From Trueperaceae bacterium (GTDB lineage: Bacteria; Deinococcota; Deinococci; Deinococcales; Trueperaceae), in the NCBI GenBank assembly GCA_965215565.1, contig CBDCDZ010000004.1, forward strand, positions 3,008,001 to 3,072,000: a stretch of 64,000 nucleotides of DNA, written 5' to 3'. The notes under the pieces were generated by a model. It saw only the letters and a list, made by a program, of their open reading frames with translations. It had not been told where the DNA came from and did not search any database. How positions within the stretch are numbered: the first letter of the stretch is position 1; every line of letters begins with the position of its first letter. The translations under genes and the position numbers were made by a program. Of this stretch, positions 1-64,000 are shown one piece after another.

Positions 1-2050
1 GTCATCCTGGACGAGCGACTCACTGCCAGCTCTCGCCCCGCTCGAGCGATCAAGTCAGCCAGCACAACCGCAGCAGTGGAGTGACGCGGCGCTACCTGAG
101 GGAGAAGTCAGCGCGGTGGCAGAGCCAGACGCAGCCACCTCGACGCCAGCGGCGCAGAGCGAACCGCAAGCGCCGAGCAGCGCGTTGCCCGAGGTCCTCA
201 ACACGACGGACGCCCTCGATATCGTCGCGCCGAGCAGCCTGATCGCCCCTCTTCCGCCCGTTGGCGACGCCACCGAGGTGCTGCCCCCAGGTAGCGCTGC
301 GCCGCCAAGTGTAGGCGCAGGTCCGAGCGACGGCCCACTCGATATTGTGCCGCCCGCTGAGATTCAGCCCCCCACGGTTCCCATTATCGGCACGACGCCC
401 GACGCGATCACCGCAGTTGCGCCGCCACCCGACTGGCGCGAGGACACGCCGTTCGTGGAGGCGTTCGGCAGCGGCTCGTCAGGAAGCCGCATCTGTAAGA
501 CGGTGCGCGGGGTAAGAGTATGCGGCTCAGTCAAAAACGTCAACCGTGTGGCTGCAAGGATAAAGGCGAGCGCGAACGCCTCGACTGGTGGTAGACAAGT
601 TGAGTTAGAAGTCAGCGTGGAAGCACTTGAGTCCGCCTTGAACTATACAGCCGATCTTACAGAGCAGAAGCTCGGGAAAACCGCAGCGGATCAGCTTAGG
701 GAGATGTTCGGCGAACTAAGTAAGGGTGTTAGGGAAGGTAGCTTTGGAGAGATCAACTACGCAGACCTTTATAACCTCTCAGTAAACATTGCGACCGGTA
801 TTGATGTCGGCAATATCTTGGCAGGTGACATCTCCGACGCATACGAGTTCTATATAACACGTGTGCCCACTAGCGGTGAAACCTTTGAGCCTATTAACTT
901 CGGGTTTTTACGCGACCGAATGGCTGATGGGATGTATGTGAATGACTCTCGAGCCATTATCGGCTCAATGGAGATGCTTGATGCACGCGCTCAAGGCTAT
1001 GCTAACAGCATAGAGATGTGGTCAGACGAGGTTTCTGGTGACCGGCACCTGTTCTCTAACTTGGCTTTAATTGCCCCCTTCATACTGGACCTCCTGCCAA
1101 CAAGGTGGCTCAAAGGTTCACGAGCTGGGCGTGGAGGAAGGGCGCTTTCAGCGACTAGAGCTGGAAAATTGTCTGGTCTCGATGCTCAAACGCTCAATGC
1201 AAGGTTTAATCGGGGCAGGCCCTCAATACGATCTCGTATAGCTTACGGTTGTCCTAACAGCTTCTCCGCCGACACCCCCGTCGCCACCCCCTACGGTCTA
1301 ATCGCCATCGCCACCCTCGTCAAAGAGAAGATTCAGGAAATCTTCGGCTACAACGAAGAAACAGGTGAAGTCGATGTTTTCACCGTCACGCACTACCACG
1401 TCCACGACGACCCCGTCACTTATGACATCGTGGTTGACGATGATGTGACCGACAACATCCCCGGTGAACTCGTCGAGACTACCCCAGAACACCCCTTCTA
1501 CGTCTTAGGACAGTGGATTGACGCCGAAGACCTAGAAGTGGGAATGCCCCTAAGCACCTATGAGGGAACAGACCTCGTGCATAGCGGCACGGTCACCTCA
1601 ATCGAGCGCATCGAACAGACGCAGACGATGTACAACTTGACTGTTGATACTGCCCACACCTTCTTTGTGGGGGAGGGGCAGTGGTTGGTGCATAATTGCG
1701 GAGATTTAATATCACCACAGCGCCAGAATCACATTCTTAATGGTGATAGTACGGGTGGAGGACATCTATGGCCCGGTCAACCAGGTCATACACCATTTCC
1801 TCAGAGCTGGTCAGGCGACGATATTCTAGACAATCTCGCCGATATTGCAACCGATCCAAACACGCAATGGTATAGACAGGTTGGCGTAGACCCAATCTGG
1901 ACTAATAAAGGCGATCCCAGGAGATGGACTGCTTGGGAAACAAGAAATGGAGTAAGAGTCAAGATTGTATATGAGCCCGGTACAGGTGAAATCATTACTG
2001 GATTTCCTGATTCTAGACCTATCCCCAATGGATTGATCCAAGTACCCTAA
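1..2050 (+). CDS. Polymorphic toxin, 5'-truncated by the window edge: Pro-rich linker, helical region, pretoxin HINT domain (1259-1696), C-terminal bacterial EndoU-type RNase (1697-2050)
   Basis: Frame is open from base 2, so the true start lies upstream. HINT motifs SFSADTPV...TTPEHPFYV...MYNLTVDTAHTFFVG..WLVHN|C. Tip HILNGDSTGGGH...TPFPQSW...IITGFP is a MafB-type EndoU pattern. GC drops in the tip. Confidence 0.88.
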   Translation, partial: SSWTSDSLPALAPLERSSQPAQPQQWSDAALPEGEVSAVAEPDAATSTPAAQSEPQAPSSALPEVLNTTDALDIVAPSSLIAPLPPVGDATEVLPPGSAAPPSVGAGPSDGPLDIVPPAEIQPPTVPIIGTTPDAITAVAPPPDWREDTPFVEAFGSGSSGSRICKTVRGVRVCGSVKNVNRVAARIKASANASTGGRQVELEVSVEALESALNYTADLTEQKLGKTAADQLREMFGELSKGVREGSFGEINYADLYNLSVNIATGIDVGNILAGDISDAYEFYITRVPTSGETFEPINFGFLRDRMADGMYVNDSRAIIGSMEMLDARAQGYANSIEMWSDEVSGDRHLFSNLALIAPFILDLLPTRWLKGSRAGRGGRALSATRAGKLSGLDAQTLNARFNRGRPSIRSRIAYGCPNSFSADTPVATPYGLIAIATLVKEKIQEIFGYNEETGEVDVFTVTHYHVHDDPVTYDIVVDDDVTDNIPGELVETTPEHPFYVLGQWIDAEDLEVGMPLSTYEGTDLVHSGTVTSIERIEQTQTMYNLTVDTAHTFFVGEGQWLVHNCGDLISPQRQNHILNGDSTGGGHLWPGQPGHTPFPQSWSGDDILDNLADIATDPNTQWYRQVGVDPIWTNKGDPRRWTAWETRNGVRVKIVYEPGTGEIITGFPDSRPIPNGLIQVP

Positions 2051-2071
2051 TGTACAAAGGTGGTGAGCTAA

Positions 2072-2356
2072 GTGAACATAGCTGCTGAACTTGCGAAAAC
2101 TGCTGAGTCGTTCCGAACTCGTTTTAATGAAGTAGTGGTTTTTAGAGAGGTAGGGTTTGATGTAGTCTCTTTCATTAAAGACTATATTGACCATCGTGAG
2201 TACGGGCTTGCATTTGAAACTCTCTGTCAAAACTTGCTCGAGTACGACATCGCATTATCCGAAGAGGAGTACGTTAGGTTAGAACATCTTGGAAACGAGC
2301 TGTATCCTGAAAGTGATCACGATTGGTATCGCCTAAAGGAGTTGATAGCGTACTAA
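2072..2356 (+). CDS. MafI-like immunity protein cognate to the EndoU toxin
   Basis: Small acidic ORF directly after the toxin; motif YIDHREYGLAFETLCQNLLEYDIAL. Confidence 0.75.
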   Translation: MNIAAELAKTAESFRTRFNEVVVFREVGFDVVSFIKDYIDHREYGLAFETLCQNLLEYDIALSEEEYVRLEHLGNELYPESDHDWYRLKELIAY

Positions 2357-2383
2357 AGTCTCACCAGTAAAGTAACCATACCC

Positions 2384-2424
2384 CACCATCGCAAGAGAAC
2401 GATATTCTCTTGCGATGGTGTGTT
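2384..2424 (+). terminator. Intrinsic terminator after the toxin-immunity pair
   Basis: Perfect 16-bp stem CACCATCGCAAGAGAA / TTCTCTTGCGATGGTG followed by TGTT; the T-run continues as TTC after the IS. Confidence 0.65.
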
Positions 2425-2454
2425 TGATACTCCCCCGATTTCACGGAGACATAG

Positions 2455-3324
2455 TTAAGCAGCTTGAGCGAAGTGTACCCTCTCGAAATCATTAGGCGAA
2501 AGGTAGCCCAACGACGAATGTTTGCGCTTGGAGTTATAGAAGCCCTCCAAATAGCTGAAGATGCTGGTTCTGGCTTGCTGGCGGGTCTGGTAGACGTTGT
2601 TTTCAACCTCCTCGGTTTTGAGCGTGGCGAAGAATGATTCAACAACGGCATTATCGTAAGCATTGCCTTTACTCGACATGCTTTGGCTGATGCCTTTGGT
2701 GTTTAGCTCGGCTCTAAAGGCGTTGCTAGCATACTGAGCCCCTTGATCGGAATGATGCAGTAGTCCTGCTAGGGTGGAGCGCTGCCGCGTTGCCATTTCC
2801 AAGGCTGAGCGCGTCAAATCATCAGTCAGCCTCTTAGAGAACGCCCAGCCGATGACTTTGCGACTGAACAAGTCGAGCGTTACAGCAAGATAGAGCCAAC
2901 CTTCAGCGGTGGCAATGTAGGTGATGTCCGAGGCCCACAGCGCGTCAGGCGTAGCAACATCGAAGTTCTGCTTGACGAGATTCTCTGCTTTAGGGCGCTG
3001 ATGGTTCGAGTCCGTTGTGGTCTTATACTTCCGCTTTGTTTTACCTCTTAGACCCGCTGCTCGCATCAAACGCGCGACGCGCTTACGCCCGATGTTATAC
3101 CCAGCATCTTTGAGGTCTCGATAAATGCGCGGCGAGCCATAGGTGCAACGACTTCCACAATGGAACTTAATGATTTCCTTTGAGAGGGTTTTGTCCTCCT
3201 TGGCTCGCCTGCTCTGAGGGCGTTTCAGCCAATCATAAAAACCACTTACTGATACAGCTAACACCTCAGCCATCAGGCTGACCGCCCACCGACCTCGGTG
3301 TTCCTTCATAAAGGTGTACCTCAC
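2455..3324 (-). CDS. IS3 transposase OrfB (DDE/rve)
   Basis: WASDITY, HHSDQGAQY and DNAVVESFFATLKTE motifs. Confidence 0.95.
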   Translation of the reverse strand: MRYTFMKEHRGRWAVSLMAEVLAVSVSGFYDWLKRPQSRRAKEDKTLSKEIIKFHCGSRCTYGSPRIYRDLKDAGYNIGRKRVARLMRAAGLRGKTKRKYKTTTDSNHQRPKAENLVKQNFDVATPDALWASDITYIATAEGWLYLAVTLDLFSRKVIGWAFSKRLTDDLTRSALEMATRQRSTLAGLLHHSDQGAQYASNAFRAELNTKGISQSMSSKGNAYDNAVVESFFATLKTEEVENNVYQTRQQARTSIFSYLEGFYNSKRKHSSLGYLSPNDFERVHFAQAA

Positions 3325-3617
3325 GTGCTTTCCTTGGCGAAGAACCCAACTGCCTTTTTTAGAATGTCACGCTCCTGCTTGACCCGCTCGAGTTCCTTCT
3401 TCAAGCGCAAATTCTCCTGCTGGTCGGCGGTTAGCGCAACCTTGCCGTTGCCCGGAAAGGCTAGCTCACTACGCTCTTGCGCCTGTCTGCGCCATTTGTA
3501 GAGGCTATGGTCACTTACTCCTAGCTCTTCGGCTATCTGAACGACGCTCACACCCGGCTGCTGGCTCAGCCTCACCGCTTCTCGTTTGAACTCTGCTGTA
3601 TACGTTCTTCTCGTCAT
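3321..3617 (-). CDS. IS3 transposase OrfA (HTH)
   Basis: RRTYTAEFKREAV...ERDILKKA; A6G slippery motif near 3354-3360 on the minus strand; GTGA overlap with orfB. Confidence 0.93.
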   Translation of the reverse strand: MTRRTYTAEFKREAVRLSQQPGVSVVQIAEELGVSDHSLYKWRRQAQERSELAFPGNGKVALTADQQENLRLKKELERVKQERDILKKAVGFFAKEST

Positions 3618-3711
3618 GTCGCCTCCATTCTATTAGAGGCTTAACTGAGTCTCCGTTTTAGCGGGGCAATATCAGTTTTCTACGTCCATCTTTACGAATC
3701 AGATTTGTAAA

Positions 3712-4367
3712 CTGACTTCGCCGACGACTAGTCGTGTCAACTCATCAAAACCACCCCAGAGCACCCCTTCTACGTCCTAGGCGATTGGGTTGATGCAGAA
3801 GACCTAGAAGTTGGAATGCCCCTAAGCACCTACGAGGGCGAGAACCTCATCCATAGCGGCACGGTCACCTCTATCAAGCGCGTCGAAGAGACCCAGACGA
3901 TGTATAACCTGACGGTTGATACTGCTCATACCTTCTTCGTGGGTGAGGGTGAGTGGTTGGTGCATAATACGGGTGCGTGTAGCATCAATGTCGGGCACAT
4001 CTTTCATGGCGAGATAAACAGGCGTGGTAGAGCTGTTGGATTTCACCATGAAGGCTCGATAGGACATGAGGGATTTGCCAGAGTCGTAGGTAGAGGAACT
4101 GAGGATGTTCATGGGGTTTATAACGCAGTTGTAGAGGTCTTAGACCCCGTTAGTAATCAGTGGGTCCGCAAGAAGGTTCCTAACCATACGATGTTCCCAA
4201 GGGATTGGTCACGCTCTCAGGTACTAGAAGAGATTCGTGGAGCGTTCTCAAATGCTACATTCAACGGGAACAGTTGGACGGGTACCTCCCCAAGCAATGT
4301 GCCTATTGGAGGTTTTCTTGATCACAATGGAAACATTAACACGGCGTTTCCGATCTATACGCCGTAA
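3712..4367 (+). CDS. Orphan toxin cassette: C-terminal half of HINT plus a second EndoU-type toxin tip
   Basis: DNA closely resembles 1470-1696 up to WLVHN|T. Tip HIFHGEINRRGRAVGFHH...K...TMFPRDW...INTAFP. An in-frame TAG near 3729 precedes it, and the ATG at 3816 is internal to HINT. Confidence 0.82.
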
Positions 4368-4386
4368 CGTTCAAAGGAGTTAAGTC

Positions 4387-4734
4387 ATGGAAGCACAGGT
4401 GCGTATGTTTAGGGATGAAAGTGGGCTACCCAGAGCAAGGGCAGCCCACCCATTAGAAGCTTTGGCGAGCTTTTTGGAGTTTGATCTACAGGGAAGAAAA
4501 GAGGCTTCAACTGACCTTCTCAGTATCATTACGGAGGTTGAAACTCAAGAAATCTCAGAATGGGAGGGTACTGGAAATGCTCATACCCTCACACTGACCT
4601 TTGATAAAGCTCATATATACAATGAGTTTGCTATACCAATCTCTGAATGCGAACTTCCTCTTGCAGACTTTAGAGATGTTGTTGAGCGCTGGCTCGAGTT
4701 CTTGACTTATCAACGAAACGTTATGAAACCATAG
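4387..4734 (+). CDS. Putative immunity protein of the orphan EndoU (YacL/UPF0231-like)
   Basis: AAGGAG RBS; small acidic ORF after the toxin tip; ends with the ...DVVERWLEF pattern. Confidence 0.65.
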   Translation: MEAQVRMFRDESGLPRARAAHPLEALASFLEFDLQGRKEASTDLLSIITEVETQEISEWEGTGNAHTLTLTFDKAHIYNEFAIPISECELPLADFRDVVERWLEFLTYQRNVMKP

Positions 4735-4769
4735 GTCTTTGGTAAATGCCAGCTTGAGCAGCCGCCACC

Positions 4770-5125
4770 TGCAACAGCTTCTCCGCCGACACCCCCGTCG
4801 CCACCCCCGCAGGCGCAGTCGCCATCAGTACGTTCGTTGGTCAAGAGGGCACGGAAGTCACAACGTACAACGAGAAAACAGGGCAAGTCGAACCCAACAT
4901 CATCACCGAAGTTCACGTTCACGACGACCCCATTACGATAGTCCTCACCGTTGACTTTGACCTTACCGACGACCAGCCAGGCGAACTCATCGAAACGACG
5001 CCAGAACACCCCTTCTATGTCTTAGGTAAGTGGGTTGATGCAGAAGACCTAGAAGTCGGAATACCTCTGAGCACCTTCGGAAACACGAATCTCGTTCATG
5101 GCAGGGCAGTCACAAATGTCGATCG
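4770..5125 (+). pseudogene. Start-less HINT remnant with no C-terminal HN and no toxin tip
   Basis: Translates CNSFSADTPVATPAG...TTPEHPFYVLGKWVDAEDLEVGIPLSTF...VHG; in-frame TGA at 4755 upstream; not in the ORF track. Confidence 0.85.
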
Positions 5126-5227
5126 CTGCGTATCGAGTACTCCTCAAAAGGCTTTTCTCACATCTCTAGTCTCATGCGAGTTTTTCACCTCAAAAACGCT
5201 GTCTAATCCCTAGAGTAGAGAGCGGCT

Positions 5228-6160
5228 ATGAACCTCTCACGCTTTTTTCACACCTCATACCGTCGTCCCCTCCGTCTTCTACTTCCGCTTCTGCTCTGTA
5301 GCAGCGTCGCCTCCGCCCAACTCTTCCGCGAGACCGTCGATGCAGCGACCTTCGAGTTACAAGGACCGGTGCGCAAAGTCGAGCGTACCGTTACACTATT
5401 TGAAGGTGACGTTTCCACCCCGCTGCCCCACCTCGACACGATGACCTTCAATAAGAAGGGCTTTTTGAAAGAAGCCCTTAGCCGCGACACGGAGAGTGAC
5501 CGCGTAACCGAGCACATCGTCTACGACCACAACGGCTCAGGTAAGCTCCGCACGGTCGAGACGTACCAGCAGGAGCAACTTCTGCGCCGCGACGAGTCCC
5601 GATATCGAGGGCGGAACTGGCGGGCGACTTTCTACTACGACGCCGAAGAGCAACTCGAGGCGGTTGCCACCGTCAGGGGCTACCGCAAGGAAGTACCCGG
5701 GGGAGTGCCCCACCGGACCTACACCTTCGACGAGGCAATGCGCCCCTTAGTCGAGCGCACCTACTTCCCCGATGAGGATGAGCCCGTACGTACGGTTCGC
5801 TATACCTACGAGGACGGTCGGCTAACCAAGGCCGTCGAGCGCGGACCCGAGGGTGAGTTGCTCTCGCGCGAAGTCTACATCTACGACGAGTCAGGTCGAG
5901 TCGAAGTCAAACGCTTCTACGACGCCACCGACAGCGAGCGCACCCGCACCCGCTACCGCTACGACGAGCACGGCAACGTCGTCAACGAACGCACGGTCGA
6001 CGGTGAAGATACGCTGGTTGCTTTGCTCCGCTACCGCTATACCTACGACGAACAGGGCAACTGGCTGACCAAAACGACTCTCTTCCGCGACAGCGAAGAG
6101 GCCGAGTTCGAGCAGCAGAGCCTCGAGACCCGCACCATCAAGTACCACCGGGAGGGCTGA
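5228..6160 (+). CDS. Exported YD/RHS-like repeat protein
   Basis: Signal peptide LLLPLLLCSSVASA|Q; repeated YxYDxxGR/GN units (YIYDESGR, YRYDEHGN, YTYDEQGNW). Confidence 0.75.
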   Translation: MNLSRFFHTSYRRPLRLLLPLLLCSSVASAQLFRETVDAATFELQGPVRKVERTVTLFEGDVSTPLPHLDTMTFNKKGFLKEALSRDTESDRVTEHIVYDHNGSGKLRTVETYQQEQLLRRDESRYRGRNWRATFYYDAEEQLEAVATVRGYRKEVPGGVPHRTYTFDEAMRPLVERTYFPDEDEPVRTVRYTYEDGRLTKAVERGPEGELLSREVYIYDESGRVEVKRFYDATDSERTRTRYRYDEHGNVVNERTVDGEDTLVALLRYRYTYDEQGNWLTKTTLFRDSEEAEFEQQSLETRTIKYHREG

Positions 6161-6161
6161 G

Positions 6162-7295
6162 ATGACCGCTAAACTCGGTATCTTAGGCGGTATCAGTCTC
6201 GCCCTGCTCGCGCTGAGCGCCTGTAGCAGCGGCGACGGCACGCCCCCCTCGCTCGCCATCTTGTCCCCCGCAGCAGGTTCCCCCGTCTCGGGTACGACAA
6301 CCGTACAGGTCTCCACACCGGAGAACGCCAACGTCGAGCGCGTCACCCTCTATGCACGCGGCGCAGGCAGCGAGCGGCGTGGTCGTCCGGTCGGCTCCGC
6401 CGTGCAGGGTCCCCCCTTCGTCGTCTCCTGGAACACCACCGACGTGCCCAACCAGGCTGAGTTGGAGCTTCTAGCAGTCGGTCGCGACAGCGACGGCGAC
6501 GACGGCGAGTCCGACCCCGTCAAGGTGCGTGTGCAGAACGGCGGCGCGCCCAGCTTGCAACTCCTCACCGCGTTCACCATCGCGCCCGAGCCGGAGGCGG
6601 GTTTCAACGTGCAGACCCTATCGGGTCTAGTCAACGCTGCCGAGGTGCAGCCCCCTGCGGGCTTCGTCGCGCCGAGCCCTCTCCCTGACTCGGCTTTGGC
6701 GACTATGCAGACGGAGGGAGTGCGTGACTACGTGCTCGAGTGGCAGTGGGAGCCCTACCCCAGCGCTGAGAGCTACCGCATCATGCGTAGCGACGACGAT
6801 CTGGTCGGTCCCTATGAGGAAGACCGCTGGCAGAGCGCCGGGGCGGGCACGGGCGCGCAGAAGTTCTCGAAGACGATGGACGGGGCGAAAGCGGGCGACC
6901 GCTTCTACGGCGCGGTGAGAGCCGAGACGGAGGGTCAGATCACGGGCTACTCGAACGCCGACAGCGCCACCTTTTTGCCGCCGCAAGGGACGACCGCACC
7001 CGACGACGGTGCTCGCGTCGACAACGGTCGTCCTGTCCTGAGTTGGCCCGCCACCCCCGGCGCGGATGGCTACCTCTACTATCTCTACGACCGCGACCCC
7101 TGGGCCGAAGGCGCGACGCTCCTGTGGAGCAACTTCCCTCAGAGCGACGCAGGTCGCAGCGCCAGCTATCCCGGAAGCCGTGACGCCCTGCCGAGCGGCA
7201 CCTATAGCTGGTGGGTTGCGGGCATCTCCTTCGACGCGAACGGCAAAGCGGACGGCTTCACCTTCAGCGAGCCCCGGAGCTTCCAGGTCCCCTGA
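6162..7295 (+). CDS. Lipoprotein with Ig-like and FN3-like beta domains
   Basis: Lipobox LSAC; ILSPAAGSPVSGTTTV...WNTT Ig-like pattern; PVLSWPATPGADGY...PSGTYSWWV FN3-like pattern. Confidence 0.7.
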   Translation: MTAKLGILGGISLALLALSACSSGDGTPPSLAILSPAAGSPVSGTTTVQVSTPENANVERVTLYARGAGSERRGRPVGSAVQGPPFVVSWNTTDVPNQAELELLAVGRDSDGDDGESDPVKVRVQNGGAPSLQLLTAFTIAPEPEAGFNVQTLSGLVNAAEVQPPAGFVAPSPLPDSALATMQTEGVRDYVLEWQWEPYPSAESYRIMRSDDDLVGPYEEDRWQSAGAGTGAQKFSKTMDGAKAGDRFYGAVRAETEGQITGYSNADSATFLPPQGTTAPDDGARVDNGRPVLSWPATPGADGYLYYLYDRDPWAEGATLLWSNFPQSDAGRSASYPGSRDALPSGTYSWWVAGISFDANGKADGFTFSEPRSFQVP

Positions 7296-7298
7296 GTC

Positions 7299-7329
7299 AA
7301 AAAGCTCACCCCCCAGGGGCGAGCTTTTT
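7299..7329 (+). terminator. Probable intrinsic terminator
   Basis: AAAAAGCTC...GAGCTTTTT stem with an inner GC hairpin, immediately after the stop at 7295. Confidence 0.55.
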
Positions 7330-7370
7330 CCCTTCCTAAAGGTTTCAAACCCTCTACAGTAGCCCTTGCG

Positions 7371-9407
7371 ATGCGCCCTTCTCTGCCTCCCTTACGCGCC
7401 CTCTGCGCTCTCGCTCTACTCCTCTTGAACGCCTGCGGTGGGGGCGAGTCACCCTACACGCTGACCGCCGTGCTACCCTCGCCGGTGACACCCGGTGAAA
7501 CAGCCGTCGTGTACGGCACACTCCCTCAAGATACAACCCTCTCACTCGACGAGACCTTGGTGCTCGGCACGCTGGTGCCCGGCGGTTTAGAGTTCACCGT
7601 ACCCGAAGCGGCGATAGCCGGGAGCCAGGTCCTCTCGGCTCGTATCGGCGGTCAAACGCTCTCCGGTGCCCTGCAAGTCGTGCCGCGCCTCGACACGGCG
7701 ACGTTGGCGGGGAACACCCTTACGGTACACGGTGCGGGCTGGCCTCTCGAAACATCGGCAGAAACGCCGGTCACGCTCGAGGTGGTAGGCAAAGCGCTTA
7801 CCCCTACGCTGAGCGCCGGGCAGCTTCAAGCCACTTTGCCCGACCTGACGCGCTACGGCTCCCTTTCGGTACGAGTCAAGGTCAACGACCAGGTGAGTAA
7901 CGCGCTGAACGTGGTGCGCGAGGCGGGTGCGGTTCAGGGTAAAGTGGTGTTCCCGGCGGAATCTGATGCAGCCCGCATACCAGCGTCACTAGAGGTTCAA
8001 GCAACAGACACCTCTAATTTCAGCGCCTTGCTCGTCTTCGCGGACGAAGCAGAACTCGAAGACCTCGAACTCGAGGGGCTAGAGCATATAGAGTCTCTCC
8101 CCGCCCTCGGCGTCACTCGGCTGAGCTTCGCCACCCGCGCCCAGGCTCGAGCAGCCTATCTATCCCTCAAAGCAGCAGGATTCGGTCTCGAGTACGACCT
8201 CCCCATTCGCACCGACGGCTTTGCAAGCTTGCAAGCGGATGTTCCCGATGAACCTGGCACGGGTCAGTGGCATCTGCCTCTACTCGGTCTCGAGCCCGCT
8301 TGGGAAGCCACGAAGGGCGGAGGTGTCGTCGTCGCGGTTGTCGATACCGGCGTCCAGCTCGATCACCCCGATTTAGTCGCAAACCTCCTACCCGGTTACG
8401 ACTTCGTGGACGGCAACGACCAGCCTTACGACCTCGCTGGACACGGCACGCATGTGGCGGGGCTTGTCGCCGCGAACGGGCAGGTCCTAGGAACCGCGCC
8501 TGAAGCTAAGCTTCTACCCATCCGCTCCCTCGAGGGCACCGCAGGCGGCAGCGCCTTCACCGTAGCGCAGGGCATCTTGTGGGCTGCAGGGCTAGGTGAG
8601 ATGGAGAACCCCAATCCCGCCGACGTCATCAACCTCTCCTTGGGCACGAGCGGCTATTCGGCCACGTTAGCGGGCGCGGTGACTGCGGCGCAGGCGACGG
8701 GTGTCGTGGTGGTAGCCGCTACGGGAAACAGCAGCGGTCCCTTGGCTTACCCTGCCGCCCTACCCGGCGTTCTCTCAGTGACCGCTTTAGCCGGACCCGA
8801 CATCGCGTATCAGCCCTGGTACGCCAACAAAGGAACCGGCGTGTGGGTTACAGGCTACGGTGGCGACACCACCCAGGACCAAGACAGAGACGGCTTTGAC
8901 GACGGCATCCTCTCAGCGGATTTGGGAGGCTACGCCCGGCGTATGGGCACCTCGATGGCTGCGCCGCAGGTCGCTGGCTTAGCCGCACTCGCGCTGGCTT
9001 CGGGGACGCCTGCTGAACTGGTACGGGATACGTTAGGTCACACCGCCACCGATCTCGGCGTGATGGGCTACGACGCCTCGTTCGGCTACGGTTTGGCGAC
9101 GGGGAGAACGGCTGGTCCAAGTACCCCTCGCAGCTACGTATTGGCGCTCGCCGAAAACGAAGTTGTGGGTTGGTCCTTGGTGCAAGCTGACGGGTCATAT
9201 CGACTCGACAATCTCCCTGTAGATCGTTCACTCGCCCTCGTCGCTGCCAGCGACGAGGATGGCGACACCGTCCTCGGCGAGTCTGGTGAGTTGCTCTCGG
9301 TCCCTGTTCCCTTTACACCCACGCCTGGCGACGTGCTCGAAGCGCGCGACCTCACCCTCACCCTCTCTGAGGGTTCCACATCCTATTCTTTGGAGGCTAC
9401 CCCCTAA
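7371..9407 (+). CDS. S8 (subtilisin-like) serine protease lipoprotein with N-terminal IPT/Ig-like domains
   Basis: Lipobox LNAC; catalytic motifs VAVVDTG, HGTHVAG and GTSMAAP. Confidence 0.92.
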   Translation: MRPSLPPLRALCALALLLLNACGGGESPYTLTAVLPSPVTPGETAVVYGTLPQDTTLSLDETLVLGTLVPGGLEFTVPEAAIAGSQVLSARIGGQTLSGALQVVPRLDTATLAGNTLTVHGAGWPLETSAETPVTLEVVGKALTPTLSAGQLQATLPDLTRYGSLSVRVKVNDQVSNALNVVREAGAVQGKVVFPAESDAARIPASLEVQATDTSNFSALLVFADEAELEDLELEGLEHIESLPALGVTRLSFATRAQARAAYLSLKAAGFGLEYDLPIRTDGFASLQADVPDEPGTGQWHLPLLGLEPAWEATKGGGVVVAVVDTGVQLDHPDLVANLLPGYDFVDGNDQPYDLAGHGTHVAGLVAANGQVLGTAPEAKLLPIRSLEGTAGGSAFTVAQGILWAAGLGEMENPNPADVINLSLGTSGYSATLAGAVTAAQATGVVVVAATGNSSGPLAYPAALPGVLSVTALAGPDIAYQPWYANKGTGVWVTGYGGDTTQDQDRDGFDDGILSADLGGYARRMGTSMAAPQVAGLAALALASGTPAELVRDTLGHTATDLGVMGYDASFGYGLATGRTAGPSTPRSYVLALAENEVVGWSLVQADGSYRLDNLPVDRSLALVAASDEDGDTVLGESGELLSVPVPFTPTPGDVLEARDLTLTLSEGSTSYSLEATP

Positions 9408-10765
9408 TGCCACGTTCGTCACTTCTACGCTTTAGGCGCTCTCTGCGCTCGAGTCTCTATTTGCTCACACTCCTGTTCGCTGCTACAACGTTCGCCCAGG
9501 TCAACTTGAGCGCCACCTATAGTGGCGACGTGGTGACCTTTGTAGGCGACCACAATATCCGCTACTTGGCAGACTACGCCACGAACACATTGGTATTGCC
9601 CGGCTCAGTGCTGAGCGACAAAGAGACCAAGTTTCCTGCGGGCTACGCGGTCACTTTAGAAGATGACCAAGTCAGAGTCGAAGTAGGTCAACCTTTTCGC
9701 GTTACCCTCTCCAGCAACGAGCGTGTCCTGACGCTCGTGCGCGGTGAGACGCTGGGTGCAGTGCCCGAGCGGATCGCAGGTGACGACCGCGCCCCAGTAA
9801 TGTACCGCTTAGCTAACGCTGAGCCGAGCCAAGTCGCCTCGCACCTCAGGAGCTTGTACGACTTACCCGTCGAGGTGGACCAGCGCCAACGCGCTCTCTT
9901 AGTGCGGGTCAATCCGCAGGACCGGACGCTCGTCGATGAGATCGTTACCGCTTTAGACGAAGCCCGTCCCCAAGTCATGTTCGAAGCCGAGATCGTCGAG
10001 GTCAACCAGTCGGTCACGCAGAGCTTGGGCATCAACTACGACTCGCTCTTCTCCTTTACCCTGACCGAGGGGGAAGTGCCTTCGGTCTTCGGTGCGGGTC
10101 CCTTCTCGCGCAACGGTATGTCGCTGACGCTTGGGTTGAACCTGCTCAAGACGAACGGAGCCGCTAACGTACTCGCGCGACCCAGGGTCACGACCTTAGA
10201 CGGCGTCCAAGCGCAGATCAACGCCACCCAATCGTTTCCAGTCGTCGTCTCCAGTTCGAACGGTCAGGAGAGCGTGCAGAACATCACTACGGGTATCCAG
10301 CTCTCGATGACGCCTAAGATCAGCCCGGACGGACAGGTGGAAGCCGAGTTGTCCATCTCAGTCTCGACACCGACAGGCATTACCTCGCAGAAGGTTCCTA
10401 CGTTTAGCAGCCGAGAAGCCTCCACTACAGTCAGAGTCGCCAACGGCGAGCCCATCGCCATCGGCGGGTTGTACGAGAAGCGTACCCTTAAAGGGGTGTC
10501 GAAAGTCCCTATCTTAGGGGACATTCCCATCCTCGGCGCACTCTTCACCTCCACCTCGACCGAGGAGCGCGAAACCGACCTGGTGATCGTGGTTACGCCG
10601 CGCATCGTAGATATGCCCAACGTGCGCGCGGTGCGCTCGGACGTAGCGCCGGTGGTCGTCGAGACGCCCGCAGAAGAAGAGACGCTCGAGACAGCGGCGG
10701 ACGAGGCGAGCACGAGCTTGGTAAATCCACTGCCACAAGTGGAAGAACCCGGCGAGCTACCTTGA
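9407..10765 (+). CDS. Outer-membrane secretin (GspD/PilQ superfamily) with a single N3-type domain
   Basis: LDEARPQVMFEAEIVEV, LARPRVTTLDG, TTVRVANGEPIAIGGL, KVPILGDIPILGALF and DLVIVVTPRIV; start overlaps the protease stop (TAATG). Confidence 0.92.
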   Translation: MPRSSLLRFRRSLRSSLYLLTLLFAATTFAQVNLSATYSGDVVTFVGDHNIRYLADYATNTLVLPGSVLSDKETKFPAGYAVTLEDDQVRVEVGQPFRVTLSSNERVLTLVRGETLGAVPERIAGDDRAPVMYRLANAEPSQVASHLRSLYDLPVEVDQRQRALLVRVNPQDRTLVDEIVTALDEARPQVMFEAEIVEVNQSVTQSLGINYDSLFSFTLTEGEVPSVFGAGPFSRNGMSLTLGLNLLKTNGAANVLARPRVTTLDGVQAQINATQSFPVVVSSSNGQESVQNITTGIQLSMTPKISPDGQVEAELSISVSTPTGITSQKVPTFSSREASTTVRVANGEPIAIGGLYEKRTLKGVSKVPILGDIPILGALFTSTSTEERETDLVIVVTPRIVDMPNVRAVRSDVAPVVVETPAEEETLETAADEASTSLVNPLPQVEEPGELP

Positions 10766-10823
10766 GCCCTTCGATGTGAAGAATTGAGCGTAGCACAACG
10801 AGGGGGAGTCGATAGACTGACGC

Positions 10824-11270
10824 ATGATTCGTCTGTGCTTAGTTTTTCTGCTCCTTCTTCTTGTCGCCTGTACACCAGCGACGGAGCCTGCACCCGAGCC
10901 GCCAGTGAGCACGAGTGATCCCGAGGTCTATAAGCGACTCATCGCGCCCTTTGAGGCTGACCTCGAGCGCTTAGGCGTCACCCTCACCGGCTACCAGACC
11001 TACCGCTACGAAGGCAATAACCCGAACGGCTTCATCACGGCTATCAACACCTTCTACCGCGCGTACCCCGGCTTCTGCCCCCTAGTCGACGCCTTCTACG
11101 CTGCGCCTAACAGCGCGCAGTTTATGACCGTGGCGAGTAACAACGGGACGCAAGTTCGCGTCTTCTTATATGACCAGTCGCGCCGACCGCGTTTGACGTA
11201 CGCTTACGTCGAAGGGGTGAGTCAGCAGCTCTTACCGGCGGTGGTTTGTGAGACGGTGACGGGGGACTAG
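10824..11270 (+). CDS. Small lipoprotein of unknown function (possible pilotin-like partner)
   Basis: Lipobox LVAC; TAGACT 5 nt before the ATG; follows the secretin. Confidence 0.65.
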   Translation: MIRLCLVFLLLLLVACTPATEPAPEPPVSTSDPEVYKRLIAPFEADLERLGVTLTGYQTYRYEGNNPNGFITAINTFYRAYPGFCPLVDAFYAAPNSAQFMTVASNNGTQVRVFLYDQSRRPRLTYAYVEGVSQQLLPAVVCETVTGD

Positions 11271-11344
11271 GGGCGGGCTCAGTCCTATTTTTTGGCAAGA
11301 CTTTTATGCGGCAGAACGGGCCAACAGCCGCATAAGCTCTGAGT

Positions 11345-12964
11345 CTATTCCTGGTAGAAGTTGCCAGCGATGTTCGCGTCGGTAACTTCTACCCATCCCT
11401 CTTTCACTGCCTCTATCCCCATGAGCTTCTCCGGCTCTCTGCTGACAACCATCAGCACCGCGTCCTCTTCGACGAGCCATTCTTCGAGTTTACTGAAGTT
11501 ACGCCGCACCGTCCGCGAATCGTATTTACCGTACCCGCAAAGCAAATAGCGCTTCTTGCCTTCAGGTGAACGCAAGCTGATAAGGAATCGCCCTTCCTTC
11601 TTCAAATACGTCCAGCCTTGCGCCTCGAGCTTCTCCCTCACTCTGCGTCTCATCACCTGCCCAGCAGCAGTATTGGGCGTCAGAGGAGGACATTGGCATA
11701 CGCCGAGCGCCCTTCTACCTCGTGAGCCAATCGAGACTAACGTGCCCAAAGGACTGTCCAACGTCGTGAGGTAGCGTTGGTTGAGCAAATACTCGGAGTC
11801 GACCACTCGTGTGCAAACAACCTCTATACGATCTGCGCCATGCTCCAACAAATCTTGCAGGCAGGCTTTGTCTTGCCCGGTCAAGTCACCGTAAGCATTG
11901 GGCGGTTTGTGTTCTTTCTCAAATCGGAGTCTTGCCTCATGCGCTTCGTCTACGGCAGTTTCTAGCCAGAGAGGAACCTCGCCCATATCGCCTAACAAAT
12001 ACGACGGAGCCATCTCAGTCTGCGCATAAGCCTGGATAAAGCGCTCGGACCAATCTCCGAACAGCCACGCTGCCATCCTCAAAAGCTGATGACGGTTGAT
12101 AAAGGGCTGGTATTCGAAATCGTTCGGCGTGTCCGCGAGGTCAAAGGCCATATCAGGTATGCCCACACGCTCGGCGACATGAGCGCCGAACGGTCCTGTA
12201 TGGCGCGTACCAGTGAGGGCGGTAAGGAGAGGGCGCAACCCGTCGAAATACGCCAGGCTCGAGTGTACGGACTCATGCGCCTTGCCGTGACTCGGAAGCG
12301 TTGTGTAGCCGGTCTCGAGAGCGTTCAGCAACTTCGCCTGAAACGTTCTGATGTCAGGGTCAGCTACCTTCAACCTCGAGGGGTCGTTCCCGCTCAAATC
12401 TTTGCCGCACCGATGACACACGTTGATAGGAACATCGGAAGGCTCGGTTTTGTTCGTATGCACACCCATATCGACTTTGTGAGGCGCGACGGGCGCTTTG
12501 CAGTTCGGGCAGCGGTCGAGGAGCAACGTCCCGTGTTCGGGGCAAACCGTCACAAAAGCAAGTCGCCACAACCGCCGGAAGTAGGGCGGGTCCTGCGCTA
12601 AGCATAGGGGACAATACTGCAAGCCGTAGCGTTTTCGGGAACGATGATAGACACCTGCGTGCAGTATCCAGCGGTTGTTGCTGTTGGGACTGTGTTTGGC
12701 GTAGAGCTTGCCTGCGTAGGGCCATAAGGTGGTGTGGTAGAGGCTCGAGACGTGCTGACCGGACTGGAAAGCTAAGGGCAAGAGTAGCTTCAGCGGAGCC
12801 GACTTGTCCACATCGCGGTTCCACACCTGGTGGTCGGGGACGGTGAGCTTGGTGAAGCTATGGAGCTTCTGCAAGTTCTCCTTGGCGAAGCGGATGAGCC
12901 AGCTACTGAGCAGTTCGTCGGGTAGGGGGTGTGGGTGAACTGGCCAGACGTTACCCGAGATCAT
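11345..12964 (-). CDS. tniQ: TniQ/TnsD-family target selector with an extra C-terminal domain
   Basis: PLPDELLSSWLIR N-terminus; YCPLCL...WRL..VTVCPEH..LLDRCPNC zinc motifs plus CHRCG. Confidence 0.9.
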   Translation of the reverse strand: MISGNVWPVHPHPLPDELLSSWLIRFAKENLQKLHSFTKLTVPDHQVWNRDVDKSAPLKLLLPLAFQSGQHVSSLYHTTLWPYAGKLYAKHSPNSNNRWILHAGVYHRSRKRYGLQYCPLCLAQDPPYFRRLWRLAFVTVCPEHGTLLLDRCPNCKAPVAPHKVDMGVHTNKTEPSDVPINVCHRCGKDLSGNDPSRLKVADPDIRTFQAKLLNALETGYTTLPSHGKAHESVHSSLAYFDGLRPLLTALTGTRHTGPFGAHVAERVGIPDMAFDLADTPNDFEYQPFINRHQLLRMAAWLFGDWSERFIQAYAQTEMAPSYLLGDMGEVPLWLETAVDEAHEARLRFEKEHKPPNAYGDLTGQDKACLQDLLEHGADRIEVVCTRVVDSEYLLNQRYLTTLDSPLGTLVSIGSRGRRALGVCQCPPLTPNTAAGQVMRRRVREKLEAQGWTYLKKEGRFLISLRSPEGKKRYLLCGYGKYDSRTVRRNFSKLEEWLVEEDAVLMVVSREPEKLMGIEAVKEGWVEVTDANIAGNFYQE

Positions 12965-13889
12965 TGAACAGGAGTTCAGCCTCTTTGCGCCGCTCCGAAG
13001 GCAAGACCCAGTCGATCCCCTTCAGGGCATTCTCGTCGATGAACTCCGTTCCCTGCCGTATCGCATAGACCGCCGCTTCGTTCAAGATGGTCGAGAGTTC
13101 GCCGATATGCCCCTCGGACATGTCGTGCAGCTTGACGCCGAGCTTAGCGAGGTTCGAAGGGCGCTTCAGGGGAATGAGCTTCTCAAAGCTCATCAACAGC
13201 TTCGCGAACCCTTCGTCCTTTTTCCACAGCGGGAGCGGGGCGGGCTTGAAGCGGTTGGCGAGCTGCGGGTCGATCTGAAGGGCGCGTAACGCATCCTTCG
13301 TCCCTACCCCGACGATAGGAATTCGCAATTCGTTTCCTAAGTATTTGATGGCTTGCAAGACCCGTCGCTGCTGCCGCGCCGTACCGGAGAGGACGTGATG
13401 GAGTTCGTCGATGATCAGCACCTTCGTCTCGATACGCTGCAAGAGTCCCATCGCCTGGTGCTGCTTGCGGCTAGCTTTATCGGTCTCTTTGAAAGGCGCG
13501 AAGAGCTTCTTGAGAAGTTCCTCGTATAGCCGCCCTTCGTCCGCCTCGGGCGGTGCTTGAAAGAGCACCACCGGGATGTGTATGGACTCGCCACTCAGGT
13601 TATCGTCCGCCGGATTATCGGCTAAAAACTTCCTGACCAACTCGGTCTTGCCGTTGTTCGTCGGACCGACGATCAGCAGATTGGGCATCCGGTTCGTCTT
13701 GGGATGAGTGATGAGGTCTTGTAGCTGATCGCGGATTTTGTTGGTGCGGGTGTAGCCGATCCAGCGCGGACTTTTGATATGGAGGATGCGGTCCTCTTCG
13801 GTGTCGCCCAATACTTCCCGCGCCCTCGGGGTCAGATGCGCGTAGGGCTCGAGCGTTTCGCTCGGGCGGGGACGCTGTAACGTGCTCAT
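12951..13889 (-). CDS. tniB: TniB/TnsC AAA+ transposition regulator
   Basis: PRWIGY, Walker A GPTNNGKT, Walker B IIDELH, DPQLANRF. Confidence 0.93.
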   Translation of the reverse strand: MSTLQRPRPSETLEPYAHLTPRAREVLGDTEEDRILHIKSPRWIGYTRTNKIRDQLQDLITHPKTNRMPNLLIVGPTNNGKTELVRKFLADNPADDNLSGESIHIPVVLFQAPPEADEGRLYEELLKKLFAPFKETDKASRKQHQAMGLLQRIETKVLIIDELHHVLSGTARQQRRVLQAIKYLGNELRIPIVGVGTKDALRALQIDPQLANRFKPAPLPLWKKDEGFAKLLMSFEKLIPLKRPSNLAKLGVKLHDMSEGHIGELSTILNEAAVYAIRQGTEFIDENALKGIDWVLPSERRKEAELLFNDLG

Positions 13890-15788
13890 TTAGCTCTCCT
13901 GCAATTCGTCGAAGGGCGTGATGCTCGAGAGATCGAACGGGAAAGCCTGCTCCTGCGCGTCGTCTCGGCGCTCGGGCGGCGGCTTCCCGGCGGGTTTAGA
14001 GGGTTTCGTAGCCTTAGCGTGCTCCGTGCGGCGCTGCACGTTCCGGCGGGCGCTCCGGGTCTTCCTGGCGGCTTCTTCCTCGATTTCGCGCATTCGAGCC
14101 ATAGCCGCGAAGAGGTCGTCCTCGTTGATCTTCTCCGCACCCTGCTTCTTGAGGTGGCGGACGACTTTGCGCATCTCCCAGAGGCTCGCAGGGGGGCGGA
14201 TTACGTTCGCATAAGGGATTTCGTAGTACCTGTCCAGTTCGGGGTCCAGGAAGTAGATGCGGCTCATATCTCTAGGGTCGTAGCGGATGATGAACTTGCG
14301 CTTCTCGTTCTTATGCTTCGGGTTCGGCGCGTGTATCCAGCGCCTCAACACGTCGCTGTAGTAGTCCACATAGTAGTAGCGGACGCCGTAGTTCTGCACC
14401 GTCGTCCGGTCGTAGAAGGGCATTAGGTCGAGCCGCAACCGCTCTTCGTCCAAAACGAAGGCCGGCAGCCCGCGCCCCGGCTGCTCGTCGTTGCCGAGGA
14501 TGGCTTCTTCGTAGCGTACCAACGGGCTCGTGAAGATTTCGCTGTGGACGCGGTTATGGTACTTGACCAAGAGTTGGGCGAGCCAAGTTTCGAACTCCGA
14601 CAGGGTCATGACGGCGCTCCCGGCGGAGTCGTAGTCGCGCTTCTCCTGAACGTTGTGGAAGGTGGTGCCGGGGAGCTTATGAATATCCGCCGCGAAGGTG
14701 TCCATGAGCCGCTCGATGTGACCGCCGAACTCAGCTTTCCCTTTAGGGCGGAAGTCACTCTCGATGTCGTACTCCTTGCAAGCCCGGCGGAGCATCTTGC
14801 CTCTGAACTCCTTAGCGGTGTCCGCGTGGACTGCCTCCGGCAACCCCCAGCACGGCCAGGAAGCCTCGACGCCGTACTGCGCCAGCCACCGCTCCTTAGG
14901 CAAGATAGCGCGGGTCAAGCAGGAACCGACAGCGAAGGCGTTGGGGCTGTCGAAGGAGATATAGAAGCCCAAGCACATGCGGCTGTAGACGTCGATGGCG
15001 AGGGTGATCCAGGGTCGTCCGATGGCGATGCGATAGACGTCGTCTACGAGCTCCAGGTCTACCTTAGTGTGGTCTATCTGCACGGTCTGCAAGGGAAAGT
15101 TACCATCGGGAAAGGAGCCCGTTTTGGGATCGTACTTCTGTTCGGCGGCGCGTTTGCCGTGACGCTTACTGAGCCGCTTCTTCTCCTCGATGGCGGCGAT
15201 TCGCCGCCGGATTGTCGAGTCTCCCGGTGGTGTCAGTTTGGGTGTGGCGTTACGGCATTTGAGAAGGACGTCGTCGATAGTGTCTTGAACCGAGCGTCGT
15301 TGAGGCGTGAGGTAGCGCTCATTGATGGCTTCCTCGATAATCGCTTCGAGCGCCGGGTCGAGCCGCTTGCCGGACTTGCCCGGCTTGTTAGGGATGAGAT
15401 CAGTGACGCGCCCACCCCCTTCGTAGCGTTTGAGCCAGCGGTAGAGGGTGTTGGTACTCACACCGACCTTCTTCGCTCTCTGGGCGACGTCGGCACGGGT
15501 ACGGCGGCGGTCTTTGATAGCGAGCAGCGGGCGGATAGCTTTGTAGCGTTCGGCTCCGATGTTCCACTCGGCATCGGGTGTGGCGACGAGATCGTAGCCG
15601 ACCCCTTTGCCTTCTTCGGAGACGGGGGGCAGGTCCGGCTTGAGGGTGTGAACGTTCAGGCGTTTGAGTTCTCCGGAAGTCTCCTCGCGACCCAGGACGG
15701 TTTGCATGTCGAGGACGTGGGTGATGATGTAGTGCTTGCCCGCGTAGGTGACGGGGTTGCCGATGGCGGGCTCGACGGATATGGACAT
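13890..15788 (-). CDS. tnsB: TnsB/TniA DDE transposase (Mu-type C-terminus)
   Basis: HTH (VSTNTLYRWLKRY), QIDHT, LAIDVYSR, HADTAKEF, GHIER, RYDPRDMS. Start moved to the ATG at 15788 after an AGGAG RBS. Confidence 0.93.
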   Translation of the reverse strand: MSISVEPAIGNPVTYAGKHYIITHVLDMQTVLGREETSGELKRLNVHTLKPDLPPVSEEGKGVGYDLVATPDAEWNIGAERYKAIRPLLAIKDRRRTRADVAQRAKKVGVSTNTLYRWLKRYEGGGRVTDLIPNKPGKSGKRLDPALEAIIEEAINERYLTPQRRSVQDTIDDVLLKCRNATPKLTPPGDSTIRRRIAAIEEKKRLSKRHGKRAAEQKYDPKTGSFPDGNFPLQTVQIDHTKVDLELVDDVYRIAIGRPWITLAIDVYSRMCLGFYISFDSPNAFAVGSCLTRAILPKERWLAQYGVEASWPCWGLPEAVHADTAKEFRGKMLRRACKEYDIESDFRPKGKAEFGGHIERLMDTFAADIHKLPGTTFHNVQEKRDYDSAGSAVMTLSEFETWLAQLLVKYHNRVHSEIFTSPLVRYEEAILGNDEQPGRGLPAFVLDEERLRLDLMPFYDRTTVQNYGVRYYYVDYYSDVLRRWIHAPNPKHKNEKRKFIIRYDPRDMSRIYFLDPELDRYYEIPYANVIRPPASLWEMRKVVRHLKKQGAEKINEDDLFAAMARMREIEEEAARKTRSARRNVQRRTEHAKATKPSKPAGKPPPERRDDAQEQAFPFDLSSITPFDELQES

Positions 15789-15796
15789 TGTGTCTC

Positions 15797-16474
15797 CTAG
15801 TCTAAGTCTAAACTCCAGAGTTCGCTGGTCATCGTCAGGGGAACGTTGAGGTCCGCGCCTATCCATTTGCGCGAGACCAAGTTCCAGACGACGGGCAGGA
15901 GCTTGGCTTGATTGGTGCGGTCCGAGTAGATCGCGCTGAGCAGGTCGGCAGGCGTGGTGGTTTGCAAGATGGCGAGGGTGTCGATGACGAGGGGGATGTG
16001 AGGGTCGTCTTCCATGCTGCGGTAGCGCTGCAAGAACTTGGCGTTGTCCAAGTAGGGCGTGCGGATTTCCCGCTCGGTCAAGATACAGAACCTCCAGCCC
16101 TCTTCACGGGCGTGGGTCTGCGCCGCCCTGAATTTCGGTTTGAATTCGCACCACTTCTTCCGCAGAATCTCGCGCGGTTTGACCTCGCAGAGCAGCGTCG
16201 GCATCTCTTTGGCGGGGGTGATGTCGTTGCGGTAGCGCACGAGCACGTCGGGCGTGTAGGTACGCTCCTTGCCGTTTTCGTCCGTATATTCCAGGACCAT
16301 CGGCTGAACAAAGAACGCCGCCACGTTGAGGTCGAAGCGGAGGATGCGGAGGAAATCGCGCTCCAACGCCGACTCGAACTCCGCCATGTCCTGACCCTCT
16401 TTGGCAGGCGTCGCGCCCGTCAAGCTCAACCAGGTAGGCTTGATTTTACGAACCGGCTTGAACTCATCCGCCAT
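15797..16474 (-). CDS. tnsA: TnsA endonuclease
   Basis: FESALERDF...QP...YTPDVLV...EVKP...LTEREIR; probable start at ATG 16474. Confidence 0.92.
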   Translation of the reverse strand: MADEFKPVRKIKPTWLSLTGATPAKEGQDMAEFESALERDFLRILRFDLNVAAFFVQPMVLEYTDENGKERTYTPDVLVRYRNDITPAKEMPTLLCEVKPREILRKKWCEFKPKFRAAQTHAREEGWRFCILTEREIRTPYLDNAKFLQRYRSMEDDPHIPLVIDTLAILQTTTPADLLSAIYSDRTNQAKLLPVVWNLVSRKWIGADLNVPLTMTSELWSLDLD

Positions 16475-16484
16475 ATACACAACC

Positions 16485-16607
16485 AGTACCAACAATTACA
16501 GTCATATCGTCAACCAGTCCCAGTAATCGAGAAAAGCAGTCACACGGATTGTGACCGAATACCCCTATTATGATCCTTATTAGTACCATTGATTGTGGTG
16601 GTTGTCA
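16485..16607 (-). repeat. Transposon end with about four imperfect TnsB-binding repeats
   Basis: Minus-strand 16-mers CACAATCAATGGTACT (16582-16597), CACAATCCGTGTGACT (16538-16553), CTCGATTACTGGGACT (16516-16531) and TGTAATTGTTGGTACT (16485-16500); terminus 5'-TGACAACC. Confidence 0.7.
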
Positions 16608-17258
16608 GGCGGCAACATTCCACGACCCGGCGAGGTCAGCTTGGCGCACCGAGGCGTCCTCTTCTTAGATGAGTTTCCCGAGTTTAGCCGCCAAGCCTTA
16701 GAGGTCTTGCGGCAGCCGATGGAGGACGGCGTCGTGACGATCAGCCGCGCGAGGGCGGCGCTGACCTTCCCCGCGCGCTTCACGCTCGTCGCCTCGCAAA
16801 ATCCATGTCCATGCGGTCACTACGGCGATACAGGCAAAGAATGCTCCTGCACGCCCGTCATGCGGAACCGCTACCGCGAACGCATCAGCGGACCGCTCTT
16901 AGACAGGCTCGACTTGCGCATCCAAGTCCCGCGCCTCAGCGCCGACGACCTCATGAACGCCTCGCCAGGCGAGCCGAGCGAAGGGGTGCGCGCGCGCGTC
17001 TTAGCGGCGCGAACGCTCGCACTGAAGCGTCAAGGTGTGCCGAACGCGGAGTTGAGCGGTCAGGCGTTACGAAGGCATACGGCGCTCAAAGATGGACCGG
17101 AAGCCTTTGCGAAGAGCGTCATCCGGCAGCTTTCGCTCTCCGGGCGCGGCTATGACAGGCTCTTGCGCGTGGCGCGAACCGTGGCGGACTTGGCGCAAGC
17201 CGAGGGCGTGAGCGAAGCCCACCTCGCTGAAGCGGTGAGCTACCGGGGCGACTTGTAA
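16608..17258 (+). pseudogene. comM: 3' half of comM (YifB/Mg-chelatase-like AAA+), split by the transposon
   Basis: Begins abruptly at [26 protein letters not shown]; also [16 protein letters not shown] and [12 protein letters not shown]; no Walker A or N-terminal half. Confidence 0.92.
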
Positions 17259-17431
17259 CTCTCGTCTCTGCTTGTGTCCTCTGCCTCCTCTAACTCCTCC
17301 GGCGGCTCCTCGCCGCCGTGATAGAGGAACGACGCGATGTAGCCGACAAAGGCTCCTAGCGCGGCGATACCGATATAGAGCAGCGCGTAGAGAAAAATTT
17401 GATACGCACCTCTGGCGAGCGTGTCTTCCAT
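17240..17431 (-). CDS. Small single-pass membrane protein
   Basis: [35 protein letters not shown] followed by an acidic tail; TACACT 7 nt before the ATG. Confidence 0.55.
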
Positions 17432-17686
17432 CCCTCCCAGTGTAAACCCCACTTCCTGTTTCTTGTGATACATTGGGTAGAACTTTGTATTTTGAGAAGG
17501 TTTTTCAAAATGACTGAAGTTGTAAGCGCAGGTATGATCTTTTGTATGTGCTGAGCGGTCCTCTACCATAGATGAGGGCGTCCATGCCCCCGCTGCTGCG
17601 CAGAAACTTCGTGAACCGAGCGGAGTGAGACGGACTTCGGTTGAGCGAAGCTATACGAAGTAACCTGCTATCTCGAGGAGGGTAAC

Positions 17687-18793
17687 GTGCCGAGAACATT
17701 GGTGCCAGACGGGGCAGCGAGACGCAAGCGCTTCCGCAGAGGGAGCACATTTGTACTATTTTTCGTAGGACTCGCGGCGCTTCTAAGCGGCTGCGAACTC
17801 AGTAGCCCGCAGTCCATTATGGAGACCGCCGGGCCTGTCGCGAGAAGTCAGTTGGAGCTGTTCAAATTCACCTTCTGGCTCGCGACGGGCGTGTTCGGGG
17901 TGGTCACAGCGGCGCTCATCTACGCGGTGTGGCAGTATCGCCGCCGCGACAATCAGGAGGACCTCCCACCGCAGGTTCACGGCGTCATGAGTTTAGAGAT
18001 CGCTTGGACGCTCGCGCCTGCTATCGTCCTCGTTATTTTAGGCGTCCCGACCGTCAACCTTATCTTCCAGAACCAGAGCCATATCGGCGAAGCAAATGCC
18101 GCCGACGACGACCTCGTCGTCAACGTCATCGGCTATCAGTGGTGGTGGGAGTTCGAGTACCCCGAACTTGGTATTACCACCGCGAACGAGCTGCATATCC
18201 CAACCGGGCGGCGCGTCGTCCTAAACCTCAACTCGGGAGACGTGCTCCACTCCTTCTGGGTGCCGAAGCTCGCCGGCAAGCGCGACCTCATTCCGAACCA
18301 GGACAATCAACTATGGCTCCAGGCGGACGAGCCCGGCATGTACTACGGGCAGTGCGCCGAACTCTGCTTGACCGCGCACGCTTATATGCGCTTCCGGGTC
18401 ATCGCTAGCGACGAACAGGGGTTCGACACGTGGGTAGCTGCGTTCAACGAAGATACGCAGCAGGTCTCGAGCCAGGCTCAACCCTTCGCCGAAGGAGAGG
18501 CACTCTTCAAGACAAAAGGGTGCGCGAACTGCCACGCGGTGAGCGGCTACGCCATGGGGCAGGGCGCGCCCGATCTGACGAATTTCGGCATGAGACACAC
18601 CATCGCGGCGGGCGTAATAGATAACACGCCGGAGAATTTAGCGGCGTGGCTGGCTGACCCGCAAGCGATCAAGCCGGGCAACTACATGCCGACTTTATGG
18701 GCGGCGGACGACCCCGAACGGGACACGCAGATCGCCGCAATCGTGGCGTATTTAGAGAGCTTAGGCAGCGAAACGCCCCTAGCGAGGAGATAA
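17687..18793 (+). CDS. coxB: Cytochrome c oxidase subunit II, caa3 type (CuA plus fused cytochrome c)
   Basis: YQWWW, DVLHSFW, GQCAELCLTAHAYM and C-terminal CANCH. Confidence 0.95.
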   Translation: MPRTLVPDGAARRKRFRRGSTFVLFFVGLAALLSGCELSSPQSIMETAGPVARSQLELFKFTFWLATGVFGVVTAALIYAVWQYRRRDNQEDLPPQVHGVMSLEIAWTLAPAIVLVILGVPTVNLIFQNQSHIGEANAADDDLVVNVIGYQWWWEFEYPELGITTANELHIPTGRRVVLNLNSGDVLHSFWVPKLAGKRDLIPNQDNQLWLQADEPGMYYGQCAELCLTAHAYMRFRVIASDEQGFDTWVAAFNEDTQQVSSQAQPFAEGEALFKTKGCANCHAVSGYAMGQGAPDLTNFGMRHTIAAGVIDNTPENLAAWLADPQAIKPGNYMPTLWAADDPERDTQIAAIVAYLESLGSETPLARR

Positions 18794-18794
18794 A

Positions 18795-20756
18795 ATGGCC
18801 GTAAGACAACCCCAGAGACCCATAGACTCTCCCCGGACCAAGGGGCTCTTAAAGCGCCCGAATTCGGACACGGGCATCGCCAGTTGGCTCACCACGGTAG
18901 ACCATAAGCGTTTAGGCATCCTCTACTTCGTCACGACGTTCGGCTTCTTTCTGCTCGGCAGCGTCGAAGCCTTTCTGATTCGCCTGCAGCTCGCCGCGCC
19001 GAATCAGCAGATCATCGGACCCGATCTGTATAACCAAATCTTCACCATGCACGGGCTCACCATGATCTTCTTGGCGGTGATGCCACTGGGTACAGCGTTT
19101 GCCAACTACTTCGTGCCGCTGATGATCGGGGCGCGTGACCTGGCGTTTCCGCGTCTCAACGCCTTTGGCTACTGGGCTTATCTGGCGGGCGGGCTGATTC
19201 TGTACTCGAGCTTTCTCTTAGGCGGCGCACCCGACGCGGGCTGGTTCGCCTACGCGCCGATGACCCAAACGGCGTACACGCCGGGCACCGGCATCGACTT
19301 CTACCTGATAGGTCTACTCATCAGCGGTATCGGCACGCTCGTCACCGCGATGAACCTCATTGTCACGATTCTCAACATGCGCGCTCCTGGCATGACCATG
19401 ATGCGGATGCCGCTCTTTCCCTGGATGATGCTCGTGACCGCTTTCTTGGTCATCTTCGCCTTCCCGCCGCTGACCATCGCGCTCGTGCAGGTCTTCATGG
19501 ACCGCAGCTTCGGCACGCTCTTTTTCAACCCTGAGGGCGGCGGAATGCCGATTCTATGGCAGCACCTCTTCTGGGTCTTCGGCCACCCAGAGGTCTACAT
19601 CGTCATCTTGCCCGCATTCGGCGTCATCAGCGAGGTCATCCCGACCTTCTCGCGCAAGCCGCTTTTCGGCTACCCAATGGTGGTTTTGGCGGGCATCTTC
19701 ATCGGCTTCATGGGCTTCGCGGTGTGGAGCCACCACATGTTCACGACAGGGCTTGGTGCGGTGGCGGCGTCTGCGTTTGCCATTACGAGCTTCGTTATCG
19801 CCGTACCGACGGGCATCAAAATCTTTAACTGGATCGCGACGATGTGGCTCGGACACATCCGCTTTACCACCGCGATGCTCTTCGCCATCGCCTTTATCTT
19901 CACCTTCACGCTGGGCGGCATCACGGGCATCATGGTGGCGGTGCCCTCCTTCGACGCGCAGGCGCAAGACTCCTACTTCGTCGTGGCGCACTTTCACTAC
20001 GTGATGGGGGGCGGGGCGCTTCTCTCGTTCTTCGCTGGGATTTACTACTGGTTCCCCAAGATGACGGGTAAACTGCTCAACGAAACCGTGGGCAAGTGGG
20101 TTTTCGGGCTCACGGTGGGCGGCTTTCACCTCGTGTTCTTCCCGCAACACTTCTTGGGGCTCATGGGAATGCCGCGCCGCATCCAGACCTACGACGCGGA
20201 TTTGGGTTGGAACCTCTACAACCTCATCTCGACCTCGGGCGTGTTCATCCTTGGCGCGGGCGTCTTGCTGTTTCTTTATAGCCTCTTGCGCGACTACCGC
20301 TACGGCGAAGAAGCGGGCGACGACCCCTGGGACGGACGGACGCTCGAGTGGAGCATCTCCTCCCCGCCTCCCCATTTCGACTTTGCCGAATTGCCTGTCG
20401 TCGAGGACCGCGACCCGGTCTGGCTCGCCAAGCACCCAGAACTCTTAGAGAGCCGCGACGACGTTTCTGAAAGCGCTGATGAAGACGAAGCTGCCACGAC
20501 ATTGCCCCCGAGCGACGAGGGTATTCATATTCCCGGGCAGTCCTGGTATCCCTTCATCATGTCCGTCGGGCTCTTTATCGGCGGCTTCGGCGCGATCTAC
20601 CACAACTGGGTACTCGGTATATTCAGCTTAGTTATTGTCACGCTCAGCACCTACGCTTGGGCGTTCGAGGGGCTCGGCGGTCATCACGTCCACCCCACCG
20701 AGAGCGATTTGCGCGACAGCGGGATCAGCAGATTGCGGGAGGATCACGCACAATGA
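18795..20756 (+). CDS. ctaD: Cytochrome c oxidase subunit I
   Basis: TMHG, GHPEVY, VWSHHMF and VAHFHY motifs. Confidence 0.97.
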   Translation: MAVRQPQRPIDSPRTKGLLKRPNSDTGIASWLTTVDHKRLGILYFVTTFGFFLLGSVEAFLIRLQLAAPNQQIIGPDLYNQIFTMHGLTMIFLAVMPLGTAFANYFVPLMIGARDLAFPRLNAFGYWAYLAGGLILYSSFLLGGAPDAGWFAYAPMTQTAYTPGTGIDFYLIGLLISGIGTLVTAMNLIVTILNMRAPGMTMMRMPLFPWMMLVTAFLVIFAFPPLTIALVQVFMDRSFGTLFFNPEGGGMPILWQHLFWVFGHPEVYIVILPAFGVISEVIPTFSRKPLFGYPMVVLAGIFIGFMGFAVWSHHMFTTGLGAVAASAFAITSFVIAVPTGIKIFNWIATMWLGHIRFTTAMLFAIAFIFTFTLGGITGIMVAVPSFDAQAQDSYFVVAHFHYVMGGGALLSFFAGIYYWFPKMTGKLLNETVGKWVFGLTVGGFHLVFFPQHFLGLMGMPRRIQTYDADLGWNLYNLISTSGVFILGAGVLLFLYSLLRDYRYGEEAGDDPWDGRTLEWSISSPPPHFDFAELPVVEDRDPVWLAKHPELLESRDDVSESADEDEAATTLPPSDEGIHIPGQSWYPFIMSVGLFIGGFGAIYHNWVLGIFSLVIVTLSTYAWAFEGLGGHHVHPTESDLRDSGISRLREDHAQ

Positions 20757-21379
20757 CCTCTTCTTCTCACAGCGCGCCGCAAACCTCTACCGCCAACGTC
20801 GAGCACGGCGAATACCGCAGCACCAAGCTCGCCGACCGCAAGCTCATGATGTGGATTTTCTTAGCGTCGGACTGCATGTTCTTCGGCGCGCTCATCGGCA
20901 CCTACATCGTCTACAACGGGCGCAGTTTAGAGGGACCCTATCCGACGGATGTGTTCGATATTCCTCTCACAACGGTTAGCACCTTCGTTCTCCTGATGAG
21001 TTCGTTTTTGATGGTGCTGGCGCTGCACGCTCTACGTGAAAACGACATCCCCAAGTTTCGCCTTTGGACGCTGGGCGTATGCGTGTTCGGTTCCATCTTC
21101 TTAGGCTTTCAGGTCTTCGAGTTTCGCCACTTCGTCCACGAGGGTTTGACGTTGCAGCAAAACCTTTTCGGGACGACCTTCTTTACCCTCACCGGCACGC
21201 ACGGAATTCACGTCACGATCGGGGTGCTCTGGCTCCTGTCCATCCTCGTCGCGTCGTATATCCGCCCTGTCAGCAGCAAAGATGCGCTCAGCTTGGAGAT
21301 TGCGGGGCTGTACTGGCACTTCGTTGACATCGTCTGGATCGTTATCTTTACGGTGGTTTACCTGATCGAGTTTCTCTAA
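20753..21379 (+). CDS. ctaE: Cytochrome c oxidase subunit III
   Basis: WIFLASD, TGTHGIHV and LYWHFVD; ATGA overlap with subunit I. Confidence 0.93.
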   Translation: MTSSSHSAPQTSTANVEHGEYRSTKLADRKLMMWIFLASDCMFFGALIGTYIVYNGRSLEGPYPTDVFDIPLTTVSTFVLLMSSFLMVLALHALRENDIPKFRLWTLGVCVFGSIFLGFQVFEFRHFVHEGLTLQQNLFGTTFFTLTGTHGIHVTIGVLWLLSILVASYIRPVSSKDALSLEIAGLYWHFVDIVWIVIFTVVYLIEFL

Positions 21380-21519
21380 GTTGTCCAGAGTTGACGTTGC
21401 GAAGGATTAGAGCGAAAGGCTAAAGGTTGAATAGCTTCGTCAACTCGTTTGAACTAAAACATCCGACTAGAATAGAAGTAAAATTTCCCACTCTTCCACA
21501 CGCTTGAAAGGTTTTTAAG

Positions 21520-23262
21520 TTGAGTCAAGAACCCAATAGTCACCAAGGGCACGAGGGCGGCTCGAGCGTCCGTACTTACGTCATCATCGCGCTTATCTTA
21601 GCGGCGATCACCTACATCGAATTTGCGCTCATCGAGTATGAGTTTGCCTTCCTAGACCGCACCACGACGCTCGTTACTTTAGTCGTGCTCTCAGTCCTCA
21701 AGTTCGTCCTGGTGGTAATGTTTTTCATGCACTTAAAGGACGACGACAATATTCTCACAGGTTTTTTCAGTTCCGGCATGGTCATCGCGGTGGGGACGCT
21801 CGTGGCGCTCTCCTTGCTCTTTACCGTGCGGAGCCTCTCGTACGCGCAGACGCCGCAAGAGGAGCAAGCCGAACTCGTGCAAGCGATTGGCGACGGCGAG
21901 CACGTCTATCAAGAGAACTGCATTAGCTGTCACCAAGCGAACGGGCACGGCGTCGTAGGCGCAGTTCCGCCGCACATCGGTCACACGCCCTATCTTGCGC
22001 AAGCGACAGGCGAAGGTGTTGGTGGGCGCGAGTACATGATCAACGTCGTGTTGCACGGCTTAGAAGGTCAGATCGTCGCGCGGGGAGAACAGTACGACGG
22101 CATCATGCCGCCCTACGACCACCTAAGCGACGAAGAAATTTCAGAAGTTTTGAACTACAGCGTCAACGCTTGGGGCAATCAGACGATCTTGCCGGAGAAC
22201 TTCCAGTTCTTCACTCCCGAAGAGGTCGCTGAGGTGCGCAGTGCGAACAGCGAACTCAGCTCTTTTGACGTCTACAAACTGCGTAGCGCGCTCGACATTC
22301 CCGAAGGACCGGAGCCGTTGACCAGAGCAAGAGACCTCGCCACCTACTTCAACACGCCACCGCCCAAAACGCTCGACGTGCGCCAAATTAACATCGATCC
22401 TGGCAGCTATATTGATTACACACGCGAAAGCGAGCCAGAGATGGCGGATGAGGACAGTAGCGGCGAAGGTCCAGATGACGTGATGGGCGAAATAGGCGAC
22501 GATGTGGGTAGCCCCGAGGCGGACACGGTCCAGGGTATCCGCGACGAAGACCAGGACCCGCTCTACGAGGGCGAAACTGGTACGGGCGAGGTCGTGGACG
22601 GCGCGGCGCTTAATAATCCGCCAGAGCTGCCCGCCGAAACCGTTGCGCCTAACATCTTATTGGAGCCCGCCCAAAACAATACCAACATCAACTTGGAGAG
22701 CCCCTTCGCCGCTGACGGTAGTCTCAGACAAGGGGGCGAGCAGCAACAAAACCAGCAGGATCAACAGCAAAACCAGCAACAGGACCAGCCGCAAGGAGGT
22801 CAAGACCCGCAGCAAGCGCAAGGTGGTGGACAGGAGACGCAAGCTGCGCAAACCTCATTCGATTGGCAACAACTCGGTGAGCAAGCCTACTCGAACTGCA
22901 CGAGTTGTCACCAAGCCGACGGTCAGGGTATCGTGGGTGCGTTCCCGCCGCTTGCAGGGCATTTGCCCTCGGTCTACAACGTCGACGGCGGCCGCGAGTA
23001 CATCATCAACGTGCTCCTCTACGGTTTGCAGGGCGAAATTCAGATTGACGGGCAGAGCTATAACGGTGTTATGACCGCCTGGGGGCAGCTCAGCAACGAG
23101 GAGATCGCCGCTGTGATCAACCACGAGTTGACCACGTGGGGCAACGAGTCGGCGCTGCAAAACTTTCAGCCGATTCAGCCGGACGAAGTCGAGGCGCTAC
23201 GCGGACAGGGCCTAAGCGCAACTGACGTTTACAACATTCGCCAAGGGCTGAACCTCCAGTAA
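21520..23262 (+). CDS. Oxidase subunit IV-like membrane domain fused to two cytochrome c552-like domains
   Basis: N-terminal 3 TM with KFVLVVMFFMHLK; CISCH and CTSCH domains each with GGREY..VLxGLxG; acidic and Gln-rich linker. Confidence 0.85.
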   Translation: MSQEPNSHQGHEGGSSVRTYVIIALILAAITYIEFALIEYEFAFLDRTTTLVTLVVLSVLKFVLVVMFFMHLKDDDNILTGFFSSGMVIAVGTLVALSLLFTVRSLSYAQTPQEEQAELVQAIGDGEHVYQENCISCHQANGHGVVGAVPPHIGHTPYLAQATGEGVGGREYMINVVLHGLEGQIVARGEQYDGIMPPYDHLSDEEISEVLNYSVNAWGNQTILPENFQFFTPEEVAEVRSANSELSSFDVYKLRSALDIPEGPEPLTRARDLATYFNTPPPKTLDVRQINIDPGSYIDYTRESEPEMADEDSSGEGPDDVMGEIGDDVGSPEADTVQGIRDEDQDPLYEGETGTGEVVDGAALNNPPELPAETVAPNILLEPAQNNTNINLESPFAADGSLRQGGEQQQNQQDQQQNQQQDQPQGGQDPQQAQGGGQETQAAQTSFDWQQLGEQAYSNCTSCHQADGQGIVGAFPPLAGHLPSVYNVDGGREYIINVLLYGLQGEIQIDGQSYNGVMTAWGQLSNEEIAAVINHELTTWGNESALQNFQPIQPDEVEALRGQGLSATDVYNIRQGLNLQ

Positions 23263-23264
23263 CT

Positions 23265-24059
23265 ATGCCCTGGCTGCTCGACCCGGCGCTACTCGGCACG
23301 CTCCTAACCGCAGGGCTTTTGTACGGTCTTGCGGTGGGTCCTTTACGTTACCGTTTAGCGCCCGGAGCGGCTTTTCCGGGGCGACAAGCGGCGCTTTTTT
23401 ACGGCGCGCTCGTCTTAACCTACCTCGCGGAGGGTTCGCCGCTCCACACGCTCGCGGAGTCCTACCTCTTTAGCGCGCACATGTTTCAACATCTCCTCTT
23501 GAGCTATCTCATCCCGCCGCTCCTCATCTGGGGTACGCCCGACTGGTTGCTCAGGCACCTCTTGCTGAACCACTGGGTCAGACCCGCCGCTGAGTTTTTC
23601 ACCCAGCCCATCGTCGCCTTTGTGACGTTCAGCCTCTTCTTCTCACTCTGGCACCTGCCGCCTTTTTACGAAGGGGCGCTACAAAACGCAGGGTTGCACC
23701 ATCTCGAGCACGTCCTCTTCCTGCTCTCTTCTATCCTCTTGTGGTGGCCCCTCATGAGCCCACTCAAGGAACTCCCGCGCCTTCCCTACGGCGGACAGCT
23801 CGTCTACCTCTTCGTCTTACCGATTGCGCAGGTTTTAGCGTTCGGCGCGATCACCTTTGCCGACTCAGTGCTCTATCCAACCTACGCCGCCGCGCCAAGG
23901 ATTTGGCTCGACCCGCTCGCGGACCAAGCCCTGGGCGGCGCGGTCATGAAGGTCAGCAGCTTGTTCGCCTTCGGCATCCCCTTCGTCGTGATCTTCTTCC
24001 GCTGGTACCAAGAGGAGAATCCTTCGGCGCGTCGCAGGGAGCCGCGTAAAGTTTCCTAG
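23265..24059 (+). CDS. ctaG: caa3-type oxidase assembly factor
   Basis: SPLH..AESYLFSAHMFQHLLL, WHLP and DQALGGAVM. Confidence 0.88.
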   Translation: MPWLLDPALLGTLLTAGLLYGLAVGPLRYRLAPGAAFPGRQAALFYGALVLTYLAEGSPLHTLAESYLFSAHMFQHLLLSYLIPPLLIWGTPDWLLRHLLLNHWVRPAAEFFTQPIVAFVTFSLFFSLWHLPPFYEGALQNAGLHHLEHVLFLLSSILLWWPLMSPLKELPRLPYGGQLVYLFVLPIAQVLAFGAITFADSVLYPTYAAAPRIWLDPLADQALGGAVMKVSSLFAFGIPFVVIFFRWYQEENPSARRREPRKVS

Positions 24060-24064
24060 TTCAG

Positions 24065-24130
24065 TAGTGGCTCTGTCTGGAATGACGTTGATGTCGTAGC
24101 AAGGGGTTGAAACCCCTTGCTTTATCACAC
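24065..24130 (+). repeat. REP-like hairpin repeat, copy 1
   Basis: TAGTGGCTCT...GATGTC...GCAAGGGGTTGAAACCCCTTGC...ATCACA; inverted copy at 35875-35938. Confidence 0.7.
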
Positions 24131-24226
24131 AGCGACATTCGACTTAAAACCACTACCCTTAGTTCTTCTCGTTTCGGCTGCGCCTTACGGTTCACATGGT
24201 CTCACTCTGTGCGTTATCCTCTCCTT

Positions 24227-24853
24227 ATGTCAACTAACATCACCGCCATCGCCTTTGACTGGGGCGGTATCTTTACCCAAGGCACCTTCGACAGCAGCGC
24301 CGTCGCGAACCTCGCTAAAGTTACCGGAACTTCCGAGGAGAGAATCGCTGAGACCTACTACCCTTTAATGGAGCACTTCGAAGTGGGCGCGTTCGACTTT
24401 CCGGAGTTTCATAGACGCTTCGCCGAAGGGACGAGCTTAGCGCTCAATGAAAATACCTTCCGCAAAACGTTCTTGGGCTCGGTGCGTGAACGCTCCACAA
24501 TGTTCGACGTATTGAATGCGGTTCCACGGGACTACACCGTCGGGATGCTCTCCAACAACGTCCCTGTTCTTTGCGACACGGTGCGAGACGACCCGCGCAT
24601 GGACCGCTTCAAGCACTTCGTCTTCTCCAACGAAATCGGTGTGAGGAAGCCCGACGCGGCGGCGTTCGCTAAGCTGAGCGAGGCGCTGGGTCATCCGCCC
24701 GAGCAAACCGTCTTCATCGACGACAACGAGGCGAACATCGCCGCGTGTAACGAGTTGGGCTATCAGGGCATCTTGCTCGACAGCTTTGAGAATTTCGCGG
24801 CGCGTTTTCAGGAGCGTTTACCCGACATTTCTCTACCTGACTCCGTCAAGTGA
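24227..24853 (+). CDS. HAD-family phosphatase
   Basis: AFDWGG, LSNN, RKPD and FIDD motifs; TATCCT 6 nt before ATG 24227. Confidence 0.88.
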   Translation: MSTNITAIAFDWGGIFTQGTFDSSAVANLAKVTGTSEERIAETYYPLMEHFEVGAFDFPEFHRRFAEGTSLALNENTFRKTFLGSVRERSTMFDVLNAVPRDYTVGMLSNNVPVLCDTVRDDPRMDRFKHFVFSNEIGVRKPDAAAFAKLSEALGHPPEQTVFIDDNEANIAACNELGYQGILLDSFENFAARFQERLPDISLPDSVK

Positions 24854-25203
24854 GCGAAGAGGAGCGCGCCAAAGAATACTCTGAAGCGCGCGCCGTCAAG
24901 CTCTTGCAGGGCTACATTTGGTATCCCCGAGGGGAAGAGGTCGAGCTGAGCGACTATCTCCCTGAGCGCTTAGGCGACGTGCACCTCTTGTGGGACGAGG
25001 TGCGCCCGCCCTTCACGTTTTTTGACGACGGCACGCTCGCCGCAACGCAGCACATCGTTCAGTTCACGGTGTTCAAAGAGGTGGAGAGCGGCGAAGACCC
25101 GCAGCGGCTGGTGCCCTGGCTCGCGGAGACGTTGCAGGAGAGACTCAACGCGACGCCGCCTTCGGTGGGGTGGCAGGTGTTCGAGGATTTGCGAGAGGTG
25201 TAG
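24850..25203 (+). CDS. DUF3208-like Deinococcota protein
   Basis: AVKLLQGYIWYP...LLWDEVRPPFTFFDDGT...QFTV pattern. Confidence 0.7.
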   Translation: MSEEERAKEYSEARAVKLLQGYIWYPRGEEVELSDYLPERLGDVHLLWDEVRPPFTFFDDGTLAATQHIVQFTVFKEVESGEDPQRLVPWLAETLQERLNATPPSVGWQVFEDLREV

Positions 25204-25252
25204 CAGGCGTCCCCTGCTGGTGATAACCTCTTCGGGCGACGCGGATCAGACG

Positions 25253-25657
25253 CTACGTCTTCACCCGGCTCGCGCGGCGCGCTTCACGCTCGAGTCCCAT
25301 CTCGGCGTACGCCCGGTAGAGGTTCCGCGTTCTGAGAAGACCGTAAGCCCACTGCGCAACGTAGAGAAGCCAAAAACCGACGCTCGTGTAGCGCCGAAAC
25401 TGCTCGGTGTGGACGGCTTCATGTGCCAAGAGTTGTGGGCTTCGATACCCCTTCACAATCAAGATCGTTTCGCCCCAGGTCTGCGCAACGGCTTTGAAGC
25501 CAAACGCGGGGAGCGCGTCCACCTCATAGATGCGTTCATCTGGTTGGGCTCGCAAGAGGTAAGCGAAGGCGCGCCCGGTGAGCGTCGCCAGAAAGGGGCG
25601 TGAGGCAAGCTTCTCGAGCCCGCCCGCGAGTCCGAAGAGGAAAAGTGTCCAGAGCAT
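25253..25657 (-). CDS. Small putative zinc metallopeptidase-like protein (DUF4157-like)
   Basis: AQTWG...LLAHEAVHTEQ...LEREA. Confidence 0.6.
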   Translation of the reverse strand: MLWTLFLFGLAGGLEKLASRPFLATLTGRAFAYLLRAQPDERIYEVDALPAFGFKAVAQTWGETILIVKGYRSPQLLAHEAVHTEQFRRYTSVGFWLLYVAQWAYGLLRTRNLYRAYAEMGLEREARRASRVKT

Positions 25658-25723
25658 GATGAGGAAAGTTTAGCCCAAAGGCTCGGGTTCGATATGGTTT
25701 CCACTTGACGCTGAACCCGTATA

Positions 25724-25857
25724 TAGCAGGTATCAAAATCTGTCTCGCAAAGCTCGGAGCTGGTTTGAGCCAATCTCACACGATAGAACAACGACTAGCA
25801 CGCACATTATCGGATAATATCTGCGCTATTTCAGTCCAATACTTCTGATAACCGCTA
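25724..25857. mobile_element. MITE copy A (134 bp) with TA duplication
   Basis: Ends TAGCAGGTATCA / TGATAACCGCTA, flanked by TA on both sides; near-identical to 48101-48211. Confidence 0.85.
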
Positions 25858-25867
25858 TAGTACCTCT

Positions 25868-26785
25868 ATGGCAAAACGCATCTTAGTTATCGGCAGCCTC
25901 AACATGGACCTGGTACTCAACGTAGCGCACCACCCGGAGCCGGGCGACACGGTTTTAGGGGGCGACTTGCAGACCTTTCCGGGCGGCAAGGGGGCAAATC
26001 AGGCGGTTGCCGCTGCCAGGGCGGGCGGCGACACAGGCGGAAACGTCGCGATGTTGGGGTTCGTCGGGACGGACAGCTACGGGAGCACGCTTCTAGAGAG
26101 CCTAGCTAAAGCTGGCGTAGACGCTAAAGCAATCCAGCAAATTTCAGGACCGAGTGGTGTGGCGCTCATCGCTATTGACGGAGCGGGCGAGAACACCATC
26201 ATTGTGAGCCCCGGCGCGAATGGCAAGCTGACACCTGACCCTATCTCCGAGGACCTCTTTGACGGGGCGGCGCTCGTGCTGATGCAGCTCGAGATTCCCT
26301 TAGAGACTGTTCGAGAGGTCGCGGCGCAGGCGCAGACGAGAGGTGTCGCGGTTATGTTCAACGCCGCGCCCGTCCAAGACTTGCCCGCCGACCTCTTATC
26401 CAACCTCACCTACCTCGTGCTCAACGAGGGCGAGGCGGCGTTCCTGAGCGGTCAAGGCGTAACGGACGAGGCGTCGGCGCGAGAAGCAGCCAAGAAGTTG
26501 CGCTCGGACGGCGTGAACGCGGTCGTCATCACATTAGGCGCGCAGGGCGTCGTCTGGTCAGCGGCTGAGAGCGAGGGGCACCTGCCAGCGCACGACGTCG
26601 AAGTGATCGATACGACCGCATCGGGCGACGCCTTTTGCGGCGCGCTCGCCGTGCGTTTAGCGGCTGATTACAGCTTAGAGGACGCGCTGCGCTTTGCGAA
26701 CGCGGCGGGCGCGCTCGCGGCCACGAAGAAGGGCGCGCAGCCGAGCTTGCCGAGCGCGAGTGAGATAGAGAGGTTGATGAAATAG
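25868..26785 (+). CDS. rbsK: Ribokinase (PfkB family)
   Basis: GSLNMDL, GGKGANQAVAAAR and DTTASGDAF. Confidence 0.9.
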   Translation: MAKRILVIGSLNMDLVLNVAHHPEPGDTVLGGDLQTFPGGKGANQAVAAARAGGDTGGNVAMLGFVGTDSYGSTLLESLAKAGVDAKAIQQISGPSGVALIAIDGAGENTIIVSPGANGKLTPDPISEDLFDGAALVLMQLEIPLETVREVAAQAQTRGVAVMFNAAPVQDLPADLLSNLTYLVLNEGEAAFLSGQGVTDEASAREAAKKLRSDGVNAVVITLGAQGVVWSAAESEGHLPAHDVEVIDTTASGDAFCGALAVRLAADYSLEDALRFANAAGALAATKKGAQPSLPSASEIERLMK

Positions 26786-27675
26786 TGAATAGGAAGAGCC
26801 GGAGAGGAGCTTATCTTTAGAGGATCGACTCACCGCCGGGAGTGCGTTTCGGCTGGGGCGCAGGGTCACTCACCTTCTACGTCTTGAAGATGTTATACGG
26901 ATTCTAGTTAATTACTGCATAAACTCCGACACTGCGTGCTTCGCTATCGGCGGAGTTGGTTCCGCAATCACCGGAACCCGTAGTTTTTTCAACTCGCTGA
27001 AGAGTCCTCAACTGCCAGCGGGAGCGAACTAGCCCCAAAGGCTAGCGATAGTACGGGCAAAGCCCGCCCCGTTGGGGCTAGTACGGAGCGGTCCACGCGA
27101 CGCGGGCTTTGCCCGTTCTAGGGTCCACGTGACTGCGTATCACGCCGTTATAAAAGCTCGTTGCTTCCATCTGAAGATGCAACGGCAGGGCGACCTGCCC
27201 GTAACGCTACCTCCAGTTGAGGACTCCTTGCTCGAGTTGATTCTTTTAGGAAGTGACTGGAAACGGTATCAATCATAAGCGCCAACCCACACCTCAGCAA
27301 AGGCGATCGGCTCATAGCTACAAAAGAGATTGCGACCCAAACTCAGTTATTTAGTTGCGCCCGCTAGTCCTAGGAGAAATGCAAAGCGCGGCTAATATAT
27401 CTTTGGTGAAGGTGTCCGAATAACAGCGTAGATGCTCAACGGTGCTGCAGCGCTATCTGCGAGGTCGGTCCACCTTACGCGACTTCACAAAGCCCCCTTA
27501 GCAAGGGACCAAGTCGCGCGCCAGTTCAACTTGTTGTACCGACCCACCTCGCAGTGTTCACGTCCCACTGCGCATTTTGATGCGGCGCGTTATAGAGATG
27601 AGGGTTTGTGCACAGAGCTATACTCGAGTCCGTGAATCTTCCCCTTTTGAGCCCTCAGTGAAGGAGCGAAATCGC

Positions 27676-28902
27676 ATGTATTTCTCATACCGTAGGTTTA
27701 TCCCTCTTTTAATATCTTTAGCGGCCTGTAGCGCGCCAGCTCCAACTGCCATCGACCCTGTCTCCGAGAGTAAGAGACCGCCGGCTGCAGCGTACTACGA
27801 GATTACGCAAGGAGCGCGCGGCGCAGTTACGCTCGACCTACCCGCGCCGACAGGAAAGGCTCGGGGCGCACACGGCAACCGCTTCGGCTGCGCAGTGTCG
27901 CATTTCTCCTACGATGACCCGATTATCTTCCCGGGCCAGCCAGGCAAGGCTCACTTACATCAGTTCACGGGCAACACGACGGCAGATGCGTTTTCAACGG
28001 CTGAAAGCCTGGACTCAGCGACGCGGTCCTCATGCCAAAGCGGGATCAACAACCGCTCCTCCTACTGGTCCCCTGCTTTCTTCAACGAAGAGGGTGAAGC
28101 CGTGCTACCAGAACTCAACGTTTTCTACTACAAAACGTTCTTACACGGAAAGACACCCAAGATCATCCAACCCGGTTTGATTCGCCCTATTCCCAATGGT
28201 TTTCGGATGCTAGCGCGCACCGACACAAAAAACGCTACGCCTAACGCCTTTTCCGTCTTCGAAAAAAAGGACTGGTCGGCTGAAGGGAAGAGCGTCACCG
28301 GCGCTAAGATTTCTTTTCCGCCATGTATTGCGCTCGGTGAGCAGGGCGAGCCTGTGCTGGACTACCGTGATATGCCCGCCGCGCTCGGCGAGCAGGTCAA
28401 CAGTCACGTCGCGTACCCTGACGGTTCAGCGCCAGACGCGCAAGCGAATGGCTGTCCAGCGAGCCATCCCTACCGCATTCCGACGCTTGTGCTGCTAATG
28501 TACTACGACATCCCCTTTGATAGCGGGTGGTACTTAGCCTCAGATGACAAGGCCCGCGTACAGTTGCCCAAATCCGACCCGAACCATCTGCCCAGCGGAC
28601 ATTCCCTCCACGCAGATTACTTCGCGATGTGGGACGAGACAACGATGGACCGCATCGTGGAGTGCAACCGCATCGGCGAAAGCTGCCGTTTTGAGGGCTA
28701 TCCTGAAGAGATGCTCTATAACAGTGAAGGGGTCAAAGTTTATAGTCATCCGAATACGCTCCTACCCGAGACTGACCGCACGCCTTTCGGTGACACGCTG
28801 CCGCAGACTCGCGGTGGGATGCACATGACAGACCACAGTGGCGCGCAACATGGGGTGAGTCATGACAAGATGGGGCACGCCAGGAGCAGCCCCGGTGAAT
28901 AG
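27676..28902 (+). CDS. DUF1996-domain lipoprotein
   Basis: AAGGAG RBS; lipobox LAAC; DDPIIFPGQPGKAHLHQFTGN, NRSSYWSP, CPASHPYRIP and SLHADY. Confidence 0.85.
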   Translation: MYFSYRRFIPLLISLAACSAPAPTAIDPVSESKRPPAAAYYEITQGARGAVTLDLPAPTGKARGAHGNRFGCAVSHFSYDDPIIFPGQPGKAHLHQFTGNTTADAFSTAESLDSATRSSCQSGINNRSSYWSPAFFNEEGEAVLPELNVFYYKTFLHGKTPKIIQPGLIRPIPNGFRMLARTDTKNATPNAFSVFEKKDWSAEGKSVTGAKISFPPCIALGEQGEPVLDYRDMPAALGEQVNSHVAYPDGSAPDAQANGCPASHPYRIPTLVLLMYYDIPFDSGWYLASDDKARVQLPKSDPNHLPSGHSLHADYFAMWDETTMDRIVECNRIGESCRFEGYPEEMLYNSEGVKVYSHPNTLLPETDRTPFGDTLPQTRGGMHMTDHSGAQHGVSHDKMGHARSSPGE

Positions 28903-29144
28903 ACCCAAGTAAAGGTCTGGGAAAGAACCTCAGGTGGAAGGGGCAGCGCCCGGCACAGTGTGTGCCGCTGCCGCCCAAGTTTTCTCGCTGTTTGTCGCAA
29001 GCAGCGGAGAATTATACCAAAGTAACTTAAGGGTGTCACAGTGTGATACCCTTAAACGCTCTGTGAGCGTAACTTCGAACGCCCACACATTATGACACCC
29101 CCTTTTCAGTCCGGTATTAGACCCTAAGAGATTGAACCGAAGTG

Positions 29145-29399
29145 TCAATTCCTCGTAGGAAAGCTAAAGACCGACGCCGCACCACGTGATACTACGGCTC
29201 CCGGATGCTCCGGCACGCTGTAGCCCGCTTTATCTTGCGCCCTTGAGCCTTTTAATTCGGTTTTAATTTGACGTGGAATGAACAGATTGTAAAGCGGCGC
29301 AAGTTCATCCATATAACCTAAAAAGTCGATACAGATGCACACCGATGTATCAAGAATCAGCTCTTTTTGCGTCTCTGGCATGAGATTAACTACACGCAA
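29145..29399 (-). pseudogene. Truncated PIN-domain toxin-like fragment
   Basis: LILDTSVCI...LAPLYNLFIPRQIKTEL PIN N-terminus, then the sequence diverges. Confidence 0.5.
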
Positions 29400-29613
29400 G
29401 CTGCTCCTCCGATAGATTCAAGTAAGGCACGCCGCGCTCCCCCGACCACTGCACTGTTTCGAGGCGCAACAGTCCCAGTATTTCTTGCACGTCGCTCGTC
29501 CACAACTTGCCGGACTTAGCTAATTTGACAACGTAAGGCTCGAGCAGCTCCTGCTCAGGGTCGTCGCCTAGATGCTCTGCAATTCTATCAGGAATAGTGA
29601 TCTGTAAGCTCAT
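29386..29613 (-). CDS. UPF0175-like antitoxin, possibly degenerate
   Basis: MSLQITIPD...LAKSGKL....EILGL.R.E...ERGVPY pattern upstream of the PIN fragment. Confidence 0.6.
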   Translation of the reverse strand: MSLQITIPDRIAEHLGDDPEQELLEPYVVKLAKSGKLWTSDVQEILGLLRLETVQWSGERGVPYLNLSEEQLACS

Positions 29614-29843
29614 TGTTTCCTCCAAAACTGCCACCACCGTCCGGGTGAGCGGGCGGGGGTTAGCGCTTCAATTTGTTCGTGTAGCACGTCGTTTTTCTCT
29701 TCCATTTGGGTGAGAGCGCCCACCTGAGCGAGCACCTGGGCGCTCACGCGCTCGGCACCTCGGGTGACGGCGTTAAGCGCCACCTCTAAAGACGCTGCGC
29801 CCTGCTCTCTGAGAAGCTTCGCGGTCTCGAGGCGCTCGAGCAC
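29610..29843 (-). pseudogene. C-terminal coiled-coil fragment ending RWWQFW, typical of mobile-element HTH proteins
   Basis: ...LHEQIEALTPARSPGRWWQFWRKQ; N-terminus apparently replaced by the IS1 remnant. Confidence 0.4.
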
Positions 29844-29889
29844 TTCTTTAGTGGGTAGTGGTTCAATCTCGAATGCTTTCCAGATTGTA

Positions 29890-30720
29890 ACGGACGAGGA
29901 AACGGTGTAAGCAGGTGAGGTGCATGTGCTCAGGCTTGGAGAAAGCTAACGTCTTGCGCACGAAGCAAGCAAGACGTTGCCTGAGTGTGTTGTTGAAGTG
30001 CTCAACGTGGGAAGTGAGACCTGTAGCTTTACTGACAGCTTGGTGGTGTCCGTCTGGTACTACAGCTCTGATAGGCTTTTCCTACGGAAAACTGCGTAAC
30101 CCAGAAGCGCTATAGCAGAGCCCTTGCTTGTAGTGTTCAGGAATTCCTTACAGAGCTGTTTACAGGTGGCTGCGCTGCGCCCACCTATGACGCAAGCAAC
30201 CACTTGGCGAGTCTGCTTGCATAAAGCGATCCATAGATTAAGCGCATAGCGCGTTGCATCTGCGATGCTCACCTATACCCAGCGTTTCTTCGTTTTCTTC
30301 TGCACAAACGAGTGCAACTCATCAAGCTCTAGCTCCACGCGCTGAGGAACATCGAACCGGACGAGGGTGTCTTTCAGTGCGGGGGCTAGGTTAGAGCAAA
30401 GCTCAAAGGCTCTTAGCCTTCACCTGTGTTTTCTTTGTTTTTTTGAGCTAGCGACTCACCGTGCTACGCGCCACCCCGAAGGTGCGCTCCAATCCTCTGA
30501 GGCTTGAACGCTCCTCATAGGCGCTTAAAGTCTCCTCTTTACGCGGCTCAGTATACCCATTCAGACTCGGCTCCTCGTCGTTCATCCCCGCTGACTCTGC
30601 TTCTCGTAATCTTTACAGCGTTCTGCTTGCCATTCGGCGCTACGTCGTTCTTGTTGCGCAGCCCTCCGCAGGAGACGATGCTCTCGCTGCTACAGTGGTA
30701 AGAAGTGTGGACTTGAGTAG
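29890..30720 (-). pseudogene. Decayed IS1-family transposase (boundaries approximate)
   Basis: Minus-strand fragments SLRGLERTFGVARSTV, LELDELHSFVQKK, LWIALCKQTRQVVACVIGGRS and TSHVEHFNNTLRQRLACFVRKTLAFSK, separated by stops and frameshifts. Confidence 0.85.
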
Positions 30721-30746
30721 GGCCTAACGGACAAACAAGGTAGAGA

Positions 30747-30836
30747 TAGCAGGTATCATCTGGTTTGAAACACTCTCACTTCTGAGAACATCATGCAGCA
30801 CGCACATTTTGAAATGAGGTTCCGTTACAGAAGCTG
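30747..30836. repeat. Divergent or partial MITE copy C
   Basis: TAGCAGGTATCATCTGGTTTGA...CTCTCAC...GCACGCACATT shared with copies A and B. Confidence 0.6.
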
Positions 30837-30929
30837 TGAAATCTTTGGCGTTGCCAAAACTTCCGTCTGCTTGCAGCAGCTTTCTGAAAGCGGCACTTTG
30901 TCTCAGTATCTTGTGGAACTGCTAGGAGT

Positions 30930-31077
30930 AACGAGTTCTGAAGGGAGTTGCTCGTATAATGAGGTCACGCTAAATGTCTGGCTGAAGCGCTACGAAGAGG
31001 GTGGCGTTGAAGGGCTCAAGCTGCTTTCAGGGCGAGGGCGTAAGCCGATACTTGAGGAAGAGAGAAAGTGCGAGTAG
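30930..31077 (+). pseudogene. IS630-like transposase HTH fragment
   Basis: VTLNVWLKRYEEGGVEGLK..SGRGRKPIL. Confidence 0.6.
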
Positions 31078-31267
31078 TCATACGAGGTTGCACGGCTTAG
31101 TTTGCAAACTTAAGCCGTGCCTGTCACGGATGGGACGTAAACTCGGCCTAGACCTGCTAGCCAAAACTGAGTCGTTGAAAAGCTCTATGCACGAAGTAAA
31201 GTCGCTCTGCTCCCGCTGGGCGAAGCAACGCACTCAGTTAGGTTAAATAAACTGTGCAATTTCGTAC

Positions 31268-31306
31268 AATCAATCGGAAACCGTACTATACGGTTTCCGA
31301 TTGATT
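31268..31306. repeat. Perfect 18-bp palindrome
   Basis: AATCAATCGGAAACCGTA-CTA-TACGGTTTCCGATTGATT. Confidence 0.85.
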
Positions 31307-31434
31307 CTCTGTCGTAGGAATTGCGCTGCTCCGCCTAGCGGTAGCGCACCACATGATGATAACTTCGTACACCCTTTCTATTCGCATCCGCTCAGGTTCA
31401 TTCGCTTATGCGAGCGACTTAACCTGAAACCGCC

Positions 31435-32235
31435 TTAGAAGGTCTCCTCGGCGAATTCGAATTCGTCCTCGAGGGTCAGCCCGCGCCCTGCCATCGTAGT
31501 GACGAGCGCTACGCCGACGATGACGAAGGTTACCGCGCTGACGATGACCGCGAGCAGCATGGGGTCCATACCTTGCGCCGCCATCATCATGTTGCCCGTG
31601 GGCGTATACTGCGCGGCAAACATCCCCGTGTAGTGCATTCCGCAGACCGCAACGCCCATCACGAGCGCGGCGGCCCCTTTGGCGAGGTCAACCGTTCCGC
31701 GTCCGAAGCGCGCCTCGGTCTCCTCCAAGTTGAGGTAGTAAAAGAGCATCATCGCGGCGATAGAAGCAACTACAGCGATCACGATAGAGACGGCGAAGAG
31801 CGTCATGTCGTAAGAAATGTCGGCGGGCATACGCATGGCGGCCATACCCGTGTAGTGCATCGCCGCGACGCCCGCGCCCATGATGACGCCCGCACCTAAA
31901 AGGCGAACGACGCCCAAGCTTTCACCGCTGATCGTGTAAAACGCGATGCCCGAGGCGATGAACGCGGCAACGACAGAGAGCGCTGTAAGCGTGAGGTCAT
32001 ACGACATCGGCATGTCCATCCTCAACGCCAACATGCCAACGAAGTGCATACTCCAGATGCCGATGCCCATCGTGAACGCGCTACCACCCAGCCACATCCA
32101 GAGACCTTGACCCTCGGCGTCTTTGACTTTACCCGCGAGCGTCAGCGCCGCAAACGACGCCACCGACGCCACCACGTACGAGAGCGCCACGAGGCGAAAG
32201 TCCCAGGTGTAGCTCATCATTTCCGTCATATCCAT
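31435..32235 (-). CDS. Stand-alone MHYT membrane sensor domain protein
   Basis: WSMHFVGM, AAMHYTGM and CGMHYTGM repeats; about 7 TM; no cytoplasmic output domain. Confidence 0.9.
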   Translation of the reverse strand: MDMTEMMSYTWDFRLVALSYVVASVASFAALTLAGKVKDAEGQGLWMWLGGSAFTMGIGIWSMHFVGMLALRMDMPMSYDLTLTALSVVAAFIASGIAFYTISGESLGVVRLLGAGVIMGAGVAAMHYTGMAAMRMPADISYDMTLFAVSIVIAVVASIAAMMLFYYLNLEETEARFGRGTVDLAKGAAALVMGVAVCGMHYTGMFAAQYTPTGNMMMAAQGMDPMLLAVIVSAVTFVIVGVALVTTMAGRGLTLEDEFEFAEETF

Positions 32236-32457
32236 GTGTTACCTCTTTCCGCCCTACCGAGGGCATGTCGGGGTTTACCCTGTAACACTGAGTCTGACAG
32301 GATTCTTACAAAAGAGGATGATGATTTTCACGAGAAGCGTGTGTAGGACGTTACTTTTAGAGAGGCGAAGTGCGTGAGAAAATCGGCTTTTTGGGTCTCA
32401 AAGGATGCTGTGGTAGAGCGCGGAGGCTCGAGCCACTACGCGCAGCTTACGGGTAAC

Positions 32458-33216
32458 TCAAAAAATCCCTTTCGTCGCGCCCCCGTCTACCAGCAGCGTC
32501 TGTCCGGTGATGTACGCCGCCTGCTGCGACGCTAAGAACACGGCGGCGGCGGCGACCTCTTCGGGCGCGGCAAAGCGCCCTGCGGGGATGCTCCGCTCGA
32601 GCCTCGCCCTGTCCTCTTCGCCCTCAAAAATTTCATTCAGCCGCTCCGTCGCCGTATAACCGGGTGCAACGTTATTCACCGTGATGCCTTGCCCCGCCAC
32701 CTCCGTGGAGAGGGTTTTGGCGAAGCCTGTCACGGCGGCGCGAAAGGCGTTCGAGAGCGTCAAGGCGTCAATCGGCTCCTTGACGGAGAGGCTCGTCATG
32801 TTGATGATGCGCCCCCAGCCCCTCTCCTGCATGGCGGGCAGCGCCTTGTACGCTAAACGCACGGCGGACATGAGCGTAAGGTCGTAACCTTGCGCCCACG
32901 CCTCTTGCGAGAGCGTCGTCGGCTTTCCGGCGGGGGGTCCGCCCGCGTTTACAACGAGGATGTCGGGCGCGGTGATCTTCTCGGCCTCTCCAAAAAGCAC
33001 GTCGATTCCCTGCGAATCGCTCACGTCAGCGACTAAGGCAGTGGCGTCTCCTCCGCTAGCGCGGATGTGCTCGGCGGCTTTGTAGAGGTCGGTCTGACCC
33101 CTCGAGCTTAGGATCACGCGGACGCCCTCGGCGGCGAGCCCCTGCGCGACAGCGAAGCCGATGCCTTTAGACGCGCCCGTGACGAGCGCCGTTTTGTTCT
33201 CGAGGTGTAAATTCAT
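32458..33216 (-). CDS. SDR-family oxidoreductase
   Basis: TGASKGIG, VNAGGPP and TGQTLLVDGG. Confidence 0.9.
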   Translation of the reverse strand: MNLHLENKTALVTGASKGIGFAVAQGLAAEGVRVILSSRGQTDLYKAAEHIRASGGDATALVADVSDSQGIDVLFGEAEKITAPDILVVNAGGPPAGKPTTLSQEAWAQGYDLTLMSAVRLAYKALPAMQERGWGRIINMTSLSVKEPIDALTLSNAFRAAVTGFAKTLSTEVAGQGITVNNVAPGYTATERLNEIFEGEEDRARLERSIPAGRFAAPEEVAAAAVFLASQQAAYITGQTLLVDGGATKGIF

Positions 33217-33222
33217 AGCGCA

Positions 33223-34251
33223 CTATACCCGCTCGAGCTTCACCTCTTTGAGCGCGGCGATGTCCCTAACACCCGCGCAGTGCATCGCGACGCGCAGTTC
33301 CCAGATGAAGTGCCTGAGCCACGCTACCACCTTTTCAGGTGAGACCGTCGAAGGCTCCAGAAGAGGCCGCGCCACCGCCACGACCTCCGCACCTAACGCA
33401 AGGGCTTTCGCTGCGTCCACCCCCGAGCGAATCCCGCCCGAAGCGATTAAAGGCATCTGCGGCAGCGTCTTGTGAACCTCTCGGAGCGCGGTTGCAGTCG
33501 GAATGCCCCACTCAGCGAGGTGCGGGTGGCGCACCTCGCCGTAGAGGACGTATTCCTCGACTTTCGCCCAGGAGGTGCCGCCCGCCCCCGCCACGTCGAG
33601 CGCGGCGAAACCTACGTCCTTGACGCGCTTCGCTACCGCCCCGCTGAGCCCGTGCCCGACCTCTTTGAGTAGGACGGGGAGGGGCACTCGGGGGACGACT
33701 TCGCGCAGTTTCGGCAAAAGGTCCGCGAAGTTCGTGTCGCCTCCCTCTTGCAGCGCCTCTTGCAGCGGGTTGGTATGCAGGGCGAGCGCGTCCGCGCCGA
33801 CAAGCTCCGCCGCGCGGCTAAGCTCCGCCGCACCGTAGCCCTTGTTGAGCTGGGCGACGCCCAGGTTGCCGATCAGCAAAATATCGGGGGCGACGGGGCG
33901 CACCTCGAAGGAGGCGCGGGTATGAGGATGCTCGAGCATCACCCGCTGCGAGCCGAGCATGAGCCCTACGCCCATCTCTTGCGCCGCTAACGCGAGATTG
34001 CGGTTGATAGCGGCGGAGCGCTCTGCGCCGCCCGTCATCGCGCCGATGAGAAGAGGTGCGGCGAGCGTCTTGCCTAAAAAGGTGGTGCGCGTACCTACGC
34101 TGGTCAAGTCGCTTTCGGGGAGGGCTGCGTAGGGGAGGTCAAAGTGTTCGAAACCCGTGGTGCGCGCTGCATACTCGACGGGGTACTCTAAACACACCTC
34201 GACGTGTTTGAGTTTGCGGGCGCGCAGGGGCTCGGCTAGGCTGTCTGCCAT
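33223..34251 (-). CDS. fni: Type 2 isopentenyl-diphosphate isomerase
   Basis: RKLKHV, AMTGG, GSQR, HTNPLQE, KEVGHG and GAGGTSW. Confidence 0.95.
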   Translation of the reverse strand: MADSLAEPLRARKLKHVEVCLEYPVEYAARTTGFEHFDLPYAALPESDLTSVGTRTTFLGKTLAAPLLIGAMTGGAERSAAINRNLALAAQEMGVGLMLGSQRVMLEHPHTRASFEVRPVAPDILLIGNLGVAQLNKGYGAAELSRAAELVGADALALHTNPLQEALQEGGDTNFADLLPKLREVVPRVPLPVLLKEVGHGLSGAVAKRVKDVGFAALDVAGAGGTSWAKVEEYVLYGEVRHPHLAEWGIPTATALREVHKTLPQMPLIASGGIRSGVDAAKALALGAEVVAVARPLLEPSTVSPEKVVAWLRHFIWELRVAMHCAGVRDIAALKEVKLERV

Positions 34252-34360
34252 CCCTACAAGGATAACGCACGCGCGGCGCAAGTAGGGTGCGCTGGCTGCG
34301 TTAGGGCGCTACGGTGATTTCGCTCATCGCAGAATGAAAGAAACGGGGTAGACTGGGGCA

Positions 34361-35776
34361 ATGTTACCCAAACTCACAAGCGCTCTCGTCGCCCTGGCCT
34401 TCCTGCTAAGCGCCTGCGGTCTCTTAGGCGGCGGCAGCGAACCCGGCGCGACCTGTTATCCAGAACCCGAGGAAACGCCAGCGGAAACACCTGCAGAGAC
34501 GTTGATCGATCCTGAAAGGTCTAGCCCCGCTTACGTCCCCGGTCAACTGCTCGTGCGCTACCGAGAGAGCGCTAGCGCGTTGCAACCCTTAGGGGCGCGC
34601 GCGAGTGCAGTCGAGCGTGAATACGGCTTGAAAACCCTCGAGTCCAACCCTGAACACGCCGACCTCGTCGCGCTCCCGGCGGACCAGAGCGTAGAGGAGG
34701 CGCTGGGGGTCCTCAACGCCGACCCGCGCGTCGCCTACGCCGAGCCCAACTACTACCTATACACCCAAGCGACGCCGAACGACACCTTTTTAGAGGAGCA
34801 GTGGAACCTCCTGGACTTCGGGCTGCCGCAAGCGTGGGACGTCGAGACGGGTCAGAGCAACGTCACGATTGCGGTTCTCGACAGCGGCGTCGACCTCTCG
34901 CACGAAGACCTGCGCGGTAGGTTCGTGCAAGGCTGCGACTTTTACGATCAAGACAATGACCCTAACCCCGGTTCGCCGAAAACGACGGCAGCCCAGACGC
35001 ACGGCACGCACGTCGCGGGCATCGTCGCCGCGACGGGCGACAACGGCGCGGGCGTTGCGGGGGTGGCGTATAAAGGCGTCAAGGTGCTGCCTGTCAAGGT
35101 CTTCGACGACGCGGGCAGGGTTGCGAAGACGGACGTCGTCGCCAAAGCGATCCGCTGGGCGGCCGGGCTAGACGTGGGCGGCGTGCGGCGCAACCCGAAC
35201 CCTGCCGACATCATCAACCTGAGTTTGGGAGGCAACATCCGAGACCCCGACACCGACGAGCCGATCAATATCCCCACCCTCGACGAAGCCATCCGTGACG
35301 CGCGGCGAGCGGGCGTCTTGACGATCGTCGCGGCGGGCAACGACAACGAGGGCGCGAAGGGGGACGGCATCTTCGCGCCTGCAAACGCGCCGGACGCGCT
35401 CGCGGTAGGCTCGGTGGACGCGAGCTACGAACGCTCCTCGTTCTCGGTCTACAGCACCTCGGGGCGCACGGTCAACCTGATGGCTCCAGGCGGTCTCGGA
35501 CCGAGTAGCTGCGGCTTAGTCGTTAGCACCGTCGCGGCAGAGAGCGGCAGCGGCGACTACGGCTGCCAAGCGGGAACCTCGATGGCGGCACCCTTCGTCA
35601 CGGGCGTCGCGGCGCTCCTCTGGAGTCAGTACCCGGATTGGAGCGCCGACAGAGTTGAGCAGCAGCTTCTCGCCGCCACGCTCTTTGACCCTAGCTTCAT
35701 GCGCCAAAGCGAGTACGGCGCAGGCGTGCTGTGCGCAGACTGGGCGCTGGACGCGGCGACGCTCTGCGGCAACTAA
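34361..35776 (+). CDS. S8 serine protease lipoprotein
   Basis: Lipobox LSAC; IAVLDSG, HGTHVAG and GTSMAAP. Confidence 0.92.
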   Translation: MLPKLTSALVALAFLLSACGLLGGGSEPGATCYPEPEETPAETPAETLIDPERSSPAYVPGQLLVRYRESASALQPLGARASAVEREYGLKTLESNPEHADLVALPADQSVEEALGVLNADPRVAYAEPNYYLYTQATPNDTFLEEQWNLLDFGLPQAWDVETGQSNVTIAVLDSGVDLSHEDLRGRFVQGCDFYDQDNDPNPGSPKTTAAQTHGTHVAGIVAATGDNGAGVAGVAYKGVKVLPVKVFDDAGRVAKTDVVAKAIRWAAGLDVGGVRRNPNPADIINLSLGGNIRDPDTDEPINIPTLDEAIRDARRAGVLTIVAAGNDNEGAKGDGIFAPANAPDALAVGSVDASYERSSFSVYSTSGRTVNLMAPGGLGPSSCGLVVSTVAAESGSGDYGCQAGTSMAAPFVTGVAALLWSQYPDWSADRVEQQLLAATLFDPSFMRQSEYGAGVLCADWALDAATLCGN

Positions 35777-35874
35777 GCGTCGCACGCGGCTCACGCAAAA
35801 GGCGTTCCGTTTTGTATAGACGGACGCGGCAGTCGCCTTACGCAATATTACGCATAAGCTTTGCGGAAACTCCA

Positions 35875-35938
35875 TGTGATGAACAAGGGGTTTCAACCCC
35901 TTGTTTTGACATCCTTAGCGTTACAGATAGAGCCACTA
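35875..35938 (-). repeat. REP-like hairpin repeat, copy 2
   Basis: AACAAGGGGTTTCAACCCCTTGTT hairpin; reverse complement matches 24065-24130. Confidence 0.7.
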
Positions 35939-36112
35939 AAGGTCTACCTGAACTAGCTTTCCGGTTTCGTAGGGTGCTGACATTCGTTTTACTTTTCGGC
36001 AGAACCTCTTTCGGATTAGCTCGAGCAGCCTGCAGCGAGCGAATTAACCGACGATGAACGGCTTGCAGGGCGCTGTTCATCAAGCCTAAGCAGAACACAG
36101 TATAAAGGGTGT

Positions 36113-38479
36113 ATGAGATCATCGTTCTTTCTTCTCCTGCTCATGCTCGTCGCCTGTTCGGTGCAGGTTCAGCCGCCCCCCACGTCTCCTGAGCAGCCTG
36201 ACGGACCCTCGGTACAGAGCGGTTTCACGCTCTCGACGGACAGCACCGGCAACAGTCTAGACCCCGGCGGTGAGGTGAGCGGCATCCCGATTCGTATAGA
36301 GCGCATGAGCACGTTTGAGGACGCAGTCACCTTCGAGCTTTTCGGTGCGCCCGAGGGCGTCACGGGGCGCTTTAACCCGCCTAGCACCACAGGCGATTTG
36401 AGCGAGCTGACCCTCCAGGTGAGCAAGAGCACCCCGTCAGGCGAGTACGACTTGACCGTCCGAGGAGCGAGCGGCAGCGCAGGGAGTAGCTCGAGCAGCG
36501 CCGTGCAGATTCCGCTCTTCGTCACCGAGGCGGCGAGCAACAGCCAGCCGGGGTTTAGCGTGGCGCTCTTACCCTCGAGCCTCAACCTCGCGCCCGGCGA
36601 GAGCGAGAGCGTCCGCGTGACGTTCAATAGGAGCGGCGGCGCGAATGGCGCGATTGGGCTCAACATCTCAGGCGAGCCAGCGGGCGTCACCGTCTCTGTA
36701 GATACCACCTCACAGACCCCTACCTTGCGCGTCACGGCAAGTGGCGACGCCGCGCCCGGCAACTACGCGCTGAGCGTTCGCGGCGCAAGCGGCGACCTCA
36801 GCAGCAGCACGCAGCTCGGTCTGAGCATCTCGAGCGGAGACGGCGGAAATGGCGGCGCAGCGGGCAGCGCCCGCATTCGGGGGAGCGTACGCACAGCGAA
36901 CGCAGCTATCTCTCTAGGATCAGTTGAGGTAACAGCGCAAGGCGCTGTTCCTCCAGAGGAAAGCATCTTTAGCACGCCCTCGGCGGAAGAGAGACCTACT
37001 TACGTGCCAGGTCAGGTGCTCGTGCAGTACCGCGAGTCAGGCATAGCGCTGAGCGCGCAATCGCTGCAGCGAGCCGCGCAGCTTAGAGCGGAGGTTCGTA
37101 AGCGCTACGACCTCAATCTGCTGGAGACCGGCGCGCCCAACCAGCCCGACCTCTTAGCCGTTCCTCAAGACCGAGCGGTTGAGGAGGTGGCGGCAACCTT
37201 GCGGCGTGACCCGAACGTCCGCTACGCCGAGCCCAACTACTACCTCTACCCGGCAGACCTTCCGAATGACCCCAACGTAGGCGAGCAGTGGGCGCTTTCA
37301 GCGGCGGGTTTGCCCGTCGCTTGGGGCGCGGAAATTGGCGAGCGCGAGGTCGTCATCGCGGTTTTAGATTCCGGCTTCGACCTCTCGCACGAAGACTTGG
37401 CGAGCCGCTTTGTGCCCGGTTACGATTTCTGCGCTCTCGCGCGCGGCGACTGTACGGGCGCACCGCGCGACGCGGACCCTTCCTACGGCAACGCCGAGAA
37501 CGCTCACGGCACCCTCGTCGCGGGTATCGCGGGCGCGGCGGGCGACAACGGGCGCGGTGTGGCGGGCGCGGCGTATGGCAGCGGCGTGAAGCTCTTGCCC
37601 GTCAAACTCTTTAACGACGCGGGCACGGGCGCAACCGCGCAGAGCTTCGTCCAGGGTATCCGCTGGGCGGTGGGTCTCGAGGTGGATGGCGTACCCGTCA
37701 ACCGCAACCCTGCCCAGGTCATCAACGTCAGCTTGGGTGGCGACTTCAGCAGCAGCATCATGCAGAGCGCGATCGACGAGGCGAGAGCGAGAGGCGCGCT
37801 CATCGTCGCGGCGGCGGGTAACGGTGGGCGGAGCAACGTCGAGGGCGGTATTCTGTCGCCCGCCGCTGCGGAGGGCGTCATCGGCGTCGGGTCTATCAAC
37901 CGCGACTTTAGGCGCTCGTGCTTCTCGAACTACGGCGTCAGTGAGCGCAACGGACCGGGCGGCGTGGACATCGTCGCGCCAGGGGGCGAGGCAGCCTCGG
38001 GGAGCTGCGCCCAGGGCTCCTACGGGCTGCTCAGCACCGCGCCGGGTAACCGCTACAAAACCGCTATCGGCACGTCGTTCGCTACTCCGATGGTCGCGGG
38101 CGCAGCGGCGCTCGTCATGAGTCAGGAGCCTAACCTCAGCGTCTCACAGGTTGAAGCGCGGCTCCTTTCGGGCGCATACTTCGGACGTACGATGAATAGG
38201 GACGAATATGGGCGCGGCGCGCTGCGCGTAGAGCGCTCACTCGGGCTAGCCGGACCCGGCGACAGGGTCAGCGTCAGCGCGGTCGGCGAAAACGTCAGCG
38301 ACTCCTCCCTGGCGACGGTCACGCTCGATCTCTACGGCGGCTCGTCACCCTACAGCCTAGAGGACCTAGCCGCCGGGCGCTACCGCGTCGAAGCGGCAGC
38401 AGACGGTTTGAAAGGCGAAGAGACGCTCACCTTGCGAGACGGTGAGCGCCGCGAAAACGTCTCGTTGGATTTGCGCTAA
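36113..38479 (+). CDS. S8 serine protease lipoprotein with two N-terminal Ig-like repeats
   Basis: Lipobox LVAC; two GF..S......PG...G.P.GVT...G.Y.L.VRGASG repeats; IAVLDSG, HGTLVAG and GTSFATP. Confidence 0.92.
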   Translation: MRSSFFLLLLMLVACSVQVQPPPTSPEQPDGPSVQSGFTLSTDSTGNSLDPGGEVSGIPIRIERMSTFEDAVTFELFGAPEGVTGRFNPPSTTGDLSELTLQVSKSTPSGEYDLTVRGASGSAGSSSSSAVQIPLFVTEAASNSQPGFSVALLPSSLNLAPGESESVRVTFNRSGGANGAIGLNISGEPAGVTVSVDTTSQTPTLRVTASGDAAPGNYALSVRGASGDLSSSTQLGLSISSGDGGNGGAAGSARIRGSVRTANAAISLGSVEVTAQGAVPPEESIFSTPSAEERPTYVPGQVLVQYRESGIALSAQSLQRAAQLRAEVRKRYDLNLLETGAPNQPDLLAVPQDRAVEEVAATLRRDPNVRYAEPNYYLYPADLPNDPNVGEQWALSAAGLPVAWGAEIGEREVVIAVLDSGFDLSHEDLASRFVPGYDFCALARGDCTGAPRDADPSYGNAENAHGTLVAGIAGAAGDNGRGVAGAAYGSGVKLLPVKLFNDAGTGATAQSFVQGIRWAVGLEVDGVPVNRNPAQVINVSLGGDFSSSIMQSAIDEARARGALIVAAAGNGGRSNVEGGILSPAAAEGVIGVGSINRDFRRSCFSNYGVSERNGPGGVDIVAPGGEAASGSCAQGSYGLLSTAPGNRYKTAIGTSFATPMVAGAAALVMSQEPNLSVSQVEARLLSGAYFGRTMNRDEYGRGALRVERSLGLAGPGDRVSVSAVGENVSDSSLATVTLDLYGGSSPYSLEDLAAGRYRVEAAADGLKGEETLTLRDGERRENVSLDLR

Positions 38480-38519
38480 ATGCCCTTACCCCGGTGTATG
38501 CTGTTGCACGGTGGCCGAT

Positions 38520-38720
38520 AAGTGGGGGCTCATCGACCCCGAGCATGAACAAGCGGAGTTTTACCTCTTGGATGAGCGAGGAATTTATCAGGCTGTACCT
38601 TTGAGTGAAGGTGTCTTTCGCAGTGAGGTGTTGGCGGGGCTCGAGCTTGACACCGCGTGGTTATGGAGAGAACCGCTGCCCCCTTTGATGCACGTGCTGA
38701 AAATGTGGGGTTTAGTCTAA
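38520..38720 (+). pseudogene. C-terminal fragment of a Uma2-family endonuclease
   Basis: LIDPEHEQAEFYLL...GVFRSEVLAGLEL..AWLW; no N-terminus. Confidence 0.65.
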
Positions 38721-38722
38721 CG

Positions 38723-39148
38723 TCACTTCACCTTTGACAAGAGCATGTGCGTCGTCGTCTGCCCAAAGCGCATACACGCGCTCAGTAGCGTCTCCAGCGC
38801 CTCCATACTTCCCAACCTCACCTGCACAATAAACGCGCTGTCTCCTACGAGATGATGACAACTCCCAATCGCCTCGGTCTGGTTCACAAAGCGCACGAAG
38901 GCCTTTTCTTGACTGTAAGGGACCGCCACTAGAATAAACGCGCCGATGGGCTTGCCGAGCCGTTGTTGATTCACCTCTACGCGGTAGCCCGTGATGACGC
39001 CTGCGTCCTCGAGCCGCCGCATCCGCTCCTTGACCGCAGGCGCACTCAGCCCGACTTCTTGCGCGATGGCGCTGTAACTCGCTCGAGCGTTTGCCGTGAG
39101 GATGAAGAGTATCTTCTCGTTGGTCGCGTCTAGCAGTTTATTTTCCAT
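38723..39148 (-). CDS. Lrp/AsnC-family regulator, divergent from rocD
   Basis: NARASYSAIAQEVGLSAPAVKERMRRLEDAGVITGY. Confidence 0.92.
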   Translation of the reverse strand: MENKLLDATNEKILFILTANARASYSAIAQEVGLSAPAVKERMRRLEDAGVITGYRVEVNQQRLGKPIGAFILVAVPYSQEKAFVRFVNQTEAIGSCHHLVGDSAFIVQVRLGSMEALETLLSACMRFGQTTTHMLLSKVK

Positions 39149-39246
39149 AGTCAGAAGCTTAATCAACAACAATTTCCAAAGTAAGCACGGTCTATTGTAA
39201 CGGTTTTTGCCTTCCACTTGCGCAGGTTTCGCTCAATAATAGAGGG

Positions 39247-40470
39247 ATGAACACGCGAGACTACATCAACCTAGACGAACACTACGGCGCACGCATCTAC
39301 AAGCCGCTCGACATCGTTGTGAAAAAAGCGGAGGGCGTGTGGCTCCACGACGTGGAGGGCAGACGCTACTTGGACGGGCTGAGCGCGTACTCGGCGGTCA
39401 ACCAGGGGCACGGACACCCGCGTTTGCAGCGGGCGATGATTGAGCAGATGGGGCAGGTGACGTTGACCTCTCGCGCCTTTCGCAACGACCAGATGGGCTT
39501 ATTCCTCCGAGACCTCTGCGAGCTGATGGGCTACGAAATGGCGCTTCCGATGAACACAGGCGCGGAAGCCGTCGAGACCGCTATCAAAGCCGCGCGTAAG
39601 TGGGGCTATCAGACTAAAAATATCCCCGACGGACGAGCCGAAATCATCGTCTTTGACGGCAACTTTCACGGGCGCACCACCACCGTCGTCGGCTTCAGCA
39701 GCGAGGCGCAGTACAAGCAGGACTTCGGACCCTTCACGCCTGGGTTTCAGAGCGTTCCTTACGGCGACCTAGACGCGGTCAAAGAGGTGATGAACAGCAA
39801 CACGGTAGCAGTCCTCATCGAGCCGATTCAGGGCGAAGCGGGCGTGGTGATGCCGCCAGCGGGCTTTTTGAAGGGGTTGGAGGAGCTTTGCCGCGATAAC
39901 AACGTCCTTTTTATCGCGGACGAAATTCAGGCAGGCTTGGGGCGTGCTGGAGGCTTGACGGCGTCGGGGCTCGAGGATGTCAGAGCCGACATGGTCATCT
40001 TAGGCAAAGCCCTGAGTGGCGGCTTTTATCCCGTCTCCGCAGTCCTTGCGAGCCGCGAGATTTCAGGGCGATTCCAGGCAGGCGACCACGGCAGCACCTT
40101 TGCGGGCAATCCGTTAGGAGCCGCCGTCGCACGTGAGGCGTTAGCGATTTTGGTGGATGAGGGCTTAGTCGAGAGGTCAAGGGAGCTAGGGCGCTACGCT
40201 TTGGAGCAGCTTCAGAGCATCGACCATCCCAAGATTAGAGAGGTGCGCGGAAGAGGTCTTTTTATCGCGATAGAGCTTTCAGAAGACGCCAGGAAGTACT
40301 GCGAAGCTCTAGCCGAGCGCGGCTTGCTCTGCAAAGAGACGCGCAAAAATGTGATTCGCTTTGCGCCGCCGTTGGTCATCGAAAAGTCTGAGTTGGATTG
40401 GGCGATTGCGCAGTTTAGAGAGGTGTTTGCGAGTATGGAGCGCGCAGAGCCTACGCTTGTAAAAGGCTAG
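39247..40470 (+). CDS. rocD: Ornithine aminotransferase
   Basis: LSAYSAVNQGH, TLTSRAF, PMNTGAEAVE, GKALSGG and HGSTF. Confidence 0.93.
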   Translation: MNTRDYINLDEHYGARIYKPLDIVVKKAEGVWLHDVEGRRYLDGLSAYSAVNQGHGHPRLQRAMIEQMGQVTLTSRAFRNDQMGLFLRDLCELMGYEMALPMNTGAEAVETAIKAARKWGYQTKNIPDGRAEIIVFDGNFHGRTTTVVGFSSEAQYKQDFGPFTPGFQSVPYGDLDAVKEVMNSNTVAVLIEPIQGEAGVVMPPAGFLKGLEELCRDNNVLFIADEIQAGLGRAGGLTASGLEDVRADMVILGKALSGGFYPVSAVLASREISGRFQAGDHGSTFAGNPLGAAVAREALAILVDEGLVERSRELGRYALEQLQSIDHPKIREVRGRGLFIAIELSEDARKYCEALAERGLLCKETRKNVIRFAPPLVIEKSELDWAIAQFREVFASMERAEPTLVKG

Positions 40471-40518
40471 GTAAACGCACGACATTTCCTTTCCGCGTTT
40501 CGAGGAAAGCGACTGTAT

Positions 40519-41253
40519 TCAACTGTGTCTGCGAATAAACCGCTCGAGCTTTTCAGTGAAGACTCTTGGCGCATCAAGATTGGCGACGTGCCCTGCACCC
40601 GCGATGAGGTCAAAGGTAGCCCGGGGCAAATGCTCAGCGAGTGTTTTAGAAAGCTCCAAATTATGCTTATCCTCACCGCCACAAAGCACTAGCGCAGGCT
40701 TGTCAACCTCTGCAATCCAACCACTCGCGTCGAAGTCGAGTTCAAAGAGGTCGGCTAAAGTCGTAGGACTCAGCGAGGCAATTTCCTGTAGAGCTTGCGA
40801 CTTAAACGCAGAGGGCACGTCTCGAGTCAGTTGAGAAAGTACCTTTTCGGCAAAGGCTTGGGAATCAAAGCTCCTCACGTAATGTGCTGACTGACGCTGC
40901 TGTTCACGCGCCTCATCCGTAAGTTTGACGAAGCCTGCACTGAGCGTGATTGTACGTATCTGCTCTGGATAAACGTTTACGAAGTCGAGCGCGACCAAAG
41001 CGCCGAGCGACAAACCGCAGAGATGAACTGGAGCATTGACTTTTCGCTCAATCAGCCTGCTTATCTGTTCTCGTACTGTTTCAAAAGAAAAAGCACCAGC
41101 TTCTTCGCCGTAACCCGGTAGAAATGGGGCCAACACATAATAGCGCTGGCTGAGGTCGTCGAGTTGAGGCTGCCAAGCGCTAGGACCTGTTCCCATGCCG
41201 TGGAGAAAGATGATGGGGGTGTTCTCTGAGTTGCCCGCCTCGAGGCATTGCAT
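40519..41253 (-). CDS. Alpha/beta hydrolase
   Basis: FLHG, GLSLG nucleophile elbow and AGH. Confidence 0.88.
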   Translation of the reverse strand: MQCLEAGNSENTPIIFLHGMGTGPSAWQPQLDDLSQRYYVLAPFLPGYGEEAGAFSFETVREQISRLIERKVNAPVHLCGLSLGALVALDFVNVYPEQIRTITLSAGFVKLTDEAREQQRQSAHYVRSFDSQAFAEKVLSQLTRDVPSAFKSQALQEIASLSPTTLADLFELDFDASGWIAEVDKPALVLCGGEDKHNLELSKTLAEHLPRATFDLIAGAGHVANLDAPRVFTEKLERFIRRHS

Positions 41254-41314
41254 CCTTTCATCTTATCAAAAGTTACTGCGCTGTCTTACTAAAGTCCCAA
41301 GAGGTCTGTAGCTA

Positions 41315-41542
41315 CTAAGCGACCTCGTCAAATTCATACACAGGCGTTTTGATCGTTCGGCTTGGCTTCTGCTCACCTAAAATCACCCGCTGCAAGCGCT
41401 CTACTACCGCAGGAGCGAAAAACTGCTCGCCCGTTTCCTCATTCACACGTGCAGGGACGTTTCCTATGACGTGAAACTGTCCGTTGCGTTCTAAGGTGTA
41501 GGTTACTCGTTGCCCAATTAACTTTCCATCTCTTTCGTTCAC
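41315..41542 (-). CDS. YgiT-type zinc-finger-like small protein lacking the cysteines
   Basis: VTYTLE.NG...VIGNVPARVNEETGEQFF...PVYEF. Confidence 0.6.
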   Translation of the reverse strand: MNERDGKLIGQRVTYTLERNGQFHVIGNVPARVNEETGEQFFAPAVVERLQRVILGEQKPSRTIKTPVYEFDEVA

Positions 41543-41583
41543 GATTTTTTCCTTCCTTGAATGTTGTCCCCGATTTAGCACTT

Positions 41584-42108
41584 TTATTCGCCTCTAAGCT
41601 TGCTGTAGACGATGAGGTCACGCCAGTCACCCGCACGCCACTGAGCTTTACGTGCTGTACCTTCGCGCGTAAACCCAGCCTTTATCAAGGCCCGCTGCTC
41701 TGCTACGTTCGTCACGTCAGTTGACGCCTCTACATGCGTCACGGTGTAGGTTGAGAATAGGTAATCTGTGAAGAGTCGCTGCGCCTCGGTGCCGTAACCC
41801 TTTCCGCGAAATTTGGGACTCAAGGTTATGCCGATATTGTAAGCTTGGCTCCCTTCGTTCGGACCGTACATGACGCGGTGGTAACTGACGCTGCCGACTA
41901 CATTTTCAGTGTCACTTTCTACAACAACTAAAGTGCCGCCGCGAGAGTCAAGCAGTCCGTTTTTGTTGAATTGTTCCTCGAGCCGTCCCGCTGGCTGAAA
42001 CCCGAACATGTTGTACTCGGAGTTGTGCGTTAGGTCATTGCGCCATTTAGCCAATAAGGGCAAGTCTGAATATTCGACGGGTCTCAGGCGCACCTTTTCT
42101 GTAGTCAC
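41584..42108 (-). CDS. GNAT acetyltransferase (RimJ/RimL-like)
   Basis: VRLRP, FRGKGYGTEA and N...RALIKAGFTREG. Confidence 0.88.
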   Translation of the reverse strand: MTTEKVRLRPVEYSDLPLLAKWRNDLTHNSEYNMFGFQPAGRLEEQFNKNGLLDSRGGTLVVVESDTENVVGSVSYHRVMYGPNEGSQAYNIGITLSPKFRGKGYGTEAQRLFTDYLFSTYTVTHVEASTDVTNVAEQRALIKAGFTREGTARKAQWRAGDWRDLIVYSKLRGE

Positions 42109-42182
42109 CGAGATTCAACCTTTCGCTTCACTGCTGAATGTTGCGATAAACGCACGTAGCTTTTTCAAACCACTAAAAGAGA

Positions 42183-42831
42183 TTAAGGTGACAACCGCTC
42201 AATCCTCCACCTTTCGCTCTCTAACGAATACAAAAACCTATCGTGCAAGCGGCTCGGCCTCCCCTGCCAAAACTCGATGGCAACGGGTCTCACCACGTAG
42301 CCACCCCAGAACTCGGGCAGCGGCACGTCACCCTCGCCGTACGTCTTCTTGAAGCTCCGCCAACCTCTCCTCTAGCACCTCGCGCCCCTCAATCACGCGG
42401 CTCTGATGCGACGCCCACGCGCCGAGTTGCGAGGCGTGCGGACGGCTTTTGAAGTAGGTGAGCGATTCTTCGCGCGAAACCTTACCCACCTCTCCGCGAA
42501 TTCGCACTTGCCGCTCGAGCCCTAACCAGTTAAAGACCAGCGCCACGTTCGGATTCTCAGCCATATCTTGCGCTTTATTGCTTTCGTAATTGCTGTAAAA
42601 GACGAAGCCCCGTTCGTCTAAGCCTTTGAGCAAAACAACTCGAGCCGACGGTTGACCTCTTCCGTTCACGGTGGCTAGGGTCATGGCGTTGGGCTCGAGC
42701 AGCTCCGCCTCGATAGCCTCGTCCAGCCAAGTTCTAAATTGCTCTATAGGGTCAGGATTGAGGTCACTAGGCTCGAGGCTTTTCATCGTGTAGTTCTGAC
42801 GCAAATCGGCAATAGATGCTTTCGTGGACAT
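42183..42831 (-). pseudogene. pdxH: Pyridoxamine 5'-phosphate oxidase with a +1 frameshift near 42345 (possibly an assembly error)
   Basis: EPNAMTLAT, RVVLLK and SQLGAWAS in one frame; PEFWGGY and [13 protein letters not shown] in another; span 649 = 3n+1. Confidence 0.9.
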
Positions 42832-43055
42832 AGGAGTATTGTAAGCTCGAGGTGTTCCCATTCAGCCTCTCAACATATCAAGTAGGACGCAAGTGTCCCA
42901 GTTTGCGCCTCTATGCTACGTCAGCGTGTAGCGAACTATCTCTTCTGAAGACGAATGCGCAAACTGTGGTACACCGAAAAAGAAGAAGTAATTCGGGGCG
43001 CGATACAGATGCGTATAGAGTGATTGCGTAAACTTCTATTCACAGGAGGACCATC

Positions 43056-43360
43056 ATGGACGACAGCAACAAAGAGCAGATGAGGTACAACACCGACGAC
43101 GAGGCGCGTGAGCGCGACGGTAACGCCAGCGACGTGCCGCACATGTTAGACGAAGAGGCGAATACGAGGCCGCTAAGCGCAACGCCTCTAGCGCGGCAGA
43201 TGGAAGACCTCATCGCAGACACGCAGGACTGGATGGAGATGAGCCAGAGCGAAGAGGCGAGAGACATCTACAACACGCTCGTACCGATATTTACGAGCGG
43301 CTCGACAACCCGCCTGAAGACACCGACGACGAAGCGCGGATGGGCGAAGAAGCATTGTAG
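43056..43360 (+). CDS. Small acidic hypothetical protein, probably with a frameshift near 43282
   Basis: AGGAGG RBS; acidic N-terminus; the alternative frame continues TDIYERLDNPPEDTDDEARMGEEAL*. Confidence 0.5.
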
Positions 43361-43619
43361 CAGACTCACATTTCTCTCAGATCAACGCCTTTTGCGCTTA
43401 GAGCGTGAGAATTCATAAAGAGCTTGTGAATGTAAAGAGTGCATGAAGTCAAAAGCGCAGATTTGTAAGCAACCGGCGGGAGGGTAACAGGTAAACTCGC
43501 TCAGCACTGAAGCTTTCTTGCTTCATGAATAACACTGTGTAACGTTCTCTTCTCAGTGTTTCGCCCTAGCGTGCCTCGGCTTACTCACTTCCGATGTCCC
43601 TACACGCTAGGGTTTCCTT

Positions 43620-45679
43620 ATGTCGAAGCGTACGCCTAACCGTTCAGCCCCAAACCGTTTAGCTCAAGGAGACGAGCCCCTACCTCTTACAGCACGCTAA
43701 TAACCCCGTGGACTGGTTTCCGTGGGGAGAGGAGGCGTTTGCTAAGGCTCGAAGCGGAAGACAAACCCATCCTCCTCTCGGTAGGCTACTCGGCGTGCCA
43801 CTGGTGCCACGTGATGGCGCACGAATCGTTCGAGGACGAGGCGACGGCAGAACTCATGAACCGTGACTTCGTGAGCGTCAAAGTGGACCGCGAAGAGCGC
43901 CCCGACGTGGACGCGATTTACATGAACGCGGTGCAGGCGATGACAGGCGCGGGTGGCTGGCCCATGACCGTGGCGATGACCCCGGACGGCAAACCGTTTT
44001 TCGGCGGCACGTACTACCCGCCCGAAGACCGCTACGGACACCCAAGTTTTAAGCGCGTATTGACGAGCCTAGCGGACGCCTGGCGGACGCGGCGCGAAGA
44101 GGTCGTGAAGTCGGCGGAGGGGATGACGCAGTATTTGGGGCAGCTCTCGAGTCTCCCTACCCAACCCGGCGACTTGAGCGCTGATATTTTAGAGGACGCT
44201 CTAAAAAGTTTGCAGACCTCTTTCGATAGAGTGTCAGGCGGTTTCGGCGGCGCACCCAAATTTCCACCTCATAGCACTTTGGATTTTCTGCTCAACCGCT
44301 CTGAACCTGTAGCAAGAGAGATGGCAGACCTCACGCTCACAAAGATGGCTAGGGGCGGCATCTACGACCAACTAGGCGGCGGCTTTGCTCGCTACAGCGT
44401 GGACGCCGTGTGGCTCGTGCCGCACTTCGAAAAGATGCTCTACGACAACGCGCAACTTGTGAGGCGTTACCTGAGAGCGTATCAGCAGACGGGTCAACCT
44501 CTTTACAAGGAGACGGCGGAAGGTACGCTCGAGTGGGTTAAGCGAGAGATGACCGATCCTTCGGGCGGCTTTTACAGCGCTCTGGACGCCGATTCTGAGG
44601 GCGTCGAGGGCAAGTTCTATGTTTGGGACGAAGACGAGGTAGAGGACCTCTTGGGTGAGGACGCACCTCTTGCAAAGGCGTATTACGGCGTTTCAAGTGC
44701 GGGCAACTTCGAAGGTAAGAATATCCTCAACGTCACGCGCTCAAAAGAAGAGGTTGCGGAGCAACTCAATCTCAGTTCAGAGGATTTCGAGAAGAGGTTG
44801 GCGCGTGTCAACGAGGTGCTTTTTGAGGCGAGAGAAAAGCGCGTCCGCCCCGGCTTAGACGATAAAATTCTCCTCTCTTGGAACGGACTCATGCTCGCCG
44901 CGTTTGCCGACGCCGGGCGTATTTTAGAGCGGCAAGATTATCTCGATATTGCGGTAAAAAACGCCGAATTTATCCGCCTCGAGATGCTGCGAGACGGGCG
45001 CTTGCTCCACTCCTATAAAAGTGGCGAAGCGAAGATTGCCGGGCTTCTAGAAGATTACGCCTACTTCGGACTCGGTTTAGTCGCGCTCTATCAAGCGACG
45101 TTCGACAGTCAGTGGCTACTCCTCGCCTTAGAACTCGCGGACACCATCACGAAACACTTTCACGACGCCGAGAACGGCGGCTTTTTTAGCACCGCCGACG
45201 ACGCAGAAAAACTCATCGTGCGCCCCAAAGACTTCTTCGACGCGGCGGTTCCTTCGGACAATGGGGCGGCGGCGGAACTGCTTGTAACCTTAGCGCGGTA
45301 TACGGACAACCGCGCGTGGGAAGACTTGGCGGCCGGGGCGATCAAGCCGATGACAGAGGCGATGAAACGGCAGCCTAGCGGCTTCGGGACGCTGCTCGGT
45401 GCGTTAGAGAGGTTATTGAGTGAGCCTCGAGAAATCGCCATCTTCGGAAACAAAGAGGATGAAGAGGTGCAGAGGCTTCTCCAAAGCGTTCGCGAACACA
45501 CCTCACCCTTTACCGCGTTCGCTGTCGTCGAACAAGATGATCCGCTCATCCCTCATCTACCTTTTTTACAAGAGAGAGGTCAGATAGAGGGCAAACCAAC
45601 CGTCTACGTCTGCGAAGGTGGCGCGTGCAGATTACCCGTGACAACGGTTGAAGAGGTGCGCTCACAACTTAGGCGCTAA
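43620..45679 (+). CDS. YyaL/SSP411-like thioredoxin-domain protein with two +1 frameshifts in the first 130 nt
   Basis: [49 protein letters not shown] and [10 protein letters not shown]; span 2060 = 3n+2. Confidence 0.88.
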
Positions 45680-45688
45680 AATAGATTT

Positions 45689-45976
45689 ATGCCGTTAGCA
45701 CTACCCGAAGACTTGCGTCAGTTACTAGGGCAACTCGGCGAGCGTTTAGGGGAGTTTTACGCTGGGCTCATCCTCTTCGGTTCGTATGCGAGGGGGGATT
45801 GGACGGAGCACAGCGATGTGGATTTGCTTTTGTTGCTCGAGGGGGAGGTCGGCTCGAGTAGGGAAATTATGCGAGCCGAAGATGTTGCTTATCCCTTTGC
45901 GCTAGAATCTGGTCATCTTTTGACCCTGGTTCCTGTCAGTATTGATACGGCTTTTGCGACGACTCAGTATTGGTGA
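45689..45976 (+). CDS. Minimal nucleotidyltransferase (MNT antitoxin type), C-terminus possibly damaged
   Basis: LFGSYARGD...SDVDLL. Confidence 0.8.
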   Translation: MPLALPEDLRQLLGQLGERLGEFYAGLILFGSYARGDWTEHSDVDLLLLLEGEVGSSREIMRAEDVAYPFALESGHLLTLVPVSIDTAFATTQYW

Positions 45977-46014
45977 ACCTCTCCTGATCAGCGTACGCGA
46001 GGAAGGAATCAGCA

Positions 46015-46400
46015 TATCAGCGAGATAGAACACATAAAGAAGCAAGCTGCCCTCTTAGAAAAAGCGGAGCGCTCTTTGCGTGTCGCCGAAGAGATTTACA
46101 AGGGCGGCAGCTTCGACTTTGCCGCGTTACGCGCTTATTACACTTATTTCTACACAGTTGAAGCGCTTTGACTCTCGCAAGGGGTAACGGTCTCGAGTTA
46201 CAGAGAAGCAATATCTCAGTACGGTTTACATTTCGCGAAGACTAAGCGCCTTGACCCCGCCTTTCATAGGATGATGCGCAGAGCTTTTGGACTACGTTAA
46301 ATCGGCGACTACATGATTGAGAAACCCGTCGCGCCTCAAGACGCTGAAGAGGTCATCCGCGAAGGATGGATGTTCTTAAAGGCGGCTAAGGCTTATACGG
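46015..46400 (+). pseudogene. HEPN-domain gene with internal stops
   Basis: LLEKAERSLRVAEE...AALRAYY..FY..EAL*...FHRMMRRAFGLR*IGDY...AEEVI. Confidence 0.72.
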
Positions 46401-46678
46401 AATTGCACGGTTTACTTACTCTTGCCAAGGGCGTTAGAGCTTACCATCACAGATGGGTACGGCATAGTTTTGCAAACTAAGTAGGTGTGTCGAAATAACC
46501 TAAACTAGAGAATGTCAACGAAGTTCGTTCTGAGCGCAAAAACTTCCTCGAGATAGTTTAGGGTATTGAAGTCGAAGTACTTATGCCGTGCAACCTCGTA
46601 TTACCTCGCCTCGCTCTAGCCTTACGCATTGTCCGTGAAATAGCAAGCAACTTCCGAACTCTGCTTTAGAATAAGCAC

Positions 46679-47230
46679 ATGGCAAATATAGAAACCGCAA
46701 CCCTCGGCGCAGGCTGCTTCTGGTGCGTCGAAGCTGTCTTCCAAGACTTAAAAGGCGTCCAGCGCGTCATCTCCGGCTACACGGGCGGCGAGACGCGAAG
46801 CCCCACCTACCGCGAAATCTGCGGCGGCGACACGGGTCATGCCGAAGTCATCCAAATCACCTTTGACCCAGAAGTTATCTCTTTTGAAGACCTCTTATAT
46901 GTCTTCTGGCGCACGCACGACCCGACGACCTTAAACCGTCAAGGCGCGGACACCGGTACGCAGTACCGCTCAGCGATTTTTTACCACAGCGAAGCGCAAA
47001 AAGAGATTGCCGAAAGGTCCAAAGCCGAAGCCGACGCTGCCGCCCTCTACCGCAATCCCATCGTCACCGAAATCACGTCCGCTTCTGAGTTTTACGAAGC
47101 GGAGACGTATCACCAGAACTTCTACCGCCAAAATCCGAGTCAGGGCTACTGCCGCGTGGTGATCGACCCCAAGGTGAAGAAGTTGAGGAAAGAGTTTGGG
47201 GATAAGTTGAAGGGTGCGCAGGCTGCCTAA
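46679..47230 (+). CDS. msrA: Peptide methionine sulfoxide reductase A
   Basis: GCFWC, GHAE, HDPTTLNRQG and YHQNFY. Confidence 0.96.
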   Translation: MANIETATLGAGCFWCVEAVFQDLKGVQRVISGYTGGETRSPTYREICGGDTGHAEVIQITFDPEVISFEDLLYVFWRTHDPTTLNRQGADTGTQYRSAIFYHSEAQKEIAERSKAEADAAALYRNPIVTEITSASEFYEAETYHQNFYRQNPSQGYCRVVIDPKVKKLRKEFGDKLKGAQAA

Positions 47231-47354
47231 GTAGTGGCGTCACGCTAGCGGACTGCAGAAGGTTGAATGGACATATTCCGCTCAACCTTCTTTTGATGTC
47301 CAAGCTTGAATTTAGTGCCCCGAGATAGCTGTAACTTACGTAGGATATTGAGGA

Positions 47355-48373
47355 CTACAATAAATTGTCGAGCGTGGGTTCTAGCGCTCCTAATGTAGTG
47401 AGGAAGTTAAAAAGGACAACGACAATTAGCACAATGACTAAGCTGAGCGTCCAGATACTCCTCTGCTCAGTATTTTCACCTGAACGCATGTCAGCTTTAG
47501 GTAGCTTTAACCACCAAAAGCCCAACCAAAATGCGGTAGCAGCTACCACCAAGCCTACGATGCCAGCGGTAGGCATACTCGGTGACATTTCTATATCAAA
47601 GTGCAAAAGTAGGGTAGCAATGAAATTGCCCAGTCCATGCACTACAATAGCTGTCCATAGTTGACCCGTTTTAATCACCATCAGCGCGACGAGGACAAAC
47701 GGGGGAAAGAAGACTAAGGCGTCTACAAGCGTACCGTGTATAAAGCCAAACAAGGCACTCGTAAACAGTACGGCGAATAGAGTGGAGCGAGCATCACGGT
47801 AGGCTTTAAGCGCGAGTCCTCTAAATATGAGTTCTTCGTAAAAGGGCACGAGAATGGCGACGCCAAGAATAGTAAGTGATAGCTCCAAAGCAGAATTTGC
47901 ATTGGATTCAAAAGGCGTAATATCAGCATTGTATAAATTCGGCATAAACGCGCTCGCGAAATTCAGTAAGCCTGCCTCTATCACAAAAACCAGGACGGTT
48001 AGACCTATAGCGTTGAGTAAGCTAATATCTTGGTGGCGTCTAAGTACCTCGAGAGGACTGTCCGCCGTTCCTCTAAGAAGGTATTGTAAAATCCCCACTA
48101 TAGCAGGTATCATCTGGTTTGAGCCAATCTCACATAATAGGACAACGACTAGCACGTACATTGTAGGATGATATCTGCGCTATTTCAATCCAATACTTCT
48201 GATAACCGCTATATAAGTAGCGCGTTCAGACAGAAAGCAGCTCCCTCACTTACACCTAAAAACACGAAGAGAGGACTGACTGAGCCAGCGAGAAGAATAA
48301 GGAGAAGGAGACTACGATTAGCAAGTTGCACAGCATTGGGATGAACAGCTGTCGCTTCGTCCACTTGTTTCAT
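47355..48373 (-). pseudogene. CPBP/Abi intramembrane metalloprotease interrupted by a MITE
   Basis: EELIFRG, LFGFIH and VHGLGN; removing the MITE and one TA restores in-frame ...NALLI|VGILQY... Confidence 0.85.
48101..48211. mobile_element. MITE copy B (111 bp) with TA duplication
   Basis: TAGCAGGTATCA...TGATAACCGCTA; TA at 48099-48100 and 48212-48213. Confidence 0.9.
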
Positions 48374-48380
48374 TTCGCGC

Positions 48381-49529
48381 TCAGCCAATCGCAGGCAACG
48401 CCTCAAAATCCACCACCGGCTTATTCGCCAACACCGCTGCCGCGTCGGGCGTATGGACGATGTTGTACAAACTGTCGCGCTGCCGCGGAATATAGCCCGC
48501 CTCGGTCACTTGGCGGATAATCTCGCGCTCAGGCGCGTTGTCGTTTTTCGCACCTGCTTGCGAGACGACGTTCTCTTCCAACATCGTCGAGCCAAAGTCG
48601 TTCGCCCCGAAGTGCAGCGCGGTCTGCGCGACCTTGAAGCCCATCGTGGGCCACGAGGCTTGGAAGTTGTGGATGTTATCCAAGAAGAGGCGACTCACCG
48701 CAAGGTTCTGCAAGTATTCGTGCGCCCCTGCGCCGGGTGCTTTGCCCTCCACGCGGACGCCTTCGGTTTGGAGCGTCCAGGAGATAAAGGCGGAGAAGCC
48801 GTTGCCGTACTTCGCCAATGACTTATCTTGCTGGTCGCGGACGCGCTTCATACTCTCCACGCGCTGCGCGGGCGTTTCCCCGAAGCCGATGACCATCGTC
48901 GCGGTTGTGTAGAGCCCGAGCGACTGCGCCTCTTCCATCACACGGAGCCAGTCGTCCGTGCTGATGCGAGCGGGTGAGATGTGCTTAGCGTGGCGCACCT
49001 CGTCCACGAGCATCTCGCCGCCGCCGCCGGGGAGGCCGTCCAGTCCTGCGGCTTGCAGTTCGCGCAAGACCTCTAAGCTCGTCATTCCTGTAAGCTTGCT
49101 CATCCCCTTAATCTCTTCGGGTGAGAAGGCTTCGACGCGGATACTTGGGTGGTGCGTTTTAAGGTGCTTCATGAGGTCTAAGTACCAGGTGAACTCTAAA
49201 TACGGATTCACCCCGCCCTGCATCAAGATGCGCGTGCCGCCTAAATCCTCTAGCTCGCGTACCTTCTGGCTGATCTCTTCAAACGACAAGGTGTAGGCGT
49301 CGTCTTGCCGCTTCGTGCGGTAAAAACCGCAAAAGGCGCAGCCGACGTTGCACACATTCGAGTAGTTGATGTTGCGGTCGATGAGGTAGGTGACGGTTTT
49401 GGGGTCGGTGCGTCTTTGGCGTACGGCGTTGGCGGCGGCGGCGAGGTTGAAAAGAGGTAAGTCGTAGAGTTTGACGCCCTCGTCTAAACTAAGTCTCTCG
49501 CCGGAGGCGGCTTTGTGAAGCAGTTCCAT
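48381..49529 (-). CDS. mqnC: Cyclic dehypoxanthine futalosine synthase (radical SAM)
   Basis: DRNINYSNVCNVGCAFCGF, ILMQGG and FGANDFGSTMLEENVV. Confidence 0.92.
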   Translation of the reverse strand: MELLHKAASGERLSLDEGVKLYDLPLFNLAAAANAVRQRRTDPKTVTYLIDRNINYSNVCNVGCAFCGFYRTKRQDDAYTLSFEEISQKVRELEDLGGTRILMQGGVNPYLEFTWYLDLMKHLKTHHPSIRVEAFSPEEIKGMSKLTGMTSLEVLRELQAAGLDGLPGGGGEMLVDEVRHAKHISPARISTDDWLRVMEEAQSLGLYTTATMVIGFGETPAQRVESMKRVRDQQDKSLAKYGNGFSAFISWTLQTEGVRVEGKAPGAGAHEYLQNLAVSRLFLDNIHNFQASWPTMGFKVAQTALHFGANDFGSTMLEENVVSQAGAKNDNAPEREIIRQVTEAGYIPRQRDSLYNIVHTPDAAAVLANKPVVDFEALPAIG

Positions 49530-49787
49530 AGTTCTTTCAGTCTAGCACCGCGAGGTAATTTCAGACGTTGCTCGGTGAGAGGGTTCGCGGTTGGGACACG
49601 AAATGTCACCTGAGCACACGAACCCTCACCGAACTGAGAGAAATTGGCTCGAGCTTGCCTCAACTTCTCCTACGACCTCTTGCAAAACGCTCTAAAATCT
49701 CCGTAATTTGCTAAAAGTCGACCCGGCACGCTTTTTCGGTGTCGCCCGACTTTGTACTTGTTTACCCCCTGTGTATACAATGGGACC

Positions 49788-52700
49788 ATGTCAGCCGATA
49801 CCCTCACCAAGCCTACCCCGGAAACAAATCCTTGGCGGCGCATCTTCGAGGATGTGCGGGAGGGGATTGGCAACAAGCGGGATGAGGCGGGCGTCGTCGG
49901 CAGCATCAACTGGTTGCGCAAGCAGATGGAGCAGCGCGGCGCGAACCCGAATGTGGTGCGCAACATCATCTACCGCGACAAGGGCAAACTGAGCGACAAG
50001 CGCGTCCTCTTTGAAATCTTGAGCGAGCTGTGGGTAAATGCGGGCAAACCGCCCTTACAAGTTCCTGAACTAGAGGTCTTGCTCGCGGCGAGCACGAACG
50101 ACGACCAGGAGGTCATGCAGCTTTTGGGGCGCGAGAAGCGGCGGGCGTATCAGAGCTTCGTGAGCGGGGTGCGCTCGGAGCTGCACCCGAAACTGCTCGT
50201 GACCGGCAAGCCGGGCTCGGGCAAAACGCTCCTGACGGACTATATTCAGCAAGCTTTAGAGCTGCCGCCTAGAGCCGCCGAGACGATTTTGCGCCAGGAG
50301 TTCGGCGGCGACTTGGCGGCGGCGCTGAGCCGTTTGGCGACCTCTTTAGGCGTGAGCGCGGGCGCGTTCGAGTCGCGGCTCATCAAGATTGGGGTCTCGA
50401 GCGCCTACGCTGTACAAGCCGACGCGCAAGCGGACGTGGCGCGGGTCATTCTAGACGGCGTCCGCTCGCACGCGGGACCGCTCGTGCTTCTTTTTCACCT
50501 CTCGCAGTCGACGGTAGGGCAAGATCACTTGGGCGCGGCTCCACTTAGGCTAAGCACCGCCGACGTGCCGCGCGTCAACGTGGCGGAGTGGCTGTGGCTT
50601 TCTCTCCTAGAGCCGCTCAGCCACATGGCGCACGTGAGCCTTTTGGTCAGCACGACGAGTGTGCCTGCGAGGGTTCTGGGACATTTGGGCGCGTTCGAGG
50701 GTCCGGTCAAGCTCAACCCGCCCACCGTGAGTGAGGCGCGGCGCTTCGTCAAGGCGAGGGTGCCGCATCTGCCGCAGGGCGAGCAGGAGGCGCTAGTCGG
50801 ACGGGCGAAGCGTTCCTTCGAGGACCTGCGCACCTTGACGCTCTTAGCCGAAATCCGCGAGCCGCTGCCCGAAGGGGCGGCGAGCGACAAACACGTCGAG
50901 CAGCTCAGCCAACTCGCGCTGACCTCTTCCGAGCCGCGCCTCAGAGACTTTTTGGGCGCAGTGGCGGTCTTGTCGCTGCCGGAGCCGAGCTTTTCACACG
51001 CCGCTCTAACGGCGATTTTTCCTCACGATGAGCCCTTGAGTAGCCTCGAGAGTGCCTTTTTGGACGCTGTACCTAGCACCTCTCCCGACGCGCTCTCCGC
51101 AGATGAGACCTATTGGCGTTGCTTCTCGCGGCAACTCGTTCGCGCCCTACAAAAGCAACTCGTCGAGGCCGACCTCTCCCGGTACCGCGCCCTCAACGAG
51201 GCGGCGAGCCGTCACTATGAAAAAGGCGCGCACGCTGCGCCCAAAGGCGCGGCGACGACGCGCTATCTGTGTCACCTTTTAGAAGCGAGGAATTGGTCTA
51301 CGTTGCAGACGTGGCTAAGCCGCTACGGGGCGTCGCAGTCGCTCTTGCAGAGCGCGTGGCAGGCTGCCACTGAGGAGTTGCAGGACGTCTCGCAAAATGA
51401 ACCGGAGAGCGCCGAGTTCGAAGCTATCGCCCTTCACGTCGCCGCGCACTACGTCAAACTAGGCAGCTTCGAGCACCCTGATGTGGTGCAAGCGCTCCAA
51501 GTTTTAGCCGACTCGGACAACCCCCGCTTGCGCGCCTGGACCACCCTCAAGCGCGCCGAAGGCGAGGTGCTTAAGGGGCATTTCGGCGCAGCCGAAGCGC
51601 TTATAGGGCGCTGGCCCGACGTGGACGACGCCGTTCTCAACACCGAGGTGAGCCTGATCCGCGCGAGCATCGCGCGGTGGCGCTCTCAGCTGGGTGAGGC
51701 GGCGGCGCTCGTCGAGACGCAGGCGCGCGTCTTTTTGGAGCGCGTGCCGCCCCACAGCCAAGAGAGTAAACTTTTAGGGGCGAAGGTGGCGGCCTGGGCG
51801 GGTCTCATCGCCAAAGACAGGGGCGACTTGCAAGCGGCGCTGAAACACTTCGCTAGCATCGAAACCGACGACGATTTGGTGCGCGCGCGCCTCGCCTTTC
51901 AGCGCGGCGACATCAGAATGGCGCTCGGACATTTCGGCGCGGCTCTAGCCGAGTTCGACGACGCCGTGACCCGCTCCTTTGAGGCGGAAGCGCCGAGCCA
52001 CGAGCGGGCGCGCTACTTGGCGCGGCGGGCGAATTTGCAGCGGCTGCGCGGGCATTTTCGCAGCGCCGAACGCGGCTTCGAAAGGGCGGCAAACGCTTTG
52101 GGAAACGACGCCTACCCGACGAGCCGCCACGAGCTGGAGTGGGCGAAGGTCAAAGATGAGCACGCGCTCAACCTTCTCGCGCAAGGGCGGCATGAAGCGG
52201 CTATCTTTACCCTGCAGCGCAACCTCGCCACCTTCGGGCGCTACGCTCAAGAGCAAGAGGTGGACGCGAGCTTTCGCATTTTGCGGAGCACCTTGCGCCT
52301 CAGCCTCGCGTATTGGTGCCGCGCTCTGACGCAGCCGCTCGCGCTGCCCTTTTTGCGCGCCGCCGAAGACGCGCCCGCGCACCCCGACTTGGCGCACGCA
52401 CGCACGCTTATTGCCCGCGTCAAGGAGGCTCTAGGTGAGAAGCGCTACGGTCCGCTCCACCGTCAGGTGCACCTCGCCGCCAGCCTCATCCTAGAACCCG
52501 AAAGTGCAGCCATACACGCCCGGCACACGCTCACGTACATGCTAGAACACGCCTTAGAGGGCGCGCACTACCCCTACCGCGAGGCGGTGAGCCGCGCCTA
52601 TCTGGGCGCTGCGCTGCTGCGCTCCGGCGAAGTGGACGCGGCGTTAGCAGAGGTTGACAGAGCGCGGGAGGTCCTGCTGACCCTCGCCGACGAACACGGC

Positions 52701-53012
52701 GAAGGCACCGACAGCGGTCTGCTCGCGTGGCTCGCCGCCTTGCACCTCCAGGCGCACGCCCGCTTAGGGCAGAGTGAAGCGGTCCAAGCGAAGCTCACGG
52801 AGGCGCTAGATACGCCCGCGCTTCACCCCTACGCCGAGGTGCTCCTACGGCTCTACGGCGAACTCGCTGAAGCGTCCCCAGACTCAGCGTGGTTTCAGCA
52901 CGAAGGGTTGCGGCGTCACATTGCTCTGCACGGTGATTTGGAAAACCAGGCGCAGCGGAGTGTGCGCCTGCCTGATGCGCTTGTAGCGTACTGGCAGAGC
53001 TTGGACATCTAA
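49788..53012 (+). CDS. Large P-loop plus helical/TPR-like repeat protein of unknown function
   Basis: N-terminal helical domain (RGANPNVVRNIIYRD), Walker A GKPGSGKT, Ala/Leu-rich TPR-like C-terminus; TACAAT 6 nt before ATG 49788. Confidence 0.7.
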   Translation: MSADTLTKPTPETNPWRRIFEDVREGIGNKRDEAGVVGSINWLRKQMEQRGANPNVVRNIIYRDKGKLSDKRVLFEILSELWVNAGKPPLQVPELEVLLAASTNDDQEVMQLLGREKRRAYQSFVSGVRSELHPKLLVTGKPGSGKTLLTDYIQQALELPPRAAETILRQEFGGDLAAALSRLATSLGVSAGAFESRLIKIGVSSAYAVQADAQADVARVILDGVRSHAGPLVLLFHLSQSTVGQDHLGAAPLRLSTADVPRVNVAEWLWLSLLEPLSHMAHVSLLVSTTSVPARVLGHLGAFEGPVKLNPPTVSEARRFVKARVPHLPQGEQEALVGRAKRSFEDLRTLTLLAEIREPLPEGAASDKHVEQLSQLALTSSEPRLRDFLGAVAVLSLPEPSFSHAALTAIFPHDEPLSSLESAFLDAVPSTSPDALSADETYWRCFSRQLVRALQKQLVEADLSRYRALNEAASRHYEKGAHAAPKGAATTRYLCHLLEARNWSTLQTWLSRYGASQSLLQSAWQAATEELQDVSQNEPESAEFEAIALHVAAHYVKLGSFEHPDVVQALQVLADSDNPRLRAWTTLKRAEGEVLKGHFGAAEALIGRWPDVDDAVLNTEVSLIRASIARWRSQLGEAAALVETQARVFLERVPPHSQESKLLGAKVAAWAGLIAKDRGDLQAALKHFASIETDDDLVRARLAFQRGDIRMALGHFGAALAEFDDAVTRSFEAEAPSHERARYLARRANLQRLRGHFRSAERGFERAANALGNDAYPTSRHELEWAKVKDEHALNLLAQGRHEAAIFTLQRNLATFGRYAQEQEVDASFRILRSTLRLSLAYWCRALTQPLALPFLRAAEDAPAHPDLAHARTLIARVKEALGEKRYGPLHRQVHLAASLILEPESAAIHARHTLTYMLEHALEGAHYPYREAVSRAYLGAALLRSGEVDAALAEVDRAREVLLTLADEHGEGTDSGLLAWLAALHLQAHARLGQSEAVQAKLTEALDTPALHPYAEVLLRLYGELAEASPDSAWFQHEGLRRHIALHGDLENQAQRSVRLPDALVAYWQSLDI

Positions 53013-53349
53013 AGAACTTCGGGCTTTTAGCGCTTAGCCGTTAGCAGAGGTTTTTAAGCTAACAGCTTTGAATAAATGCCTTCACAGCGGGCCCAAGTGT
53101 TTTTGCAAGTAGGTTGAATGAAGTTTTGTGCGGGCTCGGACTGAGAGGCTCGAGCCCCACCTCTCCCACGTTCAACCTCTTCTCATAGCAGTTCCAGAAC
53201 TTATTGAGACGACTGAGGGCGTTCGTTTCGACTCGCAGAGAAGCTTTTAGCCTGCTAGCGGGCGCGTTCCACGCGACTGCGTAACATGCCGTTATCTACG
53301 CGCGATGTTTCAAAGATGCTACCTCTGGCTAAAGGCTCTTCTCCGCTCG

Positions 53350-53379
53350 CATGAGTCATTGAGACTTCAATGACTCATG
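53350..53379. promoter_or_regulatory. Perfect 13-bp-arm palindrome upstream of acuB
   Basis: CATGAGTCATTGA-GACT-TCAATGACTCATG. Confidence 0.45.
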
Positions 53380-53521
53380 GAAATGCTATCAACCTGCCGA
53401 CTTCATCTCCGTACAAGCCTGGAGCGTAGGTACCAAATGCGTTACCATAGGCGCATCAAACAGCGTTTTTAGCGGGGAGGTCACCTTACGTGGCAATGTA
53501 TATAGACAAATGGGAGGCAAG

Positions 53522-54220
53522 ATGCTCATCCAGGAAATCATGACCAAAGAAGTCGTCGCTATCGGACCGGAGATGCCCATCGGCGACGTTCACGTGTTGA
53601 TGGAGCAGCGTAATATTCGCCACTTTCCGGTGTTGGAAGCGACGCCGGGTGCCGCCCAAGCGGATTTAGAGTCGCTCATGATGCAACCGGCGGAGCAGGG
53701 CGACGCCAAGCTCGTCGGCATCGTTTCAGACCGCGACATCCGCGCGGTGGGTTCAGAACTGCCGAATGTGGAGCAGGGCGTGACGCTCAAAGACCCGGTG
53801 CGGCGCATCATGGTCTACCCGGTATTAAGTGCGCATCCCTTGGACCCTATCGAGGAGTCCGCGAGCGTCTTGCGGCAGCACAAGATCGGCGCGATGCCCG
53901 TCATGGACGGCGAAGACCTCGTCGGCATCGTGACGAGCACGGACTTTTTGGAGTCGCTTATCAAGATGACGGGCGTGCGGGGCGCGGCGTCTCGCTTAGA
54001 AGTCGAGATAGAGAACCGCCCTGGCGCACTTGCGCGGCTGACCGAAGCGGTGGCGGAGCGCGGGGTCAATATCTCGAGCGTCCTCACCCACGGTAGCGAC
54101 GACGAGATGATCAGCTTCGTGTTGCGGGCGGACACGATCGACGGGCGCGGCTTGGCAAACGCCCTAAAAGAACGCGGCTTTCACGTGCTATGGCCTCCGG
54201 AGAAAGGGCAACACCCATGA
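53522..54220 (+). CDS. acuB: CBS-pair plus ACT domain protein (AcuB-like)
   Basis: IRHFPV..LVGIVSDRDI, KIGAMPV and ENRPGALA ACT motif; adjacent to acuC. Confidence 0.85.
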   Translation: MLIQEIMTKEVVAIGPEMPIGDVHVLMEQRNIRHFPVLEATPGAAQADLESLMMQPAEQGDAKLVGIVSDRDIRAVGSELPNVEQGVTLKDPVRRIMVYPVLSAHPLDPIEESASVLRQHKIGAMPVMDGEDLVGIVTSTDFLESLIKMTGVRGAASRLEVEIENRPGALARLTEAVAERGVNISSVLTHGSDDEMISFVLRADTIDGRGLANALKERGFHVLWPPEKGQHP

Positions 54221-55377
54221 ACGAAACCGCCTTCGTCTACAGCCCCCACCTGAGCGACTATCAACTCTCGGAGAGTCACCCCTTTAAGCCGATTCGCCTA
54301 GAACTCACCCGCAGCCTCCTCCATCACGCCGGGCTTCTGAGTGAAGCGCAAGAGGTCCACCCGGAGCCCTTCAGCGAGTCACAACTCCACACGCTGCACG
54401 ACCCGCACTACGTCGAGGTGGTCAAAGCGGTCTCTAAAGGGCGAGACGTCACCGACGCCTACGCGCACGGCTTGGGCACCTCGGATAACCCCATCTTCCC
54501 CGGTATGCACGACGCGATTTTGGGCATCTGCGCCGCGACTGCTACCGCCGTCGACCTCGTCGCCTCGGGTAAGGCGCAGCGGGCCACGAACATCTCGGGC
54601 GGTCTGCACCACGCGATGAGGGGTAAGATGTCAGGCTTTTGCACCTACAACGACCTCGCTCTAGGCATCGAGCAGGCGATTGGGCGTCACGGCGTGCGCG
54701 TCGCGTACATCGACCTTGACGCGCACCACGGTGACGGCGTGCAGTGGATGTTCTACGAACGCGCCGAAGTCATGACGATTTCCATGCACGAGTCGGGGCG
54801 TTACCTCTTTCCGGGGACGGGTCACACCTATGAGATCGGCAAGGATGCGGGGCGAGGCTCGAGCGTCAACATGCCCTTAGAGCCTTTCACCGAAGACGAC
54901 TCTTACTTAGAGTGCTTCGAAGCAGTGGTGCCCCGCGCCCTAAAAGCCTTTGGACCCGACCTCATCGTGTTGCAAGCGGGCGCGGATATGCACTACAACG
55001 ACCCGCTCGCAGACTTAGCCCTCTCCACTAAGGGCATCGGCGAGAGCTACCGCCGCGTGAGCGGGTTAGCCGACGAGTTCTGCGAGGGGCGCTTAGTGGC
55101 GACGGGCGGCGGCGGCTACGACCCCTACCGCACCGTGCCGCGCGTCTGGTCCCTGCTGTGGGGCGCGGTGAGCCGCCAAGAGGTACCCGAAGACGTGCCG
55201 CAAGCCTGGTTGGACCAGTGGCAGAAGCGCAGTTCGAACCCGCTGACTAAGACCTTTCATGACGACCTCTCCCAGTGGGACGAGATGCCGCGCCGCGAGC
55301 AGATCACCTCGCACAACCAAGTGGTGGCGAAGCGGCTACTGAATACGGTGGAGCCGATTTGGGAGGGGGAGGTCTAA
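54217..55377 (+). CDS. acuC: AcuC / HDAC-family deacetylase
   Basis: HPFKPIRL, GGLHHA, GFCTYND, DAHHGDGV and DPLA. Confidence 0.92.
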   Translation: MNETAFVYSPHLSDYQLSESHPFKPIRLELTRSLLHHAGLLSEAQEVHPEPFSESQLHTLHDPHYVEVVKAVSKGRDVTDAYAHGLGTSDNPIFPGMHDAILGICAATATAVDLVASGKAQRATNISGGLHHAMRGKMSGFCTYNDLALGIEQAIGRHGVRVAYIDLDAHHGDGVQWMFYERAEVMTISMHESGRYLFPGTGHTYEIGKDAGRGSSVNMPLEPFTEDDSYLECFEAVVPRALKAFGPDLIVLQAGADMHYNDPLADLALSTKGIGESYRRVSGLADEFCEGRLVATGGGGYDPYRTVPRVWSLLWGAVSRQEVPEDVPQAWLDQWQKRSSNPLTKTFHDDLSQWDEMPRREQITSHNQVVAKRLLNTVEPIWEGEV

Positions 55378-55484
55378 CAGCAGGTATTGTCTAGTCACGT
55401 ACGCTCTCACTGTAGAGAACATCTGCGAGCACACACGTTCTAAGATAATATCTGCGTCCATCTATTTTAGTGTAGAAGCTGCTA
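55378..55484. repeat. Divergent MITE copy D
   Basis: AGCAGGTAT...CTCTCAC...GAGAACATC...GATAATATCTGCG...GCTGCTA. Confidence 0.55.
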
Positions 55485-55488
55485 AGGT

Positions 55489-55549
55489 AGTCCAAAGCAA
55501 TGAGCAATGAGTAGAAGCCTTTTACACTCATTGCTCATTGCTTTGGACT
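55489..55549. repeat. Perfect 24-bp inverted repeat built from GCAATGA heptamers
   Basis: AGTCCAAAGCAATGAGCAATGAGT-N13-ACTCATTGCTCATTGCTTTGGACT. Confidence 0.85.
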
Positions 55550-55594
55550 CATTGCTACTCTCAAACGTTAGTTTGGCATTCAGGAGGTTTTATA

Positions 55595-56473
55595 GTGAAA
55601 GTTGCTTTTATCGGCCTGGGCACGATGGGCGCACCGATGGCGAAGCGCTTAGTCGAGGCGGGCTACAACGTGACGGTGCACAACCGAACACGCGAACGTG
55701 AAGAACCTGTAGCGGAAGCGGGAGCGAAACGCGCCAGCAGCCCCCGAGAAGCCGCCGAAGGTGCAGACCTCATCATTACAATGGTCAGCGACACACCCGA
55801 TGTAGAAGCCGTCATTCTAGGCGACGAAGGCGTCATCCACAGCGTTAAAGCAGGCAGTATCGTCGTGGACATGAGCACCATCAGCCCGAGCGTGACGAGA
55901 GACATCGCCGAAAAGCTCGCCGCGAAGGAGGTCCAAATGCTCGACGCGCCCGTTTCCGGCGGCAGCGAAGGGGCGAAAGAGGGCACGCTCTCGATCATGG
56001 TGGGCGGCAGAGAAGAGGTCTTGGCGCGCGTCCGCGAAGTTTTAGAACATCTTGGCAAGACTATCACGCTCGTCGGTCCAGTCGGCAGCGGTCAGGTGAC
56101 GAAAGCGATTAACCAGGTCATCATCGCGGGAACGTACGCCGCTGTCGCTGAGGGGATGGCGATTGGTTTGGCGGCAGGGCTCGACATCGAAGCGGCGCAT
56201 CAGGCGGTCTCAGGGGGTGCGGCCGGCTCTTGGGTTTTGACGAACCGCGCGAAGAACATGATCGAAAACGAGTACCCGCTCGGCTTTCGCACGCGGCTCC
56301 ACCGGAAGGATCTGGGAATTGCTTTAGAAACGGCGGAGGAATTAGGCGTGGCGATTCCGACGGCGGCGTACGTGGCGCAGCTCGAGACGAGCCTCATGAA
56401 GCGCGGGCTCGGCGATGAGGACGTTTCGAACATCGCGCGAATCGTGCGGGAGCAGGCGGGGTTGGATGGATGA
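55595..56473 (+). CDS. Beta-hydroxyacid dehydrogenase family oxidoreductase
   Basis: FIGLGTMG, DAPVSGG and KAINQ; AGGAGG RBS. Confidence 0.92.
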   Translation: MKVAFIGLGTMGAPMAKRLVEAGYNVTVHNRTREREEPVAEAGAKRASSPREAAEGADLIITMVSDTPDVEAVILGDEGVIHSVKAGSIVVDMSTISPSVTRDIAEKLAAKEVQMLDAPVSGGSEGAKEGTLSIMVGGREEVLARVREVLEHLGKTITLVGPVGSGQVTKAINQVIIAGTYAAVAEGMAIGLAAGLDIEAAHQAVSGGAAGSWVLTNRAKNMIENEYPLGFRTRLHRKDLGIALETAEELGVAIPTAAYVAQLETSLMKRGLGDEDVSNIARIVREQAGLDG

Positions 56474-56996
56474 GCTTGGGGCGCATTATCTTCAGGATAT
56501 CCAGCGCCGTTTCCGAAGCCTCAAAACTCTCGCTGACGACGCCATCGCCCAAGCAGAAAGTGACTTCTTCACGGTTTTAGGGAGCGAAGACAACAGTGTC
56601 GCCGTTATCGTCAAACATGTGAGCGGCAACATGAGGTCTCGGTGGCGCAACTTCTTGACGAGCGACGGTGAAAAGGCGGAGCGTGATAGAGACCTCGAGT
56701 TTGTCATTCAGGAGTCCAAAGAGGTGTTGTTAGAAGCGTGGGAGAGGGGCTGGGCAACACTTTTCGGGGCGCTGGAAGGCTTGGAACCTCATCACCTCTT
56801 GCAGCATGTCACCATTCGCGGCGAAGCGCACACCGTGTTAGAGGCCGTCAACCGCCAGCTCAGCCACTACGCCTACCACGTGGGGCAAATCGTCTTTTTA
56901 GCAAAGCATCTTTGCGGCGCGGCGTGGCGCTCCTTGAGCATTCCGAAAGGGGAATCAGCGGCGTTCAACCAGACGTTTGCGAAGGGTCAACCTTAG
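56466..56996 (+). CDS. DUF1572/DinB-like protein
   Basis: NSVAVIVKHVSGNMRSRW..FLTSDGEK..RDRDLEF and HYAYHVGQIV. Confidence 0.85.
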   Translation: MDELGAHYLQDIQRRFRSLKTLADDAIAQAESDFFTVLGSEDNSVAVIVKHVSGNMRSRWRNFLTSDGEKAERDRDLEFVIQESKEVLLEAWERGWATLFGALEGLEPHHLLQHVTIRGEAHTVLEAVNRQLSHYAYHVGQIVFLAKHLCGAAWRSLSIPKGESAAFNQTFAKGQP

Positions 56997-57325
56997 CCGC
57001 GTTGCGCCTCTAAATACCCCATAAACGCCAGCACAGCCCGCCACTCTTCCTCACTCAACCGCTTATCTGCGAGTTCTTTGGGAATATGCGGATAGGGCGA
57101 CGGTTCCGGCATAAGGTAATCCGCTAGCTCCATCAAACGCGAATAAGAGACGCCGAGCACCTCCGCCAACCTCTTTAGCACGCGCGGCGAAGGACTATTG
57201 ACGCCACCACGCTCGAGCTTCTGCAGATACGTCAGTGAAATCTTGGCGGGCTCCGCCACCTCTTGGAGCGTCAGCTCTTTTTGCTTTCTCGCAGCGCGGA
57301 GTTCATGACCGAGTTCTTGGAGCAT
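56993..57325 (-). CDS. XRE-family HTH regulator
   Basis: LRAARKQKELTLQEVAE...YLQKLERG. Confidence 0.88.
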   Translation of the reverse strand: MLQELGHELRAARKQKELTLQEVAEPAKISLTYLQKLERGGVNSPSPRVLKRLAEVLGVSYSRLMELADYLMPEPSPYPHIPKELADKRLSEEEWRAVLAFMGYLEAQRG

Positions 57326-57355
57326 TTGACAAAACCACCTCTTCACTCTACTATA

Positions 57356-57385
57356 ACTATAGTTTAACAAATTTACTATAGTTTA
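57356..57385. promoter_or_regulatory. Tandem ACTATAGTTTA boxes, probable operator of the XRE regulator
   Basis: Two 11-bp direct repeats with palindromic core ACTATAGT between divergent genes. Confidence 0.5.
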
Positions 57386-57399
57386 GAAAGGGGTCCGAG

Positions 57400-58629
57400 A
57401 TGGTGAGGTTTGAAAATCTTCCGCGAGACGCTAGGGTAGACGCACCTCTTTGGGGTCAACTTGTCGGCTTGCCGCCTGGCTCTACCGTTCGGGTTGAGGC
57501 GGCGATGCAAGACGATGTCGGGCAATCGTGGCGGAGTCACGCACTTTACGAAGCGTCCTCGGCAGGAACCGTAGACCTCGCTGCCGCGCAGCCTCTCCGA
57601 GCAGCTTGGTCAGGCTCCGATGCCTACGGTTTGTACTGGTCGATGAAGCCCCAAGACGAACCCACGTCGCCCTTCTCAGCCTATTCGGGGAGCGTATTTC
57701 AGGAGGAGCTTGAGGTCACACTCACCGCCAGTTTAGAGGGTCAAGAGGTCGCTAAGGAACGTATCAAGCGCCACTTCCTCTTTCGCTGTACGCGAGAGAT
57801 GTGGCGGGGTGACGTCACCGCCAACCTCTTCTTGCCCATTTACCCTGATGTTACCCAAGGCGTGCTCGTCATTGGCGGCTCGGTGGGTGGCTTCGCGTGG
57901 TCGAATCAGGTGGCGTCCCTCATCGCCGCGTCAGGGCGAGCGGCTCTGGCGGTGGCTTACTTCGACTGGCGAGGTGAGTTCGGCTTGCCGACGAGCTTGA
58001 CGGAGATTCCCTTGGAGGTGTTCGCGAGCGCGCTAGATAAGTTGAAGGCGCATCCCCAAGTCCTTACCGATGACCCCGCCGTCGTCGGCTTTTCCAAGGG
58101 CGCAGAAGCCGCACTTCTCCTCGCCACCAAACGAGACGACATCCGCAAAGTGGTGGCTTATGCGCCGAGCGCTTACGTCTGGGAGGCGGCGCGAATGAGC
58201 CAGGATGAGAAGGCGAAGTCATCGTGGACGTGGCAGGGTGAGCCACTACCCTTCGCGCGGTTTGACGCGGACGAAGACTTCTACAGGACGTTCGATAAGA
58301 CGAAACTCAGGGCGTTTCATGAACGCGCTTTAGAGGATGAAGAGGTCAGGCGGCGAGCGCGTGTTCCTGTCGAGCAAACCAACGCGCAGATTCTACTGCT
58401 CTCAGGGGCGGAGGACGGAACGTGGCACGCAGACGCTATGTCTGACGCCATTGCTAAAAGGTTCGAAGAGGTCGGCAGAGCCTCACAGGTCCGACACCTC
58501 TTCTTTGAAAACGTAGGACATTCATTTTTCATACCGGGGCTTCCCGCTGACCACGTGGATGGTCTACGGGAAGCCAATGCGCAAGCCGACAGAAAGGCGT
58601 GGGGCGCGTTGCGCAAACAGGTTACGTGA
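57400..58629 (+). CDS. Acyl-CoA thioesterase / BAAT-family hydrolase
   Basis: WRSHALY...GTVDL N-domain; GFSKGAE; SGAED; GH. Confidence 0.85.
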   Translation: MVRFENLPRDARVDAPLWGQLVGLPPGSTVRVEAAMQDDVGQSWRSHALYEASSAGTVDLAAAQPLRAAWSGSDAYGLYWSMKPQDEPTSPFSAYSGSVFQEELEVTLTASLEGQEVAKERIKRHFLFRCTREMWRGDVTANLFLPIYPDVTQGVLVIGGSVGGFAWSNQVASLIAASGRAALAVAYFDWRGEFGLPTSLTEIPLEVFASALDKLKAHPQVLTDDPAVVGFSKGAEAALLLATKRDDIRKVVAYAPSAYVWEAARMSQDEKAKSSWTWQGEPLPFARFDADEDFYRTFDKTKLRAFHERALEDEEVRRRARVPVEQTNAQILLLSGAEDGTWHADAMSDAIAKRFEEVGRASQVRHLFFENVGHSFFIPGLPADHVDGLREANAQADRKAWGALRKQVT

Positions 58630-58681
58630 AGATTCTTCCTCGAGCCGTTCTATGCTCTCTGCCAAGAGTGCACTTGCACTG

Positions 58682-60565
58682 CTAAAAATGCAACGTCTGC
58701 GCCGCTTCGTCTTGGAGGTGGACCGCCGCGAACTCGCCCGCCGCTAACGCGCAGAGTAGCGTGCCTCCCGGTACCTCGAAGAGTGCGTAGTCGCTGAGCG
58801 CACCGAGGGGCGCGCCCGGCATCATCACCACGGCGCTCTCCGGCGCACCCGACGGGCGATCGTGATAGCGGCGCACGCTGAGCGGCTGCCCCGCAACGCG
58901 GAGGTTGAGCGGTTCATCCAGAAGTTGGCGGCGCGTCCCTTTCAGCGACTCGATCAGGTCGTCGTCGGGGGAGGTGACGGCGAGGTGCAGGTGCTGGAGG
59001 AAAATCTCTCGCGCCGAGCCTGCGAAAGGAGTACCGCTCGCTTTGGCGGCGCTCGCACAGAGCCCTTCCAACGCTCGGCGCTTGTCCGGCGCTTGCGCGA
59101 CCAACCGTCCGAGCCGTGTCAAGGCGCGCTTGGCGGTTTCTTGAGGCTCACCTGCTTGACTGCCCACCGCCGTTTTCAAGAGGTCTAAAAACCCTAGGCG
59201 CAGCGTCGTATGAACGGCTAAAGCCTCGGCAATAAGTGCGGACAAGGAGCGCACGTCGTCGCGCACGTCTAAATAGAGGTAGTCCTCCTCTAAAAATGCC
59301 GCGACGCGCTTGCCTTTTTCGCGTAGCTGAACGGCGTCAGCAAAAGACCTCTCTTCGCCTTCCAAGACGAGCGTCCACGCTTGAGGTGAGCCAATGATCG
59401 CAACGTCCACCCCCGCGAGCGAGAAGCGCATCGGTCCTTTGAGCCGCAGCGTTAGCGCGGTTGCGCTACGCGGAATCGCCGTCAAGTTGAGCGCTGAATT
59501 CTCCGCGAATAGCACGCCGCCTGGCAGCCTCGGCTCAGGTGCCGCGCCGCCGATACGTTTGGGCAAAAGCTGCTCTAGCTGCGCGAAGAACATCTCGGCG
59601 GACCGGGCGAACGCCTCGGTGTCGCGTTCGAACATGGAACGCTGCGAACGTTCACGCTCCCACGCGGCTTGCAAGCGGGCTTCTAGGGCGCTACGCTGCG
59701 CCGAGCGCTCGGCGTCGGAGAGCGGTTCGCGGCTCAAGGCTTGAATCATCTGCCGGAGTTGCTGCGCGTCTACATCGTGGCTCGGCAGCGAGCTTAGCCG
59801 CCCCGCATAAGGATTGCGGGCGACGGCTAAGGTGAAGCGGCGCAAGTAGGCGAGCGTTTGCGCTTCGTCAAGCTCGAGCTTCCGGTAGGGGCTTTTAGGC
59901 GCTTTGAAGCTCAGCGCGGTCTCGGCGAATTCGCGCAAAAGCTCCGTCACGCTTCCCACATCGTTGAATGAATACAGAGGGTCAGAGCGCTCTAAGACCG
60001 CCTCTTGGACCTCGAAGTGAACGAGCGTAGGATCGTGGGCGAACGTCTTGGTCTGCGCGTAGCGCGTGAGGTTGCGAAGTGCCCCGTAGAGGAGGCGCAC
60101 CGTGTAGCGCTCACGCTCGGCGCGGTACGTCGCCGCGAGACGCCCCAACGTCCGCTCTACCCCCGCCCACCAAACGCGCTGCGCTAAACGTTTCAAAACG
60201 CGCTGCTCTTCGCGTTCAGCCGGGCTCAGCAGGATGTCCGCTTCACTCGCGAGCACCTGCTTAGCCGCCTCTTCTGCGATGGAGGTGCCCAGCTCCAACT
60301 GATCGAAAGAGAGGTCGAAGGTGACGTCGTCCGCTTCGTCAGAAGTAATCTCCAGCGCCGCTTCAATTACGCCGAGCCGCGCCAATTCCTGGCTCGCCGT
60401 TGCGAACCGCTCTCGCGCCTCGGCGCTCAGCTCCCCCCGAAACTGCGTCAGGTGGCTGTGGAGCGGGGCGACGCTCTGCGCCCCGCCCGTCGGCTCGTAA
60501 CCGGCGACGAGGTCACCTATTTTATATTCGAGAAGCTCGAGCGCCACCATCTCAGGTCTAAGCAT
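58682..60565 (-). CDS. Hypothetical protein
   Basis: 627-aa ORF with host-like composition; TATACT 7 nt before the ATG. Confidence 0.7.
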   Translation of the reverse strand: MLRPEMVALELLEYKIGDLVAGYEPTGGAQSVAPLHSHLTQFRGELSAEARERFATASQELARLGVIEAALEITSDEADDVTFDLSFDQLELGTSIAEEAAKQVLASEADILLSPAEREEQRVLKRLAQRVWWAGVERTLGRLAATYRAERERYTVRLLYGALRNLTRYAQTKTFAHDPTLVHFEVQEAVLERSDPLYSFNDVGSVTELLREFAETALSFKAPKSPYRKLELDEAQTLAYLRRFTLAVARNPYAGRLSSLPSHDVDAQQLRQMIQALSREPLSDAERSAQRSALEARLQAAWERERSQRSMFERDTEAFARSAEMFFAQLEQLLPKRIGGAAPEPRLPGGVLFAENSALNLTAIPRSATALTLRLKGPMRFSLAGVDVAIIGSPQAWTLVLEGEERSFADAVQLREKGKRVAAFLEEDYLYLDVRDDVRSLSALIAEALAVHTTLRLGFLDLLKTAVGSQAGEPQETAKRALTRLGRLVAQAPDKRRALEGLCASAAKASGTPFAGSAREIFLQHLHLAVTSPDDDLIESLKGTRRQLLDEPLNLRVAGQPLSVRRYHDRPSGAPESAVVMMPGAPLGALSDYALFEVPGGTLLCALAAGEFAAVHLQDEAAQTLHF

Positions 60566-60663
60566 AACTTCGAGTATAGAGACTCCGTTCCTCTATGAGA
60601 GTGACCTCTCTAATATGCACTCCACCTCTTCTGCGCGGAGTAAGAAAACTCATTCAGAACGGG

Positions 60664-61719
60664 TCAGACAAGGTTGTCTAGTGCCCCTTTGAGCACCTTG
60701 ATCGCCCGCTCGTATTCCCATAGCGAAAGATATTCACGCGGCGTGTGGTCGAGCGCCGAGTCGCCCGGACCGTACGCCAACATCGGCACGTTCCAGCGCG
60801 GCGCGACCACGTTCATGTCCGACGTGCCCGTTTTAAGCTTGAGGCGCGGCTTGCCCTCTCGGGAGCGTATCGCCGTGCGAAACGCTCTCGTAAGCGGTGT
60901 ATCTTTTGGGCTGCGGTAAGGGACTTCAGAACCGAGAAAGGCCAGGTCCGCGCGGCTCTCAGCCAAAAGGTCCTCCAAGCTCTCCTTAGCCTCTTGTGGC
61001 GGTAACGCAGGCGGCAACCGCAACCCGATGACCCCTTGCGAACGCTGCTCGAGCCCGTCACTCTCACTGCTGATACTTTGCAGCGCCACCTGAACCTGAT
61101 CGAAAATACCTTTGGTATCAGCGTTATATCCGTCCGCCCAAGTCTTGACCTGCTGCCAGCACACGACTAAATCCTCAGCCGCCGTGGTGCCCTCACCCGC
61201 GCTATGAAAGTTCTCTTTTTCCACCTTGAGTTTGAGGACAAGCCGCCCCTTATACCCGAGCGTCACTGCGTCCCAGCCGCTTGGCTCACCGATGATGATG
61301 AGGTCAGGTTTGGGGTAGTTTTGCAGCGCAAACCGCGCCCCCTTGCTGGACGCGACCTCTTCTTCTACCGCGCCGATGAGCGTGAAGGTCAGTTTCTCCA
61401 GGACCTCTTCACTGAGTAGAGAGGCTGCGGCGACTGCTGTACAAAAGGGTCCTTTCGCGTCCACCGAGCCCCGCCCGTAGAGCTTGCCCTCTTTCGTTTC
61501 GACGGGAATCTCACCCGGTACAGTGTCGATATGCCCTAAAAACGTGACGCTGAGGGGTCCGTGTCCGACTCGAGCAACTGCATTACCTGCCTCATCCACA
61601 AACGCCTCTCTTGCGAAGGTGCGCATCTGCGAGACGAGATACGCGGCAACCTCTCCCTCAGAGCCTGAGACGCTGGGGATGGCGATAGTTTGTCTGAGGA
61701 GCCTAGTCGGGTTGAGCAT
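60664..61719 (-). CDS. lysK: [LysW]-lysine/ornithine hydrolase (M20)
   Basis: [32 protein letters not shown] and [12 protein letters not shown]. Confidence 0.92.
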
Positions 61720-61758
61720 GAAGCGATGCTAACCCATTAGATTGTAAAGAAGCTCGAG

Positions 61759-62082
61759 CTACTGCGTGACATGCGTTGCAACACCAGCTTTCGCATTACG
61801 CACCGTTTGGTTGACTTTCGGCATTATTTTAGAAACGACCACAAAGGCGTTGCTGTAAGCACGAATGACGACAACTGCTAAATCCAAAACGCCGAGGTTT
61901 TGCTGATGCTCTAAATTTCTGTCCATCGTCACAAAGACATCAAACTCTCTCGCGGCTGAACGAAGGAGTTCACCATTTTGTTTACCCTTCCATCCTCTCT
62001 CGGCAACCGTGATAACTTCAAAGTCGTCGTCAAAGAGGGCTTTAAGCGCTTGGTCTATATTTTCGTCAAGCAGCAGCTTCAT
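61759..62082 (-). CDS. DUF5615 PIN-like protein
   Basis: MKLLLDEN...GWKGKQNGELL...FVTMDRNLEHQQN. Confidence 0.85.
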   Translation of the reverse strand: MKLLLDENIDQALKALFDDDFEVITVAERGWKGKQNGELLRSAAREFDVFVTMDRNLEHQQNLGVLDLAVVVIRAYSNAFVVVSKIMPKVNQTVRNAKAGVATHVTQ

Positions 62083-62281
62083 GCTGCGACTTTATAGACT
62101 CTAACGCTTCTTGCAAAAAGGCTTCTGCTTGTTCGCGTGTTACGGTTGGGAAACCCTCTAAAAACCGTTCTAACGTCTCGCCTGCTTTGAGGTAATCAAT
62201 GAGGATGTCTACTGGTACCCTCGTGCCTGCAAAGACGAGTGCACCGCTCATGATGTTTGGGTTTTGAGACGTGGTTTGCAT
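62066..62281 (-). CDS. DUF433 antitoxin-like protein
   Basis: NPNIMSGALVFAGTRVPV...FLEGFPTVTREQ. Confidence 0.88.
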   Translation of the reverse strand: MQTTSQNPNIMSGALVFAGTRVPVDILIDYLKAGETLERFLEGFPTVTREQAEAFLQEALESIKSQHEAAA

Positions 62282-62334
62282 AATCTCCACCTCGTTTAGC
62301 CAGTCTACTTTAATACGTGAAATATCGTCTACAG

Positions 62335-62931
62335 TTATGTATCGTCTGCGCGCCGCTGGACAGTCACATTTTCTCTAAACTGCCTCCCGAGTTTTGAACG
62401 AAGTGCTGGAACTTCATTTTTCATCGTCTGATGAGCTTCGCTCCAAAGCTCGAGTCCACGACTTTGATCAGGATGCTTAATGCTCAATTTGTACTTCTTG
62501 ACAACATCTTCCATAATCTCAAGTGTAGACTCTATGCTTTTGCACAAGTCGCTGGAAAAATAAATTTTATGCTTCCAATAGTATCCAGAGAGCTGATTGA
62601 AAGTATCCTTCGCTTGCTTTTGCCTTTCAACCTCTTCTTCATTTCCACCCCTTTGAAGAGGATCAACCATATGACCAATGTATTCATATGGGTCATGCAA
62701 CAACTCAAAAGTACGACCTACAACTTCAAATCTCTTTTGATGAAATGAAGAATAACGAGTTTGGTGCTCAAAAAGCTCTGTTTTGACACCTTCTATTCTG
62801 CGCGTAATTTCTTCAATATCTTCTTTAGTGGCGAGATTTTTGCCTTTTTCACTTACATATGAACGGAAGAATGTTTCTACTCCAAGCCAGAGCAGAATCA
62901 GAACGTCAAGAATTAAATCAGCAATTTCCAA
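62335..62931 (-). CDS. Low-GC membrane-anchored helical hypothetical protein
   Basis: N-terminal hydrophobic helix followed by EKGKNLATKEDIEEIT. Confidence 0.65.
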   Translation of the reverse strand: MEIADLILDVLILLWLGVETFFRSYVSEKGKNLATKEDIEEITRRIEGVKTELFEHQTRYSSFHQKRFEVVGRTFELLHDPYEYIGHMVDPLQRGGNEEEVERQKQAKDTFNQLSGYYWKHKIYFSSDLCKSIESTLEIMEDVVKKYKLSIKHPDQSRGLELWSEAHQTMKNEVPALRSKLGRQFRENVTVQRRADDT

Positions 62932-62994
62932 GTCAACCTCTCAGAAAATAGCATTTAGTCAAATCAACTGAGAAGTTTATTTACGTGCTAACTC

Positions 62995-64000
62995 TCATTT
63001 TATCTCTTCCAACACCCTCTTAAACCGCCTCACCACCTCATCCACCTCTTCCTCCGAAATAATCAAAGGCGGCACAAACCGAATCACCATCGCCCCGGCG
63101 TTGATCACAATCACACCTGCATCACGCAAAGCAGAAATGTAAGGCGCAACCTTCTCTTTAAGCTCCACCCCGAGCATCAAGCCGACCCCACGCACCTCGC
63201 GAATTTTGTCGGACTCAATCGCCATCAGCGCCTTGCGAAAGTGATTGCCGACGTGCTTGACGTGCTCCAAGAGGTCGCGCTCTTCAAATTCTTGCAGTAC
63301 AGCCAGCCCAGCCGCCGACGCCAGCGGATTACCGCCAAACGTCGTGCCGTGACCACCTTTAGGCATCCCGGCGGCAACTTCATCGGTCATGAGGAGTGCG
63401 CCGATCGGCACACCGCCGCCCAAACCTTTGGCGAGCGTGACCATGTCGGGCTCTAAGAGGTAGTGCTCAGAGGCTAAGAATGCGCCTGTGCGCCCCACCC
63501 CGGACTGAATCTCGTCCATGATGAGCATCGCGCCGTGATCTTCGGTCAAATCGCGGGCGGCTTGTAAGAATTTGCGCGTCGCGGGGCGAATGCCGCCCTC
63601 GCCTTGGATGGGTTCTAAAAAGACCGCCGCCGTCTCGTCCGTCACCGCTTCCTCTAACTTCTCCACGTTGTTGTAGGGGATGAAGTCCACCTCTTCGATG
63701 AGCTTGCCGAAAGGCTGACGGTACTTCTTCTCCCAAGTGAGTGAGACCGCGCCCATCGTCCGCCCGGAGAAGCCGCGCATCGCCGCGACGAAGCGGGTTT
63801 TGCCCGTGACGGCGCGTGCCCACTTGAGCGCCGCCTCGTTTACCTCAGAGCCGGAGTTAGCCAAGAAAACGCGGTTTAAGGGTGCAGGCACAAAGGTGAA
63901 GAGCTTGTCCAAGAAGTCCGCTCTGGTGCCGTTCCCGACGTTTTGCGCGAAAGCGATGAGCTTGCTCGCTTGCTCGGAGATGGCCTGTTGCAGCCTCGGA
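62995..64000 (-). CDS. lysJ: Class-III aminotransferase, [LysW]-aminoadipate semialdehyde transaminase (5' end outside the window)
   Basis: NSGSEVNEAALK, GFSGRTMG, EPIQGEGG, DEIQSG, AKGLGGG and HGTTFGGNP; close to lysK. Confidence 0.85.
   Translation of the reverse strand, partial: PRLQQAISEQASKLIAFAQNVGNGTRADFLDKLFTFVPAPLNRVFLANSGSEVNEAALKWARAVTGKTRFVAAMRGFSGRTMGAVSLTWEKKYRQPFGKLIEEVDFIPYNNVEKLEEAVTDETAAVFLEPIQGEGGIRPATRKFLQAARDLTEDHGAMLIMDEIQSGVGRTGAFLASEHYLLEPDMVTLAKGLGGGVPIGALLMTDEVAAGMPKGGHGTTFGGNPLASAAGLAVLQEFEERDLLEHVKHVGNHFRKALMAIESDKIREVRGVGLMLGVELKEKVAPYISALRDAGVIVINAGAMVIRFVPPLIISEEEVDEVVRRFKRVLEEIK

Follow-up and report, generated by a model that had tools for sequence, protein, structure and literature searches.

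Introduction

CDI systems couple a giant Sec-exported toxin with a variable tip to an immunity gene, orphan cassettes and an adjacent ATPase-free translocator. WapA is a Sec-dependent Rhs toxin. The characterised secretins known to us work with an ATPase-driven machine, and GspC/PilP usually dock at their N0 domain.

In the available part of a source on polymorphic toxins, Table 1 has a T5SS row, and a Sec-dependent Rhs 'T2SS/Sec' class is listed without signature neighbour genes (PMC3482391). S8-linked polymorphic toxin loci of Gram-positive groups, mentioned in an earlier note on this DNA, are on record: as far as the accessible text goes, S8-PTS combine a single-domain S8 with signal peptide-BetaH toxins in Bacillales and Actinobacteria (PMC9424270). 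The portion at hand of a study of Neisseria MafB presents it as a Sec-exported polymorphic toxin with PilQ-independent secretion (PMC4287609). Within Deinococcota, the D. radiodurans secretin DR_0774 is described, in the sections available, as having N0-N3 plus a flange domain and no S domain, in complex with a GspP belt (an IPT lipoprotein) and a GspT cap (PMC10828601). The literature searched returned no description of a secretin-protease cassette for Rhs toxins.

Results

The window is the whole 64,000-nucleotide stretch of Trueperaceae DNA that was analysed. Its relevant features are as follows.

2..2050, +, Rhs/YD polymorphic toxin, C-terminal 682 aa (whole ORF G000:C4:3000661-3010050)
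1253..1699, +, PT-HINT domain (NSF...VHN/C; Pfam, E 2e-14)
1700..2050, +, EndoU ribonuclease toxin tip (PF14436, E 6e-11)
2072..2356, +, cognate immunity protein, MafI family (NF033691, 55 bits vs cut-off 31)
2455..3617, -, IS3-family element, not part of the system (rve, HTH_21, HTH_Tnp_1)
3700..4367, +, orphan cassette: HINT C-terminal half and second EndoU tip (HINT-EndoU at 3816-4367)
4387..4734, +, putative immunity protein for the orphan tip, UPF0231/YacL-like (PF06062, E 9e-7)
about 4749..5140, +, HINT remnant with no start and no toxin tip
5228..6160, +, 310-aa secreted YD-repeat protein, locus-specific passenger
6162..7295, +, core lipoprotein with Big_7 Ig domain and FN3-like domains
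7371..9407, +, core lipoprotein protease, S8 subtilase
9407..10765, +, core minimal secretin, AMIN - N3 - secretin barrel
10824..11270, +, accessory 148-aa lipoprotein, alpha/beta fold
11345..16607, -, tniQ, tnsC, tnsB, tnsA and right end of a Tn7-like element

The earlier note had described a HINT-EndoU toxin/immunity array followed by five same-strand genes for a toxin-delivery system. The five genes (YD protein, Ig lipoprotein, S8 protease, secretin and small lipoprotein) are in place, with signal peptides or lipoboxes (LSAC, LNAC, LVAC) that were read by eye, and the S8 and secretin genes overlap in the TAATG taken as a sign of translational coupling. Of the array, the HINT, EndoU and immunity genes hold up, but they amount to a single complete toxin plus an orphan cassette and a remnant, interrupted by the IS3 element. 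The orphan cassette shares 85% DNA identity with the main HINT across 233 nt, the remnant 73%; further orphan HINT cassettes occur at the G103, G116, G124 and G121b loci. The orphan HINT-EndoU cassette is a probable recombination template. A promoter/terminator scan at the locus stayed at chance level.

Retrieval of the upstream contig brought the toxin N-terminus, which lies outside the window: the ORF encodes 3,129 aa, starts 7,339 nt ahead of the window and begins with a Sec-type signal peptide and a family-specific N-terminal module, followed by a YD shell with an unannotated insert (about 500-950), a P/S/T/A-rich linker, a pre-toxin region, HINT and the EndoU tip. PT-HINT is expected to release this 117-aa tip. 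The insert and the pre-toxin region had no Pfam match, and the profile of the N-terminal module had no match in PDB at E<0.1. Toxins of the family are YD proteins of 2,500-3,900 aa with YD/RHS repeats (PF05593 in 16/16, TIGR01643 in 12/12), whereas the Rhs-associated core TIGR03696 was matched in none of 12, compared with 12 of 14 generic Rhs controls. In an alignment of 18 toxins, only the opening YDPxG of the PxxxxDPxG aspartyl autoprotease survives, and a divergent autoprotease may lie within the conserved D-x-T-x-SLAD motif. HINT, found in 14 of the 21 full-length toxins, is optional, and the C-terminal tips vary among 23 homologs, with a PIN-like tip in another family member, while the scaffold N-terminus is conserved. 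No PAAR leader was matched in the toxins, which have a signal peptide instead, and the T6SS sheath PF05943 was absent from all 30 carrier genomes searched, with the positive control detected. The signal peptides point to passage of the inner membrane by Sec; Tat export was dropped because only some of them have twin arginines.

The secretin was modelled as AMIN (residues 1-87) and N3 (99-153) ahead of the barrel, an arrangement in which N0 has no room and which also lacks an S domain. Its AMIN region had no Pfam match, but the modelled fold aligned with AmiC (Z 8.6, rmsd 2.9, 85 residues aligned) and with the AMIN domain of M. xanthus PilQ (Z 8.4, rmsd 2.7, 78 aligned). The barrel and N3 matched pIV (Z 12.9) and GspD (Z 12.7) in a tie, and sequence scores fell below the profile cut-offs for both GspD (169 vs 351) and PilQ (164 vs 284). 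In a tree of 74 sequences, with metagenome secretins thinned to 16 at 65% identity, the cassette secretins (about 400-450 aa) formed a discrete clade apart from housekeeping secretins (SH-aLRT 99.9; support 99.9/1.0), the outcome of the phylogeny proposed as a check in the earlier note; with 4 named references, this tree appears to favour neither PilQ nor GspD ancestry. In the host, DR_0774 has its ortholog in the other secretin (E 2e-47), not in the cassette secretin.

Pfam searches covering 25 + 24 ORFs of the window (the majority of the longer ones) and 16 ORFs upstream of it agreed with the claimed absence of pilins, secretion ATPases, platform proteins, TpsB and T6SS or T7SS genes, and the 47 kb upstream held no conventional secretion system. 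Clustering of all ORFs within ~20 kb of 30 loci gave no further conserved component, no ATPase and no pilin. Omp85-type TpsB was found neither at the locus nor conserved near homologs, and a genome-wide search for TpsB (ShlB) matched 0 of 30 genomes, though its own control also went unmatched. Since N0 and an adjacent ATPase, platform and pilin are all missing, the secretin probably has no motor of its own.

The missing motor could also be supplied from elsewhere, with the secretin an accessory to the housekeeping type IV pilus/T2SS motor and the cassette its toxin-specific gate and adaptors. The folded toxin would then be pushed out by the ATPase, platform and pilins encoded on the chromosome, which would make the system a T2SS variant. 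The T2SS passes folded Sec substrates, and away from the cassette the host chromosome encodes housekeeping machinery of the type IV pilus/T2SS kind, complete with a secretin: four T2SSE-family ATPase matches (PilB/PilT-type), the platform protein T2SSF and an operon of the pilMNOPQ type could do the work in trans. Databases label the cassette secretin GspD, and some secretin is matched in 348 of the 364 Deinococcota genomes. However, AMIN abuts N3 in the model without an N0 docking site, the scores fall well short of the cut-offs for both GspD and PilQ, and no adaptor to an inner-membrane platform is conserved beside the secretin unless the Ig lipoprotein serves as one. We regard this accessory role as doubtful.

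The S8 protease (678 aa) contains two IPT-like domains, a putative prodomain, the subtilase domain and a C-terminal beta domain, and its D/H/S triad is invariant in 19 of 19 homologs; the prodomain and C-terminus had no Pfam match. Its IPT domain matched DR_1364 at E 0.016, no better than generic IPT domains, and the likeness to GspP is weak after signal-peptide removal (probability 55%); IPT/TIG clusters matched its N-terminus at 0.83 in Atlas, a mere lead. All three lipoprotein alignments show an invariant lipobox Cys. No relatives of the Ig lipoprotein were found in viral contigs. The small lipoprotein has two invariant mature cysteines and directly follows the secretin whenever present; its best fold match was to the unrelated-looking PA1624 (Z 6.2, rmsd 4.2, 110 aligned), with nothing at E<=0.001 in Foldseek, no PDB sequence match and Atlas matches below 0.9.

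Across the 364 genomes, the cassette secretin is found in 28, the toxin N-terminus in 25 (21 of them also with the cassette secretin), the Ig/FN3 lipoprotein in 26 (23), the IPT-S8 N-terminus in 23 (22) and the small lipoprotein in 19 (16), the last being frequent but not obligatory (16/28 secretin genomes). The toxin N-terminus is present in 18 of the 21 genomes that hold all three core genes. Because the genomes are related, these counts overstate independence. Of the 30 other secretin loci, 21 have a family toxin within 8 kb, in divergent, upstream or downstream position, so that the linkage survives rearrangement; by contrast, none of 80 generic secretin loci used as a control holds any cassette component. 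Cassette parts also decay together (G257, G002, G172, G246). Two genomes speak against a fixed unit: G257 retains an intact secretin and small lipoprotein without S8 or Ig lipoprotein, and has only a truncated toxin elsewhere, and in G173 the cassette is broken and the toxin N-terminus was not found. Toxin-secretin distances correlate only weakly (rho 0.34), and mirror-tree correlations of rho 0.25-0.63, uncorrected for kinship, are no proof of co-evolution. Taken together, the linkage of toxin, secretin, S8 and lipoproteins is real and conserved. As homologous secretin-S8 clusters are accompanied by toxins rather than lacking them, and no conventional system was found in the 47 kb upstream, the linkage and dedicated-system idea of the earlier note is well supported.

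Its inclusion of the YD protein failed: the 310-aa YD gene is absent from all 30 other secretin loci and lies outside the conserved unit; of five relatives, three have weak homologs, at other places. The upstream lipoprotein/LuxR/PPC module was likewise rejected as a component: cassette loci lack it, and the host genome has two or three further copies of it at other sites.

The whole system is carried by a 46.3-kb Tn7-like element, whose left end lies 29.7 kb before the window and which splits comM. TnsF is a target selector (PMC10293859); the carrier assignment here rests on other features, namely tnsABC, tniQ, inverted ends, a 5-bp GGCGG target duplication and the comM site, in agreement with the Tn6022-like comM-targeting profile. 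This element, the plasmid location of the cassette in two named Deinococcus records and the patchy spread across the phylum are what passive hitch-hiking of unrelated genes on mobile elements would look like. Nevertheless, the genes are still together at 30-55% protein identity across 4 families, the linkage holds while toxin position and orientation shift, and cassette loci do not share the remaining passengers (YD gene, LuxR/PPC module, restriction genes). Hitch-hiking is thereby largely refuted, and we consider it very improbable. The cassette is intact, with four or five genes, in the named Deinococcus isolates NC_017793.1 and NZ_CP031163.1.

A different challenge is that the cassette is tied to the toxin without being its exit route, and that the toxin leaves through the housekeeping secretin, vesicles or other outer-membrane machinery. 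Toxin copies remote from any cassette (G121, G119, G128, G029 and the host) fit this explanation, as do three drafts with the toxin family (G123, G132, G170) in which only the housekeeping secretin was found, their toxins running off contig ends. So do, from the parts of the sources available, the PilQ-independent secretion of MafB (PMC4287609) and the size of a 330-kDa substrate relative to an N3 constriction of ~67 A (PMC10828601). The secretin could then export or display the S8 and Ig lipoproteins, anchor the toxin at the cell surface, or serve in uptake between kin. Against this, most genomes with unlinked toxins also hold the cassette, the toxins have signal peptides and no other dedicated outer-membrane route was found for them (no T6SS, and no TpsB in the search whose control went unmatched), and the toxin N-terminal module occurs almost only with the cassette secretin, as would fit a recognition signal. 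We judge such a separate exit unlikely, and infer export through the cassette secretin, where one cassette probably serves unlinked toxin copies in trans.

Discussion

We favour, with a probability of about 0.58, a cassette dedicated to the outer-membrane export and processing of one Deinococcota-specific Rhs toxin family, with a motorless secretin pore and S8 processing. The toxin would cross the inner membrane via Sec, consistent with its signal peptide, and the minimal secretin, whose fold is modelled, would be held to the wall by AMIN and form the outer-membrane pore. Passage could be powered by Sec and YD-spiral folding rather than by a motor of its own, following CdiA/CdiB logic with a secretin replacing TpsB. 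The lipid-anchored S8, possibly ringing the pore through its IPT domain like the D. radiodurans GspP belt, would supply the cut that canonical Rhs proteins make by their core aspartyl autoprotease, which is missing in the family toxins. The Ig/FN3 and small lipoproteins may be assembly factors, chaperones or substrate adaptors. Variable lectin- or adhesin-like inserts would bind target cells, HINT, where present, would free the tip, EndoU would degrade target RNA and the immunity gene would protect kin; these steps follow established polymorphic-toxin logic. More tentatively, and with somewhat less than even confidence, the cassette might be a new type of secretion system, in which an ATPase-, platform- and pilus-free secretin ringed by a lipid-anchored subtilase threads or tethers 300-400-kDa Rhs proteins across the outer membrane and cuts them free, replacing both TpsB and the autoprotease.

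If this is true, an ATPase-free toxin secretin would add a secretion route and a minimal model of secretin gate opening. The cassette offers an answer to how Sec-exported Rhs proteins cross the outer membrane where T6SS is absent. For Deinococcota it is also a candidate interbacterial weapon, none being described for the phylum in the literature searched. With four or five genes, the system is directly testable.

Several known systems share parts with it, and newly seen here are the AMIN-N3-barrel secretin without N0, the toxins without Rhs core autoprotease and the invariant S8 triad. Like T2SS, type IVa pilus and pIV secretins, the cassette secretin has the barrel and N3, with AMIN as in PilQ, but it lacks N0 and a linked ATPase, platform or pilin, and is linked to a toxin and a protease instead. 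With DR_0774, as described in the available sections, it shares a Deinococcota origin, an S-domain-free secretin and lipoprotein partners, the IPT belt being weakly similar to the S8 N-terminus (PMC10828601). S8-PTS likewise link an S8 gene to a signal-peptide toxin and immunity, with processing proposed in the accessible text (PMC9424270), whereas in the cassette the S8 is a lipoprotein of several domains, the toxin belongs to the Rhs proteins at 2,500-3,900 aa, and a secretin and lipoproteins are added in a diderm phylum; the BetaH architecture is unmatched in the cassette toxins, as judged from overall architecture. MafAB/MafI share a Sec-exported toxin with an EndoU tip, immunity of the MafI type and a partner gene next to the toxin gene, but no Rhs, secretin or protease appears in the part of that source available (PMC4287609). 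The 'T2SS/Sec' Rhs class shares signal peptide, RHS repeats, HINT, toxin tip and immunity; it is this Deinococcota family that has a fixed cassette and lacks the Rhs core TIGR03696. CDI (CdiA/CdiB, T5bSS) has in common with the cassette a giant Sec-exported toxin, a variable tip, immunity, orphan cassettes and its own ATPase-free translocator, although the pore here is a secretin instead of an Omp85 TpsB, the toxin is YD/Rhs instead of filamentous haemagglutinin, and a protease and lipoproteins are added. By analogy, CDI two-partner systems are most likely what the cassette works like.

A Tn7-like element carries the toxin and the secretin cassette

ORF and profile checks found all the ORFs named in the earlier note, with annotations that agree with it, and four of these genes are treated here as a cassette:

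Window 6162-11270 (+): Ig/FN3 (Big_7) lipoprotein, IPT-S8 protease, secretin and small 148-aa lipoprotein

The host genome sequence places the window start inside a 3,129-aa toxin ORF, whose start codon lies 7,339 nt upstream and whose product has a signal peptide, RHS repeats, PT-HINT and EndoU. Next to this ORF on its 3' side is a MafI-type immunity gene; beyond that lie an IS3, an orphan HINT-EndoU cassette plus its partner gene, and a HINT remnant. GC content is 43-54% over the toxin and immunity stretch (window 500-5,500) and 59-67% over the cassette (5,500-11,000). No secretion machine was found among 16 scanned ORFs upstream of the window. The whole toxin-cassette system is cargo of one element in the host genome (G000, contig C4); Tn7 elements targeting comM are already known (PMC10293859, in part):

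G000:C4:2978269-3024607 (window -29731 to 16607): Tn7-like element of 46,339 bp that splits comM; its ends are inverted and GGCGG is duplicated

The ends of this 46.3-kb element are intact, and its other cargo includes a Fic protein, a ComEC-like MBL/LTD protein, a UvrD-nuclease, a type III restriction-modification pair and an XRE/ImmA-type protein. Upstream of the toxin lies a module encoding a lipoprotein, a secreted protein, LuxR and a PPC-lipoprotein (G000:C4:2996915-3000273), with copies of 65-96% identity near G000:C4 3700152, 1539503 and 826538; in genome G170, the toxin is preceded by a gene distantly homologous to the module's 234-aa gene. A second, broken toxin-family copy in the host (G000:C4:429341-440563) is split by unrelated genes, a Tn3-like transposase and an integrase; at the N-terminus this copy is similar to the truncated toxin found in genome G257. 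Between the Ig-lipoprotein and S8 genes, visual inspection picked out a hairpin with A and T runs on its flanks (window 7296-7335), which does not appear in the promoter and terminator scan output; it could determine the relative amounts of the two products. Elsewhere in the window, two tandem S8 proteases with fervidolysin-type prodomains (34361-38479) are unrelated to the cassette system, and long ORFs at 49752-53012 (1,086 aa) and 58682-60565 (627 aa) have no Pfam match at E<=1e-5.

The cassette secretin forms a separate clade

The host encodes two secretins, the second being a DR_0774 ortholog in a pilMNOPQ-aroC-aroK-aroB operon (gene names from sequence), referred to as the housekeeping secretin. 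Using the window secretin as query against 364 Deinococcota genomes, we obtained 31 matches in 28 genomes (host included) at E<=3e-50, with a sharp gap before housekeeping secretins begin at E 3e-28. Of the 120 secretin matches listed from the protein database, 119 had E<=2e-104 with the next dropping to 3e-59, and all organism-named relatives among the matches listed were from Deinococcota. The 31 sampled cassette secretins group in one clade (SH-aLRT 99.9, FastTree 1.0), with 23 housekeeping secretins (99.9) falling outside it; this support covers separateness and not placement of the clade's root relative to PilQ and GspD. In its AlphaFold model (mean pLDDT 76.5), the window secretin consists of an AMIN domain, a single N3 and the barrel; neither N0 nor an S domain is present, as judged from the model and a comparison of C-termini.

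Toxin and cassette are linked across Deinococcota

Flanks of up to 20-40 kb per side at all 30 other secretin loci were compared with the window proteins. Gene order is fixed at these loci (Ig lipoprotein, S8, secretin and, where present, the small lipoprotein). Placement of the toxin varies by genome, being divergent, upstream or downstream. The co-occurrence of toxin and cassette raised in the earlier note was borne out at 21/30 loci, where a family Rhs toxin lies <=8 kb from the secretin (20, plus a toxin start at the contig edge in G013), and in reciprocal phylum-wide overlap. Its inclusion of the YD gene (310 aa, window 5228-6160) as a system component did not survive, such a gene being found at 0/30 other loci. 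As for the other loci, the toxin is 14 kb away in G246, and G121b and G172 have HINT cassettes. The remaining six comprise four where the contig stops 0.02-5.2 kb upstream (G138, G139, G143, G173), G032 with a secretin fragment of 165 aa, and G257, where secretin and small lipoprotein are left alone and an IS-truncated toxin lies elsewhere in the genome. Divergent from that lone secretin, at a frequent toxin position, is a 1,015-aa Big_9/cadherin/FG-GAP lipoprotein (L036:16575-19619), possibly an alternative client or adhesin.

In the reciprocal searches, the cassette secretin was present in 21 of 25 genomes with the toxin N-terminus, 23 of 26 with the Ig lipoprotein, 22 of 23 with a strong S8 N-terminus match (7 weak single-IPT matches omitted) and 16 of 19 with the small lipoprotein; the carriers span four families and are related to one another, so P values are given no weight. 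In toxin-bearing G123, G132 and G170 the housekeeping secretin was the sole match and no cassette secretin was found, these genomes all being drafts (170-820 contigs) in which the toxin sits where a contig ends. The match in G149 is weak and generic, and the small lipoprotein occurs alone in G261 and G262 and next to a secretin fragment in G002. Cassette components occurred at 0/80 generic secretin loci used as control (24 of these at least 8 kb) and at 7/8 subfamily loci within the control set, one a metagenome contig reading Rhs-HINT-Ig-S8-secretin, although 4/8 seem to repeat G-numbered loci. An RHS gene adjoins the cassette on two named plasmids (possibly overlapping the G-numbered genomes). 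As an indirect sign of linkage, the longest contig of five toxin clusters, one including a partial Meiothermus protein, has the same size as that of a listed secretin (17109, 102470, 28920, 14673, 35857). Hitch-hiking of unrelated genes is a very improbable account of this linkage.

When the 2,780 ORFs around these loci were clustered all against all, no other conserved family appeared in >5 genomes except shadow frames of cassette and toxin genes. A 120-190-aa membrane-anchored protein family adjoins the cassette in G141, G144, G128 and G139, all of one family, and is possibly a lineage-specific accessory gene. G043 (C2:387175-467174) has a pair of cassettes and three or more toxin genes, some frameshifted, within ~60 kb, which suggests duplication followed by decay.

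Toxins and accessory proteins

The mature toxin N-terminus is strongly conserved and delimits a distinct family (at E<=1e-30, 65 representatives out of 1.84 billion), whose named members are from Deinococcota bar one MAG labelled Pleurocapsa. Variable inserts carry the names FG-GAP, CBM60-like, PA14 and tachylectin, suggesting target-binding modules. The Rhs-associated core TIGR03696 was called in 0/12 family toxins versus 12/14 generic Rhs controls; that position is instead occupied by a conserved motif, D-x-T-x-SLAD...W...PF, and a linker rich in P/S/T/A, after which another 561-775 aa come in 16/21 toxins. HINT is present in 14/21. Teneurin-like proteins have a cargo of roughly 15 kDa and keep the DPxG protease (PMC13018210, in part); given its much larger size, the C-terminal arm here may lie outside the shell.

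The S8 lipobox Cys and D/H/S triad are invariant (19/19), leaving the protease intact-looking by sequence, and it carries IPT domains (Pfam TIG called in 8/21). In the D. radiodurans secretin, an IPT lipoprotein forms the belt and another lipoprotein the cap (PMC10828601, in part). The S8 N-terminal profile matched this belt protein at E 0.016, a value that generic IPT domains reach as well, and profile-profile probability against GspP-like proteins was 94% with signal peptides and 55% without them, compared with <1% for the Ig and small lipoproteins. As a lead rather than a result, S8 might form a protease ring at the pore. The small lipoprotein is confidently modelled as an alpha/beta domain (pLDDT 88.6), for which structure searches gave no clear match. 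A GspP-like IPT lipoprotein encoded near G000:C4 1290213 (E 1.6e-11) is probably the belt of the housekeeping secretin.

A possible export route and its alternatives

Taken together, the toxin and cassette are tightly linked, the secretins form a separate clade without N0, and the toxins are signal-peptide Rhs proteins without the core protease. We reasoned that the toxin would cross the inner membrane by Sec, pass or be tethered through the cassette secretin with no dedicated motor, be cleaved by S8 and have its tip delivered to the target, with the immunity gene giving protection; this joint reading is given a probability of about 0.58. Clustering of the 2,780 ORFs neighbouring secretin loci found no ATPase, platform or pilin. 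The host genome does encode a housekeeping motor, and we consider it unlikely that this motor drives toxin export. A role of the cassette other than toxin exit recalls Neisseria MafB, whose secretion is PilQ-independent (PMC4287609, in part), and appears rather improbable.

Comparison with known systems

A T6SS sheath gene was found in 0/30 carrier genomes searched. No published account of the cassette was found among the papers listed by full-text searches of mostly open-access literature. The words 'secretin' and 'Deinococcus' are absent from the first 300,000 characters of Zhang 2012 (PMC3482391), a text that, in this portion, gives Sec-exported toxins no neighbour genes. 'Deinococc' has no match in the available part of Denise 2019, which reports repeated co-option of secretins. 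S8-PTS differs from the cassette system in architecture and range (PMC9424270, in part), and the system likewise falls outside canonical Rhs, T2SS/T4P, CDI and T6SS. It is a real, conserved and apparently undescribed system within the broad polymorphic-toxin class, and tentatively, at somewhat less than even odds, a new type of secretion system.

Follow-up and report, generated by a model that had tools for sequence, protein, structure and literature searches.

The TniQ protein of a Tn7-like transposon that splits the comM gene of a Trueperaceae bacterium carries a distinct C-terminal domain, related to a family of mostly short, stand-alone proteins and structurally reminiscent of conjugative relaxases. 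We propose, at about even confidence, that this domain is a captured, nuclease-dead DNA-binding arm which replaced an ancestral small helix-turn-helix (HTH) tail and which would share target recognition with the TniQ core. Positions below are those of the window, meaning the whole 64,000-nucleotide stretch analysed, unless they are prefixed with a contig or locus.

TniQ is fused to a distinct C-terminal domain

The tniQ ORF (11345-12964, minus strand) encodes a protein of 539 aa and closes a tnsA-tnsB-tnsC-tniQ operon. Residues 1-345 (11930..12964, minus strand) form the TniQ core, in which a zinc finger lies between two helical regions. The Pfam TniQ match (E 3e-27) is restricted to aa 8-148, and TniQ/TnsD structures superpose on aa 2-360 only, those of TnsD on aa 2-333 at most. 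The same core is also found as TniQ proteins of 330-345 aa; among the 116 further core relatives listed, 90 are no longer than 380 aa and none carries the C-terminal domain. It is followed by a linker (aa 346-359, including KPPNAYG; 11888..11929, minus strand), whose residues 353-359 are modelled with low confidence (pLDDT < 50) ahead of a 180-aa unit in the full-length prediction. This unit spans aa 360-539 (11345..11887 including the stop codon, minus strand).

A sequence-only reading of this DNA had proposed that TniQ was fused to a separate unit of about 185 aa, with a winged helix followed by a degenerate restriction-endonuclease-like fold. All six motifs quoted there were located (VPLWLETAVD at aa 330-339, KPPNAYG at 353-359, LDSPLG... 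at 402-421, RRRVREK... at 439-453, SPEGKKRYLL at 466-475 and AVLMVVS at 502-508). The fusion is borne out at slightly under the claimed size, and the fold call was right: the AF2 model of the domain (pLDDT 90, pTM 0.81) and its structural matches place a winged HTH (wHTH) subdomain at aa 360-423 (11696..11887, minus strand) and a restriction-endonuclease-like alpha/beta subdomain, devoid of conserved catalytic acids, at aa 429-535 (11360..11680, minus strand). Searched alone against Pfam, the tail gives no match at E<=10. The domain is neutral in net charge (27 K+R versus 26 D+E). Between the two copies in this genome, identity at codon positions 1, 2 and 3 is 74, 79 and 49% in the domain (140 codons) and 68, 78 and 53% in the core, a pattern from which the tail is evidently under purifying selection. 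Given the stand-alone family described below, the fold modelled at pLDDT 90 and this core-like codon-position pattern, the domain is more than a chance extension.

The best full-length structural matches of the domain are phage proteins. The top four viral matches span the whole domain at TMq 0.60-0.69, and the structural matches listed contain no TnsD. The one viral match checked, phage G gp146, is a Replic_Relax protein (E 4e-25), that is, a member of the MOBC relaxase family. The domain family lacks the catalytic PD and ExD acids at the corresponding strands, whereas these acids are invariant in the Replic_Relax-like genes that neighbour its stand-alone members; arginines R417, R440, R484, R487 and R488 are conserved in the domain family. 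The PF13814 (Replic_Relax) profile matched none of ten alignment members, nor the domain alone. An hhalign comparison likewise gave no match between the domain and Replic_Relax, but the same test missed two true Replic_Relax sets too, so its power is low. The models suggest that the domain is structurally akin to MOBC/Replic_Relax relaxases, a kinship that profile comparison leaves unconfirmed.

The domain belongs to a family found beside conjugation genes

Stand-alone homologues of the domain, which the earlier reading had thought worth looking for, do exist: a profile search recovered a family of 186 representatives, and of the 150 listed, 138 do not exceed 260 aa. A TniQ core sequence is present in just 9 of the 156 stored proteins bearing the domain. 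Stand-alone genes occur in 23 of 200 other genomes of the order, and their context was read in seven 20-kb regions, an eighth contig being too short and left out. A Replic_Relax-like neighbour is present in all seven and a VirB4 match in six, one partial. Since the neighbour profile was built from these same genes, independent support for the Replic_Relax assignment consists of Pfam matches below the cut-off (E 2e-5 to 0.012) in all five genes tested. In three proteins (P0122, P0140 and P0151) the domain is itself fused to Replic_Relax. A FastTree tree of 48 selected sequences (midpoint root; P0019 counted as fused by judgement) places the TniQ-fused copies in one clade (support 1.0) nested inside the stand-alone family. 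The simplest reading of this topology is that the domain was captured once, from a Deinococcota conjugative element, the direction of transfer presumably being from that element to TniQ. As a separate observation, loci L047-L053 are Deinococcota conjugation clusters that pair an intact Replic_Relax gene with a dead paralogue-like gene, the latter outside every Pfam family.

The 46-kb element in comM

The element is 46,339 bp long and its tnsA-side boundary lies at 16607. On the minus strand with tniQ are tnsC, the AAA+ regulator (12951..13889; Pfam TniB, E 2e-72), tnsB, the DDE transposase (13890..15866; Pfam Mu-transpos_C and rve), and tnsA (15797..16495; Pfam Tn7_TnsA-like_N, E 1.5e-18). The tnsA-proximal end (TGACAACCACCACAAT...; 16496..16607, minus strand) and the far end (TGTGAACCACCACAAT...; C4:2978269, 29.7 kb before the window) are inverted TGAC/TGTG termini. 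They are flanked by a 5-bp target-site duplication, GGCGG (16608..16612, plus strand), the same five bases preceding the far end, and the element is a Tn7-like transposon. The 3' part of the split comM (16608..17258, plus strand; PRPGE...FLDE Walker B; Pfam Mg_chelatase) contains the candidate binding site of the selector, and the 5' part lies at C4:2977424-2978268. At the far end, a 632-aa ORF pointing inward on the strand opposite to the tniQ operon (C4:2978356-2980254) encodes a TnsE homologue. A profile of 31 TnsE-like proteins gives Tn6022 orf4 (TnsE) 25.1 bits, whereas none of 200 shuffled sequences exceeds 2.8; the pairwise match to orf4 is weak (E 0.003), and Pfam TnsE_C matches one of nine members (E 0.058).

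The sequence-only reading had made a comM-recognition role of the domain conditional on the absence of TnsF, and none was found in this genome (G000) with Acinetobacter baumannii TnsF as a single query, which matched one of 364 genomes of the phylum (G328) and which a very distant TnsF could escape. The best TnsF match inside the element has an E value of 0.21. The gene after tniQ is a convergent lipoprotein-like ORF rather than tnsF, and no conserved partner gene was seen downstream of tniQ. Nothing elsewhere in the genome resembles a spacer against the comM or comEC flanks: exact matches do not exceed 17 nt, and the longer, imperfect ones are at chance level. Inspection of the element's ORF lists by eye revealed no cas-like genes. 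The cargo includes the C-terminus of a polymorphic toxin (HINT + EndoU), followed by a small ORF, and a second HINT cassette (116-2356 and 3816-4734), with an IS3-like element (2455-3617) between the two HINT regions. A further run at 5228-11270, convergent with tniQ, encodes an RHS-repeat protein, an Ig-domain lipoprotein, an S8 peptidase, a secretin and a small lipoprotein.

Other carriers of the domain

Insertion flanks are known for only three domain carriers: comM, comEC and a non-comM flank. The comEC copy is a paralogous 52-kb element (L003; G000:C4:3661479-3713598) that interrupts comEC; its target duplication is 4 bp long instead of 5 bp. Its TniQ is 58% identical to that of the comM element (54% in the tail), and it has its own TnsE homologue and several cargo genes in common with the comM element. 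Its tnsA and tniQ are broken. In tniQ, two frameshifts compensate each other and a stop codon falls immediately ahead of the domain. Every full-length member of the fused clade retains the domain. The comM and comEC flanks are identical at 15 of 55 positions, a level matched by 98% of random sites; with no common sequence, one fixed motif cannot serve both. The third carrier, the P0007 element (the record read carries P0007 residues at 7/7 codons checked), is 84-91% identical to the comM element in its tnsABC DNA and end, but its tniQ has been replaced and its flank beyond the position equivalent to 16608 is not comM; the insertion was possibly made by TnsE. Between carriers with different flanks, aa 360-479 are the most diverged part of the protein (42% identity to P0007 versus 54-65% in the core). 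P0002 is the reverse mosaic, with a domain 84-88% identical and a core 53-60% identical. As part of our preferred explanation, and with the same even confidence, these mosaics suggest that elements swap tniQ alleles or tails with one another.

The genome also holds a third Tn7-like locus (L005:4886-13922; G000:C4:1548886-1557922) with tnsA, an IS-broken tnsB, tnsC and, on the opposite strand, a short TniQ. It includes type I-E-like cas8e, cas7, cas5 and cas6e genes (NCBIfam), adjoins a ruvC-like gene and is a possible type I-E CRISPR-associated transposon.

Relatives without the domain insert at the same comM site

Among the best 80 of 322 confirmed loci with a related TniQ core, 25 insertions lie in comM, 43 elsewhere and 12 could not be placed; none of these 80 has the domain, and none has a TnsF match in the fetched flanks. 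Twenty-four domain-less elements share one orientation in comM and lie 15-24 bp ahead of the PGE codons. This set draws on the best 80 loci plus four Deinococcota loci and excludes two further junctions, one at a second end in L167, the other at a cargo fragment in L168. The offset of the present element, 18 bp, is the modal one, common to six of the 24; L096, one of the 24, has TnsF and sits at offset 17 of the same comM site. The comM-inserted relatives are spread over most basal branches of the core tree, and because elements lacking the domain fill these branches, the comM address is older than the domain capture. Tails in these relatives are a ~50-aa HTH-like segment, the same with a longer helical part, an IS630-like HTH, or almost nothing, and the ancestral short HTH tail is unrelated to the wHTH of the domain, with no match between them. 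L167, L168 and L094 occupy the comM site with TniQ tails of just 23, 11 and 24 aa, and the L167 element, complete between the comM halves, shows no TnsF. Insertion in comM was seen for 23 of 29 placeable loci with a tail of at least 35 aa and for 2 of 39 with a shorter one; the short-tailed non-comM loci fall nearly all in one clade (support 0.97), so the tail-comM link comes close to a single event. The sequence-only reading had suggested that the domain could be the comM-recognition module, a proposal that is only partly supported. The tail-comM association in the family favours a role for the tails, but the 24 domain-less elements at the site make it unlikely that the domain is the origin of comM targeting.

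Several of these loci deserve mention in their own right. L110-L187 (25 of the best 80 loci), L081, L082 and L094 form a cross-phylum group with TnsABC and TniQ, in some cases with a TnsE-like protein, inserted in comM and mostly at one site. They show no TnsF match, their TniQ tails are unrelated or absent, and L114, L167 and L142 are complete examples; this group is possibly the more general finding. L154 and L187 are opposite-orientation comM insertions; in L187 the tnsE-like gene immediately follows tniQ, on its strand. L120 has tandem TniQ genes of about 390 and 534 aa. The Deinococcus-family elements L083, L085, L086, L087, L089, L091 and L095, most with IS630-like HTH tails on TniQ, occupy a second comM site, comEC, a methyltransferase-like gene and a gene whose motifs suggest that it is comF-like, which would amount to repeated retargeting to competence genes.

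Discussion

Our preferred explanation is that this TniQ acts as a TnsD-like one-piece target selector, with a TniQ core joined to a C-terminal DNA-binding arm. The TniQ core recruits TnsC, as is established for the family. The arm would be a nuclease-dead wHTH and restriction-endonuclease-fold protein, acquired in a single event from conjugative elements of Deinococcota, that took the place of the small HTH tail carried by many relatives. Since comM targeting predates the capture, the core, perhaps through its second helical region, probably holds much of the inherited address; the arm would most likely add DNA grip or bending and tune which site is used. Core and arm together may bind and distort the conserved comM codons beside the tnsA end, upon which TnsC would load and TnsAB insert, with the TnsE homologue providing a putative route to mobile DNA. 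The fusion, the modelled fold, the donor family with its gene context, the insertion sites and the site held in common with relatives are observations, whereas DNA binding by the arm, this division of labour and the direction of capture are inferences.

It is also conceivable, though rather unlikely, that the domain alone reads the target, having evolved for comM here and for comEC in the paralogue, with the core as a mere adaptor. The lack of a detectable TnsF fits this idea, as does the divergence of aa 360-479 between carriers with different flanks, and the TnsF-type L096 indicates that unrelated readers can converge on the comM site. There is precedent too: the available text of an archaeal preprint (bioRxiv 10.1101/2025.07.27.667033) reports different DNA-binding domains with conserved target types, and that of PMC12857230 describes the MOBC relaxase TraX, with an N-terminal wHTH, as binding specific oriT repeats. 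A newly captured domain unrelated to the ancestral tail would nevertheless need to arrive again at the ancestral site, and at its modal offset, and the near-tailless L167, L168 and L094 reach that site regardless, L167 with no TnsF match.

Two further possibilities appear improbable. An unseen partner (a host protein, a trans-acting selector or an RNA guide) might pick the target, leaving the arm as a docking surface or passenger. Short TniQs are said, in the available text of PMC10293859, to mark elements with a separate selector, the third Tn7-like locus has type I-E cas genes, and the comEC tniQ stops just before the domain; set against this are the purifying selection on a tail kept throughout the full-length clade, the lack of spacer-like matches to either target flank and the lack of a conserved gene downstream of tniQ. 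Slightly more doubtful still is an arm that keeps its affinity for oriT repeats or for an active Replic_Relax partner, steering the transposon to ICEs and plasmids and leaving comM to the core. The donor genes do belong to conjugation clusters, next to a relaxase-like gene with its PD...ExD acids intact, natural domain-Replic_Relax fusions exist and one carrier has a non-comM flank, but both chromosomal copies sit in competence genes, each already carries a TnsE homologue, and profile A4 found no Replic_Relax gene in this genome. Were it true, recognition of the oriT repeats or relaxosome of Deinococcota ICEs would be a protein-guided route to conjugative elements beside comM homing, and the arm a target selector derived from a relaxase, a counterpart of the captured Cas effectors and TnsF.

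If the proposed capture is right, a nuclease-dead, relaxase-like conjugation protein would be a new donor class among the parts captured by TniQ, with an identifiable donor family. The comM elements of several phyla in which no TnsF was found, with unrelated or near-absent tails, make the sequence specificity of the TniQ core directly testable, and natural allele swaps on near-identical transposase backbones are ready-made chimera experiments. These questions bear on protein-guided integrases and on how mobile elements switch off natural transformation.

Comparison with known systems

The portions of the literature available to us cover TnsF, one TniQ-TnsF fusion and the domestication of dead enzymes (Faure 2023, PMC10293859), the requirement of Tn6022 for TnsF (Correa 2024, PMC11014353), crRNA targeting of comM and comEC (Hsieh and Peters, PMC9881144) and tail swapping as an established route to new targets (the archaeal preprint); those of PMC11406308 and PMC8649781 contain nothing on a TniQ-domain fusion. 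Our search, with subscription papers and supplements outside its scope, returned neither a TniQ tail derived from a relaxase nor a comM family that is protein-guided without TnsF. Tail swapping is thus already published; a nuclease-dead, relaxase-like donor was not found in the searched literature.

Tn6022/AbaR elements (TnsABC + TniQ + TnsF + TnsE), as described in the accessible text of PMC10293859 and PMC11014353, likewise split comM with a 5-bp duplication, and share the gene order tnsA-B-C-tniQ and a tnsE homologue on the opposite strand. The present element differs in having no TnsF that we could find and a 180-aa domain fused to TniQ instead, and its TniQ core, 24% identical to the Acinetobacter protein, sits on another branch of the core tree. 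TnsD of Tn7 and of CAST I-B/I-D also combines core and long tail in one chain as the sole TniQ of the element, but TnsD tails consist of multiple HTH domains (available text of PMC10293859), in contrast to the wHTH and restriction-endonuclease fold seen here. MOBC/Replic_Relax proteins (PF13814) such as TraX of pAD1 resemble the domain in having a wHTH before a PD-(D/E)xK-type fold and in their conjugation context; the domain, which lacks a Pfam match, a profile match and catalytic acids, appears to be a separate paralogous family. The principle of capturing new C-terminal domains is the same as in the published swaps of TniQ DNA-binding domains, as far as the available texts describe them (archaeal C2H2 fingers and HTH_17, and the TniQ-TnsF fusion), whereas the donor here would be a dead relaxase-like conjugation protein.
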